Part shown: piece after piece, positions 1 to 64,000 of the stretch
How positions within the stretch are numbered: the first letter of the stretch is position 1
Layout of the letters: each line of letters begins with the position of its first letter
NCBI GenBank assembly: GCA_965247095.1
Contig: OZ251997.1
Span: 4,288,001 to 4,352,000, forward strand
Origin: Candidatus Multivorans sp.
GTDB taxonomy: Bacteria; Acidobacteriota; Thermoanaerobaculia; Multivoradales; Multivoraceae
Length of the DNA: 64,000 nt
Direction: 5' to 3'
The notes under the pieces: model-generated
Told to the model about the DNA's origin: nothing
Database searches by the model: none
The model's input: only the letters and a program-made list of their open reading frames with translations
Made by a program: the position numbers and the translations under genes

Positions 1-2201
1 AGCGGGTGAGGATAGGTGACCTCCTCGCGCCCCACCCTGCGCTCGAAGAAGGGATGGGCCATGCGGCCGACGATCGGTCCAGGGCGGATGATCGCGATCT
101 GGATCACCAGGTCGTAGAACTTGTATGGCCGGTGGCGCGGCAGGGACGCCATCTGCGCCCGGCTCTCGATCTGGAAGACGCCGACCGTGTCGGCCCGGCA
201 GATCATCTCGTAGACCGCGGGGTCGTCGGGCGGCAGGTGGGCGAGGTCGATCTCCCTGCCCTCGTGCCGGCGGATCATGGGCACCGCCTCCTCAAGCGCG
301 TTCAGCATGCCGAGGCCGAGCAGGTCGACCTTGATGATCCCCAGATCGGCGCAGTCGTCCTTGTCCCACTGGACGATGACCCGATTCTCCATCGCCGCCG
401 GTTCAAGCGGCACGATCTCGTCCAGCCGTCCGGCGCAGAGCACCATGCCGCCCGAGTGCTGGCCTAAGTGGCGGGGATGGTTCTGAAGCTGCCGCCACAG
501 GCGGACGAAGAGCTGGATGCGCCGGTCGCGGGGATCGAACCCGAGCTCGGTCAGTTCCTCGTCCATCTCCTTGCTGTCGCCGCGGGAGAGATCGTAGTGC
601 CAGTGTCCCAGGCCCTTGGCCAGCCGGTCGACCTGGGACTTGGAGCACCCGAGCGCCTTGGCCGCCTCGCGCGCGGCCATACGGTCGCGGTAGGTGATCA
701 CGTTCGCGGTCATCGCCGCGCCGTGCCGGCCGTAGCGCCGGTAGACGTACTGGATCACCTTCTCGCGCTGGTCGCCGGACGGCAGGTCGATGTCGATGTC
801 CGGCCACTCGCCGCGTTCCTCGGACAGGAAGCGCTCGAACAGAAGGTCCATCTTGACCGGATCGACCGCCGTGATCGATAGCGCATAGCAGACCGCGGAG
901 TTCGCCGCCGAGCCGCGGCCCTGGGCGAAGATCCGCTGCTCCTTGCAGAAGCGGACGATGTCCCAGACGATCAGGAAGTAGCCGGCGAGGTCGAGCTTCC
1001 CGATCAGCGCGAGTTCCTTCTCGAGTTGCGCCCCGGCGCGGGCGGTGAGCGGCCGGAAGCGCTCCCGCGCCCCCTGCCAGGTCAGTTCGCGGAGGTGGGA
1101 GATCGCCGTCTCGCCGGCGGGCAGCGGGTAGTCCGGGAAGCGGTAGCCGAGGTCGGCGAGGGTGAAGTCGAGTTCCGCGGCCAGTTCGTGCGCCGCGTGG
1201 ACGGCCTGCGGCAGATCGGCGAACAGCCGGTGCATCTCCTCCGGGCTCTTCAGACGCCGCTGGCGCTCACGGGCGAGGCGCGCGCCGGCGTCGTCGACCG
1301 TCACATGGTGCCGGATCGCGGTCATCAGGTCGTAGAGGGGCTTGTCGGCAGCGGTGGCGTAGCGCACCCCGCCGGTGGCCACGACCGGCGCCTTGAGCCC
1401 CTGCGCCAGCCGGACCAGGGCCTGGTTGCGGTGTTCCTCGGCGCGGATGCCGTGCCGCGCGAGTTCCACGTGCAGGCGGCCGGGGAAGACGGCGTGCAGC
1501 CGTTCGAGCTGCCGCTGGGCGGCCTCCAACCCCTCCCGGGCCAGCGCGCGTCCGACCGGATCGGTTGCGGCGCCGGCCAGGCAGTGGAGCCCGGCCGCGT
1601 GCTCCTCGAGCAGCGTCCAGTCGATCCGGGCCTCGCCCTTGGGGTGGTTGAGCGCCCCGGCGGTCAGCAGGCGACAGAGGTTGCGATAGCCCTGTCGGCT
1701 TCGCACCAGGAGGTGGACGCGGGTTTCCTGGTCGTCCAGCATCGGCCGCTCTTCGCGCTGCCGCGACACCGTGGACGCCTGCGGCCGGTCGATGACCGCC
1801 TCGGCGCCGACCAGCGCCCGGATCCCCGCCTCACGCGCCGCCTTGTAGAAGCGCGGCGCGCCGGAGACGCCGTTCCGGTCGAGCAGGGCGACTGCCGGCA
1901 GCCCCAGCGCCGCCGCCCGCGCCACCAGGTCCTCAGGCTGCGACGAGCCGCGCAGGAAGGAGAACGACGAAGCGGTGTGGAGTTCGGCGTAGGGCGGGGT
2001 CCCCCGCCGGCGCTTCGGCGGAGTCTGGAACTGGCGCCGGCGCAGTTGCTCCTTGACCGCGCCCGGCGCGGCATAGCCGGGGTTCGGCTCGCCCCGGGCG
2101 TCGAGCAGCCCGTTGCCGCCGCGGTTACCGCTCTTGCGCATGGCGCCGGACAGACCCATGTTGCGGGCCGGCACGTCGACCTTGGGTACCTTGGGGGCCA
2201 T
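1..2201 (-). CDS. dnaE2: Error-prone DNA polymerase III alpha subunit DnaE2 (3' end runs off the window)
   Basis: Not in the ORF track because there is no stop in the window. Manual translation of the minus strand from ATG 2201 gives ...YAELHTASSFSFLRGSSQPEDL (PHP N-terminus), GRGSAANSAVCYALSIT, ERGEWPDIDIDL, HLGQHSGGMV and VQWDKDDCADLGIIKVDLLGLGML. imuA and imuB are nearby. Confidence 0.95.
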   Translation of the reverse strand, partial: MAPKVPKVDVPARNMGLSGAMRKSGNRGGNGLLDARGEPNPGYAAPGAVKEQLRRRQFQTPPKRRRGTPPYAELHTASSFSFLRGSSQPEDLVARAAALGLPAVALLDRNGVSGAPRFYKAAREAGIRALVGAEAVIDRPQASTVSRQREERPMLDDQETRVHLLVRSRQGYRNLCRLLTAGALNHPKGEARIDWTLLEEHAAGLHCLAGAATDPVGRALAREGLEAAQRQLERLHAVFPGRLHVELARHGIRAEEHRNQALVRLAQGLKAPVVATGGVRYATAADKPLYDLMTAIRHHVTVDDAGARLARERQRRLKSPEEMHRLFADLPQAVHAAHELAAELDFTLADLGYRFPDYPLPAGETAISHLRELTWQGARERFRPLTARAGAQLEKELALIGKLDLAGYFLIVWDIVRFCKEQRIFAQGRGSAANSAVCYALSITAVDPVKMDLLFERFLSEERGEWPDIDIDLPSGDQREKVIQYVYRRYGRHGAAMTANVITYRDRMAAREAAKALGCSKSQVDRLAKGLGHWHYDLSRGDSKEMDEELTELGFDPRDRRIQLFVRLWRQLQNHPRHLGQHSGGMVLCAGRLDEIVPLEPAAMENRVIVQWDKDDCADLGIIKVDLLGLGMLNALEEAVPMIRRHEGREIDLAHLPPDDPAVYEMICRADTVGVFQIESRAQMASLPRHRPYKFYDLVIQIAIIRPGPIVGRMAHPFFERRVGREEVTYPHP

Positions 2202-2236
2202 CCGGTAAGCGTAAACCGGGCGGTAATAGAAGGCAA
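2202..2236 (-). promoter_or_regulatory. Putative sigma70 promoter giving a leaderless dnaE2 mRNA, overlapped by a CCGGT-N8-ACCGG inverted repeat
   Basis: Minus strand reads TTGCCT-17 nt-TACGCT-6 nt-ATG, with no Shine-Dalgarno. The palindrome is at 2202-2219. Confidence 0.55.
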
Positions 2237-2257
2237 GAGTCTCAGCCGCTCCATCCC

Positions 2258-2367
2258 TGGGAACCCGGGTGGCGCGCTTCCGCGCCACCCGCGACCCACT
2301 CCGTGCGTCCGTCATCGGGCGCACGGATGGCACGCGGGCATCTTGCCCGCATCCGGCGCAGCGCCGG
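2258..2367. repeat. Cluster of four consecutive GC-rich hairpins including a REP-like element (BIME-like)
   Basis: CGGGTGGCGCG-CTTC-CGCGCCACCCG (2266-2291); CCGTGCGTCCG-TCAT-CGGGCGCACGG; GCGGGCA-TCT-TGCCCGC; CCGGCGC-A-GCGCCGG. The last two match 59402-59444. Confidence 0.75.
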
Positions 2368-2381
2368 TCTGACCGGTGCGG

Positions 2382-4133
2382 CTAGTTCTGACGCCGCGGC
2401 GCGCGCAGCGGCTGCCGCGCCTGGTAGAGCGCCAGGCGATCGAGCCGCTGCGGAGAGTTGCCACCGGCCTCGGCCCGTTCCCGTTCCAGCGCCCGTTCTT
2501 GCCAGGCGACCGCGTCGTCGAAGCGCCCGGCCTCGGCCAGGGCCATCGCCAGCGTCTCGAGGTGGTCGAGTGCGGGTTGTTCGTCGACCACCGACTGGGC
2601 CAGCTCGACCGCCCGCGCACCGTCTCGCGCTGCGTCGTCGGGATTCGTAGCCAGCAATCGCGCCAGCAGGTGGCGGGTGGCGACATCGCTGGGGAAGCGC
2701 CCCAGAGCTTCGTCGAGAGCCGCACGCGCCTCGGCGTAGCGGCCGGTCTCGAACAGCATGAGCCCGAGATTGAAGCGCGCCTGCAGATCGTCCGGCGTCA
2801 GCGCGACCAGGGCTTGCAACTGGGCAGCGGCCTCTTCGGCCCGACCCGAGCCGACGAGCAGGGCGGCGAGCGGCCGCCGTGCTTCGATCATCCCGGGGTC
2901 GAGGGCGACGACCTGCCTGAGTTCGTTGATGGCGCCCGCGGTGTTGCCGGAGGCGGCCCGCATCTGCGCCCGCTGAAGCCGCCAGCGCAGATTCTGTGGC
3001 GCGAGGTCGGCGGCGCGTTCCAGGTGCTCGGCAGCCTCGGTTCGCCGTCCGCCCTGGGCGAGGTACATGGCGAGGGCGAAGTGGGCCCCGGCGTGGTCCG
3101 CGTTCAGGGAGATGGCCCGGCGCAGATGCCGTTCGCCGCGCTCGGCGTTGCCGAGCACCAGCAGTGAGCCCGCCAGCCGATAGTGGGCCTCGTCGTCCGC
3201 TTCGTCCGCTTCGAGGACCTCTTCGTACAGCTCGGTCGCCCGTTCGTGATCGCCCTCCGCGGCGGCGGCGACGGCGCGGTCGAGGGGCAGCGCGATGTCC
3301 TCCTCGAGCGGCCGCAGCCGTTCGATCAGCGGGTCGTACATGGGGATCTGGATGTCCTGGTTCAGGCGCCACGCCTCGGCAGCCCGGTCGGCGTCGCCGA
3401 GGGTGCGGTAGGCGAGACCGACGTGATGGTTCGCCTCGCTGCCCTCGGGCTGGGACGCGGCGACTTCCTGGAAGATCTCGAGCGCGCGCGCCGGATCGCC
3501 GCGTTCGAGCGCGATGTAGCCGAGGCCGACCCGGGCCGTCGCGCTCTCCGGGTAGGCCGCAATTGCGGCTTCGTACGCGGCTTCGGCGGCATCGATGTCG
3601 CCGGCCGCGACGTGGAGTTCACCCAGGCGGATGAGAGTCGGCGGGTCGTCCGGCCGGATGGCGAGCGCCTGCTCGGCGCTCGCGCGGGCCCCTTCGAGGT
3701 CGCCGTTCGCAACGGCCAGCAGCAGCTTGAAGTAGGCCCACTGGAAGTCGCCCGGCGCCAGCTCCATGATCTGATCCAGACAGGCCGCCGCCGCGTGGTG
3801 GAGCTCGTAGTGGAGGTAGCGCGCGCACAGATCACCGTACGTGTTCGCCGCCAACTGCGCCTCGAGAGGCTCCTCGGCGTGTTCCAGCGCGTTGGCGGTG
3901 AGCGCCCGGTAGTCCCGCAGCCGCTGCGCGTCGACCGCGAGGACGCCGGTCAGGTCCGGTTCCGGCACCTGGCTCAGGTCAAGCGTTTCCTTGACGCGCC
4001 GGATCTCCAGGAGTTCGGCGAAGTCCTGGGGGTGGGCGGGGATGGCCGGCGTGACCAGGAGGAGCGTCACGAGCGGGAGAGCGTGGCGAATTGGCTGCCC
4101 CTCGGAAAGGAATGTCCTCGTTGACGACCTCAT
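2382..4133 (-). CDS. Exported tetratricopeptide-repeat (TPR) protein
   Basis: Many TPR-like 34-aa units (e.g. ARVGLGYIALERGDPARALEIFQEV, ARFNLGLMLFETGRYAEARAALDEAL) and a hydrophobic signal-like N-terminus. Start taken at ATG 4133; the ORF track extends it to 4226. Confidence 0.85.
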   Translation of the reverse strand: MRSSTRTFLSEGQPIRHALPLVTLLLVTPAIPAHPQDFAELLEIRRVKETLDLSQVPEPDLTGVLAVDAQRLRDYRALTANALEHAEEPLEAQLAANTYGDLCARYLHYELHHAAAACLDQIMELAPGDFQWAYFKLLLAVANGDLEGARASAEQALAIRPDDPPTLIRLGELHVAAGDIDAAEAAYEAAIAAYPESATARVGLGYIALERGDPARALEIFQEVAASQPEGSEANHHVGLAYRTLGDADRAAEAWRLNQDIQIPMYDPLIERLRPLEEDIALPLDRAVAAAAEGDHERATELYEEVLEADEADDEAHYRLAGSLLVLGNAERGERHLRRAISLNADHAGAHFALAMYLAQGGRRTEAAEHLERAADLAPQNLRWRLQRAQMRAASGNTAGAINELRQVVALDPGMIEARRPLAALLVGSGRAEEAAAQLQALVALTPDDLQARFNLGLMLFETGRYAEARAALDEALGRFPSDVATRHLLARLLATNPDDAARDGARAVELAQSVVDEQPALDHLETLAMALAEAGRFDDAVAWQERALERERAEAGGNSPQRLDRLALYQARQPLRAPRRQN

Positions 4134-4152
4134 CGCTGATCGGGGGCCGCGA

Positions 4153-4547
4153 TCAGGCGACGGAAACGGGCGGAATCTCGTCTGGGCCGAGGCCCTTCTC
4201 CAGGAGGTAGTCCCGGATCCGCTCAAGAAAAGACCTTGCGCGGTGGTGTTCGGCTCGAGCGTCTTCGCCAGAGAAGTGAGCGAACCACTCTACGTGAGAT
4301 CGGTTGCCCATTGGGGTTCGATCTCTCCGGTTTGTACCAGGTGGAGGCCGAACATGCTCCGCAGGCCTGAGTGAGTGGATGTCTCTATGTCTTGAACGCA
4401 CAGAGCCGCCTTGGCAGCGTGGAAGATGGCGTAGTAGGAAGTGGTGACCGTCTCTTCCTCGTGGCCGTCCTCGCGCATCAGGATCTCGGATGCGCGGAGC
4501 GACTGCAGGGCGCGCTCCCACTCTGCGACGACCGTGGGTCGGTTCAC
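4153..4547 (-). pseudogene. HEPN-domain toxin (COG1895/UPF0332-like) with internal deletion and frameshift
   Basis: The N-terminal frame (SYYAIFHAAKAAL...THSGLRSMFGLHLV...WATDLT*) stops at 4290. The HEPN C-terminus (VEWFAHFSGEDARAEHHRARSFLERIRDYLL) continues in another frame to 4153. The Rx3DY segment is missing. Confidence 0.75.
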
Positions 4548-4888
4548 AGTACCGTCACGCCGTCACGATCGACGGATGCCCTGTACGCGGAGCGAAGCTC
4601 CTTTAGTGTGTCCCACTCTTCTTCCGTGTACGCCATGATCGAGGGCGCGATCGGCGTAGCCGCAGCGAGGTCGTAGCCGATGCGTCGGAGTTTCCGTTGA
4701 AGGTCGGCGGCTCCGTTAGCGACCAGGAGCAGGATGTCGAGGTCGCTTTCTTCGTGGGCGTCGCCACGGGCCTTCGAGCCGTAGACGACCATTCGCCGGA
4801 CCACGTCCGCGTACTCTTCCCGGAGCGCCGCGCGGTACTCGTCGAGCCAAGTCTGTTCTTCGGGGTCGAGCGTGAGCATAGTCTGCAC
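4544..4888 (-). CDS. Minimal nucleotidyltransferase (MNT) antitoxin
   Basis: YGSKARGDAHEESDLDILLL is the GSx10DxD motif. Overlaps the HEPN start. A TAGAAT -10 box lies upstream at 4930-4935. Confidence 0.9.
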   Translation of the reverse strand: MQTMLTLDPEEQTWLDEYRAALREEYADVVRRMVVYGSKARGDAHEESDLDILLLVANGAADLQRKLRRIGYDLAAATPIAPSIMAYTEEEWDTLKELRSAYRASVDRDGVTVL

Positions 4889-4968
4889 TCTGTCAGGTCA
4901 AAGGCACCCAGCGATCCTCGGCAACGCCGATTCTACTTCGGTCGCAGCGTGCCAACGGCCTGAAGGCC

Positions 4969-5343
4969 TCAGACCGGCTGATGGAAGTAGTAGCAGAGGC
5001 CATCCGGCGCCACGACGAAGAAGACGCGGAACTTCTTCCCGTCTCGCTTGTCGATGCGCCAGTTCTTGACCTTGACGCCGTTGCTCTTGAGCTCGGCCCG
5101 CGCTCGTTTGATGTCGGCCACCAGGATCGCCGCGCCGTCCATGCTGGCGTCGCCGCCGTTGATCGCGAAGCCGATCCGGACGCCGTCGCGTTCGAGAGTG
5201 ACCGTCGGCGCCGGCTCTTCGCGCCGTTCGACCTCCTGGAGCCCGAAGGCCTCCGCGTACCACCTCGCGGTGGCGTCGAGGTCGTCGACCGGCAGGGCGA
5301 GTACGTTGTCCTGGAACGGGTAGGCGGCCTCGAACAGCTTCAT
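4969..5343 (-). CDS. VOC/glyoxalase/bleomycin-resistance family protein
   Basis: [19 protein letters not shown] ... [13 protein letters not shown], a typical paired beta-alpha-beta-beta-beta pattern. Confidence 0.8.
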
Positions 5344-5396
5344 GGCAGAGCAGAATATCGCTGGAGCTCCGCGCCGGTCGTGGAATCATCGGCGCC

Positions 5397-5786
5397 ATGG
5401 ACCGCGAAGCGCTCGACCGCGCCCGGCGCAAAGCCGAGGCCATCGGCATCTCGAACGTGCAGCGGCACATCTTCCTGTGCTGCGACCAGACGACGCCGAA
5501 GTGCTGTGACCTGGACGCGTCGCTCGAGTCGTGGTCGTTCCTCAAGCGCCGCCTGGTCGAAGTGGGCCTGACGGAGTCCGGAACGGTTATGCGGACGAAG
5601 GCGAACTGCCTGCGCATCTGCGACGCGGGCCCGATCGCGGTCGTCTACCCGGAGGGCGTCTGGTACTGGGGGTGCACGCCGGAAGTCCTGGAACGGGTGA
5701 TCCAGGAACACCTGATCGGCGGCCGGGTGGTGGCGGAGCAGGTCATCGGTGGGCGAGCGCCGGGACCCACCCTGCCGGACGATTGA
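5397..5786 (+). CDS. Thioredoxin-like [2Fe-2S] ferredoxin
   Basis: [15 protein letters not shown] ... [25 protein letters not shown] ... IQEHLIGG. Confidence 0.9.
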
Positions 5787-5803
5787 GGCCGGCGCGTTCG
5801 GAT

Positions 5804-6238
5804 CTACCGGGCTGCCGACACGCCGGGCGTGAGCAGTCGTTGGGCTGTGGCGTCGTTCCGCAACAACAGAGACGTCTCGTCCCGGAACGCCTTGAGAATC
5901 GTGTGGGTCGTGTCGGACGCCCCGAGGAGCATGAGGCCGGAGTCCTCGTCGGAAGTCGTGATCTTGACCCGGGGCTTCCCGTCAGCAGTGATCAAGCGGA
6001 GGATGACGGTTTCGGGATACCCGATCCGCCCGTCCGGCCACTCGTAGCCGGGGTTCTCGGGTTCCAGGACGAGCTGCGCCCGCAAGCGCCCGTTGCGGTC
6101 CACGATCTCGATCCCAGCGCCGCGCAGGACGGTGTCCTCGGCGGCGTCCGCCTTCGTGAAGTAGGGCAGTAACAGGAGCAGTGCCAGGAGCGCGAAGTTG
6201 ATCGCAGTGAGGGTCAGGAAGATCCATTGGTTCTTCAT
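5804..6238 (-). CDS. Hypothetical membrane-anchored protein
   Basis: RBS AGGAG before ATG 6238; N-terminal TM helix; beta-rich body (VLRGAGIEIVDRNGRLRAQL). Confidence 0.7.
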   Translation of the reverse strand: MKNQWIFLTLTAINFALLALLLLLPYFTKADAAEDTVLRGAGIEIVDRNGRLRAQLVLEPENPGYEWPDGRIGYPETVILRLITADGKPRVKITTSDEDSGLMLLGASDTTHTILKAFRDETSLLLRNDATAQRLLTPGVSAAR

Positions 6239-6264
6239 GCTGTTCTTCTCCTGTCGATCGGGGC

Positions 6265-7533
6265 TCATTGGGAATGCTCTTCCATCCACTGAAGCGCCGC
6301 TTCGAGCACCGCGTCCTCGCCGGCCCCGCTCGGCTCGACGAGCTTGGGCGGCACGAATTCCTCCCGCGGTGTCCCGTCAACGTGGTAGAGGCGCTCAGCC
6401 GGTACGCGGACCTGAATCCCCGTGTGCCTGAGAGTGTGGTTGTACAGCGCGCCTCGCAGGCCCGCCATGGCGGTGCCGAAGACGGTCGCGCGCCCCATAC
6501 CGTCCAGGCCGATTGCGATGCCCTCGCCCATGCTCCCGGTCCAGCGTCCGACCAGCACGGCGATATGTTTGTCGTAGGTGAAGGGACCACGCGGTTTCAC
6601 CTCCTCGACCCAGGTTCGCCCGCCCGGAATCTCGTGACGCTGATAGGGCTGGGCCTCCGCCACCAGGCGGCCCATGATGGGGCGCGCGACGACCGTGTCG
6701 CCGCCGCTGGGTGTGTCCCGGAGATCGAGGATCAGTCCATCCGTTTGCCGGAGCGTCATGAGCGCGGCATCCCATTCCCTGATGAGAGCGGACTGACCCA
6801 GACTGTTGTGGATACGGACATAGCCGATGCTGTTGTCCATCACCGTCGCGGTCAGCATCGAACCGGGCCTGTCGGTCAGACCGGGCTGGAACTCGATACT
6901 CCGCAGCTCAGAGTCCGTGCGGCCTTCAAGCTGAACCGCCGCGTTCTGCCGTCCGGCGAGCAGCGCGCGAAGCGCCCAGTCACGGGCGTCGGCCTCGTCT
7001 GGGTCGATAGCTTCGCCCAGGCGATCCACTACGGCCTCCTGGACCGGGCGGCCATCGATCGTCACGATCTCCATCCCCGGCTGCAGCCCGACCCGCTCGG
7101 CGTCCGAGCCGGCCCGCACCTGAGTGATGAGGGCCGTACCGCCCCAGTGGACGGCCCAGACATCGGCGCCGGTCGGCACCAGCCGGGGCGACGCCGCCGT
7201 GTTCACGCCCAGGTGAGCGTGGTGATCGTAGAGATGCTCGACGAGTTCCTCGAGCAGGCCGATGAACTCGTCGGTGTCACGGACCGCCGCGACCCGCGGG
7301 CGCAACAGATCCCGCACTTGGTCCCAGTCGACAGCCTTGTCGTCGAGATAGGCGTAGGTGTCGCCGATGAAGGTCCAGGCCGAGTCGAAATCCTCGACGT
7401 AGTCGGACGAAGACGTTGGTGCCGGTTGCTGTTGACAGGAAACGGCGCTGGCAAGTGCCGCCGTGACGACCGCTGCGAGCACCGACAGCACACCGGCACG
7501 TCTCCCGTTCGGATGTCGGGCCAAGGGCGTCAC
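6265..7533 (-). CDS. S41-family (C-terminal processing/tricorn-like) peptidase with PDZ domain, probable lipoprotein
   Basis: GLILDLRDTPSGG, VLVGRWTGSMGEG, PDZ-like AERVGLQPGMEIVTIDG; lipobox-like AVSC. Confidence 0.85.
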   Translation of the reverse strand: MTPLARHPNGRRAGVLSVLAAVVTAALASAVSCQQQPAPTSSSDYVEDFDSAWTFIGDTYAYLDDKAVDWDQVRDLLRPRVAAVRDTDEFIGLLEELVEHLYDHHAHLGVNTAASPRLVPTGADVWAVHWGGTALITQVRAGSDAERVGLQPGMEIVTIDGRPVQEAVVDRLGEAIDPDEADARDWALRALLAGRQNAAVQLEGRTDSELRSIEFQPGLTDRPGSMLTATVMDNSIGYVRIHNSLGQSALIREWDAALMTLRQTDGLILDLRDTPSGGDTVVARPIMGRLVAEAQPYQRHEIPGGRTWVEEVKPRGPFTYDKHIAVLVGRWTGSMGEGIAIGLDGMGRATVFGTAMAGLRGALYNHTLRHTGIQVRVPAERLYHVDGTPREEFVPPKLVEPSGAGEDAVLEAALQWMEEHSQ

Positions 7534-7608
7534 GCAGGCACCTCGGGCGATGTTAGCGGGTCGAATGGCGTCAACTCGTCCCCGGCTAGGTCACTGGCTG
7601 AATACCAG

Positions 7609-7669
7609 TTTATAGCGATCTGCCTCATTTATAGCGAGACTAGCTATAAATCGGGCAGAACCCTATAAT
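7609..7669 (+). promoter_or_regulatory. Operator-like TTTATAGC repeats plus a -10 box for leaderless transcription of the AAA-wHTH gene
   Basis: TTTATAGCGA at 7609 and 7628; perfect inverted repeat ATTTATAGC-N7-GCTATAAAT at 7627-7651; TATAAT at 7664-7669, 6 nt before ATG 7676. Confidence 0.7.
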
Positions 7670-7675
7670 CGTCCG

Positions 7676-8866
7676 ATGGACCCGATCCGGAACCCCTACA
7701 GCCCAGGTGCCGGCAGTCCGCCGCCCGCACTCGTAGGTCGCGATGCTGAGCTTGAGATCATCCGTGTCGCGCTCGAGCGTCTTCGGCTCGGCCGTTCCGC
7801 CAAGAGCGTGATTCTGACTGGCCTGCGCGGCGTCGGGAAGACGGTCCTCTTGCGGGAGTTTCGTCGCCTCGGCCAAGAGCGGGACTGGGTCTGCCAGCCG
7901 CTTGAGGCCAGCGAGGGGATGCGACTCCCCCAAGCTGTGGCCGAACTGGTGCGCAAGGTGCTCTTGCGGCTTTCACCGGCGCAGAATCTGGCCGAGCGAG
8001 CGCGGCGGGCGCTCGGCGTGCTCAAGTCGTTCCAGATGCGTTGGAACCTTCCCGACGGCGGTGACGTCACCGTCGGCCTGGATCCCGTTCCCGGTTGGGC
8101 GGATTCCGGGCTCCTGGACGAGGACCTCGGTGGCCTGTTCACAGAGGTCGGCGAAACCGCACGCGAGCGAGGGAAGGGCGTTCTGGTCACCTTGGACGAG
8201 GCGCAGTACCTGAAACGGAAGGACTTGGGCGCCCTGATCGTTGGTCTGCACCAGGTGAATCAGGAGCAGCTACCGTTTCTGGTGGTCGCTGCCGGCCTGC
8301 CGTCGGTGCCCGCGCTCGCGGGCGAAGCGAAGTCCTATGCGGAGCGCCTGTTCGACTTCCGGTCCATCAGCACTCTGAACGACGTCGATGCCAGAGCGGC
8401 CCTGGAACAGCCCGCGATGGAGGAGGAAGTCACCTGGCAGCCGGCGGCGCTCGACCGGATCGTCAGCGAGACGAAGGGGTATCCGTACTTCTTGCAAGAG
8501 TTCGGCAAGCAGACGTGGAACATGGCCGAAGGCCCTGGCAGGATCACCGCCGCCGATGTCGATGCCGCGGTTCCGACTGTCGTTGATGAACTGGACACCG
8601 GCTTCTTTCTCGTCCGGATCGACCGGACGACGGATGCGGAGCGCGAGTATCTGGTCGCCATGGCTTCATTCGGGAAGGGCCCCTACTCGTCCGGCGGTGT
8701 CGCCGCGAAGTTGGGGAAGGACACGCCGGGAGTGGCCTCACTACGCGACAAGCTGATCAAGAAGGGGCTGTGCTACTCGCCCCGTCATGGCGAGATCGAC
8801 TTCACCGTGCCTCTGTTCGACGACTTCGTCCGCCGTCGCTTGCGGGACGCGCAAAGAAGAACGTGA
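7676..8866 (+). CDS. AAA_16/STAND-like P-loop ATPase with probable C-terminal winged helix
   Basis: NPYSPGAGSPPPALVGRD; Walker A GLRGVGKT; Walker B LVTLDEAQ; GYPYFLQ; C-terminal RDKLIKKGLCYSPRHGEIDFTVPLF. Confidence 0.9.
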   Translation: MDPIRNPYSPGAGSPPPALVGRDAELEIIRVALERLRLGRSAKSVILTGLRGVGKTVLLREFRRLGQERDWVCQPLEASEGMRLPQAVAELVRKVLLRLSPAQNLAERARRALGVLKSFQMRWNLPDGGDVTVGLDPVPGWADSGLLDEDLGGLFTEVGETARERGKGVLVTLDEAQYLKRKDLGALIVGLHQVNQEQLPFLVVAAGLPSVPALAGEAKSYAERLFDFRSISTLNDVDARAALEQPAMEEEVTWQPAALDRIVSETKGYPYFLQEFGKQTWNMAEGPGRITAADVDAAVPTVVDELDTGFFLVRIDRTTDAEREYLVAMASFGKGPYSSGGVAAKLGKDTPGVASLRDKLIKKGLCYSPRHGEIDFTVPLFDDFVRRRLRDAQRRT

Positions 8867-8944
8867 TCGCGGTCGCGCCCTACTCGGTGGCTGCGAAAGC
8901 GGCGAAGCGGAACTCCCGGAAGGTTCGCTACCCCGGCCGTCGCC

Positions 8945-9400
8945 TCAGTTCGCGCACAGTCGGGGTTGCCGCAGCAGCCAGCGGCGGCATTCGGATCCCT
9001 TTCCCTCCGGGTACACCTTGCCACGCGGGTCGGCAAGGTGTTTCTCGTTCTTGAAGTCCTCGCGCAGGGCCTCGTCGCGCGAGTAGAGGAGCCTCGCCCC
9101 GCTCAGCCGGGCAAGGGCGAGAACGTGCTGGTCGTTGGATCGAACGGTCTCCTGGGAAGCCAACACGTGCGCTTCCTCGTTCACCAGAGCGTCCGGAATG
9201 TCCTTGGCGCTGCCTCGGAGCAAAGCCTGACGCAGCCATTCTCTGAACGATTCGTGACTGGTAAGTTCCTGGCGCAAGCGGCCGCCTACGGTCAAGCGCC
9301 CCCTACCCGACTCGATCCAGAGCCTGAACTCCCTCGCTCCGGGTGGGGGGTCACTCGTGAACACGGCGGAAACCGCGCTCGCGTCGAGAATTGCGCACAC
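8945..9400 (-). CDS. PIN-like domain protein (putative RNase toxin)
   Basis: Acidic residues in PIN order: ILDAS, RQEL, SNDQHVLALA, LYSRDEAL. Starts 5 nt after the ATPase stop. Confidence 0.7.
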   Translation of the reverse strand: MCAILDASAVSAVFTSDPPPGAREFRLWIESGRGRLTVGGRLRQELTSHESFREWLRQALLRGSAKDIPDALVNEEAHVLASQETVRSNDQHVLALARLSGARLLYSRDEALREDFKNEKHLADPRGKVYPEGKGSECRRWLLRQPRLCAN

Positions 9401-9405
9401 GACCG

Positions 9406-10773
9406 CTACAGCCCGATCGACCGATTCGTCTCTTCCATGAAGAACCGGCGGTAACTGGGCGGCGCGCCCAGAATGTTCCCGGCGTCATCAATCCGTAGAG
9501 AGTGGATGCGCACCTCCAACTCCCAGCGCTCGAAGAACAGAATCGAGACGTCTTCGGGTTTCAGACCGGTGGTTCCGTCGCGGATGTCCATGCGCACCCG
9601 GTCGATCAGGTGGTCACCGTGGGTCTCGACGATCAACTGCTTCCCGTGCGCGGCCACGCTGCAGAAGAGCGAGCCGAGAGCGGCTTGGGCGCTTGGATGG
9701 AGGTGGACCTCCGGTTGCTGCAGGAGGAACATGCCTGGCGCATCCGAGCGGAGGAGCTCCGTGATGACAGGAAGCACCTGACTGACGCCATAGCCCACGT
9801 CGGTCAGATTCCTCCACGGTCCCTTGAGCCGCCGGCTTCCCGATTTTCTGACCTGAATCTGGAAGGGCTCGCTGCTCGTCTTCCCGAGGCGCCTGACGCG
9901 CATCTCGTCGAAGAGTCCTGAAGACTGTCCGAAGTCTTCGAGGGCGCGGTGCAATGCCCTCCAGTTCCCCTGGCTGCGTTGCGCCATGTCCGCGAGGTAC
10001 ATGGGAACGGCTTCTCCCTCGGGATCTCGGGTCAAGCGTGATGGGTCATAGGTGCGGCGTGGCTTTGAACGGACCGGTGCGCTTGCATAGGGTTGGCCGT
10101 GAGACAACACGCTAGTGCCGAGAACGGCGATTCTCATTATGTGCTTGCGGTCTTCCGCGGTAGGGAGTCTTGGGCCGCACAGGCTGATCCAGCCCGAATC
10201 TGACGCGTTCCTGTCGCCGTTCTTCCCGGATAGCAGAGTATCCAGCACGAAGATCAAGGGTGTCAGAATGCGCCGCTCATAGAAGGGAAGGCTGGGGTCG
10301 AAATCGGGTTTGAGGTTGCAGCTCCAATGCCCGTTCGAAGTCCCGACAGTGACTTCCTCGTCATGCACATCGAGGTGGATGAACGCATCGCGGTAGGAGA
10401 CATGTCTCTTGCTGAGTGCTGGTTGGTTGCGATCTCGCGCGAACGTGAAGTCGAAGGAGCACTCTTCCTTCCGGCGCGAAGGATCCTCAGTCGGTGGGAG
10501 GACGTTGGCGGTGTACCCGGCCTCGAAGGCGGTTGCGCGACTGCCCCTCGCTCCTCGGTGATGCGCGATCTCGTCGAAGCTGCCGAGATCGTATGGGGCT
10601 TCCTTGAAGTCCGGCAGTTCGTGGCGGTAGCCGAGATCCCACAGTGCGCGGATCAGCGCCAGGAAGGAGGTCTTGCCGGTGCTGTTCTCGCCGACGAGGA
10701 GAGTGAGCGGGGCCAGCCGCGCGGTTTGTTCGTCGCGAAAGCAGCGGTAGCCGCGGAGTCTGATCTCGTTCAT
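9406..10773 (-). CDS. ABC-type (AAA_21/AAA_15, DUF3696-like) ATPase
   Basis: LRGYRCF...LAPLTLLVGENSTGKTS (Walker A); signature-like DVGYGVSQVLP; FLLQQPEVHLHP; IVETHGDHL. Start at ATG 10773; the ORF-track extension overlaps imuB. Confidence 0.9.
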   Translation of the reverse strand: MNEIRLRGYRCFRDEQTARLAPLTLLVGENSTGKTSFLALIRALWDLGYRHELPDFKEAPYDLGSFDEIAHHRGARGSRATAFEAGYTANVLPPTEDPSRRKEECSFDFTFARDRNQPALSKRHVSYRDAFIHLDVHDEEVTVGTSNGHWSCNLKPDFDPSLPFYERRILTPLIFVLDTLLSGKNGDRNASDSGWISLCGPRLPTAEDRKHIMRIAVLGTSVLSHGQPYASAPVRSKPRRTYDPSRLTRDPEGEAVPMYLADMAQRSQGNWRALHRALEDFGQSSGLFDEMRVRRLGKTSSEPFQIQVRKSGSRRLKGPWRNLTDVGYGVSQVLPVITELLRSDAPGMFLLQQPEVHLHPSAQAALGSLFCSVAAHGKQLIVETHGDHLIDRVRMDIRDGTTGLKPEDVSILFFERWELEVRIHSLRIDDAGNILGAPPSYRRFFMEETNRSIGL

Positions 10774-10924
10774 GGGTCGTTGACTTCTTGGCGCGGCGGC
10801 CAGCGCCGGCGGGACCGTGCCGGCTGTGAGATGTCTGTTCCGATCCTGTTGTGCCGCTGGGGGTGGGTGCCGGTGGGGTGTTCGGCTGACCTTGGTGCCA
10901 CCACGCCCCAGACCAGCCGCTACC

Positions 10925-12475
10925 TTAATCGTACACCCCGTCCGCGAACCACCGCTCCGACCTCCGGTCGCGGTAGATCCGGCACACGGCGCCGTTCCGC
11001 AGTTCCACGTCCCAGTAGTCCCGCAGGGCCGGGGCCTCTCGCCACCAGCCCTCCTCGATCTCCCAGGGACCGGCGGCGGTGCGGACGGGGCCCTCGATGC
11101 GGACGTGGCGTTCATCGCTCGGCAGGGGGTTGATCTGCACCGGTTCGGGGCAGGGCGTGGAGGCCTCGACCGTCAGCACCTCGACCTCGAGTGGCGGCCG
11201 CAGGGTGCGGACCGCCAGCATGCCGCGGCCCGGACGGGGTTCGAGCCGGATGCGTGGCGGTGGGGGCGGGTCGTAGTCGGCCAGCCGGAAGCGTTCCGGC
11301 AGGTGGCCGTTCCTGGTGCGTGGCGAGCCGACCCGGTTCGGGCCGAGCAGGGCGAGCAGCCGGGCGGTGACGGCGGCCAGACGGTCGGGCGACAGGGCGG
11401 CCGGACCGAGCAGGCTGAGTTGAGCTTGGCGCGGTACATCGGGGTGGGCCGCTAGCTGCATGCCGAGAATCGGCGCTCGCGGTGGCGCCGCCTCCAGGTT
11501 GAGACGGATCAGGGACAGCAGCGTTCGGGCCTCACGCGTGGGCGCCGGCAGCTCGATTGCAAGTTCGTGGAAGCCTTCGGGTTCTAGCTTGAGCGACAGT
11601 TCGAGCCGCTTGCAGCCCATGCCCCGGGCTTCGAGCCGGGCGGTGAGCCGTTCGACCGCGCCGCGGGCGACGAACAGGAACGGTTCCAGGTTGTCGATCG
11701 GCCACTCGAAGGTCTGCGACTCGCGGAAGGTGGGCGGCGGCGGACGGGGAGTGAGCGGCGCCGGATCGACGCCCCGGGCGGCGGCATGGAGCGCCGTTCC
11801 GCGCCCGCCGAGACGGCTGTGGACCTCGCCAGCCGGCAGGCCGGCCAGATCGCCGACGGTGCGCAGGCCCCAGAGCTTCAGCGTGTGGAGGATCTCCTGG
11901 TCGTCGCCGTCCGGCGCCGTGCCGCCGGAACCGCCGCCGCTTTCGAGCAGGGAGTTGAGCGGCAACGGCGCCAGGAACCGGGCTTCGCCGCGTGGCGCCA
12001 CGACGTTCGGCGACCGCGGCAGGGCGGCCGCGGCCCGCGCCGCGAGCTTGCTGCCGGCGATGCCGACCCGCCCGGGCAGGCCGGCGGCATCCATGTCCCG
12101 CATCATCGTCTGGCCGAGGCTGTGCTCGTCATCGACCGCGATGTCGAGGTAGACCATGCCCTCACCGCCGTCCTCGACCCGGGGCGAGAAGGCGCCGGCG
12201 ATCTCGAGCAGCACTTCCTGCGCGGTGTGTTCGCGCTCCGGGTCGCGGACACGGTCGACCAGGCCGGATTCGATGTTCCGGGCCTGGGTCACGGTCAGCC
12301 CCGGCCGCACTCCCGCGCGGCGCGCCAACCGGGAAGCGGCGACGATCCGCGCCGAGGGGCCTTCGTGGACCACGACCGCTTCGCGGGCGAGTTCCGGCGC
12401 CCCCCGCAGGTAGGCCGCCAATGGAAACAACGCCGCCCTGATGCAGGCGATGCGGGACCTGCGTTTAGCCGGCAC
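10925..12475 (-). CDS. imuB: ImuB, catalytically inactive Y-family polymerase
   Basis: AFSPRVEDGGEGMVYLD, WGLRTVGDLAGLP; C-terminal GPWEIEEGWW...RDYWDVEL...W...GVYD; overlaps the imuA end. Confidence 0.93.
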   Translation of the reverse strand: MPAKRRSRIACIRAALFPLAAYLRGAPELAREAVVVHEGPSARIVAASRLARRAGVRPGLTVTQARNIESGLVDRVRDPEREHTAQEVLLEIAGAFSPRVEDGGEGMVYLDIAVDDEHSLGQTMMRDMDAAGLPGRVGIAGSKLAARAAAALPRSPNVVAPRGEARFLAPLPLNSLLESGGGSGGTAPDGDDQEILHTLKLWGLRTVGDLAGLPAGEVHSRLGGRGTALHAAARGVDPAPLTPRPPPPTFRESQTFEWPIDNLEPFLFVARGAVERLTARLEARGMGCKRLELSLKLEPEGFHELAIELPAPTREARTLLSLIRLNLEAAPPRAPILGMQLAAHPDVPRQAQLSLLGPAALSPDRLAAVTARLLALLGPNRVGSPRTRNGHLPERFRLADYDPPPPPRIRLEPRPGRGMLAVRTLRPPLEVEVLTVEASTPCPEPVQINPLPSDERHVRIEGPVRTAAGPWEIEEGWWREAPALRDYWDVELRNGAVCRIYRDRRSERWFADGVYD

Positions 12476-13349
12476 GCCTCAGCACCTCGGCGGGCGAGCC
12501 GGAGCGGCTGGTTTCCGTCGATCGAGGCGGTGCGACGGGCAGGGGGCGCCGCAGGCTGCCGGTGAGAACGCGCAGTTCGACGTCGGCGGCCGCGCCCGGC
12601 CGTTCGCCGCGCGACTTGGCGAGTTCCAGGCGGGTCGCGAGTCCGTCGAGCAACCGCGGGCTCCTCGGCGCGGCCTGCGCCCAGAGAGCGCGAACGGGGG
12701 GCGTCTCGCCCCCTGGGAACGCGGGCGTCTCGCCCGCATTCCGGACCGGCGACGTGCGCGATCCCAGGTCGATGATTTTCTGCGGCGCCGTGCCGCCGGC
12801 GCGGTACGGGCTGGCGATCAGCAGTGCCGTCTGATGATCCTCCGCCGCGCGGCGCAGCCGCAGCCACGCGGACTCCTTGCCGCGGCCGCCGGGCACCGGG
12901 GGCAGTCCGAGATCGATCGCGACCAGGGGAAAGCCGCCGCCGATCAGCACTTCGGCGCTGCCCAGCGCCTGCTTCAGCCGCTTGGGCCGCGCCCAGAGCA
13001 GTCGTTCGAGGACGACTCCGGCCCGCGCCGCTGCCTGCGGATCGAAGTGATCTCCCAGATCGACCAGCGCCGCCGATTCACCGCTCTGGGTGGCGCCGGC
13101 CAGAAGCTCCAGCACCAGGGAGAAGCGGCCGCTGCTTCGAGGGCCGACCAGCTCGACCGTCTGCCCGCGACAGATCCCGCCGCCGAGCAACCGGTCGACG
13201 CCAGAAAGCCGCGTGGCGAACAGTTCAGCGTCCGTCTCCTGAATACTGATCGCGGGACTGTCGCCCACCAGCTCCCGCCCGCGCCGGATCTGGCGCACCA
13301 GCGACCGCGGCCACTGCGGGTCGGTGAGAGCTGCGGGCAGGGAAGTCAC
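12465..13349 (-). CDS. imuA: ImuA, RecA-like mutagenesis protein
   Basis: TRLSGVDRLLGGGICRGQTVELVGPRSSGRFSL, ALVDLGDHFDP, AGVVLERLLWARP. Start uncertain (GTG 13349 or TTG 13409). Confidence 0.9.
   Translation of the reverse strand: MTSLPAALTDPQWPRSLVRQIRRGRELVGDSPAISIQETDAELFATRLSGVDRLLGGGICRGQTVELVGPRSSGRFSLVLELLAGATQSGESAALVDLGDHFDPQAAARAGVVLERLLWARPKRLKQALGSAEVLIGGGFPLVAIDLGLPPVPGGRGKESAWLRLRRAAEDHQTALLIASPYRAGGTAPQKIIDLGSRTSPVRNAGETPAFPGGETPPVRALWAQAAPRSPRLLDGLATRLELAKSRGERPGAAADVELRVLTGSLRRPLPVAPPRSTETSRSGSPAEVLRRAG
12692..12739. repeat. Two tandem REP-like palindromes inside the imuA reading frame
   Basis: GAACGGGGGGC-GTCTC-GCCCCC followed by TGGGAACGCGGGC-GTCTC-GCCCGCAT; translated as NAGETPAFPGGETPPV. 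Confidence 0.7.
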
Positions 13350-13487
13350 GGCGCCGAGGGACGCGAAACGCGAGAAGCGGGAAGGTGGGAAGAGAGCATC
13401 ATAGCGCAACTAGGGCGTAAACAGGAAGCTCACTTGCTGCGGCGTTCGCCGCTGCGCATAGGCCCGTACAACGGCCACTGATGGATC

Positions 13488-13606
13488 GTGTTAAAACTTG
13501 GGAGCCAAAAGTTAATAACTCGAACCCATATTCAACCTTCCCGCTGTGGTAAAACTTATCCTCTAACTCTTCATAGTCGGTTGGCCAATGCAGAGTTGTT
13601 CAACTG
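13488..13606. promoter_or_regulatory. AT-rich region with repeated AACT/AGTT motifs upstream of the fic gene
   Basis: GTTAAAACT, AGTTA-A-TAACT (13510-13520), GGTAAAACT, AGTTG-TT-CAACT (13594-13605). Confidence 0.45.
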
Positions 13607-13633
13607 AGCTGAGGTCAGGAGTCGGACCACTCG

Positions 13634-14791
13634 ATGGAACGTCCAACACCGGGTCGCTACGAAGTCACCGTCGGGGGAGGCGAGCAGGTGCGCGCCTTCA
13701 TTCCAGCGCCCCTGCCGCCGCAACCCCCGCTGAACCTCGAAGGCCCCCTGCTGCGATCCCTGGAAGCCGCCAGTCTCGCCCTTGGGCGGCTGGAGGGAGC
13801 GAATCAACTCCTGGAGCCGACGCTCTTCGTCTACTCCTACGTCCGCAAGGAGGCGGTGCTGTCCTCCCAGATTGAGGGCACTCAGTCGTCGCTCTCCGAT
13901 CTCCTGCTGTTCGAGCTCGACCAGGCGCCGGGCGTGCCGCGCGCCGATGCGGCCGAGGTCTCACGCTACGTTGCTGCCCTGGAACACGGCCTGAAACGCC
14001 TTGGCGAGAACTTCCCCCTCTCGAACCGTCTGATCCGTGAACTACACGGCATCCTGCTGTCTGCCGGCCCCGGCGCGAGCAAGGCTCCGGGTGAGTTTCG
14101 CCGCTCCCAGAATTGGATCGGTGGCACCCGTCCTGGCAACGCCGTCTTCGTGCCACCTCCGCACCTCGCTGTGCCCGACTGCATGGCGGACCTTGAGCGC
14201 TTTCTGCACGCCAGGGACGACGGTTTGCCGACCTTGGTTCAAGCTGGCTTGGCCCATGTGCAGTTCGAGACGATCCACCCCTTCCTCGACGGCAACGGCC
14301 GCGTAGGCCGGCTGCTCATCACCCTGCTGTTGTGTGAAGCCGGGGTGCTGAGCCAGCCGCTCCTCTACCTCAGCGTCTACTTTAAACGCCACCGGGACCA
14401 GTACTACGAACTGCTCGACCGCGTCCGTCACACCGGCGATTGGGAGTCCTGGCTGGCGTTCTTTCTTGAGGGTGTACAAGAGACGGCCGAGAATGCCGCG
14501 GCGACAGCGCGGCGCCTCACCGAACGGTTCACGGCCGACCGGGAACGCATCGCAGCCGAGAGTCGCCGAGCCGGCTCGGCGCTTCGCGTCCACGAGGCTT
14601 TCCAGGAACGTCCTATCCTCTCCATTCCCGAGACGTGCAAGCGCACCGGCCTCTCGTTTCCGGCCGTTTCTGCCGCTCTGAGACTCCTGGAACGCGCTGA
14701 CCTCGTCCGAGAGATCACCGGCTTCAGCCGGAACCGGGTGTACGTCTACAGCGAGTATCTGAGGATCCTGAACGAGGGCGTGGAGACCTAG
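13634..14791 (+). CDS. Fic/DOC family protein with N-terminal inhibitory helix and C-terminal wHTH
   Basis: Canonical HPFLDGNGRVGR; KEAVLSSQIEGT; C-terminal LVREITGFSRNRVYVY. Confidence 0.95.
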   Translation: MERPTPGRYEVTVGGGEQVRAFIPAPLPPQPPLNLEGPLLRSLEAASLALGRLEGANQLLEPTLFVYSYVRKEAVLSSQIEGTQSSLSDLLLFELDQAPGVPRADAAEVSRYVAALEHGLKRLGENFPLSNRLIRELHGILLSAGPGASKAPGEFRRSQNWIGGTRPGNAVFVPPPHLAVPDCMADLERFLHARDDGLPTLVQAGLAHVQFETIHPFLDGNGRVGRLLITLLLCEAGVLSQPLLYLSVYFKRHRDQYYELLDRVRHTGDWESWLAFFLEGVQETAENAAATARRLTERFTADRERIAAESRRAGSALRVHEAFQERPILSIPETCKRTGLSFPAVSAALRLLERADLVREITGFSRNRVYVYSEYLRILNEGVET

Positions 14792-14952
14792 GAGGAGAAG
14801 GCGGGAGGGCAGGCGCCCGCGACACTCGTGCGCCCCGCGTTTCGGGTTACCATCGTCGTCGCCCGGTTCGGCGCGTAAGCGGCCGACGGGCGGTCCTGAC
14901 CTTGCCAGCATGAGCGGACCCTCTCGCGGCGCCGATTGCGGTGGAGGAGACG

Positions 14953-15666
14953 ATGACGACGAGGAATGCACCTGAAGAGAGCCGCGGCGCTCCCGGTACG
15001 CCGGAGGAGATCTGGGCGATTCTGCGGCACACTTCCGACCTGATGGCGGAGAGCGATGCCAGGATGGTCGAGGTCAGAGAGGGCATGAAGGAGACCGATC
15101 GGCTGCTGAAGGCACAGGCGAAGGAGACCGACCGGCTGCTGAAGGAACAGGCGAGGGAGGCTGACCGGCGGTTCAGGGAGACCGACCGCCAGATGCAGGA
15201 GACGGACCGGCGGCTCAAGAAGGCGGAAGGCCTGTTCACGTCCCAGTGGGGCAAGTTGATGGAGAGCTTGGTCGAGGGCGACCTCGTACCCCTGCTGAAG
15301 AAGCGGGGTATCGCGGTGGAAGGGACTTTGCAGAGATTCGAAGGGAGGCGGAACGGACAGCACTTCGAGATCGACATCCTCGCTTTGAACAGCACGGAAG
15401 TTGTCGTCGTCGAGGTCAAGACGACACTCAGGCCCGGAGACGTCACCCGCTTCGTGGAGAAGCTGTCGCGGTTCGCGGAGTGGTTCCCGGCGTACCGGGA
15501 ACATCGGATCTACGGCGCGGTGGCGTATCTCCAGAGCGACAGCTCGGTAACGAAGTACGCGGAGCGGCAAGGGCTGTTCGTCATCCGTGCCACCGGCAGC
15601 AGCGCCAGCATCGTCAACGAGGCGGACTTCGAACCCCGCGTCTTCTCGGGTTCGCTTCCCGCTTGA
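14953..15666 (+). CDS. Coiled-coil repeat + PD-(D/E)XK nuclease-like protein (DUF3782/DUF1626-like)
   Basis: ETDR repeats, then WGKLMESLVE...FEIDILALN...VVVEVKTTL. RBS GGAGGAG before ATG 14953. Confidence 0.8.
   Translation: MTTRNAPEESRGAPGTPEEIWAILRHTSDLMAESDARMVEVREGMKETDRLLKAQAKETDRLLKEQAREADRRFRETDRQMQETDRRLKKAEGLFTSQWGKLMESLVEGDLVPLLKKRGIAVEGTLQRFEGRRNGQHFEIDILALNSTEVVVVEVKTTLRPGDVTRFVEKLSRFAEWFPAYREHRIYGAVAYLQSDSSVTKYAERQGLFVIRATGSSASIVNEADFEPRVFSGSLPA
15088..15216 (+). repeat. Intragenic tandem repeats (2 x 33 nt + 3 x 21 nt)
   Basis: aaggagaccga(t/c)cggctgctgaagg(c/a)acaggcg twice, then three degenerate 21-mers encoding xE(T/A)DRxx. Confidence 0.85.
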
Positions 15667-15693
15667 TCTCACCGACCTTCCGGCCCAGCCTAG

Positions 15694-17637
15694 GCCGAAG
15701 TTCTGGTGCCCAAGTCGTGAAACTCCTGCAATGACGGTGTTTTTTTGGATATGGGTGTGTTGTCTACTGGGTACGGTTGGTCATGGTCGGTAGGTTGAGG
15801 AGGCTGAATGCCTCGGCCTGGAGGGGTGTCGGTCTGGCCAGGACATCCGCGGTGGCGTTCTCGTGGCCCTGCATTTGGACGCGATTTCGGGTCAGGGTGG
15901 CCAGGTCGGCGAGCAGGGTCTGGAAGCTGTGGACGGGTAGTCCTTGCGGTGTGCGCTTGGCGCTCGCCTTGGCGCGGGCTGCGGGGGACCGGCGAGCCGG
16001 CTGGACGGGCGAGGAGCGTTGGTCCCTTGGGTCGTCGTCGTCGAAGAGCAAGGGAGCGAGAAGGCGTCGCATGTGCCACTCGACGTAGTAGGCGAGCATG
16101 CACAGAAAGACGTGGGCTCGCACTCTGTCGGCCAGGCGATGGTGGACGGGCCGCACCTTGAGGTCGACGCTCTTGTAGCTGCGGAAGGCGCGCTCGACGC
16201 GGCTGAGGCTCTTGTAGGCCCGGACCGCCTCCGGCGCCGGGAGGTCGGCCTCGGCCACGTTGGTGCGGATGACGTAGAAGCCGTCGAGGGCGGCCTCTTC
16301 GGCGATCCGCGTCTGATTGCGGCAGTAGCGGAAGCCGTCTTCGTCGATCTCGGTGTCGAAGTGCTTGCCGACCTTGTGGGCGCGCAGGGCGCGGTCGGCG
16401 CGGGCGGCGATCTTGTCCTTGCCCCGCAGGGGGCGCTGTGGGCGCCTTGTCGCTTCGGCGACGGCCTCCAGCTTGCGCTCGGTGGCGTCGAGAAGCTCCT
16501 GGCGCTTGCGGCGCCGCCTGGTTGCCAGCAGCGGGTTCCGGCACACGATCAGCCGCTCTGCGGGGTACAGCTCGGGGGCGCTCAGTTCGGCCATGTCCCG
16601 TTCGTCGAAGATCGACAGTTGCAGGTGGCCCTGCTGCACCAGGGTGCGGATCGCGGGCGCGCGCAGGGCGGTGATCCACGACAGGCCGCCGGGTTCGAGG
16701 TCTTCGCGGATGCGGGCGCTGGTGAGCAGGCCCCGATCGCCGACCATGACCACGCGGTCGAGCGAGAAGCGCTCGTTGAGCTTCTGCACTTGGGCACTCA
16801 GCGTGCCGGGATCGGCGGTGTTGCCTTCGAAGACCTCGACCGCGACCGGGCATCCGTCCCGGTTGCAGAGCAGCGGGAAGACGATCTGGGGCTTGCCCGG
16901 CTTGCCGTCCTTGGAGTACCCGCGCCGGGCGAGGGCGCATTTCGCGCCCTCGAAGTAGACCGAGGTCACGTCGCACAAGACGAGGCAACCGTCATTGAGG
17001 TGCTGTTCGGCCAGCCGTCGCTCGATGCGTTGCTGCCGTTTGAGCAGCCAATCCATGGCGGAGTAGAGCTCGTCGGCGCCCGCCTCCTCGACTCCGAGTT
17101 CCTCGCCGAGGGTGTGGGACGAGGTCTCGCTTGAGAGTCCGCGTGCGGTGGCGAGCTTGGAGCGAGGTTCGAGGATGCGGGCGATGATCATGGCGAGCGC
17201 GAGCGCCCGTTCGCGCGAGGGTCGGCGGTCGAGGAGTGTCTCGAGGCCGCGTCGTCGCGCGGCGCCGAGCGTGGCGGCGACATGACCGTGGGGCCTGGAG
17301 CGCAGGATTTCGAAGGCGGAGTCGAGGGAGGGCAGTGCGACGCCGCCCTTGAGGAGAGTGCGCAGGCCCTCAACGAGATGATCGGGCCACTTGGAGAGGT
17401 TGGCGAGTGTCCGTTTGCAGACTCTTCCGTGCTCTCGGTAGGACTCGCGCAGGAGCACGGCGGGTGGCGAGTTGCGGTTGGGTACGCGTTCGATGTACAT
17501 GGCTTCTATTGTAGCTTCATCATATCTCCATGTCTACCGCACTTGACCATGCTACATGGGTACACTATGCGGCCAGGAAACCGCAAAACCCTAGGCGCGG
17601 CAACGATCCGCGACACTCAGGCCCCCAGAACTTCGGC
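15694..17637 (-). mobile_element. IS1634-family insertion sequence, copy A
   Basis: Terminal IRs GCCGAAGTTCTGG...CCAGAACTTCGGC; CTAG on both flanks (15690-15693, 17638-17641). Confidence 0.92.
15764..17500 (-). CDS. IS1634-family DDE transposase
   Basis: MYIERVPNRNSPPAVLLRES N-terminus; DVTSVYFEG, VGDRG, VERAFRSYK (D-D-E); VRAHVFLCMLAYYVEWHMR. Confidence 0.95.
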   Translation of the reverse strand: MYIERVPNRNSPPAVLLRESYREHGRVCKRTLANLSKWPDHLVEGLRTLLKGGVALPSLDSAFEILRSRPHGHVAATLGAARRRGLETLLDRRPSRERALALAMIIARILEPRSKLATARGLSSETSSHTLGEELGVEEAGADELYSAMDWLLKRQQRIERRLAEQHLNDGCLVLCDVTSVYFEGAKCALARRGYSKDGKPGKPQIVFPLLCNRDGCPVAVEVFEGNTADPGTLSAQVQKLNERFSLDRVVMVGDRGLLTSARIREDLEPGGLSWITALRAPAIRTLVQQGHLQLSIFDERDMAELSAPELYPAERLIVCRNPLLATRRRRKRQELLDATERKLEAVAEATRRPQRPLRGKDKIAARADRALRAHKVGKHFDTEIDEDGFRYCRNQTRIAEEAALDGFYVIRTNVAEADLPAPEAVRAYKSLSRVERAFRSYKSVDLKVRPVHHRLADRVRAHVFLCMLAYYVEWHMRRLLAPLLFDDDDPRDQRSSPVQPARRSPAARAKASAKRTPQGLPVHSFQTLLADLATLTRNRVQMQGHENATADVLARPTPLQAEAFSLLNLPTMTNRTQ

Positions 17638-17844
17638 CTAGGCGTGGCTGTGGCCTGCTGGCAGTCGTAGACCGACCGCTTCGCAGAACTCCCGCAGATC
17701 GCCTAGCTGGTTCTCCAGCACGTCCCGGACGATCGCCAGATTAGTCCTGGCGTACTCGTGAACGAGTATGTTCCGGAAGCCGACCATGTGCTGCAAACGG
17801 CGGGCGAGGTCTTCGTTGATCCAGCCGGCGGCGTGTAGCAGTCG
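17638..17844 (-). pseudogene. hepT: HepT (DUF86 HEPN RNase) C-terminal fragment
   Basis: LLHAAGWINEDLARRLQHMVGFRNILVHEY...LGDLREFCEAV carries the Rx4HxY motif. It has no start and is joined directly to mntA sequence at ~17843. Confidence 0.8.
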
Positions 17845-18197
17845 TTGCGAGACTTGACCTCCCAGGCGATGCGCCTTCGTGGGGCGCGGTCGATGAGGAG
17901 TTGGCCGTCCCGGCGCACCCGGTGGGCGAGGTCGCACGGGGCTCGATTCAGGATGACGATCTGTACCGGTCGCCCTGTCTTTTTTTCGATGCGGGCGGCG
18001 AGGTCCAGGCGGAGGCTCTCCAGCGTGTCCGGAGGATCCGATTCGAGCAGGAGCGCGACATCGACATCGCTGTCGAGGCGCTGAGTGCCGCGGGCGACGG
18101 ACCCGTAGAGGTAGGCGGCAACGATGTCCGGCTCGGCGTGGAGCTCGGAGCGCAGCGTCGCGGCGATCGCCTCGGTCTCGAGTGTTGTGGTTGGCAT
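17845..18197 (-). pseudogene. mntA: MntA-type nucleotidyltransferase antitoxin, C-terminally truncated by deletion (frame reads on to 17703)
   Basis: YLYGSVARGTQRLDSDVDVALL. Near-identical to 44272-44682 up to EVKSRN, then diverges. Confidence 0.8.
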
Positions 18198-18237
18198 CGC
18201 GGTTGGTTCTTCAGAGCGGCCGGCTGAGAATACCGCC

Positions 18238-18894
18238 TCAGTCCGCGTCGGACAGCGAATCGACCTCCAGGACCTCACCGTTGCGCAGGACGAGGAAGCG
18301 GTCGGCGAACTCGGCCAGGGAACCTGCTTCGTGAGTCGCGAACAGGGCCAGACCGCCGGCCTCGCGCAGCGCTGCAAGCCACTGGTGGATGCGACCTCTC
18401 CAGTGCTCGTCCATGGCGTCGAGCGGTTCATCCAGGACCACTGTGCGCGGCATCCCGATCCAGGCGGCCGCCAGGAGAACTCGACGTCGTTGGCCTCGGG
18501 ACAACTCGCGCACGGAGAGGTCAGCTTCGGCCTCGAGCTCCGTTTCGATGAGGACTTCTTCGGCTCGCTCCACCCGCTGCGACCTCAGACGGCAGACGAG
18601 GCGGAGCACCTCGCGAATGGTTGCGAACGGGGTGATATCCGGTTCCTGGGGAACGAAGGCCAGGTCGGAGCGGGCTGCGACCTCTCGTCGCCACAGGTCG
18701 GAACCGTTCACGAGGATTCTTCCGGCGTCCGGTTTCTCCACCCCGGCCGCCAGTTTCAGCAACGTCGTCTTGCCCGATCCGTTCTCGCCGGAGAGCACGG
18801 TGACGCCACTTGTGACCTCCAGGTTCAGATCGCTGAAGATCTGCGACCGGTCGTCGTAGGCGAAGGCGACGCCTTCCATCCGCAGGCTCCGCAT
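18238..18894 (-). CDS. ABC transporter ATP-binding protein (CcmA/drug-export-like)
   Basis: GENGSGKTT, LSRGQRRRV, VVLDEP, FATH. ATG 18894 overlaps the upstream stop (TGATG). Confidence 0.92.
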   Translation of the reverse strand: MRSLRMEGVAFAYDDRSQIFSDLNLEVTSGVTVLSGENGSGKTTLLKLAAGVEKPDAGRILVNGSDLWRREVAARSDLAFVPQEPDITPFATIREVLRLVCRLRSQRVERAEEVLIETELEAEADLSVRELSRGQRRRVLLAAAWIGMPRTVVLDEPLDAMDEHWRGRIHQWLAALREAGGLALFATHEAGSLAEFADRFLVLRNGEVLEVDSLSDAD

Positions 18895-20168
18895 CACGGC
18901 TCCGCCTCGCGGGCGCCGTCGAATCGACGCTCCAGGTAGAGACCCACCTTGAGCGACTGTTCGCGTCTGGCGGAGGTTTCCAGGACGAGCGGCGAGGCAA
19001 GTCCGAGGACGAGCGCGGCCATGGGCTGGACGCTCGTGAGAAGCGCCGCCAGAAAGGCCTCGATGTACGTCCACGCTCCGAGTCGTGTGAGCCCATGTAG
19101 CGAGTTGCGCATGCGTCCCGGCAGGCGGACCGCCAGGAAGACGAGGAGCACGAAGACGGACAGGCCGCTTGAGAGACGCAGGTAGAGGATCGGGATCAGC
19201 AGCGGACTGGCGACCAGCAGCATCAGGACGGCATCCGCGACGACCCTCTGTCTCGCGGACCAGGGGAGGGAGCGGGACCAGGCCCAGGGCGGCCGGCGGG
19301 CGTTCAGCAGCGTCGCCATGGCAAGAACCGTCGCGGTGATGCCGAGCGACGTGCCCAGGCGCAACACGAGTTCGGACTGGTCGGGCGTGAACTCGTTGTT
19401 GTGAATCGCCAAGCCTGTCGGTGTCGCAAACACGGCGGCCGGTAGGTGAACCAGCGTGATCCACATCCCAAGCGCTCGCAAGGAGAGGATGAGTTGACCA
19501 ATTGGCAGGTGCCGGCCGAGACCGCGAAGAGAGATCGGCGCGGAGGGAACTCTTGCGATGCGAGTTGACCAGTCTCCGGCCTGCGCGTAGGCCAGTACGA
19601 GAAGGATAATTGCGGCCACCAGCCCCAGCGTAGAGGCGCTCGCCGCCAGCGGTACTGCTGCCGCACCGCAGGCGCGAACCCGCCGGGGTGCTGGCGTCCA
19701 CACGCTTGCGGCGGCCAGGGCTAGCAGGGGAAGACCAAGCAGGGCGCGGACCGAAGCTGGCTCGCCGAGCAACTTCGCGCCGGTCCAGAGCAGGATCCAT
19801 AGACCGGCAAGGTGGGGAAGCGTGGATGCGACGCCGAGAACACCGGCGGTCCAGCGCGTTCGCACGCCGACGGGCAGATGAAGGTGCCAACCGCGGTGTG
19901 CCGGCGCGAGACGCCGGGCCGCCACGGCAGCGGCAACGACGGCCCAGAGCGCGAAGCCGAGCCTGGACGCCGAGAACGCCTCGGGCGTCGCGATACCGGC
20001 CGCCAGACCCTTGAGCAGAAGCTCACGCGCCGCCGGTGGCTGGAACGCCACCAGAACCAGCAGAAGCACCAACTGAAATGTCGCCAGGCCAAGGGTAACC
20101 CGGATGGCGGAAGAGAGATGGAACCGGTAGCTGGCTCCCAATCCAGTCTTTGTCACCGACTGGCGCAC
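18894..20168 (-). CDS. Multi-pass membrane protein, probable ABC exporter permease
   Basis: About 10-12 hydrophobic segments; two similar W-x-x-x-LP motifs (GWHLHLPV, AWSRSLPW); coupled to the ABC ATPase. Confidence 0.7.
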   Translation of the reverse strand: MRQSVTKTGLGASYRFHLSSAIRVTLGLATFQLVLLLVLVAFQPPAARELLLKGLAAGIATPEAFSASRLGFALWAVVAAAVAARRLAPAHRGWHLHLPVGVRTRWTAGVLGVASTLPHLAGLWILLWTGAKLLGEPASVRALLGLPLLALAAASVWTPAPRRVRACGAAAVPLAASASTLGLVAAIILLVLAYAQAGDWSTRIARVPSAPISLRGLGRHLPIGQLILSLRALGMWITLVHLPAAVFATPTGLAIHNNEFTPDQSELVLRLGTSLGITATVLAMATLLNARRPPWAWSRSLPWSARQRVVADAVLMLLVASPLLIPILYLRLSSGLSVFVLLVFLAVRLPGRMRNSLHGLTRLGAWTYIEAFLAALLTSVQPMAALVLGLASPLVLETSARREQSLKVGLYLERRFDGAREAEP

Positions 20169-20980
20169 CCACTTGCCTCGAACACCCCGGTGTTCTTGGC
20201 CAGACGCAAGCAGCCATTGCGTTCTATCTCCGAGGCCGCTGCGTCGCGCAACTCATCCAGTTTGTTGGGATTCGGCGCCATCGTGCCGATCGAGCGCACA
20301 TAAGCGATCAGGGGTTCGACCTCGGTAATCTCCAAGGCGTCCTCATAGCGGTGTATCACGACGGAGGCGAACACTCTCTTCAATTGGGCTCCGCCGGTCT
20401 CAAGGCTAAAGAGCTCAAGCGTGCTCTCCTCTGGGTGCTGATCCTCCTGATGCATCGCTTGCCGTACCCACCCGCCCAGGCCGATCCGGTCGGTGAGCCC
20501 ATTGGTCGCCGCGTACAGACTCCCGTCGGCTCTGAGCACCCGACGCAATTCGTCCAATGCCCGTGCTCGATCGGGGACGTGGTAGAGCATGTGGTTTGCT
20601 ATCACACCATCGAACCGATCGTTGTCGAAGGGCAGATCCTGGGCATCGGCTACGCGATAGGAAAACCGTACCTTGCCAAGGGTCTGGCGGGCGGCGTCGA
20701 GCATGCCAGGCGAAAGATCAGCCAGAGTGACCTCCCATCCAGACGGAATCCGCGCTCGATTGGCACGCCAGAGGTCTCCGGGTCCGCAGCCCAGGTCCAA
20801 CAGGCGGGCCTCTTCCCCGAAATCGAACCGATCGAAGACCCATGGCAACCAGCCTCGCGGATTGACGCTGAAGCGGGCGTGCAACTGAGCGCGATCTCGC
20901 AGATTGCCTGGGTCCCGGTATTGGTCCTCGACCAGGTATTTCCGGTCGGTCATTCTGTTCATGCTCTGCGCGTACCACAT
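20153..20980 (-). CDS. Class I SAM-dependent methyltransferase
   Basis: LLDLGCGPG, ADLSPGML, ADAQDLPF, IANHMLYHVPD. The start may be 20962. Confidence 0.92.
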   Translation of the reverse strand: MWYAQSMNRMTDRKYLVEDQYRDPGNLRDRAQLHARFSVNPRGWLPWVFDRFDFGEEARLLDLGCGPGDLWRANRARIPSGWEVTLADLSPGMLDAARQTLGKVRFSYRVADAQDLPFDNDRFDGVIANHMLYHVPDRARALDELRRVLRADGSLYAATNGLTDRIGLGGWVRQAMHQEDQHPEESTLELFSLETGGAQLKRVFASVVIHRYEDALEITEVEPLIAYVRSIGTMAPNPNKLDELRDAAASEIERNGCLRLAKNTGVFEASGCASR

Positions 20981-21882
20981 GCCTGGTCACGGGTCGCTTC
21001 TCGCCGCCAGAACGGCCGGATGAAGCGGCCCTGAAGCCGCGCCCGCCTCAGGAAGACAACGCTCACCAGCAGGCACACGGCAATGGCGAACACGGAACCC
21101 TCTACGCCGAGAGCGCCGCCGGAGAGGAAGTCGGGTCCGCTCAGCCGGGATTGGAGAACGCTTTGCACCTGGATGCCGGAGAGATTCGGGCCGAACACGC
21201 CCGCCACCATGAAGTTCCATCCGAAGTGGACGCCGATCGCGAGCCATAGTCGCCGGGTCAGGACGTAGGCGGCACCGAGCAGCACGCCCGCTTCGATACC
21301 GATCGCCGCGGCGCCGTACAAGGTCGCGTTCGGATTGCTCAGGTGTACGAGACCAAAGAGCGCTGCCGAGATGGTGAGGGCCAGCCATGTTCCGAGCCCC
21401 TCTTCGAGAATCCGGAACACCACTCCGCGGAAGACCACCTCCTCGAGATAGCCGGACACGGCGGCGATGGCGAACGCGGTCAACAGGGCGGTCCAGGCAC
21501 CGACTCCTTGCACCTGGTAGAAGCCAAGCGCCGCGATGAGCGCCACGGTTAACGTCAAGCAAGCGGCGCCGACCAGAGTTCCCGCGCTGGTTTCACGCAG
21601 TGCCCCGCTTAGGGAGAGTTCAGCGGCAGACCGTCGCTCCAGGAGACGGGTCATTCCACGGTAGGCGAAGTGAACGGCGAGGATGGGAAAGACCACTCCG
21701 ACCGCGACGCGCAGCCAGGAGATTTCCAACCACAGGCTGAGCCCGGCGGCCGCCAGACCCTGGAGCACGACGGCCGCGGCGATACCAGCGCCAAAGAGGA
21801 CGATCCGGGTCAGCGGGAATCGGAGAACCGGAACTCCCCATCGCTTCCACCGCTTCTGAGCGGGCGCCGCCGTCTCGTCCAT
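20959..21882 (-). CDS. CPBP/Abi (CAAX protease-like) intramembrane metalloprotease
   Basis: EEVVFRG, FGLVH, GVHFGWNF motifs; RBS GGAG upstream. Confidence 0.93.
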   Translation of the reverse strand: MDETAAPAQKRWKRWGVPVLRFPLTRIVLFGAGIAAAVVLQGLAAAGLSLWLEISWLRVAVGVVFPILAVHFAYRGMTRLLERRSAAELSLSGALRETSAGTLVGAACLTLTVALIAALGFYQVQGVGAWTALLTAFAIAAVSGYLEEVVFRGVVFRILEEGLGTWLALTISAALFGLVHLSNPNATLYGAAAIGIEAGVLLGAAYVLTRRLWLAIGVHFGWNFMVAGVFGPNLSGIQVQSVLQSRLSGPDFLSGGALGVEGSVFAIAVCLLVSVVFLRRARLQGRFIRPFWRREATRDQACGTRRA

Positions 21883-21974
21883 GTCGCGATCTCCGGGAGG
21901 AAGGAGCCTCCTTTTCTACGCGCCTCCCACGCTATCGCGCTAGCGGAGCGAGCCTGGTTCCGCGCCGTTGGCCC

Positions 21975-23408
21975 CTACGCGGCGTGCGATGTGTTTCGTT
22001 CCCGGGCGACCGCTGCTTCGAGGTGCGGTGGCGGCCGCCACAGGCATTCCATGACGTAAGGCAGGTCCATCGGTGTGCCGTCCCAAGCGGGCATGGATTC
22101 TCTGCCGGTGATCATGATGCCGGCGTCCTCCAAGTGGCGGATCAGCTCATGGGCAGGGTACGAGCCGACTGGCGGCGGCGCGGGGCTGCGCTCCAGCGGC
22201 CGACCACGTCTGTCGAGGAACTGGACGGCGCGTTCGTTGTTCATCTTCACGCTGAAGCCGCCTTCGTAGAGCAGGCGGTGGTGCCGCCGGCAGAGGAGCA
22301 CGAGGTTCGAGAGCTTTGTTTCGCCGCCGTCAGCCCAGTGGACGATGTGGTGAGCGTCGCAGTGCTTCGACGTGCAGCCGGGGAAGCGACAACCCTGGTC
22401 GCGGAACTCCAGGGCCCGCCGGATCGGCGGCGGGATCGTGCGGGTCTTGCGGCCAACGCTCAGGATCTGGCCGTTCCGGTGGGCCATCGAGACTCTGCCG
22501 GCGTCGCGGGCGATCCTCCGGGCTGTTTCCGCGGAAACCGGGATAAGGGAGCTCCCGAGCCAGGCGCCGTTGACCGATCCTGGCAACGCGGGCGTCTCGC
22601 CCCCATCCGTTGGCGTTCCCGCGGGAACGCCTGCCCTGGACGTTCCCGCGGGAACGTGAGTCCGGTTGTCAGCCGTCGCGCTCTGCTGCGCCCTCGGCTC
22701 TTCCCCGTTGACATGAACCACGACCTGGTAGCGGTCGCCGCTCGACCCCGGATCGAGCCCGCCCTTGAGCGCGCTCTCGGCAACGAGCGCAAGAGCGTCG
22801 GCGCGCACTTTGCCGACTGGCGGTTTGTCCTCCTGCTGCTCTGCGTAGAGCTTGTCGCTCGCCGCATCGAGTGCCTTCATCAGGACTTCGCCCGCCTCCG
22901 GCGCCAGACAACCGCGGATCACGAACATGCCGTTCTCGTCGATGTGGGTCGTCACATGGCTGGAAGCGTCGCGCAACTCGTCGTCGTGGGCCTCGACCGT
23001 GCGGTCGATCCTTCGCCAGCTTCTCACCATTCGTTCGATCTGGGCCGCGGTCCCGGTCTTGCCCAAGTCCACCAGCGACTGCTCGGTGTCCGGCGCGGCG
23101 ATACGGGTGAGCGCCCTCACCTTGGAGTAGGAGAGTTCGCCCTTGCTCATTGCCTCACTCAACAAGGGCAGGTCACCCAGGGCTCGGGCGACTCGCACCC
23201 GCTCACGGGCCGCGCCGGGCGCTAGCCCGATTCGCCAGGTGAGCCAGTGGGCGCAAGTGAGGAAGCCGCAGCTCCAGCCTTCCTCTTCATCGAACTTGCG
23301 GATCAGGACGAGCAGCTCATAGGTCGCCGCGTCAATGCGCGCAGCGAGCGTGGCGATCTCTTCGCCCATGCGCTCCTTGCTGCTCATGCCGGTTTGTTTG
23401 TCAATCAT
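21975..23408 (-). CDS. DUF222-domain HNH endonuclease (REP13E12-like), possibly degenerate
   Basis: GFLTCAHWLTWRIG...ARERVRVARAL; GRKTRTIPPPIRRALEFRDQGCRFPGC...DAHHIVHWADGGETKLSNLVLLCRRHH. Start taken at ATG 23408. Confidence 0.9.
   Translation of the reverse strand: MIDKQTGMSSKERMGEEIATLAARIDAATYELLVLIRKFDEEEGWSCGFLTCAHWLTWRIGLAPGAARERVRVARALGDLPLLSEAMSKGELSYSKVRALTRIAAPDTEQSLVDLGKTGTAAQIERMVRSWRRIDRTVEAHDDELRDASSHVTTHIDENGMFVIRGCLAPEAGEVLMKALDAASDKLYAEQQEDKPPVGKVRADALALVAESALKGGLDPGSSGDRYQVVVHVNGEEPRAQQSATADNRTHVPAGTSRAGVPAGTPTDGGETPALPGSVNGAWLGSSLIPVSAETARRIARDAGRVSMAHRNGQILSVGRKTRTIPPPIRRALEFRDQGCRFPGCTSKHCDAHHIVHWADGGETKLSNLVLLCRRHHRLLYEGGFSVKMNNERAVQFLDRRGRPLERSPAPPPVGSYPAHELIRHLEDAGIMITGRESMPAWDGTPMDLPYVMECLWRPPPHLEAAVARERNTSHAA
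22525..22657. repeat. Three perfect palindromes plus one REP-like element within the DUF222-HNH gene
   Basis: GTTTCCGCGGAAAC (22525-22538), GGCGTTCCCGCGGGAACGCC (22612-22631), ACGTTCCCGCGGGAACGT (22640-22657); REP-like TGGCAACGCGGGC-GTCTC-GCCCCCAT (22581-22606). Confidence 0.9.
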
Positions 23409-23456
23409 TTGGTTGCCACCCTGTGGTGGGACCCGACGGTCCGGATTGGCACGTAT

Positions 23457-23531
23457 CGGAGGCCCTGAAACCGGCCGTTCGGGGCCTCCGCCGAGGCCAA
23501 GGAATATAGCATGAGTTCTTGAGGAACACAA
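23457..23531 (-). promoter_or_regulatory. Sigma70 promoter and structured 5' leader of the DUF222-HNH gene
   Basis: TTGTGT-17 nt-TATATT with extended TG; leader hairpin CGGAGGCCC...GGGCCTCCG at 23457-23490. Confidence 0.65.
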
Positions 23532-23767
23532 GCAATTGAGGTCGATGCAGATGCCCGGTTGGCGTCCTCCTGGGCTCCGCTCAATCGGAACCGGTGAACC
23601 GCGGACTCGCGACGGGGATGGCGTCCGGGCTGGGCCGGTTGGCGTCCTGGCCGACCCGGCGGCGAGCTTGCTTCTGGCGGGCAAAGCCCTAGACTCCAGG
23701 CTCTCGTTCTCGCCTACGCGGCGACGTTTCGGTCGCCCCCCGCCTTCAATGCTCGATTGAGACGACC

Positions 23768-26700
23768 TTGCCCGGCCAACTCTTCACCCAGTACTTCCTC
23801 ACCGACGGTATTCGGGACACGGCGGAGTGGCGGGAGTCGGTCCGTCACCCGGAGGCCTTCGCCGAGTTCCAGGCGAGGGTCCCCACTCTCCTCGCGGCGT
23901 TCAGCCGCTCCAGCGATCCGAACGAGGCGGTCACCGAGGCGGATCTGATCCGGCCCATCCTGGAGCTGCTCGGATGGTCGCACTACCTGCCGCAGCAGGC
24001 GACGGCGCGGGGCGAGGACGTTCCGGACCACCTGCTGTTTGAAGATGCCGAATCGAAGGCCCGTGCCAACCAACGTACCGTTCCCGGCGACCGCTATCTC
24101 GACGCTCTCCTGGTCCAGGAGAGCAAGCGGTTCGGTTTGCCTCTGGATGGCCGGGACCGTGCCGGCCGCTTGTACGTGGGCACGCCGCATGGGCAGATCC
24201 TCCGGTACCTGGCCACGGCCGAGAGCGTCTCGGATGGCCGGATCCGTTGGGGCATCCTGACCAACGGCGATCGCTGGAGGCTGTACGACCACCGGGCGCG
24301 TCCTCGCGCCAGCGGGTACTTCGAGGCGAACCTCCCAGCCCTGTTGGAACAGGGCGACGAAGAAGGTCTGAGAAGGTTCTTTCTCCTGTTCGCTCGTCGG
24401 GCGTTCACGCTGCAGGACGGAGCGACGGCGACCTTCATCGAAAGGGCGATCGCAGAGGGGAAGCGCTATGAGGAGAAGGTCGCCGAGGACCTCTCCCAGG
24501 CCGTCTTCGACGATGCCTTCCCCCGACTTCTGAACGCGCTTGCCAAAGAGGCCCCGTCGGCCGATCTGCGGGAGATCCGCGACGCCGCGCTGATCTTCCT
24601 CTACCGGCTTCTGTTCGTTCTCTACGCCGAGGACCGGGGTCTCTTGCCGGTGAACGACCCCAGGTACGACGACTACGGTCTGAGGCGGCGAGTGCGGGAC
24701 GACATTGCCCGCCGGATGGCCGAAGGGGACACGTTCTCGAGCACGGCCGGCAACTACTACAACCGTCTGATGGAGCTCTTCCGGCAGATCGACGGCGGTG
24801 ACCGGTCGATCGGCCTACCGCCTTACAACGGCGGTCTGTTCGCCGAGGAAGCGGCGCCTCTGCTGGCAAGGGTTCGTCTCGCAGACAGTGAGACGGCCCC
24901 GGTCGTCTTCGGGCTCAGCCATTTCGGCCACAGGGGCGATGGTCAGGCCAAGTTCGTCAACTACCGCGACATGTCGGTTCAGCAGCTTGGTTCGATCTAC
25001 GAGCGGCTCCTTGAGCGCGAGCCGGTCCGAGATCCGGCAGGCAACGTCTCGATCCAGCTCAACCGTTTCGCGCGGAAGGACAGCGGCAGCTTCTATACGA
25101 GCCAGGAACTGGTCGACCTGATCGTCGAGCAGACGCTGAAGCCCCTGGCGGAAGAGCGTCTGCGGGCGTTCGAGGCGAAGGCCGAGGACCTCAGCAGCGA
25201 CCGCCGGACCAAGGCCGACCGCCTGGCGGATCTGGTGCAGATCGACCCGGCGGAGGCCGTGTTGGATCTCAAGGTGCTCGATCCCGCCATGGGAAGCGGC
25301 CACTTCCTGGTCACGGCCGTGGACTTCCTTTCCGACTATGTGGCGGAACTCATCGAGTACGTGCCGGCGGTGCCGGACTGGCTTGACGAGCCGTACGAAT
25401 CGCCTCTGGTGGGTCGGATCGCTCGTATTCGGCAGGGCATCCTCCATCGCGCCGCCGAATCGGAATGGGTGATCGACGAGGCGCAGCTCACCGACCAGGC
25501 GATCATCCGGCGAATGGTGCTCAAGCGCTGCATCTACGGAGTAGACAAGAACCGCCTGACGGTGGAACTGGCCAAGGTGTCGCTGTGGCTGCACAGCTTC
25601 ACTGTCGGTGCGCCGTTGTCATTCCTGGACCATCACCTGCGTTGCGGCGATTCCCTCGTCGGACTCAGGGTCGGCGATGGAACGGATGAGCTTCGCCGCC
25701 TCGGCGGGCTGATCGCCTCCAGCGCCATCCAGGGCGCGGAGAACGCGGTCGCCGGGATGGAACTGATCGAAGAGATGTCCGACGCGGACGTGGCGGAGGT
25801 TCGGGAGTCGGCCAGGCTCTTCGAGGGTGTCGACCAGGCGACCTCCGAGTTGCGCCGCGTGCTCGATTGCCTGTGCGCCTTGCGTTGGCTGACCGCGGGT
25901 ATGAAGAAGAGACAGCGCAACGAGTTCGAGACGCGTGGACTGCTCGAAGTGGTTGGCGCCTATCCAGCCAAGGCGTACTCACTCCTCGCAGAGGGGCCGG
26001 GAGCAATTGATCCGACATCGGCGGCCGGTTCGGATGACGCCGGCCTCTCGAGATTCGCCGAGCTATGGCGTGATGCCCGCGCCCTGGCCGAACGCGAGAC
26101 CTTCCTGCATTGGGAGGTGGCTTTCCCGGGCGTGTGGCGACACTGGCAGCGGCGGAGCCCGGAGGGTGGGTTCGACGCGGTGATCGGCAATCCGCCCTGG
26201 GACCGGATCAAACTCCAGGAAGTGGAGTGGTTCGCGACCCGTGATCCGGAGTTGGCCCGCGCTCCCACGGCGGCACAGCGCCGTATTGGCATCAAGAAAC
26301 GCCGAAACCGGGGCGAACCGTTGGCCGCCGCGTTCGACGAGGCGAAGCGGCGCGCCGACAGCCTGCTGGCGTTGTTCCGGACTTCGGGCGACTATCCGTT
26401 GCTCGGCAGGGGCGACATCAACCTGTACTCGCTGTTCGTCGAGCGGGCGCTGAAGGTGCTCAAGCCGGGCGGCCTGGTGGGGCTGCTCGTGCCTTCAGGC
26501 ATCTACGCCGACAGGACGGCCGCGCCGTTCTTCCAATCGATGTCTAGCGGGGGACGAGTGGCCGGGTTGTTCGACTTCGAGAATCGACGGTTGGGCGCCG
26601 GACAGCCGCCGTTCTTCCCCGACGTCGATTCGCGGTTCAAGTTTTCGCCCTGGTCCTCGGCGGTGATGAACGGTCGTTCGCGGAGACTCGGTGCGGGTTC

Positions 26701-27840
26701 TTCCTGGACAGCGCAGGAGATCTGAGCGACCCGGAACGGTGCTTCCCCCTGAGTCCGGTCGACTTCACGCGGGTCAATCCGAACACCGGCACCGCGCCCG
26801 TGTTCCGCACCCGCCGGGACGCCGAGATCACGCGGGGCATCTACGAACGTCATCCGGTGCTGGTGGACCGATCCGGGGGTGGGGAGCGGCGGGTTTGGCC
26901 GGTTCGCTACAACCGAATGTTCGACATGACGAACGACTCCCACCTCTTCAGGACTGCTGCTGAGCTTGAGGCGGCCGGCTGCTACCCGATTGCCGGGAAT
27001 CGGTGGAAGCGAGGCGAGGAAGAGTGGCTGCCCTTGTATGAGGGAAAGATGGTCCAGGCCTACGACCACCGGGCCGCGAATGTCGTGGTCAACCCTGAGA
27101 ACCTGAACCGGCCTGCACAGCCGCGGGAGGCCACGTTGGCGGAGCACGTCGATCCCTGCTGGTCGCCTGATCCGCAGTTCTGGGTGGCCGCCGATGACTT
27201 AGCCTGGCCCGAAGGTCTCGACTGGGCCGTCGCCTTCAAGGACGTCACGGCGCCGACCAACGTCCGCACCATGATCGCCGCTCTCGTGCCTCGCTCCGGC
27301 GTGGGCAACACGCTTCCGTTGCTCCTTCCGGGTGGCGTTGGCCCAGCTCCGGGCAACGCCGAGGCACTGTGGCTGCTCGCGGCGAACTTCAACTCGTTCG
27401 TCTTCGACTTCGTCGCGCGACAGAAGGTCCAGGGCCAGCACTTGAACTGGTTCATCGTCGAGCAACTGCCGGTGATCGGTCCTAAGGACTATGAGCGCCG
27501 ATTTGGGGACAAGACCGCTCGGGATCTCGTCCGTGACCACGTCCTGCGTCTGACCCGCACAGCGCACGACATGGAGCCGTTCGCGAATGACCTCGGGTAC
27601 GACGGGCCGGCCTTCGACTGGGACGACGAGGAGCGTCGACATCTGAAGGCATGGCTCGATGCGCTGTACTTCCTGCTCTATGGCCTGTCTCGGGACGAAG
27701 CAGAGCACGTGCTTGGGACGTTCCCTATCGTCCGGCGGCAGGACGAGGCGGAGTTCGGGCGGTATCGGACGCGAGATCTGGTCCTCGCCTACGTGAACGC
27801 GCTGGACGCTGGGGATCCAGAGACGGCAGTCGCGATCTAG
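23768..27840 (+). pseudogene. Type IIG (Eco57I-like) fused restriction-modification enzyme split by a 1-nt frameshift at ~26645
   Basis: N-terminal PD...ESK nuclease (VPDHLLF...VQESKR); MTase motifs DPAMGSGHFL and GNPPW. After RFKF the protein-like sequence continues in another frame (ALVLGGDERSFAETRCGFFL...NPNTGTAPVFRTRRDAEI) into ORF 26800-27840, the target-recognition region. Confidence 0.85.
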
Positions 27841-27906
27841 TCGCCGCCGGTCCTCTCTCGCCTTGGCTAGGCCTTGGGCGTGCGTGAACTGGGACCTGTG
27901 GCGGCG

Positions 27907-28779
27907 TCACGGAGTTCTGGTCCAGCGAGTCGGGACGCGCTCTGGCGAGATTGCAAAACACTGTTCCTCGAAGATCGCCTCTAGTATCCACGCGACCCGG
28001 TCGGCTGCGTCGACATGAACGGCATCTCGAATCACGACCTGTTTGACCTTGAAGTCGAGTGACTCGATCCTAGCCCTCTCGTTCGCGTCGCCGTGCAGTA
28101 CCGGTGTTCCCTCTTCGAACACTAAGGAATAGGAGCGGAGTCCGTCCTCTCGTGAGCAGGTCACTTGACCGGGCACTCGGCCAGCAGGTATAGGCAGCCC
28201 CACCGAAATCGGGAGCGCGAGTGTGTAGTTGATGACATCGCGCAGTGAAGCGGTTGATCCGTCCTTCATGGGGACCCGCAGCTCGTTGCCTGACGTAGCA
28301 CGGCCGAGCTTCTGGGATGGCCTCGCGCCCTTGATCACGGCCTGGCTGTCAACGACTACGTCCTGAAGAAGGCAAAGGTCAACGGAGAGACGTCTGATGA
28401 AGCCGTTCCAGTCGGCGTCGGTGACCGGTCGAAGCCGCACTAGGCTGATCCTCTTGCCCGCCGCGAAGCGTTCAGCTGGTTTAGTGAATCCATTGAGGGA
28501 GACCAGCACTCCCTTCTCAATGCCAGTGTCGTGGAGCATTGAGGACAGCATGGCGACGCTGGGCCTGCCGACTCTGCGATCCCAGTACTTGCAATCGATT
28601 GCCGTACGGTATCTGTGAAGGCCGTCGGTGTGGGAAGCGAGGACGTCGATCTGGTATGGCGTGCCGGACGAACCGTGGACCCGGCAAGCCGGGCCCCAGC
28701 ATTCAACTGTTACGCCAGACGCTTGCCCCAATCGTTGGTAGATGTCCTTCGTGAGTTCCTCGTATGATTGCCAGTTCAC
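27907..28779 (-). CDS. Mrr-like (Mrr_cat) restriction endonuclease with an unknown C-terminal domain
   Basis: WQSYEE...GSSGTPYQIDVL...AIDCKYW...KGVLVSLNGFTKPA; RBS AAGGAG before GTG 28779. Confidence 0.8.
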   Translation of the reverse strand: MNWQSYEELTKDIYQRLGQASGVTVECWGPACRVHGSSGTPYQIDVLASHTDGLHRYRTAIDCKYWDRRVGRPSVAMLSSMLHDTGIEKGVLVSLNGFTKPAERFAAGKRISLVRLRPVTDADWNGFIRRLSVDLCLLQDVVVDSQAVIKGARPSQKLGRATSGNELRVPMKDGSTASLRDVINYTLALPISVGLPIPAGRVPGQVTCSREDGLRSYSLVFEEGTPVLHGDANERARIESLDFKVKQVVIRDAVHVDAADRVAWILEAIFEEQCFAISPERVPTRWTRTP

Positions 28780-28849
28780 ATTCGCTCCTTGGCCGAGCGT
28801 TGTCACCCGGCATCCTCGCCTCGTGATTGCTCCACGTCAACCGTTCTAG

Positions 28850-30818
28850 CCCGAAGTTCTGAGCTTCAAGTCGTGAAATCGCCTGTAGTGGTGGGCGTTT
28901 TCAGTTGTTCGGCGGTGTCTTGTACTGGGTACGTCGGCTTCAGGGGCGGATGCCGAGTAGTTTGAAGGCTTCGTTCTGGAGTGGAGTGGGCCGTGCGAGG
29001 ACGTCGGCGGTGGAGTCGGCCTTGCCGTGCATCCGCACGCGGTTTCGGGTCAGCGTGGCCAGGTCGGCGAGCAAGGTCTGGAAGCTGTGGACGGGGAGTC
29101 CGTCGGGGGTCCTCCGGGAGTTGGCCTTGGTCATTGCCTCGTGCGACCTTCGCGCGGGATCGACGGGCGACTCGCGTTGGTCGTCGCGGCGTTGGTCGTC
29201 GAAGAGGAGGGGCGCCAGGGTCCGGCGCATGTGCCACTCGACGTAGTAGGCGAGCATGCAGAGGAAGACGTGGGCGCGTACCCTCGAGGCTAGGCGATGG
29301 TGGACGGGGCGCACTTTGAGGTCGACGCTCTTGTAGGAGCGGAAGGCGCGTTCGACGCGGCTGAGGCTCTTGTAGGCGCGGACCGCATCGGCTGCCGGCA
29401 GTTCGTCTTCGGGGACGTTGGTGCGGATGACGTAGAAGCCGTCGAGAGCGGCTTCCTCGGCGATGCGCGCCTCGTTGCGGCGGTATTGGAAGCCGTCCTC
29501 TTCGATCTCGACCTCGAAGTGCTTGCCGACCTTGTAGGCGCCCAGGGCGCGGTCCGCGCGCACGGCGATGGCGTCCTTGCCGCGCAGGGGGTTCTTCTTG
29601 CGCCGCGTCGCCGCAACGACGGCGTCGAGCTTGCGCTCGGTGGATTCGAGAAGCTCCTGGCGCTTGCGGCCGCGTTCCTCCGCCAGAAGCGGGTTCCGGC
29701 ACACCACGAGGCGCTCCTTGGGGTACAGCTCCGGGACGCTGATCTCGGCCATCTTCCGCTGGTCGAAGAGCGACAGTTGCAGGTGGCCTTCCTGGGCCAG
29801 CGTCCTGATCGCCGGCGCGCGCAGGGCGCTGATCCAGGACAGGCCCGCGGGGTCGAGGTCCTCGCGGATGCGCGCGTCGGTGATCAGGCCCCGGTCTGAG
29901 ACCATCACGATCCTCTCCAGCGAGAAGCGGTCGCGGAGCTTCTGCACCTGGGCGTTCAGGGTCGTCGGATCGGCCGTGTTGCCCTCGAATACCTCGACCG
30001 CGACCGGGCATCCGTCCCGGCTGCAGAGCAGGCCGAAGACGATCTGGACCTTGCCTCTCTTCTTGTCCCTGGAGTAGCCGTGCCTGGCCAGCGTGCACTT
30101 CCTGCCCTCAAAGTAGACCGAGGTCACGTCGTAAAGCACCAGCGAGCCGTCTTCCAGATGCCGCCGGGCAAGAGTCCGCTCGATGCGCGGCTGTCTTTCG
30201 AGCAGCCAGTCCATGGCGCCGTAGAGTTCGTCGGCCGAGGCCTCCTGCACGCCGAGTTCCTCGCCGAGGGTGTGGCTCATGGTCTCGCTTGCGAGTCCGC
30301 GGGCGGTGGCGAGCTTGGATCGCGGCTCGAGGATGCGGGCCGCGATCATGGCCAGCGCCAGCGCCCGTTCGCGCGAGGGCCGTCGGTCGAGGAGTCGTTC
30401 GATGCCGAGGCTTCGGGCCGCGCCGAGCACGGCGGCGACATGGCCGTGCGGTCTGGCGCGCAGGATCTCGAAGGCGGCCTCGAGCGAAGGCAGGGCGACT
30501 CCTCCCTTGAACAGGGTTCTGAGTCCTTCGACGAGTTGGTCGGGCCACTTGGAGAGGTTGGCGAGAGTGCGTTTCTTGACCTTTCCGTCCTGTCGGTAGG
30601 ACTCTCTCAGCAGGACGGCGGGTGGTGAGTTTCGGTTGGGTACCCGTTCTATGTACATGGCTTCCTATTGTAGACGAAACCATTCAGGATGTCTACATGC
30701 CACGAGATCATTACATGGCTACCAATGGCAGAAAACAGGGGCGGCCCAACACCCGAAAACCCAAGCACTGCAACGCCTCTCGACGACGAGGACGCCCCAG
30801 GAGCCTCAGAACTTCGGG
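28850..30818 (-). mobile_element. IS1634-family insertion sequence, copy B
   Basis: Terminal IRs CCCGAAGTTCTGAG...CTCAGAACTTCGGG; CTAG on both flanks (28846-28849, 30819-30822). Confidence 0.92.
28940..30658 (-). CDS. IS1634-family DDE transposase
   Basis: Same motifs as 15764-17500 (YDVTSVYFEG, VSDRG, VERAF) but clearly diverged in sequence. Confidence 0.95.
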   Translation of the reverse strand: MYIERVPNRNSPPAVLLRESYRQDGKVKKRTLANLSKWPDQLVEGLRTLFKGGVALPSLEAAFEILRARPHGHVAAVLGAARSLGIERLLDRRPSRERALALAMIAARILEPRSKLATARGLASETMSHTLGEELGVQEASADELYGAMDWLLERQPRIERTLARRHLEDGSLVLYDVTSVYFEGRKCTLARHGYSRDKKRGKVQIVFGLLCSRDGCPVAVEVFEGNTADPTTLNAQVQKLRDRFSLERIVMVSDRGLITDARIREDLDPAGLSWISALRAPAIRTLAQEGHLQLSLFDQRKMAEISVPELYPKERLVVCRNPLLAEERGRKRQELLESTERKLDAVVAATRRKKNPLRGKDAIAVRADRALGAYKVGKHFEVEIEEDGFQYRRNEARIAEEAALDGFYVIRTNVPEDELPAADAVRAYKSLSRVERAFRSYKSVDLKVRPVHHRLASRVRAHVFLCMLAYYVEWHMRRTLAPLLFDDQRRDDQRESPVDPARRSHEAMTKANSRRTPDGLPVHSFQTLLADLATLTRNRVRMHGKADSTADVLARPTPLQNEAFKLLGIRP

Positions 30819-31138
30819 CTAGAGGAGAGCAGTAAACGGCCGGCCGCGTGCCGTGTGCGGCGCAGTTCCTGTTCCGATTGGAGGTTCAGGCTCTACTTCC
30901 TTCCTTCGTAGGGATTCACCTCAGGTGTAGGGGCACACCCTGGCTCCACCCGTGGTGAAAGGGAGCGGACGCCATGTTAAGAGAGCTGGATAGATGAAGG
31001 GGAATGTCAGACGAGTTGCGGGCTCCACTCTGCACCGGGTAACGTAGCCCCGTCCCCGTCGCGAGTCTTCTTCTGTCGTCACAACGTCAGGCCGATCGTC
31101 CGCAACTCCGCCGCCCCGGCTCGCACGATGCCCTCCGG

Positions 31139-32164
31139 GTGGTGGGGTGCACCATGCTCTTCGCGGCTTGCACGGCGGCGCCCGACCAAGACCGCCCGAG
31201 CGGACCGCCGTGGGAGATCCCGGTGGTGGTGGTTCGCTATCTCCCCACGAGCGACGGTGACGTGGTCGATCGATCGGTCACCGGCGACTGGGGTGAGTCC
31301 ATCGCCGACACGCGCCGGAAGACGGATTCTCTCACCGCGGCGCTCGTCGTGGCGCTCGAGGACGGATCGCGGTATCGCGCCTATGTCGACTCGGCCGCAC
31401 CTCCCAGCCTGCGCTACCAAGTGGTCCACACGGAGGAACGGCTCAAACCCCTGCCCACCTTTGACAAACCCGGGCACGACGTGCCGATGACGGACTATGG
31501 CGCGATCGCGGCCGCTCATGACATCGCCGGCTGGGTTGAGGACGAGGGCGTGAAGGAAGTGTGGATCTGGGGCTATCACGGCGGCGTCATCGACCTGTGG
31601 GAGTCCAACATGGCCGGTCCCTGGGGGGACGTGAGCAACAGCGATCGCGATACCCTCGACCTGCCGGTGACCAGCCGTACCTATACGGTGTACCATTACA
31701 ACTACCAGCGCGGTCTGTCGGAAGCGATCGAAAACCATATGCACCAGCTGGAGGCAGTGATGAATGCCGCGGACGAGCGCGATTCGACGCCCGATGATGC
31801 CTGGAGCGATCTGTTGTTCTGGGGCAAATTCGTGGGAAGTGACATCTCGCACCGTATCGTGAGTCCGCGGTGCGGGTGGTCGCACATTCCGCCGAACGGC
31901 GAGCGAGATTACGACTGGGCGAATCAGCGGTTCGTCGAGAGCGATTGCGAAGATTGGCGTCCCGACCGCATGGGCGCCACGCAGCGGACGAATTGCGAGC
32001 GGTGGGGGTGCACGAGCCTGGGCTGGTTCCGATACTGGACCCAAAACATTCCGGGCGCCGGTCACACACTGTCGTACGGCGGCCGGCCGCTGACCAATTG
32101 GTGGCGGTTGATTGGGGACTACGACGGGGCCATGCGTGAGGGGTACGGTCTGGTGGAACGATGA
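31139..32164 (+). CDS. Uncharacterised exported or lipoprotein, possibly metallo-hydrolase-like
   Basis: LFAAC lipobox-like; VKEVWIWGYH, ENHMHQLEAV and CGWSHIPPN motifs; overlaps the next gene (ATGA). Confidence 0.65.
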   Translation: MVGCTMLFAACTAAPDQDRPSGPPWEIPVVVVRYLPTSDGDVVDRSVTGDWGESIADTRRKTDSLTAALVVALEDGSRYRAYVDSAAPPSLRYQVVHTEERLKPLPTFDKPGHDVPMTDYGAIAAAHDIAGWVEDEGVKEVWIWGYHGGVIDLWESNMAGPWGDVSNSDRDTLDLPVTSRTYTVYHYNYQRGLSEAIENHMHQLEAVMNAADERDSTPDDAWSDLLFWGKFVGSDISHRIVSPRCGWSHIPPNGERDYDWANQRFVESDCEDWRPDRMGATQRTNCERWGCTSLGWFRYWTQNIPGAGHTLSYGGRPLTNWWRLIGDYDGAMREGYGLVER

Positions 32165-34392
32165 CCGCGGGCGTCACGGCGCCCACTACCGGCGATCGAC
32201 TCGACGCTCTCGCGCGGAGCGACAAGTGGTACCTCTCGTGCGGGGACGGCATCGTGTGGGCGCCGCCGTTTCCCCAATGGCTAAGCCATCCGGGGTTTTG
32301 GGATGAGGCGCTCGTCTACTATCACCCCTTCGCGCCGTTGTTCACCGTCGCGTTGGTCGGTCCTACGGGAGAGGCGGCGGCCCTGGAGCGTGGGCCGCTC
32401 GATTGGCGACCAGATGGGTTGACCGTGCAGTGGCGCGCGCAGCGAGCCGAGTTGATCGAGCGTCGGTTTGCGTTGCCGGGGGGTGAGTTCGTGTCGCATT
32501 GGGAACCCGCGGGTGCTACGGAGTGGCCGTCGTCACTCCGCGACTGGCACCTCGTAGCGTTTTCCGTCCAACCGTGGGAGACCGTGCAAAACCTGCGCCG
32601 CGACGACGCGCGCGACGTGCTGACGTGGGGCCGCACGCTCATCGATCGGCACGAGCACCCGTTACAGGTGCAGGCGACCATCGCCGCGGCGGGCGCCGGA
32701 ACCGCGGCACTCGTGTCGGCGCGCCGGTCGGAGCCGAGTGCCATGCATCCGCTGTGGCGTCTGACCCCGTTCTGGGAAGAGTGGCGCGAGCAATCGCCGC
32801 CGGGGCTTGCTGGCGAGGTATGCCTCGGCGGTGTGGAAACGCGAGATGTCGTGTACGTGGCGCTGGACGTTCCGCTGGCCGATGCCGGTGAGGTGTCGTT
32901 CGCGCTGCGGCTGGAGCCGGAGACGCGGAAAGGTCGGGTGGCAGCTCAGGGCAATCGAGATCCGCGGTCACCGTGGGTAGAGTTCTTTGACGGGTTTCCT
33001 CGGTTCACCTGTTCCAATCAGCACCTGACGCGATACTACGATTACCGTGTGTTCGGTTTGCGGCTCAACCGACTGGACGGCGACGCGGGCAACGTACGGC
33101 ACCCCGCGATCGCCGAAGGGATCGGCTATTTCCACGTTCCGATTACGTACAGCGGCCAGTGTCACATGCGGGAGATGCGGTGGAGCCGAACGCCGGATGT
33201 GGCCCACGGCACCCTGCTGAATTTCCTGGACGCACAACGCCAGGATGGATCGTTGCACGGCCGTCTGTACACCAACCACCTCGAAGGCACGGACTTCTAT
33301 CACGCCGACTGGGGCGATGCTGTGCTGGCGGTGGATGCGGTACACGATGACGAGGAGTTCTTGGAGACGGCGTATGGCGGGCTGTCGCGTTATGCGCGAT
33401 GGTTGGACACGACGCGAGATCGGGAAGCCTCATGTCTGTACGACGTCGTGAACCAGTACGAGACGGGCCAGGAGTACATGGCGCGATACCAGGCGGTGGA
33501 CGACCGTGCCGATATGGACGGTCGGGAATCAGGCTTGCGACTGAAGGGCGTGGACGTCACCGTCTACACGTATCAACTGAAGCAGACGCTGGCGGTGATG
33601 GCCGACCGGCTCTGCAAGGGGGACGAGTCAGCGGAATGGCGTGGAGCAGCGGATCGCATCGGCGCGGCGATCCTCGAGCATCTGTGGGACGACGAGTGCG
33701 GCTTCTTCTTCGACGTCGATCCCCGTACGATGCGTCGCACTGGCGCCAAGGCCGCCGTGGGTTTCTATCCGCTGCTCACCGATCTCGTCGGAGAAGAGCA
33801 CGTGCGCGCGCTGGTGGCGCACCTCGAGAATCCGGAGGAGTTCGGATCGCCGTATCCCATACCGTCGTCCAGTCTCGATGACGCCTATTTCGCCGGCCAA
33901 CCGTTATGGAAGGGAAAGCGGCACAACTGTCCGTGGAACGGGCGCGTGTGGCCGATGGTCAACAGCCACGTCATCGACGGCTTGTTGCGGCAATGGCGCC
34001 GCGGTCGTCGAGCGGTTGGTCCGGTGGCCGGCCGATTGCTGGTGCGGTTTGTGGAGATGATGTTCGACAATGGCGACGTCCACCGGCCCAACTGCTTCGA
34101 GCATTACAATCCGTTTACCGGTCAGGCGTCGGTCTACCGCGGCATCGACGACTACCAACACAGTTGGGTGCTCGACCTCCTGCTCCGCGGCGTCGCCGGT
34201 ATCGTGCCTGGGCGGGATGGCATCGCAATCGATCCGTTGACGTTGGAGTTGGACGACGTAACGGTCGAGCGCGCGGTGGTCCGAGGTCACGATGTCACCG
34301 TGATGCGGAAGGGCTCGCGCGTGACCGCTACGGTCGACGGCGACCGGTACGAGACCGAGGTCGGGACGCCGGTCGAGATCGGTTATACGTGA
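32161..34392 (+). CDS. (alpha/alpha)6 glycoside hydrolase, GH63/MGH1-like
   Basis: YETGQEY; LWDDECGFFFD; GFYPLL; PIPSSSLDD; CPWNGRVWP; CFEHYNPFTG. Confidence 0.8.
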   Translation: MTAGVTAPTTGDRLDALARSDKWYLSCGDGIVWAPPFPQWLSHPGFWDEALVYYHPFAPLFTVALVGPTGEAAALERGPLDWRPDGLTVQWRAQRAELIERRFALPGGEFVSHWEPAGATEWPSSLRDWHLVAFSVQPWETVQNLRRDDARDVLTWGRTLIDRHEHPLQVQATIAAAGAGTAALVSARRSEPSAMHPLWRLTPFWEEWREQSPPGLAGEVCLGGVETRDVVYVALDVPLADAGEVSFALRLEPETRKGRVAAQGNRDPRSPWVEFFDGFPRFTCSNQHLTRYYDYRVFGLRLNRLDGDAGNVRHPAIAEGIGYFHVPITYSGQCHMREMRWSRTPDVAHGTLLNFLDAQRQDGSLHGRLYTNHLEGTDFYHADWGDAVLAVDAVHDDEEFLETAYGGLSRYARWLDTTRDREASCLYDVVNQYETGQEYMARYQAVDDRADMDGRESGLRLKGVDVTVYTYQLKQTLAVMADRLCKGDESAEWRGAADRIGAAILEHLWDDECGFFFDVDPRTMRRTGAKAAVGFYPLLTDLVGEEHVRALVAHLENPEEFGSPYPIPSSSLDDAYFAGQPLWKGKRHNCPWNGRVWPMVNSHVIDGLLRQWRRGRRAVGPVAGRLLVRFVEMMFDNGDVHRPNCFEHYNPFTGQASVYRGIDDYQHSWVLDLLLRGVAGIVPGRDGIAIDPLTLELDDVTVERAVVRGHDVTVMRKGSRVTATVDGDRYETEVGTPVEIGYT

Positions 34393-34393
34393 G

Positions 34394-35479
34394 ATGAGCC
34401 TCGAACTCGTTGGTCTGGAGAAACGATACGGGTCGGTTGCGGCGCTCCGCCCCCTCGATCTGACGGTCGATCGAGGAGAGTTCGTGGTGTTGCTTGGACC
34501 GTCGGGGTGTGGCAAAACCACGGCGTTGCGGTTGATCGCCGGCCTCGAAGAGCCAACGGCCGGCGAGGTGCGGATCGACGGTCGCGTCGTCAACGAGGTG
34601 GAACCCGCCGCGCGCGACGTCGCGATGGTGTTCCAGAACTACGCGCTCTATCCCCACATGACCGTCCACGACAATCTCGCCTTCGGGCTCCGCATGCGGC
34701 GGACGCAGCCGGCGGAGGCGCGTGAAAAGGTGGAGTGGGCGGCGTCGGTGTTGGGCGTCGAGGAGCTACTCGACCGGAGACCGGGCGAGCTGTCGGGCGG
34801 CCAGCGACAGCGAGTGGCGTTGGGGCGGGCGCTCGTGCGCGAACCTCGCGTGTTTCTGTTCGACGAGCCCCTCTCCAATCTCGACGCCCGCCTTCGCCTC
34901 GAGATGCGAACCGAGATCGCCGGCCTCCACCGAAAGCTCGGCACGACGATGGTGTTCGTCACGCACGATCAGGTCGAGGCCATGACCCTGGGGCATCGCA
35001 TAGCGGTGATGCGCGACGGACGATTGCAGCAGTACGCGCCGCCCCTCGACGTCTACCGGCGTCCGGCGAATCTCTTCGTGGCGGGATTCATCGGCATGCC
35101 TCCGATCAATACCGTCGGTGGCGACGTCACCGCCGAAAACTCGGCCAGCCGGTTTCGTACAACTGACTTGGAGCTCGACCTGCCGTTGGTGGGGTATGCC
35201 GGCGTCGCCACGCTGGGCGTTCGCCCCGAGGCCGTGAGGCTCGTGACGGATGGCGAGAACGTGGACCTCCGCACAACGGTGGCCCGGTTGGAACCGCTGG
35301 GGAGCGAGGTCCTTGTGTACTTCGGCGGCCCCAAGGGAGAACCCTGGGTTGCTCGCGCCGATCCCGATATGTCGTGTGTTTCCGGGGACAGGATCGGTGT
35401 CCGCCTGGACCGGCGCAGGCTTCACCTCTTCGCCGGCGCTGACGGTGCGCGACTCGCGCCTGCGGGAGAGGAGGGGTGA
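34394..35479 (+). CDS. Sugar ABC transporter ATPase (MalK/UgpC family)
   Basis: GPSGCGKTT, VFQNYALYPHMTV, LSGGQRQRVALGR, FDEPLSNLDA, THDQVEAMT. Confidence 0.96.
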   Translation: MSLELVGLEKRYGSVAALRPLDLTVDRGEFVVLLGPSGCGKTTALRLIAGLEEPTAGEVRIDGRVVNEVEPAARDVAMVFQNYALYPHMTVHDNLAFGLRMRRTQPAEAREKVEWAASVLGVEELLDRRPGELSGGQRQRVALGRALVREPRVFLFDEPLSNLDARLRLEMRTEIAGLHRKLGTTMVFVTHDQVEAMTLGHRIAVMRDGRLQQYAPPLDVYRRPANLFVAGFIGMPPINTVGGDVTAENSASRFRTTDLELDLPLVGYAGVATLGVRPEAVRLVTDGENVDLRTTVARLEPLGSEVLVYFGGPKGEPWVARADPDMSCVSGDRIGVRLDRRRLHLFAGADGARLAPAGEEG

Positions 35480-36771
35480 TGAAGTCGTACGGAGCTGCGC
35501 GACAGTTGGCATGGGCTGTGGCCGTTCTAGCGGGCACGGGATGCCACGCCGGCAGTGACGAATCCGGCGTTACGCTCCGGGTCATGAATTGGGCGGCCGA
35601 CCTCGAGATCGAGATGGAGCAGCGTATCGCCGATCGGTTTGCGGCGAGCCGTCCGGGGGTGCAGGTCATCGTAGAGTCGATTGTCACCAACTACGGCGAG
35701 AAACTCATCACGTCGATCGCGGCGGGAACCCCGCCGGATGTGTTTCTCTTGGACGTGCCCGATATCCCCGCGTTCGTCGACCGGGGGTTGGTGCTCGACC
35801 TCGCGCCGTATGCGGCACGGGTGGGGTACGACCCCGATGCGGTGTTTCCCGAGGTGCTCGACGTGTTCGCTAACGGCGATCGGCTCTTTGCGTTTCCCAA
35901 GGGATTCACGCCGATGGTGGTGTACTACAACCGCCGCCTCTTCGCCGAGCGAGGCATCGCGGAGCCGGACCAGCGTGGGTGGACGTGGGAGGAGTTTCTC
36001 GCCGTGGCGCGACAACTCACGCGCGACGTCGACGGCGATGGACGCACCGACGTCTACGGCATCAACTTCCCGCGACAGTTGTACGAATGGATCCCCTGGG
36101 TGTGGTCGGCCGGTGCCGACATCATGGATCCGGATGGGCGCCGCACGGTGGGGTATTTGGATTCGGAGGAGACCGTCGAGGTGTTCGAGTTCCTCACGTC
36201 GTTGGTGACGGAGTGGAAGGTGGTGCCGCCGTTTCAATACCAGCGCGAGGGCGACCCGATGTCCGTCGGTCGCTTCTTCGTGGGCCTCCAGGCCATGCAG
36301 ACGTCGGGGCACTGGCAACTGCCTCGCCTCAGGGCGTACGCCGCCGAAGGCGATCTCGACCTGGGGATCGCCCCCATTCCCCATCGCGCGGGCGCCACGC
36401 CGCAGACCGTGATCTACACGGCGGGGTGGGCCGTTCCCACGAACGTGCGGTTCAAACGCCTCGCGGTGGAACTTGCCGCTTTCCTGGGCGGCCCCGAGGC
36501 CCAACGGATGCGCGCCCGATCGGGCATCGAGATCTCGGCCAACCGGCGCATCGCCGAAGAGTTGGCGGCGCAGGACACCTCAGGCTTGGAACGGGCGTTC
36601 CTGCAGGAAGTGATTCACGCGCGCGTTCCCTGGGGAGCTCGCGTCATGGATTTCCATGAAATCGAACTCCTGGCGTTGGACATCATGGATCGCCGGATCC
36701 TACAGGGGGACTCGCTGGCCGTAGCGGCGGCGGAGGTGGCGCGACGGATCGACGAGGTGATCGCCCGATGA
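35476..36771 (+). CDS. Sugar ABC transporter substrate-binding lipoprotein
   Basis: LAGTGC lipobox; IAAGTPPDVF; VVYYNRRLF; WTWEEFL. Confidence 0.92.
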   Translation: MMKSYGAARQLAWAVAVLAGTGCHAGSDESGVTLRVMNWAADLEIEMEQRIADRFAASRPGVQVIVESIVTNYGEKLITSIAAGTPPDVFLLDVPDIPAFVDRGLVLDLAPYAARVGYDPDAVFPEVLDVFANGDRLFAFPKGFTPMVVYYNRRLFAERGIAEPDQRGWTWEEFLAVARQLTRDVDGDGRTDVYGINFPRQLYEWIPWVWSAGADIMDPDGRRTVGYLDSEETVEVFEFLTSLVTEWKVVPPFQYQREGDPMSVGRFFVGLQAMQTSGHWQLPRLRAYAAEGDLDLGIAPIPHRAGATPQTVIYTAGWAVPTNVRFKRLAVELAAFLGGPEAQRMRARSGIEISANRRIAEELAAQDTSGLERAFLQEVIHARVPWGARVMDFHEIELLALDIMDRRILQGDSLAVAAAEVARRIDEVIAR

Positions 36772-38552
36772 AAAGGCCGTCCGCGCTCGCCGCGCTTCGG
36801 GTACTGACCGTGGTGATCCTCGGCGCAACCATAATGACGGGGTTGATGTCGTCGGGGCGTGCGGTCGCGCGCGTCGAATCCCGGGCGTTGCGCAACGAGA
36901 CCGACATCGCCGCGCAGATCGCCCGAGAGATGGGGTCGGCGGGTCTGGATCGGCTCTTTCCCGGCCGGTGGTCGCTCGACGACGAAACGCCCCCGGGTTT
37001 GGAGGGGGCGGTCGTGACGGCGAACGGCGGTAGGCTCGTGGGCCGGGCCGTCGTGTATGACGCCGACCGTTGGAATCCGTTGGGGAGCGTCACGCTGCAG
37101 GGGTCTCCCGATCTGGAGACGCGCCTTCCTTTATATGTATGGCTCAGCGCCCTGGTGGCTCTGGGCGGGGTGGGGTTGCTGGTGCCACGCTGGGCTCGAC
37201 CGGGCTCGTCTTCATCGACCGGACGCCTTGCCCTGGTCGCGACGGGCGTGCTGGTGTCGCTCGCGGTGATGATTGGGGGAGGATGGGCGCACGCGCGACT
37301 TGCGGATGCAACCCCACGCCGGATGGATGTTGCGGTGACGGCCCTGAACGTCGTCGGGGCGGATGAGGTGAGTCGGCGCCCGGGAGGTGTCTTCCAACTG
37401 ACCGGCGTACCGTACGTACTCCAGGGTCGTGATGGAGATGTCACGTTCAGTCATCTCTCCACGGCGGCGGCGGAAGATCTCCGCAACGTGTCGCCCACCG
37501 GGGTCACCGTCCGCGGCGATGGGGCGCCCTATCTCGTCGCCGACGTTGGTTCGGTGCGACTCGCGTTGCTTACGGACGAACACACGGATTCGCCGGCGGT
37601 CGGACTCGCCGTCATCTTGATGGTGGGATTGACGGTCGCCTGGGCGATCGGTCGACTGACCGCGCTGGGCGACCAACCACGGGTGCTCCGCCGGAATCTC
37701 GTGGCCTGGTCCTTTCTCGGTCCATCGGCGCTCCACCTCGCCGTCTTTACGGTCGGACCACTGGCGTGGGCGGGATGGTTGTCCCTCCACCGATGGAGCC
37801 TGATCGACGATGCGCGGCCCTTCGTCGGCATCGGAAATTATCTGGCCGTATTGAGCGACGGCTCGTGGTGGCGCGCCGTCGCGAACACCGCGTTCTTCAC
37901 GCTGCACGTGCCGTTCGCGATGGCGGTGGCGCTTGCCCTGGCGCTCCTCGTCCACCGGCGGGCACGCGGTGTGATGTTCCTTCGGGCCGTGTTCTTCCTG
38001 CCGAGTATTACGAGCATGGTGGCGATCGCCATTGTGTGGCAGTGGATGTTTCATCAGGAATTCGGGATCATCAATTGGGCGCTGGGGCTGGTGGGAATTC
38101 CGGCGTTACGCTGGCTCAACTCGCCGGCTACGGCGATGCTCGCGATCATGATCATGTCCGTGTGGCTGGTGGTCGGGTATCAGATGGTGTTGTTTCTGGC
38201 CGGCCTCTCCGCTATTCCGCGCGAGCTGTATGACGCGGCCAAGATCGACGGCGCGAGCCCGTGGAAGCGCTTGTGGCACGTGACCTTGCCGGGGCTACGC
38301 CACACCCTGGTCTTCGTGTTGATCACCTCGGTGATCGGTTCGTTTCAGGTCTTTGCCGCCGTGTACGTCATGACCCAAGGCGGTCCCCTCCAGGCCACGA
38401 ACGTGGCGGTCTTTCACATCTACCGTGAGGCGTGGGAACTCTTCCGGTTCGGAAGCGCCGCGGCGATGAGCTGGGTGCTATTCGCCATTGTGTTCGTTGT
38501 GACCTGGACGCAGTTCCGCATGGTGGAACGCCGGGCGAAGGGGCTTGGGTGA
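36768..38552 (+). CDS. Sugar ABC permease (MalF-type) with a ~300-aa N-terminal extension
   Basis: FVGIGNY, FFLPSITSMVA, AGLSAIPRELYDAAKIDGA (EAA loop) in the C-terminal half. Confidence 0.9.
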   Translation: MKRPSALAALRVLTVVILGATIMTGLMSSGRAVARVESRALRNETDIAAQIAREMGSAGLDRLFPGRWSLDDETPPGLEGAVVTANGGRLVGRAVVYDADRWNPLGSVTLQGSPDLETRLPLYVWLSALVALGGVGLLVPRWARPGSSSSTGRLALVATGVLVSLAVMIGGGWAHARLADATPRRMDVAVTALNVVGADEVSRRPGGVFQLTGVPYVLQGRDGDVTFSHLSTAAAEDLRNVSPTGVTVRGDGAPYLVADVGSVRLALLTDEHTDSPAVGLAVILMVGLTVAWAIGRLTALGDQPRVLRRNLVAWSFLGPSALHLAVFTVGPLAWAGWLSLHRWSLIDDARPFVGIGNYLAVLSDGSWWRAVANTAFFTLHVPFAMAVALALALLVHRRARGVMFLRAVFFLPSITSMVAIAIVWQWMFHQEFGIINWALGLVGIPALRWLNSPATAMLAIMIMSVWLVVGYQMVLFLAGLSAIPRELYDAAKIDGASPWKRLWHVTLPGLRHTLVFVLITSVIGSFQVFAAVYVMTQGGPLQATNVAVFHIYREAWELFRFGSAAAMSWVLFAIVFVVTWTQFRMVERRAKGLG

Positions 38553-39376
38553 TGATACGTGCAAGAGTGCGGGGCACGACCCTGGCGTGGGTCGCCGCCG
38601 GCGTCCTGGCGCTCACCATGCTCCTGCCGTTCTTGTGGATGTTCTCGACGAGCTTGATGGGCGAGCTGGAGGTCTTCGCATTCCCGCCCCCGGTGGTGCC
38701 GGAGGAGGCGCGTTGGAGCAACTACCCGGCGGCACTCACGGCACGTCCCTTCGGCCGCTACTTCCTCAACTCGATGGTGTTTGCGACCTGTGTGGTGATC
38801 GGCCAGGTGGTTACCGCGGCGACGGCGGGGTACGCGTTCGCGCGCGTGCGGTTCGTGGGCAGAGAGCGGATATTCCTTGCGTATCTGTCAACGATGATGT
38901 TACCGGTCGTGGTGGTGCTGATTCCGCGGTTTCTGCTGATCAACGCCCTGGGGTGGGTCGATACCTATGTCGGGTTGATCAGTACGGAGCTGGTCTCAGT
39001 GTGGGGAATATTTCTCATGCGCCAGTTCTTTCGCAGCGTTCCTCGGGAGCTGGAGGATGCCGCTCGCATCGACGGAGCGGGTCCCTGGCGCATCTTTTGG
39101 TCAATTGGAGTGCCGTTGGCGAAGCCGGCCATCGCCACGATCGCGCTCTTTGGATTCATCGAGGCGTGGAAGAATCTTCTGTGGCCGATCATCGCCACGC
39201 GATCGATGGGGATGCGGACGGTGGAGGTGGGAATCGCGTCGTTCCACGGACTGTTCGCCACGAATTGGCCGTTCCAAATGGCCGCCGCGGTCACGGCGAT
39301 CCTTCCCGTCATCGTGTTGTTCGTGTTCACCCAGCGATACTTCGTCGAGGGCATCCAACTCACCGGCTTCAAGTAA
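38552..39376 (+). CDS. Sugar ABC permease (MalG-type)
   Basis: PFLWMFSTSL, FLMRQFFRSVPRELEDAARIDGA, QRYFVEGI. ATG 38552 overlaps the upstream TGA. Confidence 0.95.
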   Translation: MIRARVRGTTLAWVAAGVLALTMLLPFLWMFSTSLMGELEVFAFPPPVVPEEARWSNYPAALTARPFGRYFLNSMVFATCVVIGQVVTAATAGYAFARVRFVGRERIFLAYLSTMMLPVVVVLIPRFLLINALGWVDTYVGLISTELVSVWGIFLMRQFFRSVPRELEDAARIDGAGPWRIFWSIGVPLAKPAIATIALFGFIEAWKNLLWPIIATRSMGMRTVEVGIASFHGLFATNWPFQMAAAVTAILPVIVLFVFTQRYFVEGIQLTGFK

Positions 39377-39414
39377 CGCCGAACCATGCAAGGAGACGCC
39401 GTGCGAAAGCTCGT

Positions 39415-41745
39415 GTGCGCGATGCAGGGAGACATGAGGACATTGCGCGTGACCTTCGCGAATGGAGTGGGTTGCACGACTCGTACATTGCGTCTCACCC
39501 GGTGACGCCGTCCGGCGCCACGATCGGCGCGTTGGCCCCGGACGCCTGGGCCGGAATCGTCCTGTGCCCGGAGGCGGGGTCGGGGTTTGGGATTCGGTTT
39601 GCGGTGGAGCGTGACGGTACGCGCGCTGACGGGGGAGATCTTTTCTTTCTCGCGCATGAGGTTGGCCCCCACGCTCCCGATGGCAGCTACGCGCGAGTGG
39701 CCTTCGATGTGGACCTTCCCCTCGGCCTCGGCAATGACACGCCCAAGGTGCCGGCCGCCGAGCGCCGTGCCGGACTCACTGTGGAATGGGCGCGTGGGGG
39801 TGACGTGGTGGACGTTCGGGTGCAGGCGGCTTACGAGGGCGTATTGGAGGTGCGGGGGTATTTCCCGTGGGACTGGACGGGTCATTGGCGTGTGGCTCCG
39901 GGTGTGTTGCACGCCGAAACGGAAGGTGGTTCCCATCGGCTCGAGGTGCTTGTCGTCGTTCCCGAGTCGGCCCCGGACGCGGAGTGGGCGATCGAAGCGG
40001 GAGCGGCGGTGGCGCGGATCGCCGTGACTTCCGGCGACTGCATCTACGTGCGGGCGGCGATCGGTGACGATCCGCCGTCGGCCGAGACGCAGGCGATCGA
40101 CGCGCATCTCTCCCAGGCGCTCGCGGCCTACGAATCCAAACGCCCTGTGGTGACCGGGGAGTGGGCCGGTCTGGTGGCGTCCATCGCCAACAATCTCCAT
40201 TGGATGATCGCATTGCAGCCAGAGACGGGGCGGCTCTACACGCCCGCCGGTAGGCGCTGGATCTTCCCCGCGCACGCGGCGGACGCTACGGACCAACACT
40301 GGACGATATTCTGTTGGGACAGCTTCCTGAACGCCCTCCAGCTGGCCGTCGAGAGTCCGGACCTAGCCCGGGCGGTACTGCGCTCCGTTCTCCATACCCA
40401 GTACAACAACGGCAACGTTCCCAACTGGCGTGGTCGGTTCAACGGCACGCCGGATCGCTCGCAACCGCCCATCGGGTCCTTTGCCGTGCTCAAGTATTTC
40501 TTGCGCACGGGTGACCGCGAGCTGGTCGTGCGCGCGTTGCCGTTCCTCGAGCGGTGGTCCGCCTGGTGGACGGCGCCCAAGGGTCGTGGCCGGCGCCGGA
40601 GTGGTGGCCCCCACGCACTGTTTCAGTGGGGCAGCGACCTCGATCTCGTGATCGACTCCCCCGCCGAGTGGGAGAACTCGTCGAGCCATCAACAGAAAGC
40701 GGCGTGGGAGTCGGGGCAGGACGACCTGCCGAACTGGGACGACGCGGAGTGGTGTGCCGAGACGGAGACGCTCGACCTGGACGCCGTCGACCTCTGCTCC
40801 TATCTCGCGCTCGATTCCGAGTGCCTCGCCGAGTTGGCGACGATACTGGGAGAGACGAATAGGGCGCAGGCGTACCGAGACCGTCGTGCGCTGCTGATAC
40901 AAAAGATGAACGTGCACTTCTGGTGCGAGGACGCCGGGATGTACCTGGATCGACGTTGGAGCGGTGAATGGTCGCGTCGCATGGCGGCTTCCAACTTCCT
41001 CCCGTTGCTGGCCGGCGTTCCGGACGACGCGCAAGCGGCGCGAATGATCGAGACCCTACGGGACGAGTCGAGATTCGGCGGATCCTTTGTGCTCCCGAGC
41101 ATCAGTCGTGACGACCCGGCGTTCCCCGATCAACAGTACTGGCGCGGCACCATCTGGCCGCCGATGAACTATCTCGTCTATCAGGGACTGCGGCGTTATG
41201 GCTTCGACGTCGATGCCGGCCAGATGGCGGCGCGCAGCGTCGCCATGTTCCTCGGCGACTGGCGCCGTTTCGGATATTGTCGGGAGAACTTTCATGGAGA
41301 CACCGGTGAGGGAGGTGGGCACCGTTTCCAGAGTTGGGGGCCGTTGTTTGCCTTGATCGGCGTCGAGGAGTTTGTCGACGTGACCCCGTGGGAAGGCCTG
41401 CGGGTTGGCACCCTCACCCCGCCGGCCGCCACCACGTTGCGGCGGCTAGTCATTCGCGATCGGTCCTGGGACGTGACCCTCTCGCCCGAGGGTGTCGCCG
41501 TTGAGTGCGACGGCCAGCGCATGTTCACCACTACAGGACCCGCAACGTTCCGCCACCTGGAACACAGCGACCAGGCACTGAGGGCGACGGTGACCTGCGC
41601 CACCTCCGTTACGTTGTGTGTCGAGGGTTTCGGGCCCACCGCGCGGGTGGAGATCGATGGAACGATCGAGACACGCTCGACAGCGGATATCGATTTGCCG
41701 GCCGGGCAACACCTCGTGCGGGTCGAGGCGATACCAGAGCCGTAG
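39415..41745 (+). CDS. GH63/MGH1-like (alpha/alpha)6 glycoside hydrolase
   Basis: IFCWDSFL, RSQPPIGS, AAWESGQDDLP, YWRGTIWPPMNYLVYQGL, CRENFHGDTGEG. Start uncertain; the ORF-track N-terminus overlaps the permease and is spurious. Confidence 0.85.
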   Translation: MRDAGRHEDIARDLREWSGLHDSYIASHPVTPSGATIGALAPDAWAGIVLCPEAGSGFGIRFAVERDGTRADGGDLFFLAHEVGPHAPDGSYARVAFDVDLPLGLGNDTPKVPAAERRAGLTVEWARGGDVVDVRVQAAYEGVLEVRGYFPWDWTGHWRVAPGVLHAETEGGSHRLEVLVVVPESAPDAEWAIEAGAAVARIAVTSGDCIYVRAAIGDDPPSAETQAIDAHLSQALAAYESKRPVVTGEWAGLVASIANNLHWMIALQPETGRLYTPAGRRWIFPAHAADATDQHWTIFCWDSFLNALQLAVESPDLARAVLRSVLHTQYNNGNVPNWRGRFNGTPDRSQPPIGSFAVLKYFLRTGDRELVVRALPFLERWSAWWTAPKGRGRRRSGGPHALFQWGSDLDLVIDSPAEWENSSSHQQKAAWESGQDDLPNWDDAEWCAETETLDLDAVDLCSYLALDSECLAELATILGETNRAQAYRDRRALLIQKMNVHFWCEDAGMYLDRRWSGEWSRRMAASNFLPLLAGVPDDAQAARMIETLRDESRFGGSFVLPSISRDDPAFPDQQYWRGTIWPPMNYLVYQGLRRYGFDVDAGQMAARSVAMFLGDWRRFGYCRENFHGDTGEGGGHRFQSWGPLFALIGVEEFVDVTPWEGLRVGTLTPPAATTLRRLVIRDRSWDVTLSPEGVAVECDGQRMFTTTGPATFRHLEHSDQALRATVTCATSVTLCVEGFGPTARVEIDGTIETRSTADIDLPAGQHLVRVEAIPEP

Positions 41746-44064
41746 ATGGCATTCGCTCTTGGTGGATACCAGCCTCCGGCCGACAGCCTGCTCGCGCGCC
41801 GCCCGTGGCTCACCAACGCAAGTAGTTGGTGTGCCTCCACCGGACCGGACGACGAGTACGACGTCGACGATCGAGGGGTGTGGCCGATCGGCAACGGGTA
41901 CGTCTTCGCTCACGCCGGCTTGGCCGCGCCGTTCAATCGGCTGCAAGGATTGGTAGGCCCGAGCTACCAGACGGAAGGGGTGCATCGACCTTCGGGCGCC
42001 TTTGGAGATTGCTGGGCAGAGCTACGCGTCGGCTTGGAACCGGTGCCGCTTCCCCATGACCACATCTGGCGCCCCCGCGAATCCGGCGTGCTGGTGACGG
42101 TTGCGTACCGGCATGGCATGGCGCTGACGACCATTGACTTCGCGCACCCGATCGCGGCGGCCGTGGTTCGCATCGTGGAGACGTGGTGCGGGGGCGATGT
42201 GCCCACCGACGTCGCGATCGTGGCTCCGCACGCGTCCGGCGCGCGCGGGAGTTCGCGTCTGGAGATTCCGTATCGTCCCGGACAGTTCATGGTGGTGGCG
42301 GCGGTTGGCTCACCGGCGCACGGAGAGGGCAGGTGTTTGCGGTTGCCGCACTGCCCCCATAGCGGGGGCGTCCAACGGGCGACCGTGATTCTCTCCGCCG
42401 GGCGCGATGCCGATGAAGCGCACCGCCAGGTCGATCGGCTTGGCGATGTGGTCGATCTGTTGGAGGAAACGCGCGACCATTGGCGGCGCTGGCTCGCGAA
42501 GACGACGACTCCCGCTCTGTGGCCCCAGCGGTTCGGCGGCCCCACCGCCGACGTCCAGCGCACCGCCGACCTCATCGAGGCGACCAAGCTGCAACTCAAG
42601 ATGCAGCAGGCCCTGCCGGGAGGCGGTGTGTCCCCGATGGTGCACTTCAAGGGCGTGTGGGCGCGCGATTCCAGCGGACCGATCCGTGCGTTCATGCAGA
42701 TGGGGGCGGTTGACGAGGTCCGGGCGCAGTTGGAGTACTACTATCGCGCCTCGTGTATCCTCGGCCGCATCCCCAACTCCGCGCCGCTCGATCTCGACGT
42801 GGACGCCGCCAGGGAGCCCGCCGATTGGGAGCGCGTACCCGTGCCGCACGCCGAGGTGCCGTCGTTTGTCATCCTGCAACACCGGTGGTGGTTGGACGCG
42901 GGCGGTGACGTGGAGTTGGTGCGGCGACACTGGAATTACCTTCGGCGCTGCGCGACCGGGCAGAAGGTGGGAAGGAACGGGCTCCAGTCGTTCAACGGCG
43001 ATGAGACCTTTTTGCATGGCGCCCTCTACTCCGTGTTCCCCGACCGCTGTGGGTGGCCCAACGATCTCATCGGCGACGACATCGACAGTGGTTACGCACC
43101 GTGGTCGCTCTCCTCCTGCGTTGCCTACGTCGTGGCGCAAGAAGCCATGGCCTGGATGGCCGCGCGGGTCGGCCGGGAGGGTGAGGTGGCCGAGTATGCG
43201 AGATCAGGACGGCAGATGCGCGGGCAAATCGAGCGGTGTTTCTGGCTGCCCGATCGCGGGTTCTACGCGCCCGCGCTCTATCCGCTCAGCGGGGTGCCGC
43301 ACGCAACCCCCTTTGCGCCCGTCAATCTCCAGCCACTCTGGTTGGGATACCACGGCGTAGCCGATGCACGCGCCCGTCCGAATCTCGACGCCGTGCTCAG
43401 CCATGTTGGATGGACTGGAGTCACGCCCCGTTGTGGCTACAACGTCGGGACCACGCCGTCGTATCTGTTGCAGGGCCTGTTGTCCGTAGAATCGGACCTG
43501 GCCCCGACCGGCCTCGCCAACCTCGTGTCGATGGCCTCGCCGGCGGGTGATTGGGCGGAAGTGTACTCGCCGGACGGGCGTGTACACGGCGGGTACGATC
43601 CGGCCACCCCCAATCGACTCCGGCCGTGGGAGAGCGGGCTCGCGCTCGATGCGATCTACCGGTATTTCCGCGAGCGGCGGCCGGAGGACGAGCCATTCGA
43701 AACGCCCACCGGGCCGGAGCCGGTCGTCGTCGGTCCGATTCCGCTGCCGGCCACGAAGACAACGGTGGTGGTCACGGCGGACCGCTCCGAGTTGGACGAG
43801 TTGCTGCGTGCCGCCGCGGTGGAGCGTGATGAGGTCACGGTGCTCGAACCGGCGCTGCCGTGTGATGCGGACCTGTTCGATCGGGTGTTGTACGATGCGG
43901 GGTCGGGGGCCCGAATCGTAGACGTGCTCGTGTTGGGGGCGAGCGCGACGAAGACCAGCCGACGTTCGATGAAGGCGGCGGCGTTTTGGGAGTCGGCGGC
44001 TGTGGTTGACGCGTTGGAGCGGTTTCGAGGTGAGGGCGGCACCGTTCGAGCTGTTGATCCCTGA
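41746..44064 (+). CDS. Six-hairpin glycosidase-like protein (GH15/GH63-like), divergent
   Basis: PIGNGYVFA; FKGVWARDSSG; FWLPDRGFY; WAEVYSPDG...LRPWESG. Confidence 0.65.
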   Translation: MAFALGGYQPPADSLLARRPWLTNASSWCASTGPDDEYDVDDRGVWPIGNGYVFAHAGLAAPFNRLQGLVGPSYQTEGVHRPSGAFGDCWAELRVGLEPVPLPHDHIWRPRESGVLVTVAYRHGMALTTIDFAHPIAAAVVRIVETWCGGDVPTDVAIVAPHASGARGSSRLEIPYRPGQFMVVAAVGSPAHGEGRCLRLPHCPHSGGVQRATVILSAGRDADEAHRQVDRLGDVVDLLEETRDHWRRWLAKTTTPALWPQRFGGPTADVQRTADLIEATKLQLKMQQALPGGGVSPMVHFKGVWARDSSGPIRAFMQMGAVDEVRAQLEYYYRASCILGRIPNSAPLDLDVDAAREPADWERVPVPHAEVPSFVILQHRWWLDAGGDVELVRRHWNYLRRCATGQKVGRNGLQSFNGDETFLHGALYSVFPDRCGWPNDLIGDDIDSGYAPWSLSSCVAYVVAQEAMAWMAARVGREGEVAEYARSGRQMRGQIERCFWLPDRGFYAPALYPLSGVPHATPFAPVNLQPLWLGYHGVADARARPNLDAVLSHVGWTGVTPRCGYNVGTTPSYLLQGLLSVESDLAPTGLANLVSMASPAGDWAEVYSPDGRVHGGYDPATPNRLRPWESGLALDAIYRYFRERRPEDEPFETPTGPEPVVVGPIPLPATKTTVVVTADRSELDELLRAAAVERDEVTVLEPALPCDADLFDRVLYDAGSGARIVDVLVLGASATKTSRRSMKAAAFWESAAVVDALERFRGEGGTVRAVDP

Positions 44065-44140
44065 GACGGGTTCTTTCCACAAAGTCGTGAGTCATTCCGA
44101 TGCCGCGGTCCGAAGCGATGAGCCAGAATGAGGTCATCGT

Positions 44141-44275
44141 CTGGAGCGTCATTAACAGGAAACGCTGCTCCTTGAGGTCGGTCTCCAGGAGGTCGGGTCT
44201 GCCGAGCCTGCGCAGTTCCGCCAGATAGGTCTCGATCTCGGCGAGCTTCTTGGCTACGAGCTCAGCGTCGGTCAT
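44141..44275 (-). pseudogene. hepT: HepT (DUF86) N-terminal fragment, 45 codons
   Basis: MTDAELVAKKLAEIETYLAELRRL...KEQRFLLMTLQ, ATGA-coupled to mntA; no Rx4H motif follows. Confidence 0.75.
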
Positions 44276-44682
44276 GAGCTGGGACCGTGTCGGTAAAGCC
44301 GGCGGATGGGCTCCATGTCGAAGTACTCGTTTCGGGACTTGACCTCCCACGCCATGCGCCTTCGGCGGTCGCGGTCGATCACGATGACGCCGTCTCGCCG
44401 CACACGGTGTGCGAGGTCGCACGGGGCTCGATTGAGGATGACGATCTGGACCGCCCGCCCGGTCCTTTCCTCGATGCGAGCGGCAAGGTCCAGTCGGAGG
44501 CTTTCGAGTGTGTCCGGCGGATCCGATTCAAGCAGAATCGCGACATCGACATCGCTGTCGAGGCGCTGGGTACCGCGGGCGACTGAACCGTACAGGTAGG
44601 CGGCGACGATGTCAGGCTCGGCGTGGAGTTCGGAGCGCAGCGTCGCGGCGATCGCTTCGGTTTCGGGTGTTGCGGTTGGCAT
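44272..44682 (-). CDS. mntA: MntA-type nucleotidyltransferase antitoxin (intact)
   Basis: YLYGSVARGTQRLDSDVDVAIL ... VILNRAPCDLAHRV ... RNEYFDMEPIRRLYR. Confidence 0.9.
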   Translation of the reverse strand: MPTATPETEAIAATLRSELHAEPDIVAAYLYGSVARGTQRLDSDVDVAILLESDPPDTLESLRLDLAARIEERTGRAVQIVILNRAPCDLAHRVRRDGVIVIDRDRRRRMAWEVKSRNEYFDMEPIRRLYRHGPSS

Positions 44683-44760
44683 CGCGGTTCGTTCTGCGGC
44701 GCCGGCTGCGGCAGGTCGCGGCCTGGACATCCGCCGCCGGGTGCCGTTCCGTTAGTTACG

Positions 44761-45642
44761 TCACGGCACCACCTCGCTCCAGTTCGGTGCTGCCGCGGCT
44801 TCGCCCTTGCCGGCTGCCCAGTCGATCGTGTCGCCGACCCAGGTCTGGAACATCTCGTGGGACCAGACGTCCTCGCGGTGGCCCATCGCGTTGTGGAAAA
44901 CGCGGCCGGCGCCGAGCTCGCGGCACCAGACGATGGGGTAGGGGGCGATGTCGTACACCTCCTGCTTTGCACGCTCTTCGCCGGGGTCCATCAGGGCGAG
45001 GACGTGCAGTTTGTCCTTGGCGACGTTCTTGTACAGGTACCACTCGTCCATGATCTTCCAGCCGTCTTCGACGTTGCCCATCGTCGGGTGGTCCGCATCG
45101 GCGACCCGCACGATGCCTTCGAATTGGGCGCCGTGGTGGAGAAACTCGCCACCGATCATGCCGACGTAGGGAGTCACCTCGTCGTTCTCGCCGTGGAAGG
45201 TGTCGGTGGCGGGATGGAAGCCGACGAAGCCGCCCCCGCCTTCGATCCACTCGATCATGTCGGAGACGCCGTCGGCGCTCATGGGCGGGTTGCCGTCGCC
45301 GCGGAAGATGCCCGAGCCTTGGCCGCCGCGCTGGGTGAGGTCGCCGGTGGTGTAGAAGATGACGACGTCGAACGAGGCGAGTTGCGTCGCGTTGATCATG
45401 CCGGCGTCCTTGGTCGACGTGACCTCGAAGCCGCGGTCGGCCGCGATCTGGGCGAGCACGGTGTCGACGTGGCTCGGCCGGGCTTCCTGTCGCGTGATCG
45501 CCGAATGCTGGAAGCCGGACGACTTGCTGACGAAGAGGACGCGGACGGGTCCGTCAGCTTCGTGCTCGGAGGCGAGCGTTGGCGCGACCGAGGCGAGGGG
45601 CAGGGTGAGGGCGAGTGGGGCGAAGCGGCGAAGGTAGGTCAT
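44761..45642 (-). CDS. Exported ThuA-like (class I glutamine amidotransferase-like) domain protein
   Basis: RVLFVSKSSGFQHSAI, FDVVIFYTTGD, GGGFVGFHPATDT, GRVFHNAMGHRE; signal peptide. Confidence 0.9.
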   Translation of the reverse strand: MTYLRRFAPLALTLPLASVAPTLASEHEADGPVRVLFVSKSSGFQHSAITRQEARPSHVDTVLAQIAADRGFEVTSTKDAGMINATQLASFDVVIFYTTGDLTQRGGQGSGIFRGDGNPPMSADGVSDMIEWIEGGGGFVGFHPATDTFHGENDEVTPYVGMIGGEFLHHGAQFEGIVRVADADHPTMGNVEDGWKIMDEWYLYKNVAKDKLHVLALMDPGEERAKQEVYDIAPYPIVWCRELGAGRVFHNAMGHREDVWSHEMFQTWVGDTIDWAAGKGEAAAAPNWSEVVP

Positions 45643-45657
45643 GGGTAAAATTTACCA
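45643..45657 (-). promoter_or_regulatory. Extended -10 box for leaderless transcription of the ThuA-like gene
   Basis: Minus strand TGG-TAAATT-6 nt-ATG, embedded in the palindrome GGTAAA-A-TTTACC. Confidence 0.55.
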
Positions 45658-45676
45658 CCGCACGAGCGCTGCCTCC

Positions 45677-46519
45677 TCAGCCGAACTGCGCGATGACCTC
45701 TTCGCCGAACTGGGCGATCCGGTCGGGCGCCATCGGCGGTACGAAGACGCGCGAGACGTCGAGTTCGGCCATCTGTGCCAGGTGATCCGGCGGTCCGCCG
45801 GTGGCCGTGATCTCAATCGCGTCCGGATCGCGGCCGGCGGCTTCGGCGCTCTCCCGCATGATGCGGAACAGGTGCTTCAGCTTGTCGACGTCGGTGATGG
45901 CGGGGAAGAAGCCGTCGCCCAGTTCGCCGGCGCGGCGGGCGGCGCGCTCGGAATGGCCGCCGACGACGATCGGCACGGAGCCATTGACCGGCTGCGGCCG
46001 GCTGTAGCAGTCGGAGAAGGAGACGTACTCACCGTCGTGGCTGGAGCAGTCCTCGGTCCACAGCGCCCGGATGGCGCGCAGGTAGTCGTCGAGGCGGCGT
46101 CCGCGGCGGGCGAAGGGTACGCCCAGGGCGTTGAACTCCTCCTCGAGCCAGCCGACGCCGACGCCGAGGATGGCGCGTCCACCCGAGAGCTTGTCAAGCG
46201 TGGCGACCGCCTTGGCCGTGATCAGCGGATTGCGCTGCGGGACGATCAGGATGCCGGTGGCGAGCTTGATGCTCTTCGTTGCCGCGGCCACGTAGGATAG
46301 CCAGATCAGCGGGTCGGGGATGTCGAAGTCCTCGCGTCCACCGGGCATCTTGCCGCTGTCGTCGTAGGGATATGGGGAGGCGTAACCGCGCGGGACGACG
46401 ACGTGCTCCACGGTCCATAGCGAATCGAAGCCGGCGGCTTCGGCGGCTTGAGCCAGAGCCACGGCTCGTGCACCGTCAACGAACAGACCGGTGTTGGCGA
46501 ACATGATGCCGAACTTCAT
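45677..46519 (-). CDS. LLM-class (luciferase-like, putative F420-dependent) oxidoreductase
   Basis: MKFGIMF...AEAAGFDSLWTVEHVVVP...KLATGILIVPQRNP...LGVGVGWLEEEF; RBS AAGGAG. Confidence 0.92.
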   Translation of the reverse strand: MKFGIMFANTGLFVDGARAVALAQAAEAAGFDSLWTVEHVVVPRGYASPYPYDDSGKMPGGREDFDIPDPLIWLSYVAAATKSIKLATGILIVPQRNPLITAKAVATLDKLSGGRAILGVGVGWLEEEFNALGVPFARRGRRLDDYLRAIRALWTEDCSSHDGEYVSFSDCYSRPQPVNGSVPIVVGGHSERAARRAGELGDGFFPAITDVDKLKHLFRIMRESAEAAGRDPDAIEITATGGPPDHLAQMAELDVSRVFVPPMAPDRIAQFGEEVIAQFG

Positions 46520-46606
46520 CTCGTCTCCTTGTTCCCTGAGGTTTGAAGCGCGCGACTGTAGCAGCGCATCTCGCTCCGCACCGGGGCCCCTCGGAGGGCC
46601 CGTGAC

Positions 46607-48892
46607 GTGACCATGCGGAGCCTGCTCGACGCGGTCGCGCGCTGGACGATCCGCTCGCCGCGAAGCGCGATCGCGTGGGCGGTCGTGCCGGCGCTCGCGC
46701 TGGCGGCACTGCTGCCGGCGACGCCGGTGGACCTCACCTTCGTGGGCGTGATCAACCGCGCCAACGAGCACATCGGCCGCTACTTCGAGATATCCGAGCG
46801 CTACGAGCTCGGCGGGTTGCTGCTGGTGCTGCTCGAAGGCGAGGAGGAGTTGCTCGACGACGCGGTCGAGCGCACGATTCAGGCCGCGTCGGCGCTTCCG
46901 TCGGTGGTTGCTGCGCGCCGTCCGCTGCCGACCGAATGGCTCGAGGAGCAGTCGCCGTGGCTGGTCGAGCGTTCCCTGTTCGACCGTTGGGTGGGGCTCG
47001 TGGAGCACCCGGGCGATGTCGCCAACGCGGCAGAGTTCGCGGCTTCCGCGATCGCGCTTCGCGGCGCCGTCGGCGGTGTGCCCGGCGCCCGGCTGGTCGA
47101 AATCAAGATGGCGCTCGATCCGCTGGAGGAAGAGGTCGGCCGAAGCGCCTTCTTCGAACTCGAAGCCGCGGTTGAGCGCGCGCTTTCCGGTTCGGGGGGC
47201 ACGGTGGGCTTCTCGGGACTGCCGGCGGTGTCGGCTGGCGACCAGGAGCAGACCCTCGGTGCGATCAAGCGCCTCACGCCGATCAGTCTGGCGCTCGTGC
47301 TGCTGCTGTTCCGGATCGTCGAGAAGAGGCCGGGCGGCCTGCTGTCCGTGGCGGCGGTGCTCGTGCTCTCGATCGGCGCGGCGCTCGGCGCGGCCGGTCT
47401 CCTGACCGGCAAGCTGACGATCATGGAGACGTTCTTCGGGGCCACGGTGTTCGGTCTGGGCATCGACTTCGCCGTCCACCTCTTCGTGCGCCAGCGCGAG
47501 GAACTGGCTCACGGGCTTCCCTTCGAGCAGGCGTTGCGCAGGACGGTGACGGGCGCCGGTCGCGGCGTGGTCGCCGGTTGCATCACGACGGCGGGCGCCT
47601 TTCTTGTCGCCGCCGCGGCGCCGGACCCGGTTGCCCTGCACCTCGGCCTGTCCGGCGGCCTGGGGCTGCTCTTCTGCTTGCCGCTGACGCTGTTGATCCT
47701 GCCGTCGGTGTGGGTTCTGAGGGAGCGGAGGCGTCATCGCCGGGGCCAACCCGTGGTTGAGGCCGCAAGGGTGTGCGCGGCGCCGGTCCGGGTTCCGGGT
47801 CTTGCGCTTCTGGTGCGATGGGCGACGGACCGGCCGGTTCGCTGCCTGGTCGTCAGCGCCGCGATGCTGACGGTGGCGCTCGCGGGGTTGCCCCGGCTCC
47901 AGGTCGAGACGCGGCTGGAGCGGATCATGAACCGCGGTATTCCCGCACTCGCGGTGGTCGACCGGATTCAGGAGATTCTGGGGACGAACGGCGCGCCGTG
48001 GATCCTCTCGGCGGAGAGCCTCGAGCAGTCGCGGAGCTTTGCGCGCCGGCTGGACGGGCATCCGCTGTTCAGTGAGGCAGTCAGCCTCGGCGCCATCCTG
48101 CCGGACGATCTCGCGGAACGCACCCTTGCCCTGGAGCGGGTCGTCGGAGGCGAAGACGCGGCCAGGCCGGCGGTGGGCGGTCCGCTCGGGTTCGCGGTCG
48201 AAGCGCTCCGGCGCGCCGCGGCCGCCGGGCCGCCGGACATCGACTCCCTGCCGGCCGGTCTGCGGGAGAAGTTCGTCGCGCCGACCGGCGAATTCCTGGT
48301 CTACGCGTACCCCGTGGACTCGAAGGCCGACGGCGACCTGGCCCGGCGGCAGCGTCTGGCGGTCCAGGCGATCGACCCCGGCGCCACGGGGCTCCTGGCG
48401 GTGGTCGAGGGGATGATGATCGGCAACCGGCCGTGGATCCCGTGGATCGCGGTCTCGATCCTGGCGTTCGTTCTGATCGTCCTGTGCCTCGACTTCCGCC
48501 GCCGGGCGTCGGTTCTGCTGGCGCTGCTGCCGGTTCTGGTCGCCGTGCCGTTCACGCTGGGCGCCTTGTGCTGGGTCGGCATTCCCTTCAACGTGATGAG
48601 CTGGCTGGTGCTCCCCCTGATCTTCGGCCTCGGCATCGACGACGGCATCCACGTCGTTCACCGCATCCTCGACGATCCAACGCAACCAATCCATCAGGCC
48701 GCTTTGTCCGTGGGCCGCGCGATCACGATGACGACCCTCACGACGACCGCCAGTTTCTCCGTTCTTCTGTTCACCGACCACCTGGGCCTGGAGACGATGG
48801 CCGCGGTCATGCTGATCGGTTTGCCGGCGTGCCTGCTGGCGTCGGTGACGGTGCTGCCCGCGGCGGCGGTGCTGCTGCTGGCAAGGCGGTAG
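46607..48892 (+). CDS. MMPL/RND-family transporter (HpnN-like)
   Basis: Two repeats with FGLGIDFAVH and FGLGIDDGIHVVHR; about 12 TM segments. Confidence 0.88.
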   Translation: MTMRSLLDAVARWTIRSPRSAIAWAVVPALALAALLPATPVDLTFVGVINRANEHIGRYFEISERYELGGLLLVLLEGEEELLDDAVERTIQAASALPSVVAARRPLPTEWLEEQSPWLVERSLFDRWVGLVEHPGDVANAAEFAASAIALRGAVGGVPGARLVEIKMALDPLEEEVGRSAFFELEAAVERALSGSGGTVGFSGLPAVSAGDQEQTLGAIKRLTPISLALVLLLFRIVEKRPGGLLSVAAVLVLSIGAALGAAGLLTGKLTIMETFFGATVFGLGIDFAVHLFVRQREELAHGLPFEQALRRTVTGAGRGVVAGCITTAGAFLVAAAAPDPVALHLGLSGGLGLLFCLPLTLLILPSVWVLRERRRHRRGQPVVEAARVCAAPVRVPGLALLVRWATDRPVRCLVVSAAMLTVALAGLPRLQVETRLERIMNRGIPALAVVDRIQEILGTNGAPWILSAESLEQSRSFARRLDGHPLFSEAVSLGAILPDDLAERTLALERVVGGEDAARPAVGGPLGFAVEALRRAAAAGPPDIDSLPAGLREKFVAPTGEFLVYAYPVDSKADGDLARRQRLAVQAIDPGATGLLAVVEGMMIGNRPWIPWIAVSILAFVLIVLCLDFRRRASVLLALLPVLVAVPFTLGALCWVGIPFNVMSWLVLPLIFGLGIDDGIHVVHRILDDPTQPIHQAALSVGRAITMTTLTTTASFSVLLFTDHLGLETMAAVMLIGLPACLLASVTVLPAAAVLLLARR

Positions 48893-48949
48893 CTGGGAGG
48901 TCGGCGTAAACTGAGTTTGCCCTGTGGCCGGACCGTGGGAAGGAGGATC

Positions 48950-49807
48950 ATGAAGCGGATTGGAAAGCGTCTCGAAGTCGGGCCGGGCTGCCGGTGGATC
49001 CTCGCGAGCCGGCTCCTTGCGGCGCTGATCGTTGTTGGTTGCGGTGCACCGAAATCTGCCGGGATTCCGGAGTGGGACGCGAGCGATGAGACCAGCCTCG
49101 AGCGCATCGATCACAGCGCCTGGCAGGACATCCTGGATGGCTACGTCGAGACCGACCCGTCAGGCGTCAATCTGGTGGACTACGCCGCGCTACAGAAGAA
49201 CGGTGACGGCGTCGCGACGCTGGCCAATTACCTCGAGCGTCTGCAGCAACTCGAGCCGAGGGACCATTCACGCGCGGAACAACGGGCGTACTGGATCAAC
49301 CTCTACAACGCGCTCACCTTGTGGGTGGTGCTGGACGCCTATCCAGTGGACTCGATTCGGGACATCCACCGGGGCGTGATCCCGAACGTCGGCCCCTGGG
49401 ACGATGTGCATGCCAACGTCGCTGGCCGAGACCTCACCCTGAACGACATCGAACACGGCATTCTGCGCCCGATCTGGCGCGACAGCCGGATTCACTACGC
49501 CGTGAATTGCGCCGCCTATGGCTGCCCTCACGTGATGGCGACCACCTTCACCGCCGCCAACACGGAGACGTTGCTCGACGGGGCCGCACGGACCTACGTG
49601 AACCATCCCCGGGGTGTCGATTGGGTCGACGACGATTTGATTGTCATCTCGAGCCTCTACGAATGGTACGTCGAGGATTTCGGGGGCACGCGGGAATCGG
49701 TGATCGAGCACCTCGTCGAGTATGCCGACGCCCCGCTCGCAGCGAGGCTTGAGCGGTTCGAAGGCAGGATCGACTACCAGTACGACTGGAGACTCAACCA
49801 GCCGTGA
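48950..49807 (+). CDS. DUF547-domain lipoprotein
   Basis: DHSAWQDIL, AYWINLYNALT, LTLNDIEHGILR, RIHYAVNCAAYGCP, YDWRLN; IVVGC lipobox. Confidence 0.9.
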   Translation: MKRIGKRLEVGPGCRWILASRLLAALIVVGCGAPKSAGIPEWDASDETSLERIDHSAWQDILDGYVETDPSGVNLVDYAALQKNGDGVATLANYLERLQQLEPRDHSRAEQRAYWINLYNALTLWVVLDAYPVDSIRDIHRGVIPNVGPWDDVHANVAGRDLTLNDIEHGILRPIWRDSRIHYAVNCAAYGCPHVMATTFTAANTETLLDGAARTYVNHPRGVDWVDDDLIVISSLYEWYVEDFGGTRESVIEHLVEYADAPLAARLERFEGRIDYQYDWRLNQP

Positions 49808-49862
49808 CGCGGGACATGACCGCTCCATGGCGGCGAACCAAGACAGGAAGGGAGCATCGAGA

Positions 49863-50714
49863 ATGATTCAGATGGGGGAGTTCCGGGGCTTCGAAGCGGC
49901 GATGGAGGATCCGGGGATCCTGGTGATCACGTTCAACCGGCCGGATCGGCTTAACGGCATGAACGCGCGGATGAAGCGCGATCTGCTCGAGACGCTCACC
50001 CAGGCATCGATGGAGGATTCGGTGCGGGTGGTGCTGTTTACCGGCAGCGGCAGGGCGTTCTCGGCTGGCGACGACATCAGCGGCAAGGACCGCGGCGAAC
50101 GCGGCGAGCAACTCGTGCCGGACATCCATCGGGGCCATGACAACGTGCTCGGCACGATCAACGGGTTGCGCAAGATTTCGCAGCCAGTCAACACGGCGAT
50201 CCGGGGCATGGACAAGCTGACGATCGCGGCGATGAACGGTGTCGCGGTGCAGACCGGCTTCTCGCTGGCGCTCAGTTGCGACTTCCGCATCGCCTCGACC
50301 GCGGCGCGAATGGGCAGCGGCACGCTCCGCTTCGGCCTGCTGCCGGACGAGGGCGGCCACTACCTGCTGCTGCAGATGATGGGTCTGCCGAAGACGATCG
50401 ACTTCCTGATGCGCAGCCGGATCGTCGGCGCGGCGGACGCGCTCGAACTCGGGCTCGTCCACGAGGTGGTGGCGCCCGACGACCTGATGCCACGGGCGAT
50501 GGACCTGGCTCGCGAACTCGCGAACGGACCGCAGGTGGCGATGCGACTCCTGAAGCGCAGCCTCTACAACGCCGCCGACCAGACCTGGGAGCAGTCGCTG
50601 GAGGACATCGCGGCCCGGACGCCGATCGGCGACCATCACCCGGACTCCCGGGAGGGTGTGGCCGCGTTCCGTGAGAAGCGGGACCCGGCCTTCAACGCCT
50701 GGTTGGAGGACTGA
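49863..50714 (+). CDS. Enoyl-CoA hydratase/isomerase family protein
   Basis: ITFNRPDRLNGM, TGSGRAFSAGDDI, ALSCDFRIA, EGVAAFREKRDP. Confidence 0.92.
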   Translation: MIQMGEFRGFEAAMEDPGILVITFNRPDRLNGMNARMKRDLLETLTQASMEDSVRVVLFTGSGRAFSAGDDISGKDRGERGEQLVPDIHRGHDNVLGTINGLRKISQPVNTAIRGMDKLTIAAMNGVAVQTGFSLALSCDFRIASTAARMGSGTLRFGLLPDEGGHYLLLQMMGLPKTIDFLMRSRIVGAADALELGLVHEVVAPDDLMPRAMDLARELANGPQVAMRLLKRSLYNAADQTWEQSLEDIAARTPIGDHHPDSREGVAAFREKRDPAFNAWLED

Positions 50715-50802
50715 GCACCGACCGAACGGACGGTAGGTGTTACCCTTTGGAGTTCCGCAGGGACTGAACACACAGCAACCAAACGAGCCAGGGAGTTTCT
50801 CC

Positions 50803-51984
50803 ATGACTGACGCCGTCATCGTTTCCACCGCCCGCACGCCGATCGGCAAGGCCTATCGTGGCGCGTTCAACAATCTCGAATCGCCGACGATGGGAGCGGC
50901 CGCGATTTCCGCCGCGATCGAGCGCGCCGGTATCGAAAAGGGCGAGGTCGACGACGTCGTCATGGGCTGCGCCATGCAGCAGGGCACCCAGGGCTTCAAC
51001 GTAGGCCGCCAGTGCGCGATCCGGGCCGGCCTGCCGGTCGAGGTGTCGGGGATGACGATGGACCGGCAGTGCTCCTCGGGCCTGATGTCGATCGCCACCG
51101 CGGCCAAGCAGGTCATCGTCGACAGGGCGCCGGTCGTCGTCGCCGCCGGTATCGACTCGATCAGCCTGGTGCAGAACGACAAGATTAACGGTTTCCGCGC
51201 TCCCGATCCGTGGATCAGGGACAACAAGCCGGCGCTCCACATGCCGATGATCGACACGGCTGAGGTCGTGGCGAAGCGCTACGGCGTGACCCGCGAGCAG
51301 CAGGACGAGTACGGGCTCCAGAGCCAGCAGCGGACCGCGGCGGGCCAGGAATCGGGCGCCTTCGACGACGAGATCATCACCATGAAGGCGACGAAGATGA
51401 TCCTCGACAGGGCCACCGGCGACATCAGCTTCGGCGAGGTCGAGTTGAACCAGGACGAGGGCAACCGGCCGGGCACCACGATCGAGGGCCTTGCCTCGCT
51501 CAAGCCGGTGCGCGAGAACGGAACGATCACCGCCGGCAACGCCAGCCAGCTTTCCGACGGTGCGTCGGCCTGCGTGGTCATGGACTCGAAGCTGGCCGAG
51601 CAGCGGGGCATCGAGCCGCTCGGCATCTACAGGGGCATGGCGGTCGCCGGCTGCGAGCCGGACGAGATGGGGATCGGTCCCGTCTTCGCCGTTCCCAAGC
51701 TGCTCGAGCGCCAGGGCCTGACGATGGACGACATCGACCTCTGGGAGCTCAACGAAGCGTTCGCGGTCCAGGTCATCTACTGCCGCGACCGGCTGGGCAT
51801 CTCGAACGACAAGCTGAACGTGAACGGCGGCGCGATCTCGATCGGCCATCCCTATGGCATGAGCGGTGCCCGCATGGTTGGCCATGCGCTGATCGAGGGC
51901 AAGCGCCGCGGCGCGAAGAACGTCGTGGTGACAATGTGCATCGGCGGCGGCATGGGGGCGGCGGGACTGTTCGAGGTGGCGTGA
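50803..51984 (+). CDS. Acetyl-CoA C-acyltransferase (thiolase)
   Basis: [41 protein letters not shown]. Confidence 0.96.
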
Positions 51985-52054
51985 GCCCGAGGGGCGCCAC
52001 TGTGAGAGCGCCGTGCAGTTGCTGCTGGCCTGGCAGTTGTAGCGGGGCAGCCCC

Positions 52055-52972
52055 CTACGTCGGATCCCAGGTGAACACGTCCGTCGTCCGGTCGAGGTCG
52101 TGGAACGACCCGGCCAGGGCCGGCATGCCGTGCTCGGCGATCGCCTCCGGGGTCCAGCCGCCGCCGTTGTGGACCGAGCGGATCGGCCGCGGTTGGCTCA
52201 TCAAGAAGATCTCGTTCTTGCGTACGGCGAAGATCTGACCGCTCACGTCCTTCGCGGCATCGCTCAGCAGGTACACCGCAAGCGGTGCGACCAGGGCCGG
52301 CGTCATCGCCTGCATCTTCGCCACCCGCGCGGCCTGGGCCGGGTCCGCGGTCGGAATCGTGCCGATCAGGCGCGACCAGGCGAACGGGGCGATGCAATTC
52401 GAGCGCACCTCGAAGCGCTGCATGTCGAGGGCAAGGGACTTGGACAACCCGACGATGCCGAGCTTGGCGGCGGCGTAGTTCGCCTGGCCGAAGTTGCCGA
52501 TCAGTCCCGAAGTCGAGGTCATGTGGACGAAGGCGCCGCCGATCTGCTTGCGGTAGTGGGGGGCGGCAGCCCGCGCCATGTTGAAGCTGCCCTTGAGATG
52601 GACGGCGATCACGGCGTCCCAGTCGCTCTCGGTCATCTTGTGGAAGATGCCGTCGCGGAGGATGCCGGCGTTGTTGACGATGCCGTCGACCTGGCCGTAG
52701 CAGTCCAGAGCCTGTTCGATGATCCGCCCGGCGGCGTCGAAGTCGGCGACGTTCTCGTAGTTCGCGGCGGCCCGTCCTCCCGCGGCCACGATCTCGTCGA
52801 CCGCGGCCTGGGCAGGCGTCTGGTCGGCGCCGTCGCCGCGCTCCGAACCGCCGAGGTCGTTGACGATCACCGACGCGCCGTGGGCGGCCGCGAGCAGGGC
52901 GATCTCACGGCCGATGCCGCGGCCCGCGCCGGTGACGACGAGCACCTTCTCGTGGAGCATGCGAGTGTTCAT
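52055..52972 (-). CDS. SDR family oxidoreductase (MFE-2-type 3-hydroxyacyl-CoA dehydrogenase-like)
   Basis: TGAGRGIG, NNAGILRD, GNFGQANYAAAK. Confidence 0.93.
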   Translation of the reverse strand: MNTRMLHEKVLVVTGAGRGIGREIALLAAAHGASVIVNDLGGSERGDGADQTPAQAAVDEIVAAGGRAAANYENVADFDAAGRIIEQALDCYGQVDGIVNNAGILRDGIFHKMTESDWDAVIAVHLKGSFNMARAAAPHYRKQIGGAFVHMTSTSGLIGNFGQANYAAAKLGIVGLSKSLALDMQRFEVRSNCIAPFAWSRLIGTIPTADPAQAARVAKMQAMTPALVAPLAVYLLSDAAKDVSGQIFAVRKNEIFLMSQPRPIRSVHNGGGWTPEAIAEHGMPALAGSFHDLDRTTDVFTWDPT

Positions 52973-52989
52973 TCTGGGGCCTCCAGCTT

Positions 52990-54165
52990 TCAGGCCGCGG
53001 CGATCGCGGCGATGGTTCGACAACCGTCGAGATACTCCTGCACGTCGACGTACTCGTCCACGGTGTGGGGATTGTGCTGTCCCGCGCCCAGGGTCACCGT
53101 GGCCAGACCCTTGGCGTTCAGGTAGTTCGCGTCGAGTCCGCCGTTCGCAACCAGGTACTCGGGCTCCGCGCCGAGGACTGCTCGCACCCGGTCCGCCGCA
53201 AGCTGCACGGGCGGCGATTCGGTCGACATCTCGAACGCCTCGTAGTCGTGTTCAGCGCGGAAGTCGACGTGGCCGCAGGTGCCGTCGGCGCTTGTGACGC
53301 TCTTGGCGGCGCTCTCGAAGGCGTTGCGGTAGGCGGCCGTGATCCGCGCTAGAAAGGCCTTGTCGTGGCTGCGCGACTCTCCGGACACGAAGACGTGGTC
53401 CGTGACCTGGTTGCTCGCTTCCCCGCCGGCCATGCGGCCGATGTTCGAGGTGCCGCTGCCGGCCGGGAGCTCGATCTTGCCGAAAAGGCCCTGGGCGGCG
53501 ACGTCGGCGACAGCGCGCGAGGCGATCAGTGCCGCCGAAACGCCGCGTTCCGGATGGACGCCGGCGTGCGAGGAGCGGCCGTATACATCGACCTCCCACC
53601 GATCCGCGCCGGTCGCGCCGATGATCAGGACGTGCGGCGCGCCGGAGTCGATGTTGAAGCCCATCTCCGGGTTCCCGAGTCGCTCCAACTCGACCGTGCG
53701 TGCGCCCCACAGGCCGATCTCCTCGCCGACCGTCATCAGTACGGTGATCGGCGGCCGCTGCACGTCCTGCGCGAGCAGGGTCTCGATCATCGTGACCAGG
53801 CAGCCGATCGAGGTCCGGTTGTCGCCGCCGAGCGCGGTGTTGCCCTCCGCCTCGATCTTTCCGTTCCGGCGCACCGGCACCGCGCCGCGGCAGAGCGGCA
53901 CCGTGTCGAGATGCCCCATGAACAGTCGCCGCGGTCCCGGCCGGGTGCCGGGGATCGTGACGATCAGGTTGCCGATCTCGAAGTCGCGCGGGATGCGCTC
54001 GTGCGCGTCGTCATGCCCGATCCAGGAGGGTTCGCAGCCGGCGGCCAGCAGCTTCTCCCGGACCGCCGCCGCGACCTGGGCCTCGCGGCCGCTCAGGCCT
54101 TCGATCCTGAGCAGGTCCATGAGGTGGTCGAGGGCGCGGGTCTCGTTGATGTTGGGTGTCGTCAT
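52990..54165 (-). CDS. M20 family metallopeptidase (peptidase T-like)
   Basis: GHLDTVP, LGGDNR, GEEIGLWGA, GRSSHAG, GGLDAN, HTVDE. Confidence 0.92.
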   Translation of the reverse strand: MTTPNINETRALDHLMDLLRIEGLSGREAQVAAAVREKLLAAGCEPSWIGHDDAHERIPRDFEIGNLIVTIPGTRPGPRRLFMGHLDTVPLCRGAVPVRRNGKIEAEGNTALGGDNRTSIGCLVTMIETLLAQDVQRPPITVLMTVGEEIGLWGARTVELERLGNPEMGFNIDSGAPHVLIIGATGADRWEVDVYGRSSHAGVHPERGVSAALIASRAVADVAAQGLFGKIELPAGSGTSNIGRMAGGEASNQVTDHVFVSGESRSHDKAFLARITAAYRNAFESAAKSVTSADGTCGHVDFRAEHDYEAFEMSTESPPVQLAADRVRAVLGAEPEYLVANGGLDANYLNAKGLATVTLGAGQHNPHTVDEYVDVQEYLDGCRTIAAIAAA

Positions 54166-54263
54166 GCTCCGGTCCGGGTTGGGTTCTGGGGCGGAAGTTC
54201 GCGATCCTACTGCCTCTGTGTGACCGCTGAAGGCCTTGTCGGCCGTCTCGTAAACTGCCCCCC

Positions 54264-55724
54264 ATGTCACGAACAGTCTGTTTCGCTCTTCCTGCAGTTC
54301 TCCTGCTGGCCGCGTGCGAGATTCCGCAGTCCGCCGACACCGTCTCGGACCGCCCCCCCAACTTCGTCATCGTCTTCGCCGACGACCTCGGCTGGGGCGA
54401 TCTGGGCAGTTACGGCGCGCCGGTGATTCGGACCCCGAACCTGGACCGGATGGCGGCCGAGGGTCAGCGCTGGACGAACTTCTACGTCACCGCTTCTGTC
54501 TGTTCTCCGAGCCGGGCGGGGTTGCTGACCGGGCGGTTGCCGGTGCGCAGCGGACTCTACGGCGATCGGGCCCGGGTGCTGTTCCCGGACTTCGTGGGCG
54601 GCATCCAGGACGAGGAGGTGACGATCGCCGAGGCGCTGAGCGACCTCGGGTATGCGACGGGCATGTTCGGCAAGTGGCACCTGGGCGATCGGCCGCAGTA
54701 CCTGCCGACCCGGCACGGCTTCGACTACTGGCTCGGCATTCCCTACTCGAACGACATGATGGCGACCCTGGAGCGGGAAGAGCGCCGCGCCGCGTTCCTG
54801 GACCCGAAGATCGAGTACTGGAACGTGCCCCTGATCCGGTCCCGCCGCGCCGCGGACGGAGAGGGCGCCGGCGAGGACGGCGTCGTCACCGAGGTGCTTG
54901 AACAGCCCGCGGACCAGACCACGATCACGAAGCGCTACGCCGAGGAGGCGGTGGACTTCATCCGCGCCCACCGGGACGAGCCGTTCTTCGTCTACCTGCC
55001 GCACAGCATGCCCCACGTGCCGCTGTTCCGGGCGCCCGAGTTCGAGGGCCACAGCGGCGCCGGGCTGTACGGCGACGTGATCGAGGAGATCGACTGGAGC
55101 GTAGGCCGCATCCTCGACACGCTCGAGGAGGAGGGGATCGCGGAGAACACCGTGGTGCTCTTCAGCAGCGACAACGGCCCGTGGACCGCTTTCCGCACCC
55201 AGGGGGGGGTGGCCGGGCCGCTCCGCGAAGGCAAGGGGATGACCTGGGACGGCGGCGTAAGGGTGCCGGGGCTGTTCTGGTGGCCCGGAACGATCGCTCC
55301 GGCGGTAGTCACGGACGAGATCGGGTCAACCAGCGACGTGTTTGCGACCTTCCTCGGTTTGGCCGGCGGCGCCATGCCGGACGACCGGCCGATGGACAGT
55401 CTCGATCTCGGACCGGTACTCCTGGGCGAGAGGGATGGGCCGCGCGACGAGATGGCGTTCTACCGCGGCAGCGAGCTCTACGCTTACCGGGTGCGTAACT
55501 ACAAGGCGCACTTCATCACCCAGGGCGCCTACGGCCTGGCAGGCGAACGAACCGAACATGACCCGCCCCTGCTCTACGGCCTGGCGCTCGACCCCGGTGA
55601 GCAATGGGACGTCGCGGCCGAGCAGCCGGAGGTCCTGGCTGAGGTTACGTCGCGCGCTTTGCAGCACCGGGCCGGAGTCATCGTGGCGCCGTCGGAGTTC
55701 GATCTCCGCACCGGCGTCGAGTGA
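54264..55724 (+). CDS. Arylsulfatase-family sulfatase, lipoprotein
   Basis: PNFVIVFADDLGWGD, CSPSRAGLLTGR (formylglycine motif), GKWHLG. TAAACT sits 7 nt before the ATG, suggesting a leaderless transcript. Confidence 0.95.
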   Translation: MSRTVCFALPAVLLLAACEIPQSADTVSDRPPNFVIVFADDLGWGDLGSYGAPVIRTPNLDRMAAEGQRWTNFYVTASVCSPSRAGLLTGRLPVRSGLYGDRARVLFPDFVGGIQDEEVTIAEALSDLGYATGMFGKWHLGDRPQYLPTRHGFDYWLGIPYSNDMMATLEREERRAAFLDPKIEYWNVPLIRSRRAADGEGAGEDGVVTEVLEQPADQTTITKRYAEEAVDFIRAHRDEPFFVYLPHSMPHVPLFRAPEFEGHSGAGLYGDVIEEIDWSVGRILDTLEEEGIAENTVVLFSSDNGPWTAFRTQGGVAGPLREGKGMTWDGGVRVPGLFWWPGTIAPAVVTDEIGSTSDVFATFLGLAGGAMPDDRPMDSLDLGPVLLGERDGPRDEMAFYRGSELYAYRVRNYKAHFITQGAYGLAGERTEHDPPLLYGLALDPGEQWDVAAEQPEVLAEVTSRALQHRAGVIVAPSEFDLRTGVE

Positions 55725-55781
55725 ACGGCCCGCGACGAGCGGCCGGGAAACGGGTATTCGCCCGCATCGAGCGACCAGGCC

Positions 55782-56006
55782 TCAGGAGCCGGCGTCGTCT
55801 GAGCGCTCCCGGCGCCCTTCGCCTTCCGTGGTCTGCTTTAGATCCTCCGCGAGTCTCTTCAGCTGTTGGATGCGCCGTTGCCAGAGCAGGGCTTCGCGGG
55901 CGACCTGCCTACCGGCCCGGATGCTGCGCAGCCACCAGCCGAAGATCGCGCCGACCAGGGCCGCGGCGGCGACCCAGAACCAGATCTCGAGCAGGATGTA
56001 GAGCAT
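55782..56006 (-). CDS. Small single-pass membrane protein (ArfB/ArfC-like)
   Basis: MLYILLEIWFWVAAAALVGAIFGWWLR; directly downstream of the BON-OmpA gene. Confidence 0.65.
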   Translation of the reverse strand: MLYILLEIWFWVAAAALVGAIFGWWLRSIRAGRQVAREALLWQRRIQQLKRLAEDLKQTTEGEGRRERSDDAGS

Positions 56007-56016
56007 CGGTGTCGGT

Positions 56017-57054
56017 TCAGGGTCGGTGAAGCACGCGGAACCTGATGCGCGGAGTCGAGCCGTCGCCGGTGTCCGCGGCGTCGTCGCCGTTTGTCGCAAG
56101 CGGGCGGTCGCTGCCGTAGCCGACCGCCAGCAACCGGTCCGGATGAATGCTGGCCGACAGAGCGTCGCGCACGGCGCTGGCCTGTTCGAGACTGAGCGAC
56201 CGGTTTGCCGCGGGATCGCCGCCGGCGTCCGTATGGGCGAGGATCTCGACCCGGATCTCGGAGATGTCGGCCAGCGCGGCGCCGATCTCGCCGATCGTGG
56301 CCCTGGCCTCCTCGGTGAGGGCCGACGTGCGGTCCTCGAACTCGATCGCCCCACGTTCCAGCACGCTGCGGATGCGGTTCTCAGCTTCGTGGTTTACGGC
56401 CACGCGTAAAACCCTCATCCGATTGGCGATGTTCCAGCCGGCATTGGCCGCGGCTCCGATCGAGGTGATCTCGAACGTCAGGTGGTCGCGCAGGCCTTCG
56501 CTGGACGTGTGACCGGTCAGAGTCAGCGTTCTGTCCTCGAGCCGCAGGCCCGGGGCGCCGTCCAACCGGCGCAGAAGCTGGATCAGCCTCGGCAGGGTGG
56601 AGAGCCAGGGAGGTTCGGTCACGGAGCTGTCGACGTCGGTCTCGTCGATCACGTTGCCCTGGCCGACGATGGCGGCAGCAGCGTCGAACAGCTCCTGCCT
56701 GCTCTCGGACGTTGGCATCTGGCCCCGGAGCAACCAGATGTCGCCGTCGGGACCGAACTCGAAGGAGGGACCGATGGCCATCTCCAGCCGGCTGTCGACG
56801 CTCCGGACTCCGAGTGTCGCGGCCGCGCGCCGCGCCGCCTCGACTCCGATCTCGGCGAAGGCGACTGTGCCGGAGAGCGTCACGTCGCGTCCGCTCGCCT
56901 GCACACTCAGGTTGCGGACGCCGACATCGGCCAGCGCCGCCGCGGTTCGCGCCTCGATCTCGGCCTGGATGCGTGGTCCCTCGAGGGCGAAGCAGGCAAG
57001 AACCAGGGTCAGGATCGACGCCGTGCCCACCAGGATCACGCTCGGCTCTCTCAT
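56017..57054 (-). CDS. BON + OmpA-C domain protein (ArfA/Rv0899-like)
   Basis: VQASGRDVTLSG (BON); IEFED...AHTDAGGDPAANRSLS...AVGYGSDRPLATN (OmpA-like). Confidence 0.8.
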   Translation of the reverse strand: MREPSVILVGTASILTLVLACFALEGPRIQAEIEARTAAALADVGVRNLSVQASGRDVTLSGTVAFAEIGVEAARRAAATLGVRSVDSRLEMAIGPSFEFGPDGDIWLLRGQMPTSESRQELFDAAAAIVGQGNVIDETDVDSSVTEPPWLSTLPRLIQLLRRLDGAPGLRLEDRTLTLTGHTSSEGLRDHLTFEITSIGAAANAGWNIANRMRVLRVAVNHEAENRIRSVLERGAIEFEDRTSALTEEARATIGEIGAALADISEIRVEILAHTDAGGDPAANRSLSLEQASAVRDALSASIHPDRLLAVGYGSDRPLATNGDDAADTGDGSTPRIRFRVLHRP

Positions 57055-57108
57055 CGTCTTTGTTGCCAGTGCAGGTGTGAAGAGGTTGCTCTGTGGCGCG
57101 TATCGGCG

Positions 57109-57576
57109 CTACTGCGAGGTGTGGTCCGCGACGATCAGCCACTGCTCGCTGTGCTGCTCGAACAGCAGGGTGAACAGCCCGGTCGGTTCGTCGGCCTCGC
57201 GGCTCAACCGGAAGCGGCCGAAGACCATGGCGGCATGCTCGGACAGCACGCGCACGTCCAGGTTCTCGAAGGCGAGCGTTCCCATCGCGGCGCGGTCGGG
57301 GTACCGCTGGTGGTAGCGCTGAAGGGTCTGTCTCCAGCCGCGCTGGACCTCGTTGCCCGAAGTGAACCGCAGTTCATCGCTGTTCAGATAGCCGGCCATG
57401 AAGCCGTCGATGTCGCCCTCGTTCCAGGCTTCCACCTGCATGTCGAGCACGTCGAGCACCGCTGCCGCGACGGTCTGGGGGTCGAACTCCGGGGCCGGTT
57501 CGTCGAGCGCCGGCGGTTCGCAGGAGGCGAACAGCAGGAGTGCGGCGATGCCGGCGCAGGCGGTAGCGACGCGCAC
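57109..57576 (-). CDS. NTF2-like (DUF4440/YybH) lipoprotein
   Basis: QVEAWNEGDIDGFMAGY...GWRQTLQRY...GLFTLLF...IVADHTS; LFASC lipobox. Confidence 0.85.
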   Translation of the reverse strand: MRVATACAGIAALLLFASCEPPALDEPAPEFDPQTVAAAVLDVLDMQVEAWNEGDIDGFMAGYLNSDELRFTSGNEVQRGWRQTLQRYHQRYPDRAAMGTLAFENLDVRVLSEHAAMVFGRFRLSREADEPTGLFTLLFEQHSEQWLIVADHTSQ

Positions 57577-58412
57577 TAGCTGGTTCCGGTCCGTTCCACG
57601 TGGATGTCGCGCAGTTCGATTTGCGAGACGAGGGGTAATTTCTCCTCGACGTAGACCGGGTTGATGTCGTCGACGGTCAGGCCGCCGTCCGGTGTGTTCA
57701 GGCCGTAGTTGTCCGCGTCGTAGAACAGCAGGCCGCCGATTCGCCGGTAGTTCGTCAGCACCCGGAAGCGGAGGCCGGTGCCTTCGCTGTAGTCGTAGGC
57801 GAACTGCTCGAGGCGGGCGGTCTCGGGATCGAACCAGTAGACGTAGGCGCTGTCAGCGCCGTCGCTGGCGCCAGGTTCGAAGGTGACCCGGACGCGGTGC
57901 AGTTGCCTTCCGTTCCACTCCTCGAGGCCCTGGTTCTCCTTGTAGGTGCCCGGATCGTTCAGCTTGTAGGGCAGGAAGAGGAAGTACATGCGTTGGTTGA
58001 CATGGCTCTCGGCGCGCACGTGTTCCGCCTCGTTCATCTCCATCGGCTCGCCGCCCTCGGTCACCTCGAGGGCCATGTTGTCGCGGCTGTACTCCGGTTC
58101 GTCGCTGCCGTTCGAGGCGCGGATCCGGTACTCGAAGCGGTCGCCGTCGACCATCGAGTCGACGTCGAAACTGCCGGAACGCGAAGCCACCGTCAGCTTG
58201 ACCCGGGACTGCTCGAAGAGTTCGCCGCCGTGGTGTTCGATCGCGCGGTCGACGATCTCGAGCCGTTCGGAGGTGCCGGGCGGAGGCTCGGGTCGGGGCT
58301 CCGGTTCGGGCTCGGCACCGGCGCACGCCACGAGGAGCGCTGCGGCGGCCAGAGCAAGCGTCGCCAGCAGGGTTGCGCGACGGTCGTCGCCGGCTGTTGC
58401 AGTTCGAGGCAT
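57576..58412 (-). CDS. Uncharacterised lipoprotein (DUF6503-like)
   Basis: LVAC lipobox; IVDRAIEHHGG, YFLFLPYKLNDPG. Confidence 0.7.
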   Translation of the reverse strand: MPRTATAGDDRRATLLATLALAAAALLVACAGAEPEPEPRPEPPPGTSERLEIVDRAIEHHGGELFEQSRVKLTVASRSGSFDVDSMVDGDRFEYRIRASNGSDEPEYSRDNMALEVTEGGEPMEMNEAEHVRAESHVNQRMYFLFLPYKLNDPGTYKENQGLEEWNGRQLHRVRVTFEPGASDGADSAYVYWFDPETARLEQFAYDYSEGTGLRFRVLTNYRRIGGLLFYDADNYGLNTPDGGLTVDDINPVYVEEKLPLVSQIELRDIHVERTGTS

Positions 58413-58531
58413 GACGTTCTCCTTCGATGCGGCGTGCGTTCTGCTGCGCATGGCGTCTGGCCATGTTAGCGGCCGAGCGGGTTGCGCTACTCTTGGCCGC
58501 TCACCCTCGAACAGCGGCTGGAGGCCAAGGC

Positions 58532-59374
58532 ATGACCGAGTACGACCTGATCAAGTACGACGTGGACGATCCCATCGCCACGATCACTCTCAACCGGCCG
58601 GAGCAGTTGAACGCGATCACCGGCAGCATGATGGCCGAGTTGAAGCACGCGATGGCGGCCGCCGAGCAGGACGAACGGGTGGTCGGCATCCTGCTCACCG
58701 GGGCCGGCCGCGGCTTCTGTGCCGGCGCCGACATGCAGGGCCTCCAGGCCACGAGTCGCGGCGAGGGCGGCAGCGGCGGCGGAAACGCGTTCGAAGACGC
58801 CCAGGCCGGTGCGATCGAGGAGATGGGCGCCGAGAATTTCGGCGTGACCTTCAACTACCTGATGGCGGTTCGCAAGCCGATCGTCGCCGCGATCAACGGC
58901 CCCTGCGCCGGTCTCGGTTTCGCCATCGCGATGCTCTGCGACGTCCGCATCGCTTCCGACCGCGCCGTTTTCGCCTCCGCCTTCGTCAACCGCGGACTGA
59001 TCGCCGAGCACGGCCTGAGCTGGATCCTGCCGCGCGTCGCCGGGCCGTCCAACGCGCTCGACATACTGTGGACGGGACGCAAGTTCTACGGCCCGGAGGC
59101 CGCCCAGATGGGCGTCGTCAACCGTTCCGTGCCGCACGACCAGGTCGTCCCCGAGGCCCAGAACTACATCCGGGCGCTCGCTGAGCGCTCCGCGCCGATG
59201 TCGCTCAAGGTCATCAAGCAGCAGGTGTACCGCCACCTGATGATGGACTCCGGCGACGCCCTACGCGAGTCGAACCGGTTGATGGCCGAGAGCCTGCAGC
59301 GCGACGACTTCAAGGAAGGCGTCGCCTCCTTCGTCGAGCGCCGGTCGCCGAACTTCCAGCGCATCACGAGCTAG
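58532..59374 (+). CDS. Enoyl-CoA hydratase/isomerase family protein
   Basis: ITLNRPEQLNA, TGAGRGFCAGADM, KPIVAAINGPCAGLG, FKEGVASFVERR. Confidence 0.93.
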   Translation: MTEYDLIKYDVDDPIATITLNRPEQLNAITGSMMAELKHAMAAAEQDERVVGILLTGAGRGFCAGADMQGLQATSRGEGGSGGGNAFEDAQAGAIEEMGAENFGVTFNYLMAVRKPIVAAINGPCAGLGFAIAMLCDVRIASDRAVFASAFVNRGLIAEHGLSWILPRVAGPSNALDILWTGRKFYGPEAAQMGVVNRSVPHDQVVPEAQNYIRALAERSAPMSLKVIKQQVYRHLMMDSGDALRESNRLMAESLQRDDFKEGVASFVERRSPNFQRITS

Positions 59375-59401
59375 GAGCTTGCGCGGCAGAACGATCTGAC
59401 C

Positions 59402-59444
59402 TGGGAACGCGGGCATCCTGCCCGCATCCGGCGCGAAGCGCCGG
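59402..59444. repeat. REP-like double hairpin between convergent ORFs
   Basis: TGGGAAC-GCGGGCA-TCC-TGCCCGC-AT-CCGGCGC-GAA-GCGCCGG; near-identical to 2328-2367. Confidence 0.8.
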
Positions 59445-59464
59445 CCTCCGGGAGTTCTGCCGCG

Positions 59465-59668
59465 CTAGCCCGACAGCGCCCGGGCCGCCTTGTAGACCTC
59501 GACGTCGGAGGGCTGGGGGTCGCCTCGGAGTACCCGGATCGCTGCTTCAAGAGCCCACTCGAGGACGGCGTTGGCCGTCTCAGTTGGAAGCTCGATCGTG
59601 ATCAGAGGCTCGCCGTCCGTGGATCGAACGGTCGCTAAGTCGGTCGGCAAGTCCGCTGAGGCGAGCAA
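59465..59668 (-). CDS. Short hypothetical ORF or gene remnant
   Basis: 67 aa with protein-like composition, TTG start and no RBS; fills an otherwise empty gap. Confidence 0.3.
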   Translation of the reverse strand: MLASADLPTDLATVRSTDGEPLITIELPTETANAVLEWALEAAIRVLRGDPQPSDVEVYKAARALSG

Positions 59669-59742
59669 CCCGCCGCGCCTGAATCAACCAGACATCCGCC
59701 ACCTCGTCGGCTGACGAGTCGCCACCGGGCCGGATCGTCCGG

Positions 59743-60786
59743 CTAGTCGACGCGGTCCCGCCTTTCCTTGAGTTCGCGGAAGGTGGTCAGGACCAGCCCT
59801 TCCTCCTCGATCACCTGCTTCAGGCGCGGGTCGAGCATCGCCAGCATGTCGCCCTTGCGGCTGGGGCCGGAACTGGAGATGTACTTGAAGTTCTCGCTCG
59901 GGTCGGTGGAGTGCATGATGACCATCGTTAAGCCGGGGCGGAGGTCGCGCAGGCCCTGGATGTAGCGCTCGACCTTGTATTCCAGCAGCTCCTCGTCGGT
60001 GGCGTCGGCGCCGGCCTCGGGGACCCAGCCGTAGCTCAGGTTGTGGAGGTCGTCGAGCACCGGCAGGCCGCCGTCCCAGATCCGCCGGCCGAGTTCGGTG
60101 GCGCGGCCGAGGCCCGGCGGCGTGTCCCGATCCTGGGCCTCGTACTGCGCTTCGAGGATCGTGTTGTGGCCGCCCGGGAACATCAAGGGGATGCCCTCGT
60201 CGAGGCCGACAGCGATGTACCGCTCGAGGAAGTCCATGGTGGCGAACAGCGTGCCCATGTGGGAGTCGAGGTGGGTCGGTTCGAAGCCCATGGTGCGGGC
60301 GCGGTTGATCTGTTCGCGGACCTCTGCCTCCACCTCGTCGGGGGTCGCGTTGGCGACGACCTCGGCAACGCTGGACCACAGGGCGCCCTCCGGGTCGACC
60401 AGGCCGGGCGCTGCCTCGCGGCCCACGAGGGGGCCCCAACGGTAGTTGTCCCACTCGGCGGTCAGGGTCAGGTGAAGGCCGGCGTCGATCCCCGGGTTCT
60501 CCTTCAGACCCAGCACCAACTCCGGCACCCACGGGCAGGGCATCATCACGCTCATCGAGTTCGCGACTCCGTCGAGGATCGAGCGGAAGGCGCCGACGTT
60601 CGAGTCGTGCGACATGCCGGCGTCATCGACGTGCAGGATGACGGCCCGTGTGCCGGCGGGGAAGCCGAGCTTCTCGGCGTAGGTCTGGGCGGCGGCCGTA
60701 CCGGCCGTGAGGAAGGCTGCGGCCAGGCAGAGAGTGGCCGCGGCGGTGGCTCGAAATGTCGGTGCGGGTGTCTTGGTCCTGGGCAT
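59743..60786 (-). CDS. YdjC/ChbG-type carbohydrate deacetylase, exported
   Basis: ILHVDDAGMSHDSN, DAGLHLTLTAEW, PTHLDSHMG. Start 60786 or 60801. Confidence 0.9.
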   Translation of the reverse strand: MPRTKTPAPTFRATAAATLCLAAAFLTAGTAAAQTYAEKLGFPAGTRAVILHVDDAGMSHDSNVGAFRSILDGVANSMSVMMPCPWVPELVLGLKENPGIDAGLHLTLTAEWDNYRWGPLVGREAAPGLVDPEGALWSSVAEVVANATPDEVEAEVREQINRARTMGFEPTHLDSHMGTLFATMDFLERYIAVGLDEGIPLMFPGGHNTILEAQYEAQDRDTPPGLGRATELGRRIWDGGLPVLDDLHNLSYGWVPEAGADATDEELLEYKVERYIQGLRDLRPGLTMVIMHSTDPSENFKYISSSGPSRKGDMLAMLDPRLKQVIEEEGLVLTTFRELKERRDRVD

Positions 60787-60818
60787 GGAGGTCGTCCTCA
60801 TTGGGTCGGCCGATCGAC

Positions 60819-62441
60819 TCACTCGGTCAGCCGGTCGACGCCGTCGAACCCATCGAAGTCGAGTCCGAGGATCGTGGCCAGGCTGGGCGCGAGATCGATC
60901 GTGTTGGCGCGCTCTGTGACCACGCGGCCGGCGCCGTCCTGACGGCGGATAATCAGCGGCACGTGGGTGTCGTAGCCGTGCGGGGAGCCGTGGCTGGCGG
61001 TGACCGCGGAGGACGACGTCGGCAACACGTTGGGCTCCAGCACGGCGATCAGATCCCCGCTGCGGCTGGCGTAGTAACTGTTCAGGTAGAGCTCGTGGAG
61101 GGGATTGGCCGGGTCGAGTTGGGCGGGCCGGACGACCTCGGCGATCAGCGGGCAGTTGCCCATCGCCTCGATGATCTCGTCCTCGACCGCCGTCCGGTCG
61201 GCGCCGGCCGCGGTGATGGCCTCGTCGTCGAGGTAGAAGGTGTCGAGCAGGAACTCGCTGCCGTCGAAGCGCTCTTCGAGCCGCGCCAGCAACCGCTGCA
61301 GGCAGAGCGTCTGCTCGGCGCCGAAGCGCCCGCCCTGGCCTCCGTCGCGGACCACCAGCTCCGGCACGATGCCGACGCCGTGGTCGGCGGAGAGCGCGAC
61401 GACCACGTTCTCCATGCCGATCTTCTCGTCGATGAAGTCGAACAGTTCGCCGATCGTCCGGTCGAGACGCAGGATCGTGTCCAGGGTCTCCGGGGCGTTC
61501 GGGCCGAAGTTGTGGCCAACCGTGTCCAGCGCCGAGAAGCTGAGCGCAAGCAGGTCGGGGACGTCGTCGGCGCCGAGGCCCTCCGCCTCGATCAGGGTCT
61601 CGGCGAAGTCCTCGAGGTAGCCGTCGAGGAAGGGCGACCGGTAGATGGAGGCATAGAACGCCGACCGTTCGACGGTATAGCCGCCTAGAGCGTGCGGGAA
61701 GGTGTTCGTGAACAGACCGCTGTCGAGCGGCTCGATGTCGTACGCCGCGGTGTGCTCGAGGGGCAGCAGCGGCGCCCAGGGGGTGCCGAAGAGCAGATAG
61801 AGACGGCTCTGGGCGTTGAAGTCGTCGAGCCACTCGGGCTGGGAGTCCCGGTCGCCGTAGTAGGTCGAGGTTACCCAGCGGCCGGTCGGGCGGCTGTACC
61901 ACCAGACGCCGTCGGGGTGGTGCCCGCCCATCAGGATCGCTGCCCGGTCCTTGCCGCCGGCGGAGAAGACCTTGGACTCCGGATAGGCGGCCTTGAGGAG
62001 ATCGCCCAGGGTCGGGACGAGCAGGTTGCGGGGCGACACGCCGTGGTCCGGGTCCCCGCAGCAGTACGCTTCGTCACGGGTCTCCCGGTCGAACCAACCG
62101 TTGGCGATGATCCCGTGCCGCTTGGGTAACGCGCCCGTGGCCAGGGTGGCGTGGCCGGGGGCGGTCTCGGTGGCGGCGTGGAAGTGGTGGGCGTCGGTGA
62201 AGGCGACACCCTCGCGAAGCAACCGGGCCAGGCCTTCCGTGAGCAGGGGGCCGAAGCGCTCCAGGTAGTCGGCTCGCATCTGATCGACGGCGATCAGAAG
62301 GACGAGTCGGGGCGCGCCTTCGGGGACGGCGGCCGCCGGTGCGTCCGCGGGTTCGCCCTCGGGGGCGGTGGCGGGACCGCCGCAGGCCGCCAGCAACACC
62401 AGGGCGGTCGCAGCCATCAGCGACAGATGGAACCGCCTCAT
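60819..62441 (-). CDS. Alkaline phosphatase superfamily (PafA/NPP-type) lipoprotein
   Basis: LVLLIAVDQMRADYL, TETAPGHATLATG, LDTVGHNFGP, LSADHG, HGSPHGYDTHVPL. Confidence 0.92.
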   Translation of the reverse strand: MRRFHLSLMAATALVLLAACGGPATAPEGEPADAPAAAVPEGAPRLVLLIAVDQMRADYLERFGPLLTEGLARLLREGVAFTDAHHFHAATETAPGHATLATGALPKRHGIIANGWFDRETRDEAYCCGDPDHGVSPRNLLVPTLGDLLKAAYPESKVFSAGGKDRAAILMGGHHPDGVWWYSRPTGRWVTSTYYGDRDSQPEWLDDFNAQSRLYLLFGTPWAPLLPLEHTAAYDIEPLDSGLFTNTFPHALGGYTVERSAFYASIYRSPFLDGYLEDFAETLIEAEGLGADDVPDLLALSFSALDTVGHNFGPNAPETLDTILRLDRTIGELFDFIDEKIGMENVVVALSADHGVGIVPELVVRDGGQGGRFGAEQTLCLQRLLARLEERFDGSEFLLDTFYLDDEAITAAGADRTAVEDEIIEAMGNCPLIAEVVRPAQLDPANPLHELYLNSYYASRSGDLIAVLEPNVLPTSSSAVTASHGSPHGYDTHVPLIIRRQDGAGRVVTERANTIDLAPSLATILGLDFDGFDGVDRLTE

Positions 62442-63181
62442 GAGTGAAGCGCTTTCAGTGGATGGCGGCCGTCGACGTGGCCCATGAACGGAGGATGAAT
62501 GCCGTAACCGATCAATTGCTGGATCCTCTCAGAGAGTTGTGGCACCTCGCCCGAGGGTACGCCGAGGATGAAGTTCTCCTGCTGGCGGGCCCACGGCGGG
62601 CAGTACTGGATGGTGAGGCCGAGGCGCGTACCGGTCGACCGGTTCTCGCCGCCGCCGTGGTAGAGGGTGCCGAGGAAGATGAGCAGCGAGCCGGCCGGCA
62701 TGGTGACCGGCTGCACCGCCGACTCGTCGGGCCGGTCGCCGTTCCAGCGGTGGCTGCCGGGCACGATGCGCGTGGCGCCGTTGTCCTCGGTGAAGTCGTC
62801 GAGCGCCCAGATCGTGCTCACGCCGAGCGCCGCGCGGGGACGGGGCAGGGGGTAGAACGAATCGTCGAAATGGAGGTTCTGGGCCGCCTCGCCCGGGTGG
62901 ATCAGGATGGCGTGGGCCACGGAGAGCAGGAAGCCGGCGCCCAGGGTGCTCTCGCAGGCGGCCATCACCGCCGGATGCTCGACGAGGGGATCGAACAGGC
63001 GGGACTTGGAGAGCAGACCGTAGACCCGCTGCGTGCTGTGTCCCTCGAACGGGTTGCGGCCGAACAGTTGCCGGTCGAGGTGCGGTTCGAGTTCCCGGCG
63101 CAGCGCGTCGACCCGCCGCCGGTCCAGAGCCTCTTCGAGGATCGCGTAGCCGTTCCGTTCAAGCTCTTCCAGATGGTCCAT
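62438..63181 (-). CDS. Phytanoyl-CoA dioxygenase (PhyH) family Fe/2OG oxygenase
   Basis: QNLHFDD (HxD), WALDDFTEDNGATRIVPGSHRW, YHGGGENR. Confidence 0.92.
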   Translation of the reverse strand: MDHLEELERNGYAILEEALDRRRVDALRRELEPHLDRQLFGRNPFEGHSTQRVYGLLSKSRLFDPLVEHPAVMAACESTLGAGFLLSVAHAILIHPGEAAQNLHFDDSFYPLPRPRAALGVSTIWALDDFTEDNGATRIVPGSHRWNGDRPDESAVQPVTMPAGSLLIFLGTLYHGGGENRSTGTRLGLTIQYCPPWARQQENFILGVPSGEVPQLSERIQQLIGYGIHPPFMGHVDGRHPLKALHS

Positions 63182-63209
63182 TGCGAATGAGACTATCCTC
63201 CGCATTCGG

Positions 63210-64000
63210 ATGCGATTCTTCGACGCCGCCAAGACGGCCGAGCTGCTGCCCTGGGGCGCCGTGGTGGAGGCCCTGGAACGGGGCTTCCGCGACGGTTGCG
63301 AGATGCCGGTGCGCCACCATCATGGGGTCGCGGCGCCGGCCGGCGATCCCGAGGCGACGCTGCTGCTGATGCCGGCGTGGACAGCCGGCGGCTACCTCGG
63401 GGTCAAGGTGGCGACGGTCTTCCCGGGCAACGTCTCCCGCGGTCTGGGGGCGGTGCAGGCCAGCTACATCCTGTCCTCGGCGGTGACCGGGGCGCCGCTG
63501 GCGTTGATCGACGGCCTGGAGCTGACCCTGCGGCGAACGTCGTCCGCCTCGGCGCTGGCGTCGAAGTTCCTGGCGCGCCCCGATGCCCGGCGCCTGCTGG
63601 TGGTCGGCACGGGCAACCTGGCGCCCCACCTGGCGGCCGCGCACGCGGCGGTGCGGCCGGACCTCGAGATCGAGTTCTGGGGGCGCCGGCCCGAGAAGGC
63701 GTTGGCGGCGTCCCGTTCGCCGCTGCTTCAGGGGCTCCGTGCCAAGGCGGCTGTTGATCTGGAGGCGGCGGTGCGCGCGGCGGACATCGTCAGCACCGCG
63801 ACCCTGGCGACGGAACCACTCGTGCTCGGTTCATGGCTGCAGCCCGGCGTCCATGTGGATCTGGTCGGGGGCTTCACGCCGGCCATGCGCGAAACGGACG
63901 ACGAGGCGATGCGTTGCTCGACCGTCTTCGTCGACACCCGGGCAGGCGCTCTGGTGGAGGCGGGCGACCTCACCCAGCCGATCGAGTCAGGCGCCTTCGT
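63210..64000 (+). CDS. Ornithine cyclodeaminase/mu-crystallin family protein (3' end runs off the window)
   Basis: Manual translation from ATG 63210: MPVRHHH...LLLMPAW...GVKVATVFPGN...ELTLRRTSSASALASKFLARPD...VGTGNLA...HVDLVGGFTPAMRETDD. Confidence 0.92.
   Translation, partial: MRFFDAAKTAELLPWGAVVEALERGFRDGCEMPVRHHHGVAAPAGDPEATLLLMPAWTAGGYLGVKVATVFPGNVSRGLGAVQASYILSSAVTGAPLALIDGLELTLRRTSSASALASKFLARPDARRLLVVGTGNLAPHLAAAHAAVRPDLEIEFWGRRPEKALAASRSPLLQGLRAKAAVDLEAAVRAADIVSTATLATEPLVLGSWLQPGVHVDLVGGFTPAMRETDDEAMRCSTVFVDTRAGALVEAGDLTQPIESGAF

Follow-up and report, generated by a model that had tools for sequence, protein, structure and literature searches.

A two-gene module of a DUF3696-tailed ABC ATPase and a PIN-domain protein: a diverged relative of HEC-03 and Menshen and a candidate anti-phage system

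Menshen (NsnABC) reportedly goes back to the work of Millman and colleagues of 2022. In the available part of a more recent account (Li et al. 2025 NAR), its DUF3696-tailed ATPase NsnB is paired with a PIN-like domain. This domain forms the N-terminal portion of NsnC, where it is described as an inactive adaptor (inPIN, lacking the catalytic residues) fused to a C-terminal nuclease, and in AF3 models of an NsnB4-NsnC2 assembly the DUF3696 tail of NsnB is predicted to clamp it. For PARIS (AriA/AriB) and Septu (PtuA/PtuB), the same portion of that paper presents the ABC ATPase as being thought to restrain a small nuclease until a trigger is received (Li et al. 2025). The accessible text of a further preprint (10.1101/2025.07.10.664194) names Menshen and, to the extent of that text, says nothing on PIN partners. 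An ABC ATPase and a VapC-like PIN protein together constitute HEC-03 (Hma-embedded candidate 03), a two-gene system which, according to the available sections of the preprint describing it, cuts phage plaquing in a manner requiring both genes, and whose authors left open there whether ATP binding without hydrolysis suffices to gate the effector (Payne et al. 2024 preprint). In PADLOC-DB v2, HEC-03 is represented by the models PDLC04147 (PIN protein, HEC-03A) and PDLC04148 (ATPase, HEC-03B). The preliminary description of the locus considered here took the pairing of an ABC ATPase with a PIN nuclease to be undescribed and unnamed; in view of HEC-03, and of the pairing of NsnB with a PIN-like domain as given in these sources, this part of it does not hold.

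The ATPase and PIN genes and their products

The window, viz. the whole stretch of 64,000 nucleotides that was analysed, contains the following features of the locus.

10774..10924, minus strand: intergenic stretch from the imuB stop to the ATPase start, from coordinates
9406..10773, minus strand: ABC ATPase of 455 aa (NsnB / HEC-03 / PDC-M55 type, DUF3696-like tail), with its ATG at 10773
10669..10692, minus strand: Walker A motif (G-E-N-S-T-G-K-T, residues 28-35); K34 in 81/81 ATPases, invariant in the A2 alignment
10090..10512, minus strand: hypervariable central insert (residues 88-228), a candidate sensor region, recognised by identity, GC and dN/dS
9709..9729, minus strand: atypical Walker B motif (F-L-L-Q-Q-P-E, residues 349-355); QQPE in 81/81 ATPases
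9409..9564, minus strand: C-terminal DUF3696-like tail (residues 404-455), from Pfam and collinear with the tail of the HEC-03 ATPase
9401..9405, minus strand: spacer of 5 nt between the ATPase stop and the GTG of the PIN gene (operon junction), read from the sequence
8945..9400, minus strand: stand-alone PIN-domain protein of 151 aa, a predicted RNase effector, with a GTG start

Both reading frames proposed earlier, an ATPase of 455 aa followed 5 nt later by a protein of 151 aa, are confirmed at these positions; their GC3 (0.74-0.78) is of the coding type and their sets of homologues are large (at least 7930 matches for the ATPase and 302 for the PIN protein). A longer ORF of 569 aa, which begins at 11115, was considered as the ATPase gene and rejected, as the homologues all start at MNEIRL/MDxITL, corresponding to M1 of the 455-aa form, and the extension moreover runs into the end of imuB. 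In a consensus scan no sigma-70-like site was found in 10774-10924, and a scan of 8700-11100 yielded a single promoter-like site and a single terminator-like one, which fall within the ATPase gene and are no more than chance would give. The promoter of the pair, if there is one, would lie in 10774-10924; alternatively, the pair would be transcribed by read-through from imuA'-imuB. Against NCBIfam neither of the two proteins scored above any cut-off.

The assignment of the larger protein as an AAA_21/DUF3696-like ATPase is borne out by Pfam (AAA_15 2.7e-19, AAA_21 1e-16). Its DUF3696 match in the window copy is weak (0.0036 and 17.9 bits, the Pfam cut-off being 22 bits), and this domain is found at E<=0.01 in 29/34 ATPases of the family, with a best value of 3.9e-7. 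The AF2 model of the ATPase (pLDDT 77.4) retrieved Rad50/SMC heads and PtuA in Foldseek. Among the PADLOC models, the window ATPase matches NsnB (3.1e-44, residues 1-438), PDC-M55A (9e-31) and HEC-03B (2.8e-25); all three are matched by every one of the 34 family ATPases, and in the summary for the family it is again NsnB that gives the lowest E-value. The Walker B motif reads EEPE or EQPE in relatives, in contrast to QQPE here, which aligns with IIEEPE of an OLD nuclease, IEEPE of GajA and EQPE of a bona fide HEC-03 ATPase. Because both acidic residues of this motif are replaced by Gln, the ATPase probably serves as a switch that binds ATP and hydrolyses little or none of it, and its ATPase cycle could differ fundamentally from that of PARIS or Septu.

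The central part of the ATPase, for which an AT-richer, variable insert had been suggested at about 10080-10500, was delimited more sharply to 10090-10512. Mean pairwise identity drops to 25% in this insert, whereas the flanks reach 78% (residues 1-87) and 75% (residues 229-455); the insert has a GC of 0.58, compared with 0.65 and 0.63 in these two flanks. In 40 close pairs of sequences, dN/dS is several-fold higher in the insert (0.15-0.95) than in the flanks (0.03-0.22). In one pair of loci (L035 and L053) the flanks are 94% identical and the insert 37%, with a higher dS in the insert, a pattern which points to cassette exchange of the insert as judged from these sequences. In the AF2 model the insert is largely a beta-rich domain. 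Taken as sequence evidence, the above characteristics support the view that the insert may act like a diversifying sensor region; its dN/dS is below 1 in all 40 pairs, and relaxed constraint is an alternative to diversification which such values allow.

The PIN fold with four acidic residues that had been proposed for the smaller protein is likewise upheld. It matches PF01850 (1.9e-6, 29 bits, above the cut-off of 23.6 bits), its AF2 model is confident (pLDDT 92.9), and the top Foldseek matches of this model are VapC toxins (5x3t_B, E 2.7e-4), with VapC/PIN structures at a probability of 1.00. The profile of the PIN family, when searched against solved structures, gave nothing better than E 0.21, and due to this the identity of the protein among solved structures rests on fold comparison. 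In 74 PIN homologues, the residues of the acidic site are nearly invariant (D6 73/74, E45 73/74, D90 74/74, D109 72/74), and C2, H92 and C149 are kept in all of them. The confident predicted fold and the retention of the D-E-D-D residues make the PIN effector look catalytically active. The family comprises 1901 clusters at E<=1e-3 in a representative set of 1.84 billion sequences, and the best 150 of these consist, with few exceptions, of stand-alone proteins 145-175 aa long. The PIN protein has zero matches to PADLOC models at E<=1.

Linkage, distribution and genomic neighbourhood

Species-representative genomes contain at least 552 matching stretches; the best 80 of them all come from metagenome-assembled genomes, which belong to a dozen or more higher taxa. 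In 73 of the 79 informative loci among these 80, an intact PIN gene is located directly 3' of the ATPase gene on the same strand; the remaining ones have a disrupted PIN (3 loci), a remnant (2 loci) or none (1 locus), and in two cases (L002 and L007) the ATPase has been retained with nearly the whole PIN lost. The spacing is similarly constrained: a PIN start motif could be placed in 70 related loci, and in 69 of them the spacer lies between -17 and +23 nt, most often being 3 nt long (28 loci). A conserved third component was not found, no flanking family being common to more than 13 of the 80 loci. The pair is spread at about 55% identity over many uncultured phyla. In PLSDB plasmids and GenBank phages the PIN protein has no match by tblastn, and for the ATPase these contain only relatives of about 24-39% identity. 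The two genes make up a genuine and tightly conserved module and co-occur almost obligatorily.

The TA, Fic, R-M and nuclease genes that had been noted around the pair were recovered as follows, with the last two being 11-15 kb away from the pair.

4290-4888: MNT/HEPN pair
13634-14791: Fic
14941-15666: Hjc-like nuclease
21975-23684: DUF222-HNH
23768-26725: MmeI-like type IIG R-M gene

Across 60 loci, 28 of the 118 nearest-neighbour proteins match PADLOC models (viz. HmaB, HEC-01A, PtuA, type IIG and type III R-M, and PDC candidates), which corresponds to 21 of the loci as a raw count; in the other 39 loci neither of the immediate neighbours matches such a model. At some loci the pair is found between DUF1156 and DUF499 genes, in an Hma-like arrangement. 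Two loci, that of the window and a related one (L004), have the pair within an imuA'-imuB ... dnaE2 cassette, where it comes immediately 3' of imuB and in the same orientation; a further locus (L003) has it in this imuB-dnaE2 gap as well, with about 3.8 kb of additional DNA ahead of it. This context is seen in 3 of the 81 loci, and the three are mutually close relatives. As the content of the gap differs among these three, the gap should be interpreted as an insertion hotspot rather than a fixed operon.

Interpretation of the module and alternative explanations

The reading that we favour, with a probability of about 0.6, is that the two genes form an abortive-infection-type anti-phage module of the DUF3696-tailed ABC ATPase family, as a sister lineage of HEC-03 and of the Menshen core NsnB-NsnC. 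The observed gene structure, folds, conserved residues, co-occurrence, insert diversification, ATPase homology to HEC-03/NsnB and defence neighbours accord with the architecture of an ABC-ATPase sensor and a small nuclease effector that was put forward at the outset, and it is from these that we infer the binding of the PIN protein by the ATPase, the trigger, the RNA target and the defence itself. The likely mechanism would be an ATPase-gated PIN RNase leading to abortive infection. In such a mechanism the ATPase would oligomerise via its ABC head, and in the resting state its C-terminal tail would hold the PIN protein, whereby the RNase would be kept silent. A phage-derived cue would then be recognised by the insert (residues 88-228), and a nucleotide-dependent rearrangement of the ATPase would release or activate the PIN protein, which would cleave cellular and/or phage RNA (tRNA, mRNA or rRNA) and in this way stop the infection. 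Prediction of a 1:1 complex of the ATPase and the PIN protein, made with own alignments, gave scores of 0.28 and 0.21 against a mark of 0.32, and the Menshen models imply at least two ATPases per PIN. A more specific version, which we advance tentatively and at less than even odds, is that of a distinct uncatalogued lineage, seen so far in uncultured bacteria only, in which a hydrolysis-impaired QQPE switch with an exchangeable insert would sense the phage directly and gate an active PIN RNase.

The pair could instead be a plain toxin-antitoxin module for addiction or stress, in which a VapC-like toxin is accompanied by the ATPase as an unusual antitoxin or chaperone, and which stabilises a genomic island without a dedicated anti-phage role. 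That the best structural matches of the PIN model are the VapC proteins of VapBC pairs speaks for this, as do the richness of the window region in TA-type genes (MNT/HEPN, Fic), the two loci that kept the ATPase and lost nearly all of the PIN, as is expected for a purged toxin, and the 39 of 60 loci without a defence-model neighbour. However, the partner of the PIN protein is not a small DNA-binding antitoxin but an ABC ATPase of 455 aa with a Walker A motif and a hypervariable insert; furthermore, the homologous HEC-03 pairs are reported, in the available part of the preprint, to be phage-protective (Payne et al. 2024), and some loci of the present family are embedded in Hma-like defence systems. 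We regard a purely toxin-antitoxin role as unlikely, and since toxin-antitoxin behaviour is compatible with abortive infection, this explanation overlaps with the favoured one.

It is considerably less probable that the pair is a degraded Menshen, consisting of NsnB and a truncated NsnC, which would have shed NsnA, its ParB-DUF262 sensor, as well as the effector domain at the C-terminus of NsnC. Although NsnB is the best PADLOC model both for the window ATPase and in the 34-member summary, and a PIN-like domain opens NsnC in the available description (Li et al. 2025), the surroundings of the pair in the window are free of DUF262 genes, and a match to NsnA or NsnC is likewise absent from the 118 nearest neighbours taken from 60 loci. 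The two-gene form is, moreover, stable in 73 loci from many phyla, the best 150 PIN matches are, as noted above, almost all stand-alone, and the PIN protein keeps the catalytic residues which the inPIN domains of NsnC are described as lacking. Still more remote is a role as an SOS mutasome accessory, co-transcribed with imuA'-imuB and serving in DNA damage or RNA quality rather than in defence. The location of the pair in the imuB-dnaE2 gap of the window, L004 and L003, and the lack of a promoter-like site between imuB and the ATPase gene, would fit with it, but this context is confined to three closely related loci out of 81, the other loci are in unrelated contexts, and the content of the gap itself varies, as in an insertion hotspot.

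Comparison with described systems

The HEC-03 system offers a close likeness in organisation. In both, the gene for an ABC ATPase of about 455-470 aa with a DUF3696 tail precedes that for a small PIN protein, the two frames overlapping or nearly abutting, and the reference HEC-03 locus (L081; HEC-03B 1e-133, HEC-03A 3e-23) shows the same order. The window ATPase is collinear with the bona fide HEC-03 ATPase (26% identity, E 5e-30), the motifs VG(Y/F)GVSQVLP and (E/Q)QPExHLHP are common to both, and loci of both groups can be Hma-embedded. However, the match of the window protein to PDLC04148, the ATPase model of HEC-03, is confined to residues 272-440 (87 bits) and is outscored by that to NsnB, whereas the bona fide HEC-03 ATPase obtains 445 bits with this model over residues 1-458. 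The PIN model (PDLC04147) is matched by 1 of 35 PIN proteins of the window family, at 0.016, and hhalign of the two PIN family profiles gave a probability of 1.9% over 14 residues; the two PIN families thus show no detectable relationship in sequence, and the homology of the effectors is limited to the fold class. The PIN protein is of 177 aa in HEC-03 and of 151 aa in the window, the Walker B motif is EQPE there and QQPE in the window family, and plasmid-borne HEC-03 loci possess a conserved third gene (for an RNA ligase family protein) that is absent in the window family.

With Menshen the window ATPase shares the NsnB-type features, as given in the available descriptions, viz. an ABC head, a degenerate Walker B motif, GxG replacing SGG and a DUF3696 tail, and its partner too has a PIN-type fold. 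The two differ in that NsnA (ParB-DUF262 + ParBDB) is lacking, the window having no DUF262 match up to about 10 kb from the pair, and in that the partner is a single-domain PIN protein of 151 aa with D6/E45/D90/D109 kept. Any sensing would have to take place in the insert of the ATPase. On the more specific, tentative version given above, the window family may also represent the ancestral state of Menshen, in which case an active PIN partner would have turned into the inactive adaptor of NsnC. PDC-M55, a PADLOC candidate, is similar as a two-gene operon with the ATPase first (e.g. in the Bacillus plasmid locus L083), but its partner protein is of 352 aa and matches PDC-M55B, whereas the window PIN matches no PDC-M55 model. 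VapBC modules resemble the pair in the predicted fold and acidic site of the effector, which are those of VapC toxins; unlike them, the pair has no VapB-type antitoxin, the 5' gene being that for the 455-aa ATPase at a distance of 5 nt, an arrangement seen in 69 of 70 loci.

The earlier designation of the pair as PARIS-like is appropriate for its logic only. AriA models overlap the window ATPase weakly (1.4e-21), and PtuA of Septu overlaps weakly with its N-terminus; the effector is a PIN protein instead of TOPRIM/DUF4435 (AriB) or HNH (PtuB), a DUF3696 tail is absent from PARIS and Septu, and the ATPase matches are limited to generic ABC motifs. With the AriA models covering residues 322-390 alone and a partner that is PIN and not TOPRIM, membership in PARIS was rejected, and this system is a distant analogue. 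The novelty that was claimed is similarly to be divided: the type of pairing is known from HEC-03 and Menshen, while the present ATPase/PIN family is, by its model matches, not caught as a system by PADLOC-DB v2 and is in this sense an uncatalogued lineage of a known kind. Judged by its sequences (an ATPase for which NsnB is the best model and which is 26% identical to that of HEC-03, a PIN protein without a PADLOC model, and QQPE in 81/81), the pair is a separate lineage.

If the pair defends, it would constitute a third branch of the DUF3696-ATPase defence group (HEC-03, Menshen, PDC-M55), which current PADLOC models do not call, and would embody a minimal, two-protein form of the Menshen logic with sensing inside the ATPase itself. 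The invariant QQPE provides a natural test of the question on ATP binding without hydrolysis that is raised in the available part of the HEC-03 preprint, and the family, being widely spread and swapping inserts among scaffolds that are nearly identical, is well suited to work on the diversification of sensor specificity. No new principle is involved, as the combination of an ABC ATPase with a small nuclease, and specifically with a PIN protein, has already been described; the module is a diverged relative of HEC-03 and Menshen and not a new kind of system.

Gene structure and co-occurrence of the ATPase and PIN genes

The two genes of the pair are located as follows:

10773 (ATG) to 9406 (stop), minus strand: ABC ATPase gene, ORF of 455 aa
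9400 (GTG) to 8945 (end), minus strand: PIN gene, ORF of 151 aa, 5 nt after the ATPase gene

Coding-type GC3 is seen in both ORFs alike. A longer ATPase ORF starting at 11115, which overlaps the 3' end of the upstream imuB gene, was rejected because every homologue begins at one common MNEIRL/MDxITL N-terminus; the start of the PIN gene is likewise fixed by the invariant M-C-A-I-L-D N-terminus of its homologues. When species-representative genomes were scanned with the ATPase alignment, at least 600 stretches matched, at least 552 of them encoding a relative, and the best 80 of these relatives were kept as loci (L001-L080). In 77 of these best 80 loci the ATPase gene is followed immediately, on its own strand, by a match to the PIN profile (76 strong, one weak), and on closer inspection the PIN gene is intact in 73. 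Both the two-gene arrangement reported in the preliminary description (ORFs 9406-10773 and 8945-9400) and the co-occurrence of homologues of the two genes are thus confirmed. Damaged PIN copies are found in L008 (in-frame stop), L024 (frameshift) and L050 (lacking the first 13 residues), and remnants in L002 (7402-7437, the last 12 codons) and L007 (7380-7433, the first 18 codons). The latter two are Thermoanaerobaculia relatives with an intact ATPase, and their remnants indicate that the effector gene is deleted and the ATPase retained. L051 has no PIN sequence after the ATPase, and the sequence of L012 stops 143 nt past the ATPase and is uninformative on PIN. In 69 of the 70 loci with a placeable start motif, the two genes are separated by -17 to +23 nt, most often by 3 nt (28 of 70). 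As no flanking gene family is common to more than 13 of the best 80 loci, the module consists of two genes.

The best 80 loci are all from metagenome-assembled genomes of many higher taxa (among others Thermoanaerobaculia, Dehalococcoidia, Caldilineaceae, Latescibacterota, Binatia, Nitrospinota, Nitrospirales, Entotheonella, Alphaproteobacteria, Gammaproteobacteria and Rhodothermales); the closest among them, from Thermoanaerobaculia, show 65-76% identity and the majority 52-58%.

Characteristics of the two proteins

In Pfam, the ATPase matches AAA_15 and AAA_21 together with a weak DUF3696 tail, the latter being matched at E<=0.01 by 29 of 34 ATPase family members; NCBIfam searches with the ATPase and PIN proteins gave nothing usable. 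The structure model of the ATPase (pLDDT 77.4) resembles Rad50 heads, SMC heads and PtuA, the Septu ATPase. The Walker A lysine is invariant in 81/81 ATPases, as is the QQPE of the Walker B region, where OLD and GajA carry EEPE and a bona fide HEC-03 ATPase carries EQPE. The invariant QQPE suggests that the protein acts as an ATP-binding switch with little turnover.

The variable, lower-GC middle of the ATPase remarked upon earlier is borne out. In this insert (residues 88-228, nt 10090-10512), the mean pairwise identity is 25%, versus 78% in the N-terminal and 75% in the C-terminal part, and the GC content is 0.58 versus 0.65 and 0.63, respectively. The dN/dS values (Nei-Gojobori, 40 closely related pairs) are 0.15-0.95 for the insert and 0.03-0.22 for the flanks, and in none of the 40 pairs does the insert exceed 1. 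In the ATPases of L035 and L053 the flanks are 94% identical and the inserts 37%, with an insert dS three-fold that of the flanks; this pattern suggests that the insert cassette was exchanged by recombination between otherwise near-identical ATPase genes.

The PIN fold proposed for the small ORF also holds: it matches Pfam PIN above the curated cut-off, and its structure model (pLDDT 92.9) is closest to VapC toxins and other PIN nucleases (5x3t_B, E 2.7e-4; TM 0.58-0.63). A search of solved structures with the PIN sequence profile found no relative. Among 74 sequences, the acidic residues D6 (73), E45 (73), D90 (74) and D109 (72) are kept, and C2, H92 and C149 are present in all. The PIN family is large, with 1901 clusters (50% identity) matching at E<=1e-3 and 1355 matching at E<=1e-10. 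Nearly all of its best 150 members are stand-alone proteins of 145-175 aa, and the PIN protein found no match in PLSDB plasmids or GenBank phages.

Genomic surroundings of the pair

Genes of the window referred to in this section are the following:

3-2333: dnaE2, mutasome gene
4290-4547, minus strand: HEPN gene, overlapping the MNT gene
4544-4888, minus strand: MNT (nucleotidyltransferase) gene, overlapping the HEPN gene
7676-8866, plus strand: AAA_16 ATPase gene, convergent with the PIN gene
10925-12475: imuB, mutasome gene
12465-13409: imuA', mutasome gene
13634-14791, plus strand: Fic/DOC protein with a C-terminal winged-helix domain, divergent from imuA'
15764-17500, minus strand: IS4-type DDE transposase, 578 aa
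28940-30658, minus strand: IS4-type DDE transposase, 572 aa

The pair sits between imuA'-imuB and dnaE2, which are kept apart by an island of variable cargo about 8.5 kb long; besides the pair, this island carries the AAA_16 gene, an S41 peptidase, a glyoxalase-family gene, the MNT/HEPN pair and a TPR protein. Beyond imuA'-imuB lie the Fic gene, an Hjc-like nuclease, the two IS4-type transposases, a DUF222-HNH gene and an MmeI-like enzyme, so that the setting of TA, Fic, R-M and nuclease genes described previously is indeed seen. In the close relatives L003 and L004 the pair is also at the imuB-dnaE2 position with different cargo: both the AAA_16 and the S41 gene are missing in L004, and a methyltransferase is present instead in L003. 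Because cargo differs at one position, this gap behaves as, and looks like, an integration hotspot inside the SOS cassette. The AAA_16 gene adjoins the pair in L003 (75% identity) and is absent beside it in the other 79 loci; as L003 is the only related locus with this gene beside the pair, the gene probably does not belong to the module.

The MNT/HEPN pair, a classic TA/defence-type module, occupies the same relative position in L004 (65-66% identity), where the Fic/DOC gene is also kept at the matching position (85%). The two IS4-type transposase genes are diverged copies, with a nucleotide identity of 74-80% in the compared stretches of 300 nt. They are in direct orientation, 13,158 bp apart, and enclose nucleotidyltransferase, methyltransferase, CAAX protease, DUF222-HNH and MmeI-like type IIG genes.

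Across L001-L060, 118 of the 156 nearest-neighbour ORFs were scanned against PADLOC at E<=1e-10. Matches were obtained for 28 proteins in 21 of the 60 loci, a raw count in which methyltransferase models are unspecific; the models were HmaB, HEC-01A, PtuA, type IIG and type III R-M, PDC-M19, PDC-S01 and PDC-S45. A subset of loci has the pair flanked by DUF1156 and DUF499 genes, an Hma-like arrangement. In L011, an Hma-like locus, a second NsnB-like ATPase (250-2135; 454 aa, DUF3696 tail) is present, its stop codon directly adjoined by a gene for a protein of 173 aa. Between this protein and the PIN family of the window, hhalign gives a weak alignment (E 0.001 over 115 columns) in which the D, E, DxH and D motifs coincide, a hint that pairs of a DUF3696 ATPase and a PIN protein form a wider group.

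Interpretation and relation to known systems

Judged from its sequences, the pair belongs to the DUF3696-tailed ABC ATPases coupled to PIN-type partners. In PADLOC-DB v2, the best model for the ATPase is NsnB of Menshen (3.1e-44, residues 1-438), followed by PDC-M55A, HEC-03B (residues 272-440 only) and AriA of PARIS (ABC motifs only); all 34 ATPase family members match the first three, again with the lowest E-value for NsnB. No model matched the PIN protein. In Menshen, as described by Li et al. 2025 (PMC12065111), NsnA is a ParB-DUF262 sensor, NsnB an ABC ATPase with a DUF3696 tail, degenerate Walker B and GxG signature, and NsnC an inactive PIN adaptor with a C-terminal nuclease, the PIN-like domain being clamped by two DUF3696 tails in AF3 models. 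By analogy, the mechanism of the pair is most likely one in which the ATPase tail would restrain an active PIN RNase, the hypervariable insert would recognise a cue, and the ATPase would then release or activate PIN, whose RNA cleavage would abort infection.

Other explanations should be weighed against this. A plain TA module is compatible with an ATPase-gated PIN mechanism. The pair could also represent a degraded Menshen system, to which its best ATPase match belongs; among the 118 nearest neighbours scanned, neither NsnA nor NsnC was found. Likewise, it could be an accessory of the SOS cassette, within which it lies in the window, L003 and L004.

The idea of a defence pair of ATPase sensor and PIN effector, as put forward in the preliminary description, is reasonable, but the pairing is not undescribed, as Menshen frames it mechanistically and HEC-03, embedded in Hma, is already an ABC ATPase with a VapC-like PIN protein that is reported to reduce phage plaquing, both genes being needed (Payne et al. 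2024, bioRxiv 10.1101/2024.01.29.577857). The Menshen survey was seeded from DUF262, and a two-gene form without NsnA would therefore have been missed (PMC12065111). In the literature library covered, no paper on this particular ATPase/PIN family turned up. A bona fide HEC-03 was located on an Aeromonas salmonicida plasmid (L081), where the ATPase matches HEC-03B over its full length (1e-133) and the next gene (177 aa) matches HEC-03A (3e-23); in PADLOC, HEC-03B is therefore the ATPase and HEC-03A the PIN protein. An Azotobacter plasmid locus (L082) has the same annotated layout; the identification as HEC-03 by PADLOC is for L081. After the small gene behind the DUF3696 ATPase, both carry an "RNA ligase family protein" gene (5889-6590 in L081, 5891-6583 in L082), possibly a third component or RNA-repair partner, whereas none is beside the window's pair.

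What is new here is confined to the lineage, viz. a well-delimited and widespread ATPase/PIN lineage missed by current models and, among the best 80 loci, present only in uncultured bacteria; its sequences are distinguished by the unusual Walker B and the apparently swapping insert. It differs from PDC-M55, found on a Bacillus plasmid (L083), whose partner is a 352-aa protein unlike the window's PIN, and from Menshen in being without NsnA and a two-domain NsnC. With HEC-03 it has in common the order ATPase then PIN and a collinear ATPase (26% identity to that of L081, E 5e-30), whereas its ATPase matches the HEC-03 model only in part, its PIN fails the HEC-03 PIN model, and the two PIN families have no detectable kinship past the first strand (hhalign probability 1.9%, 14 columns). 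ATPase ancestry and operon logic are nonetheless common to the window's pair, HEC-03 and Menshen.
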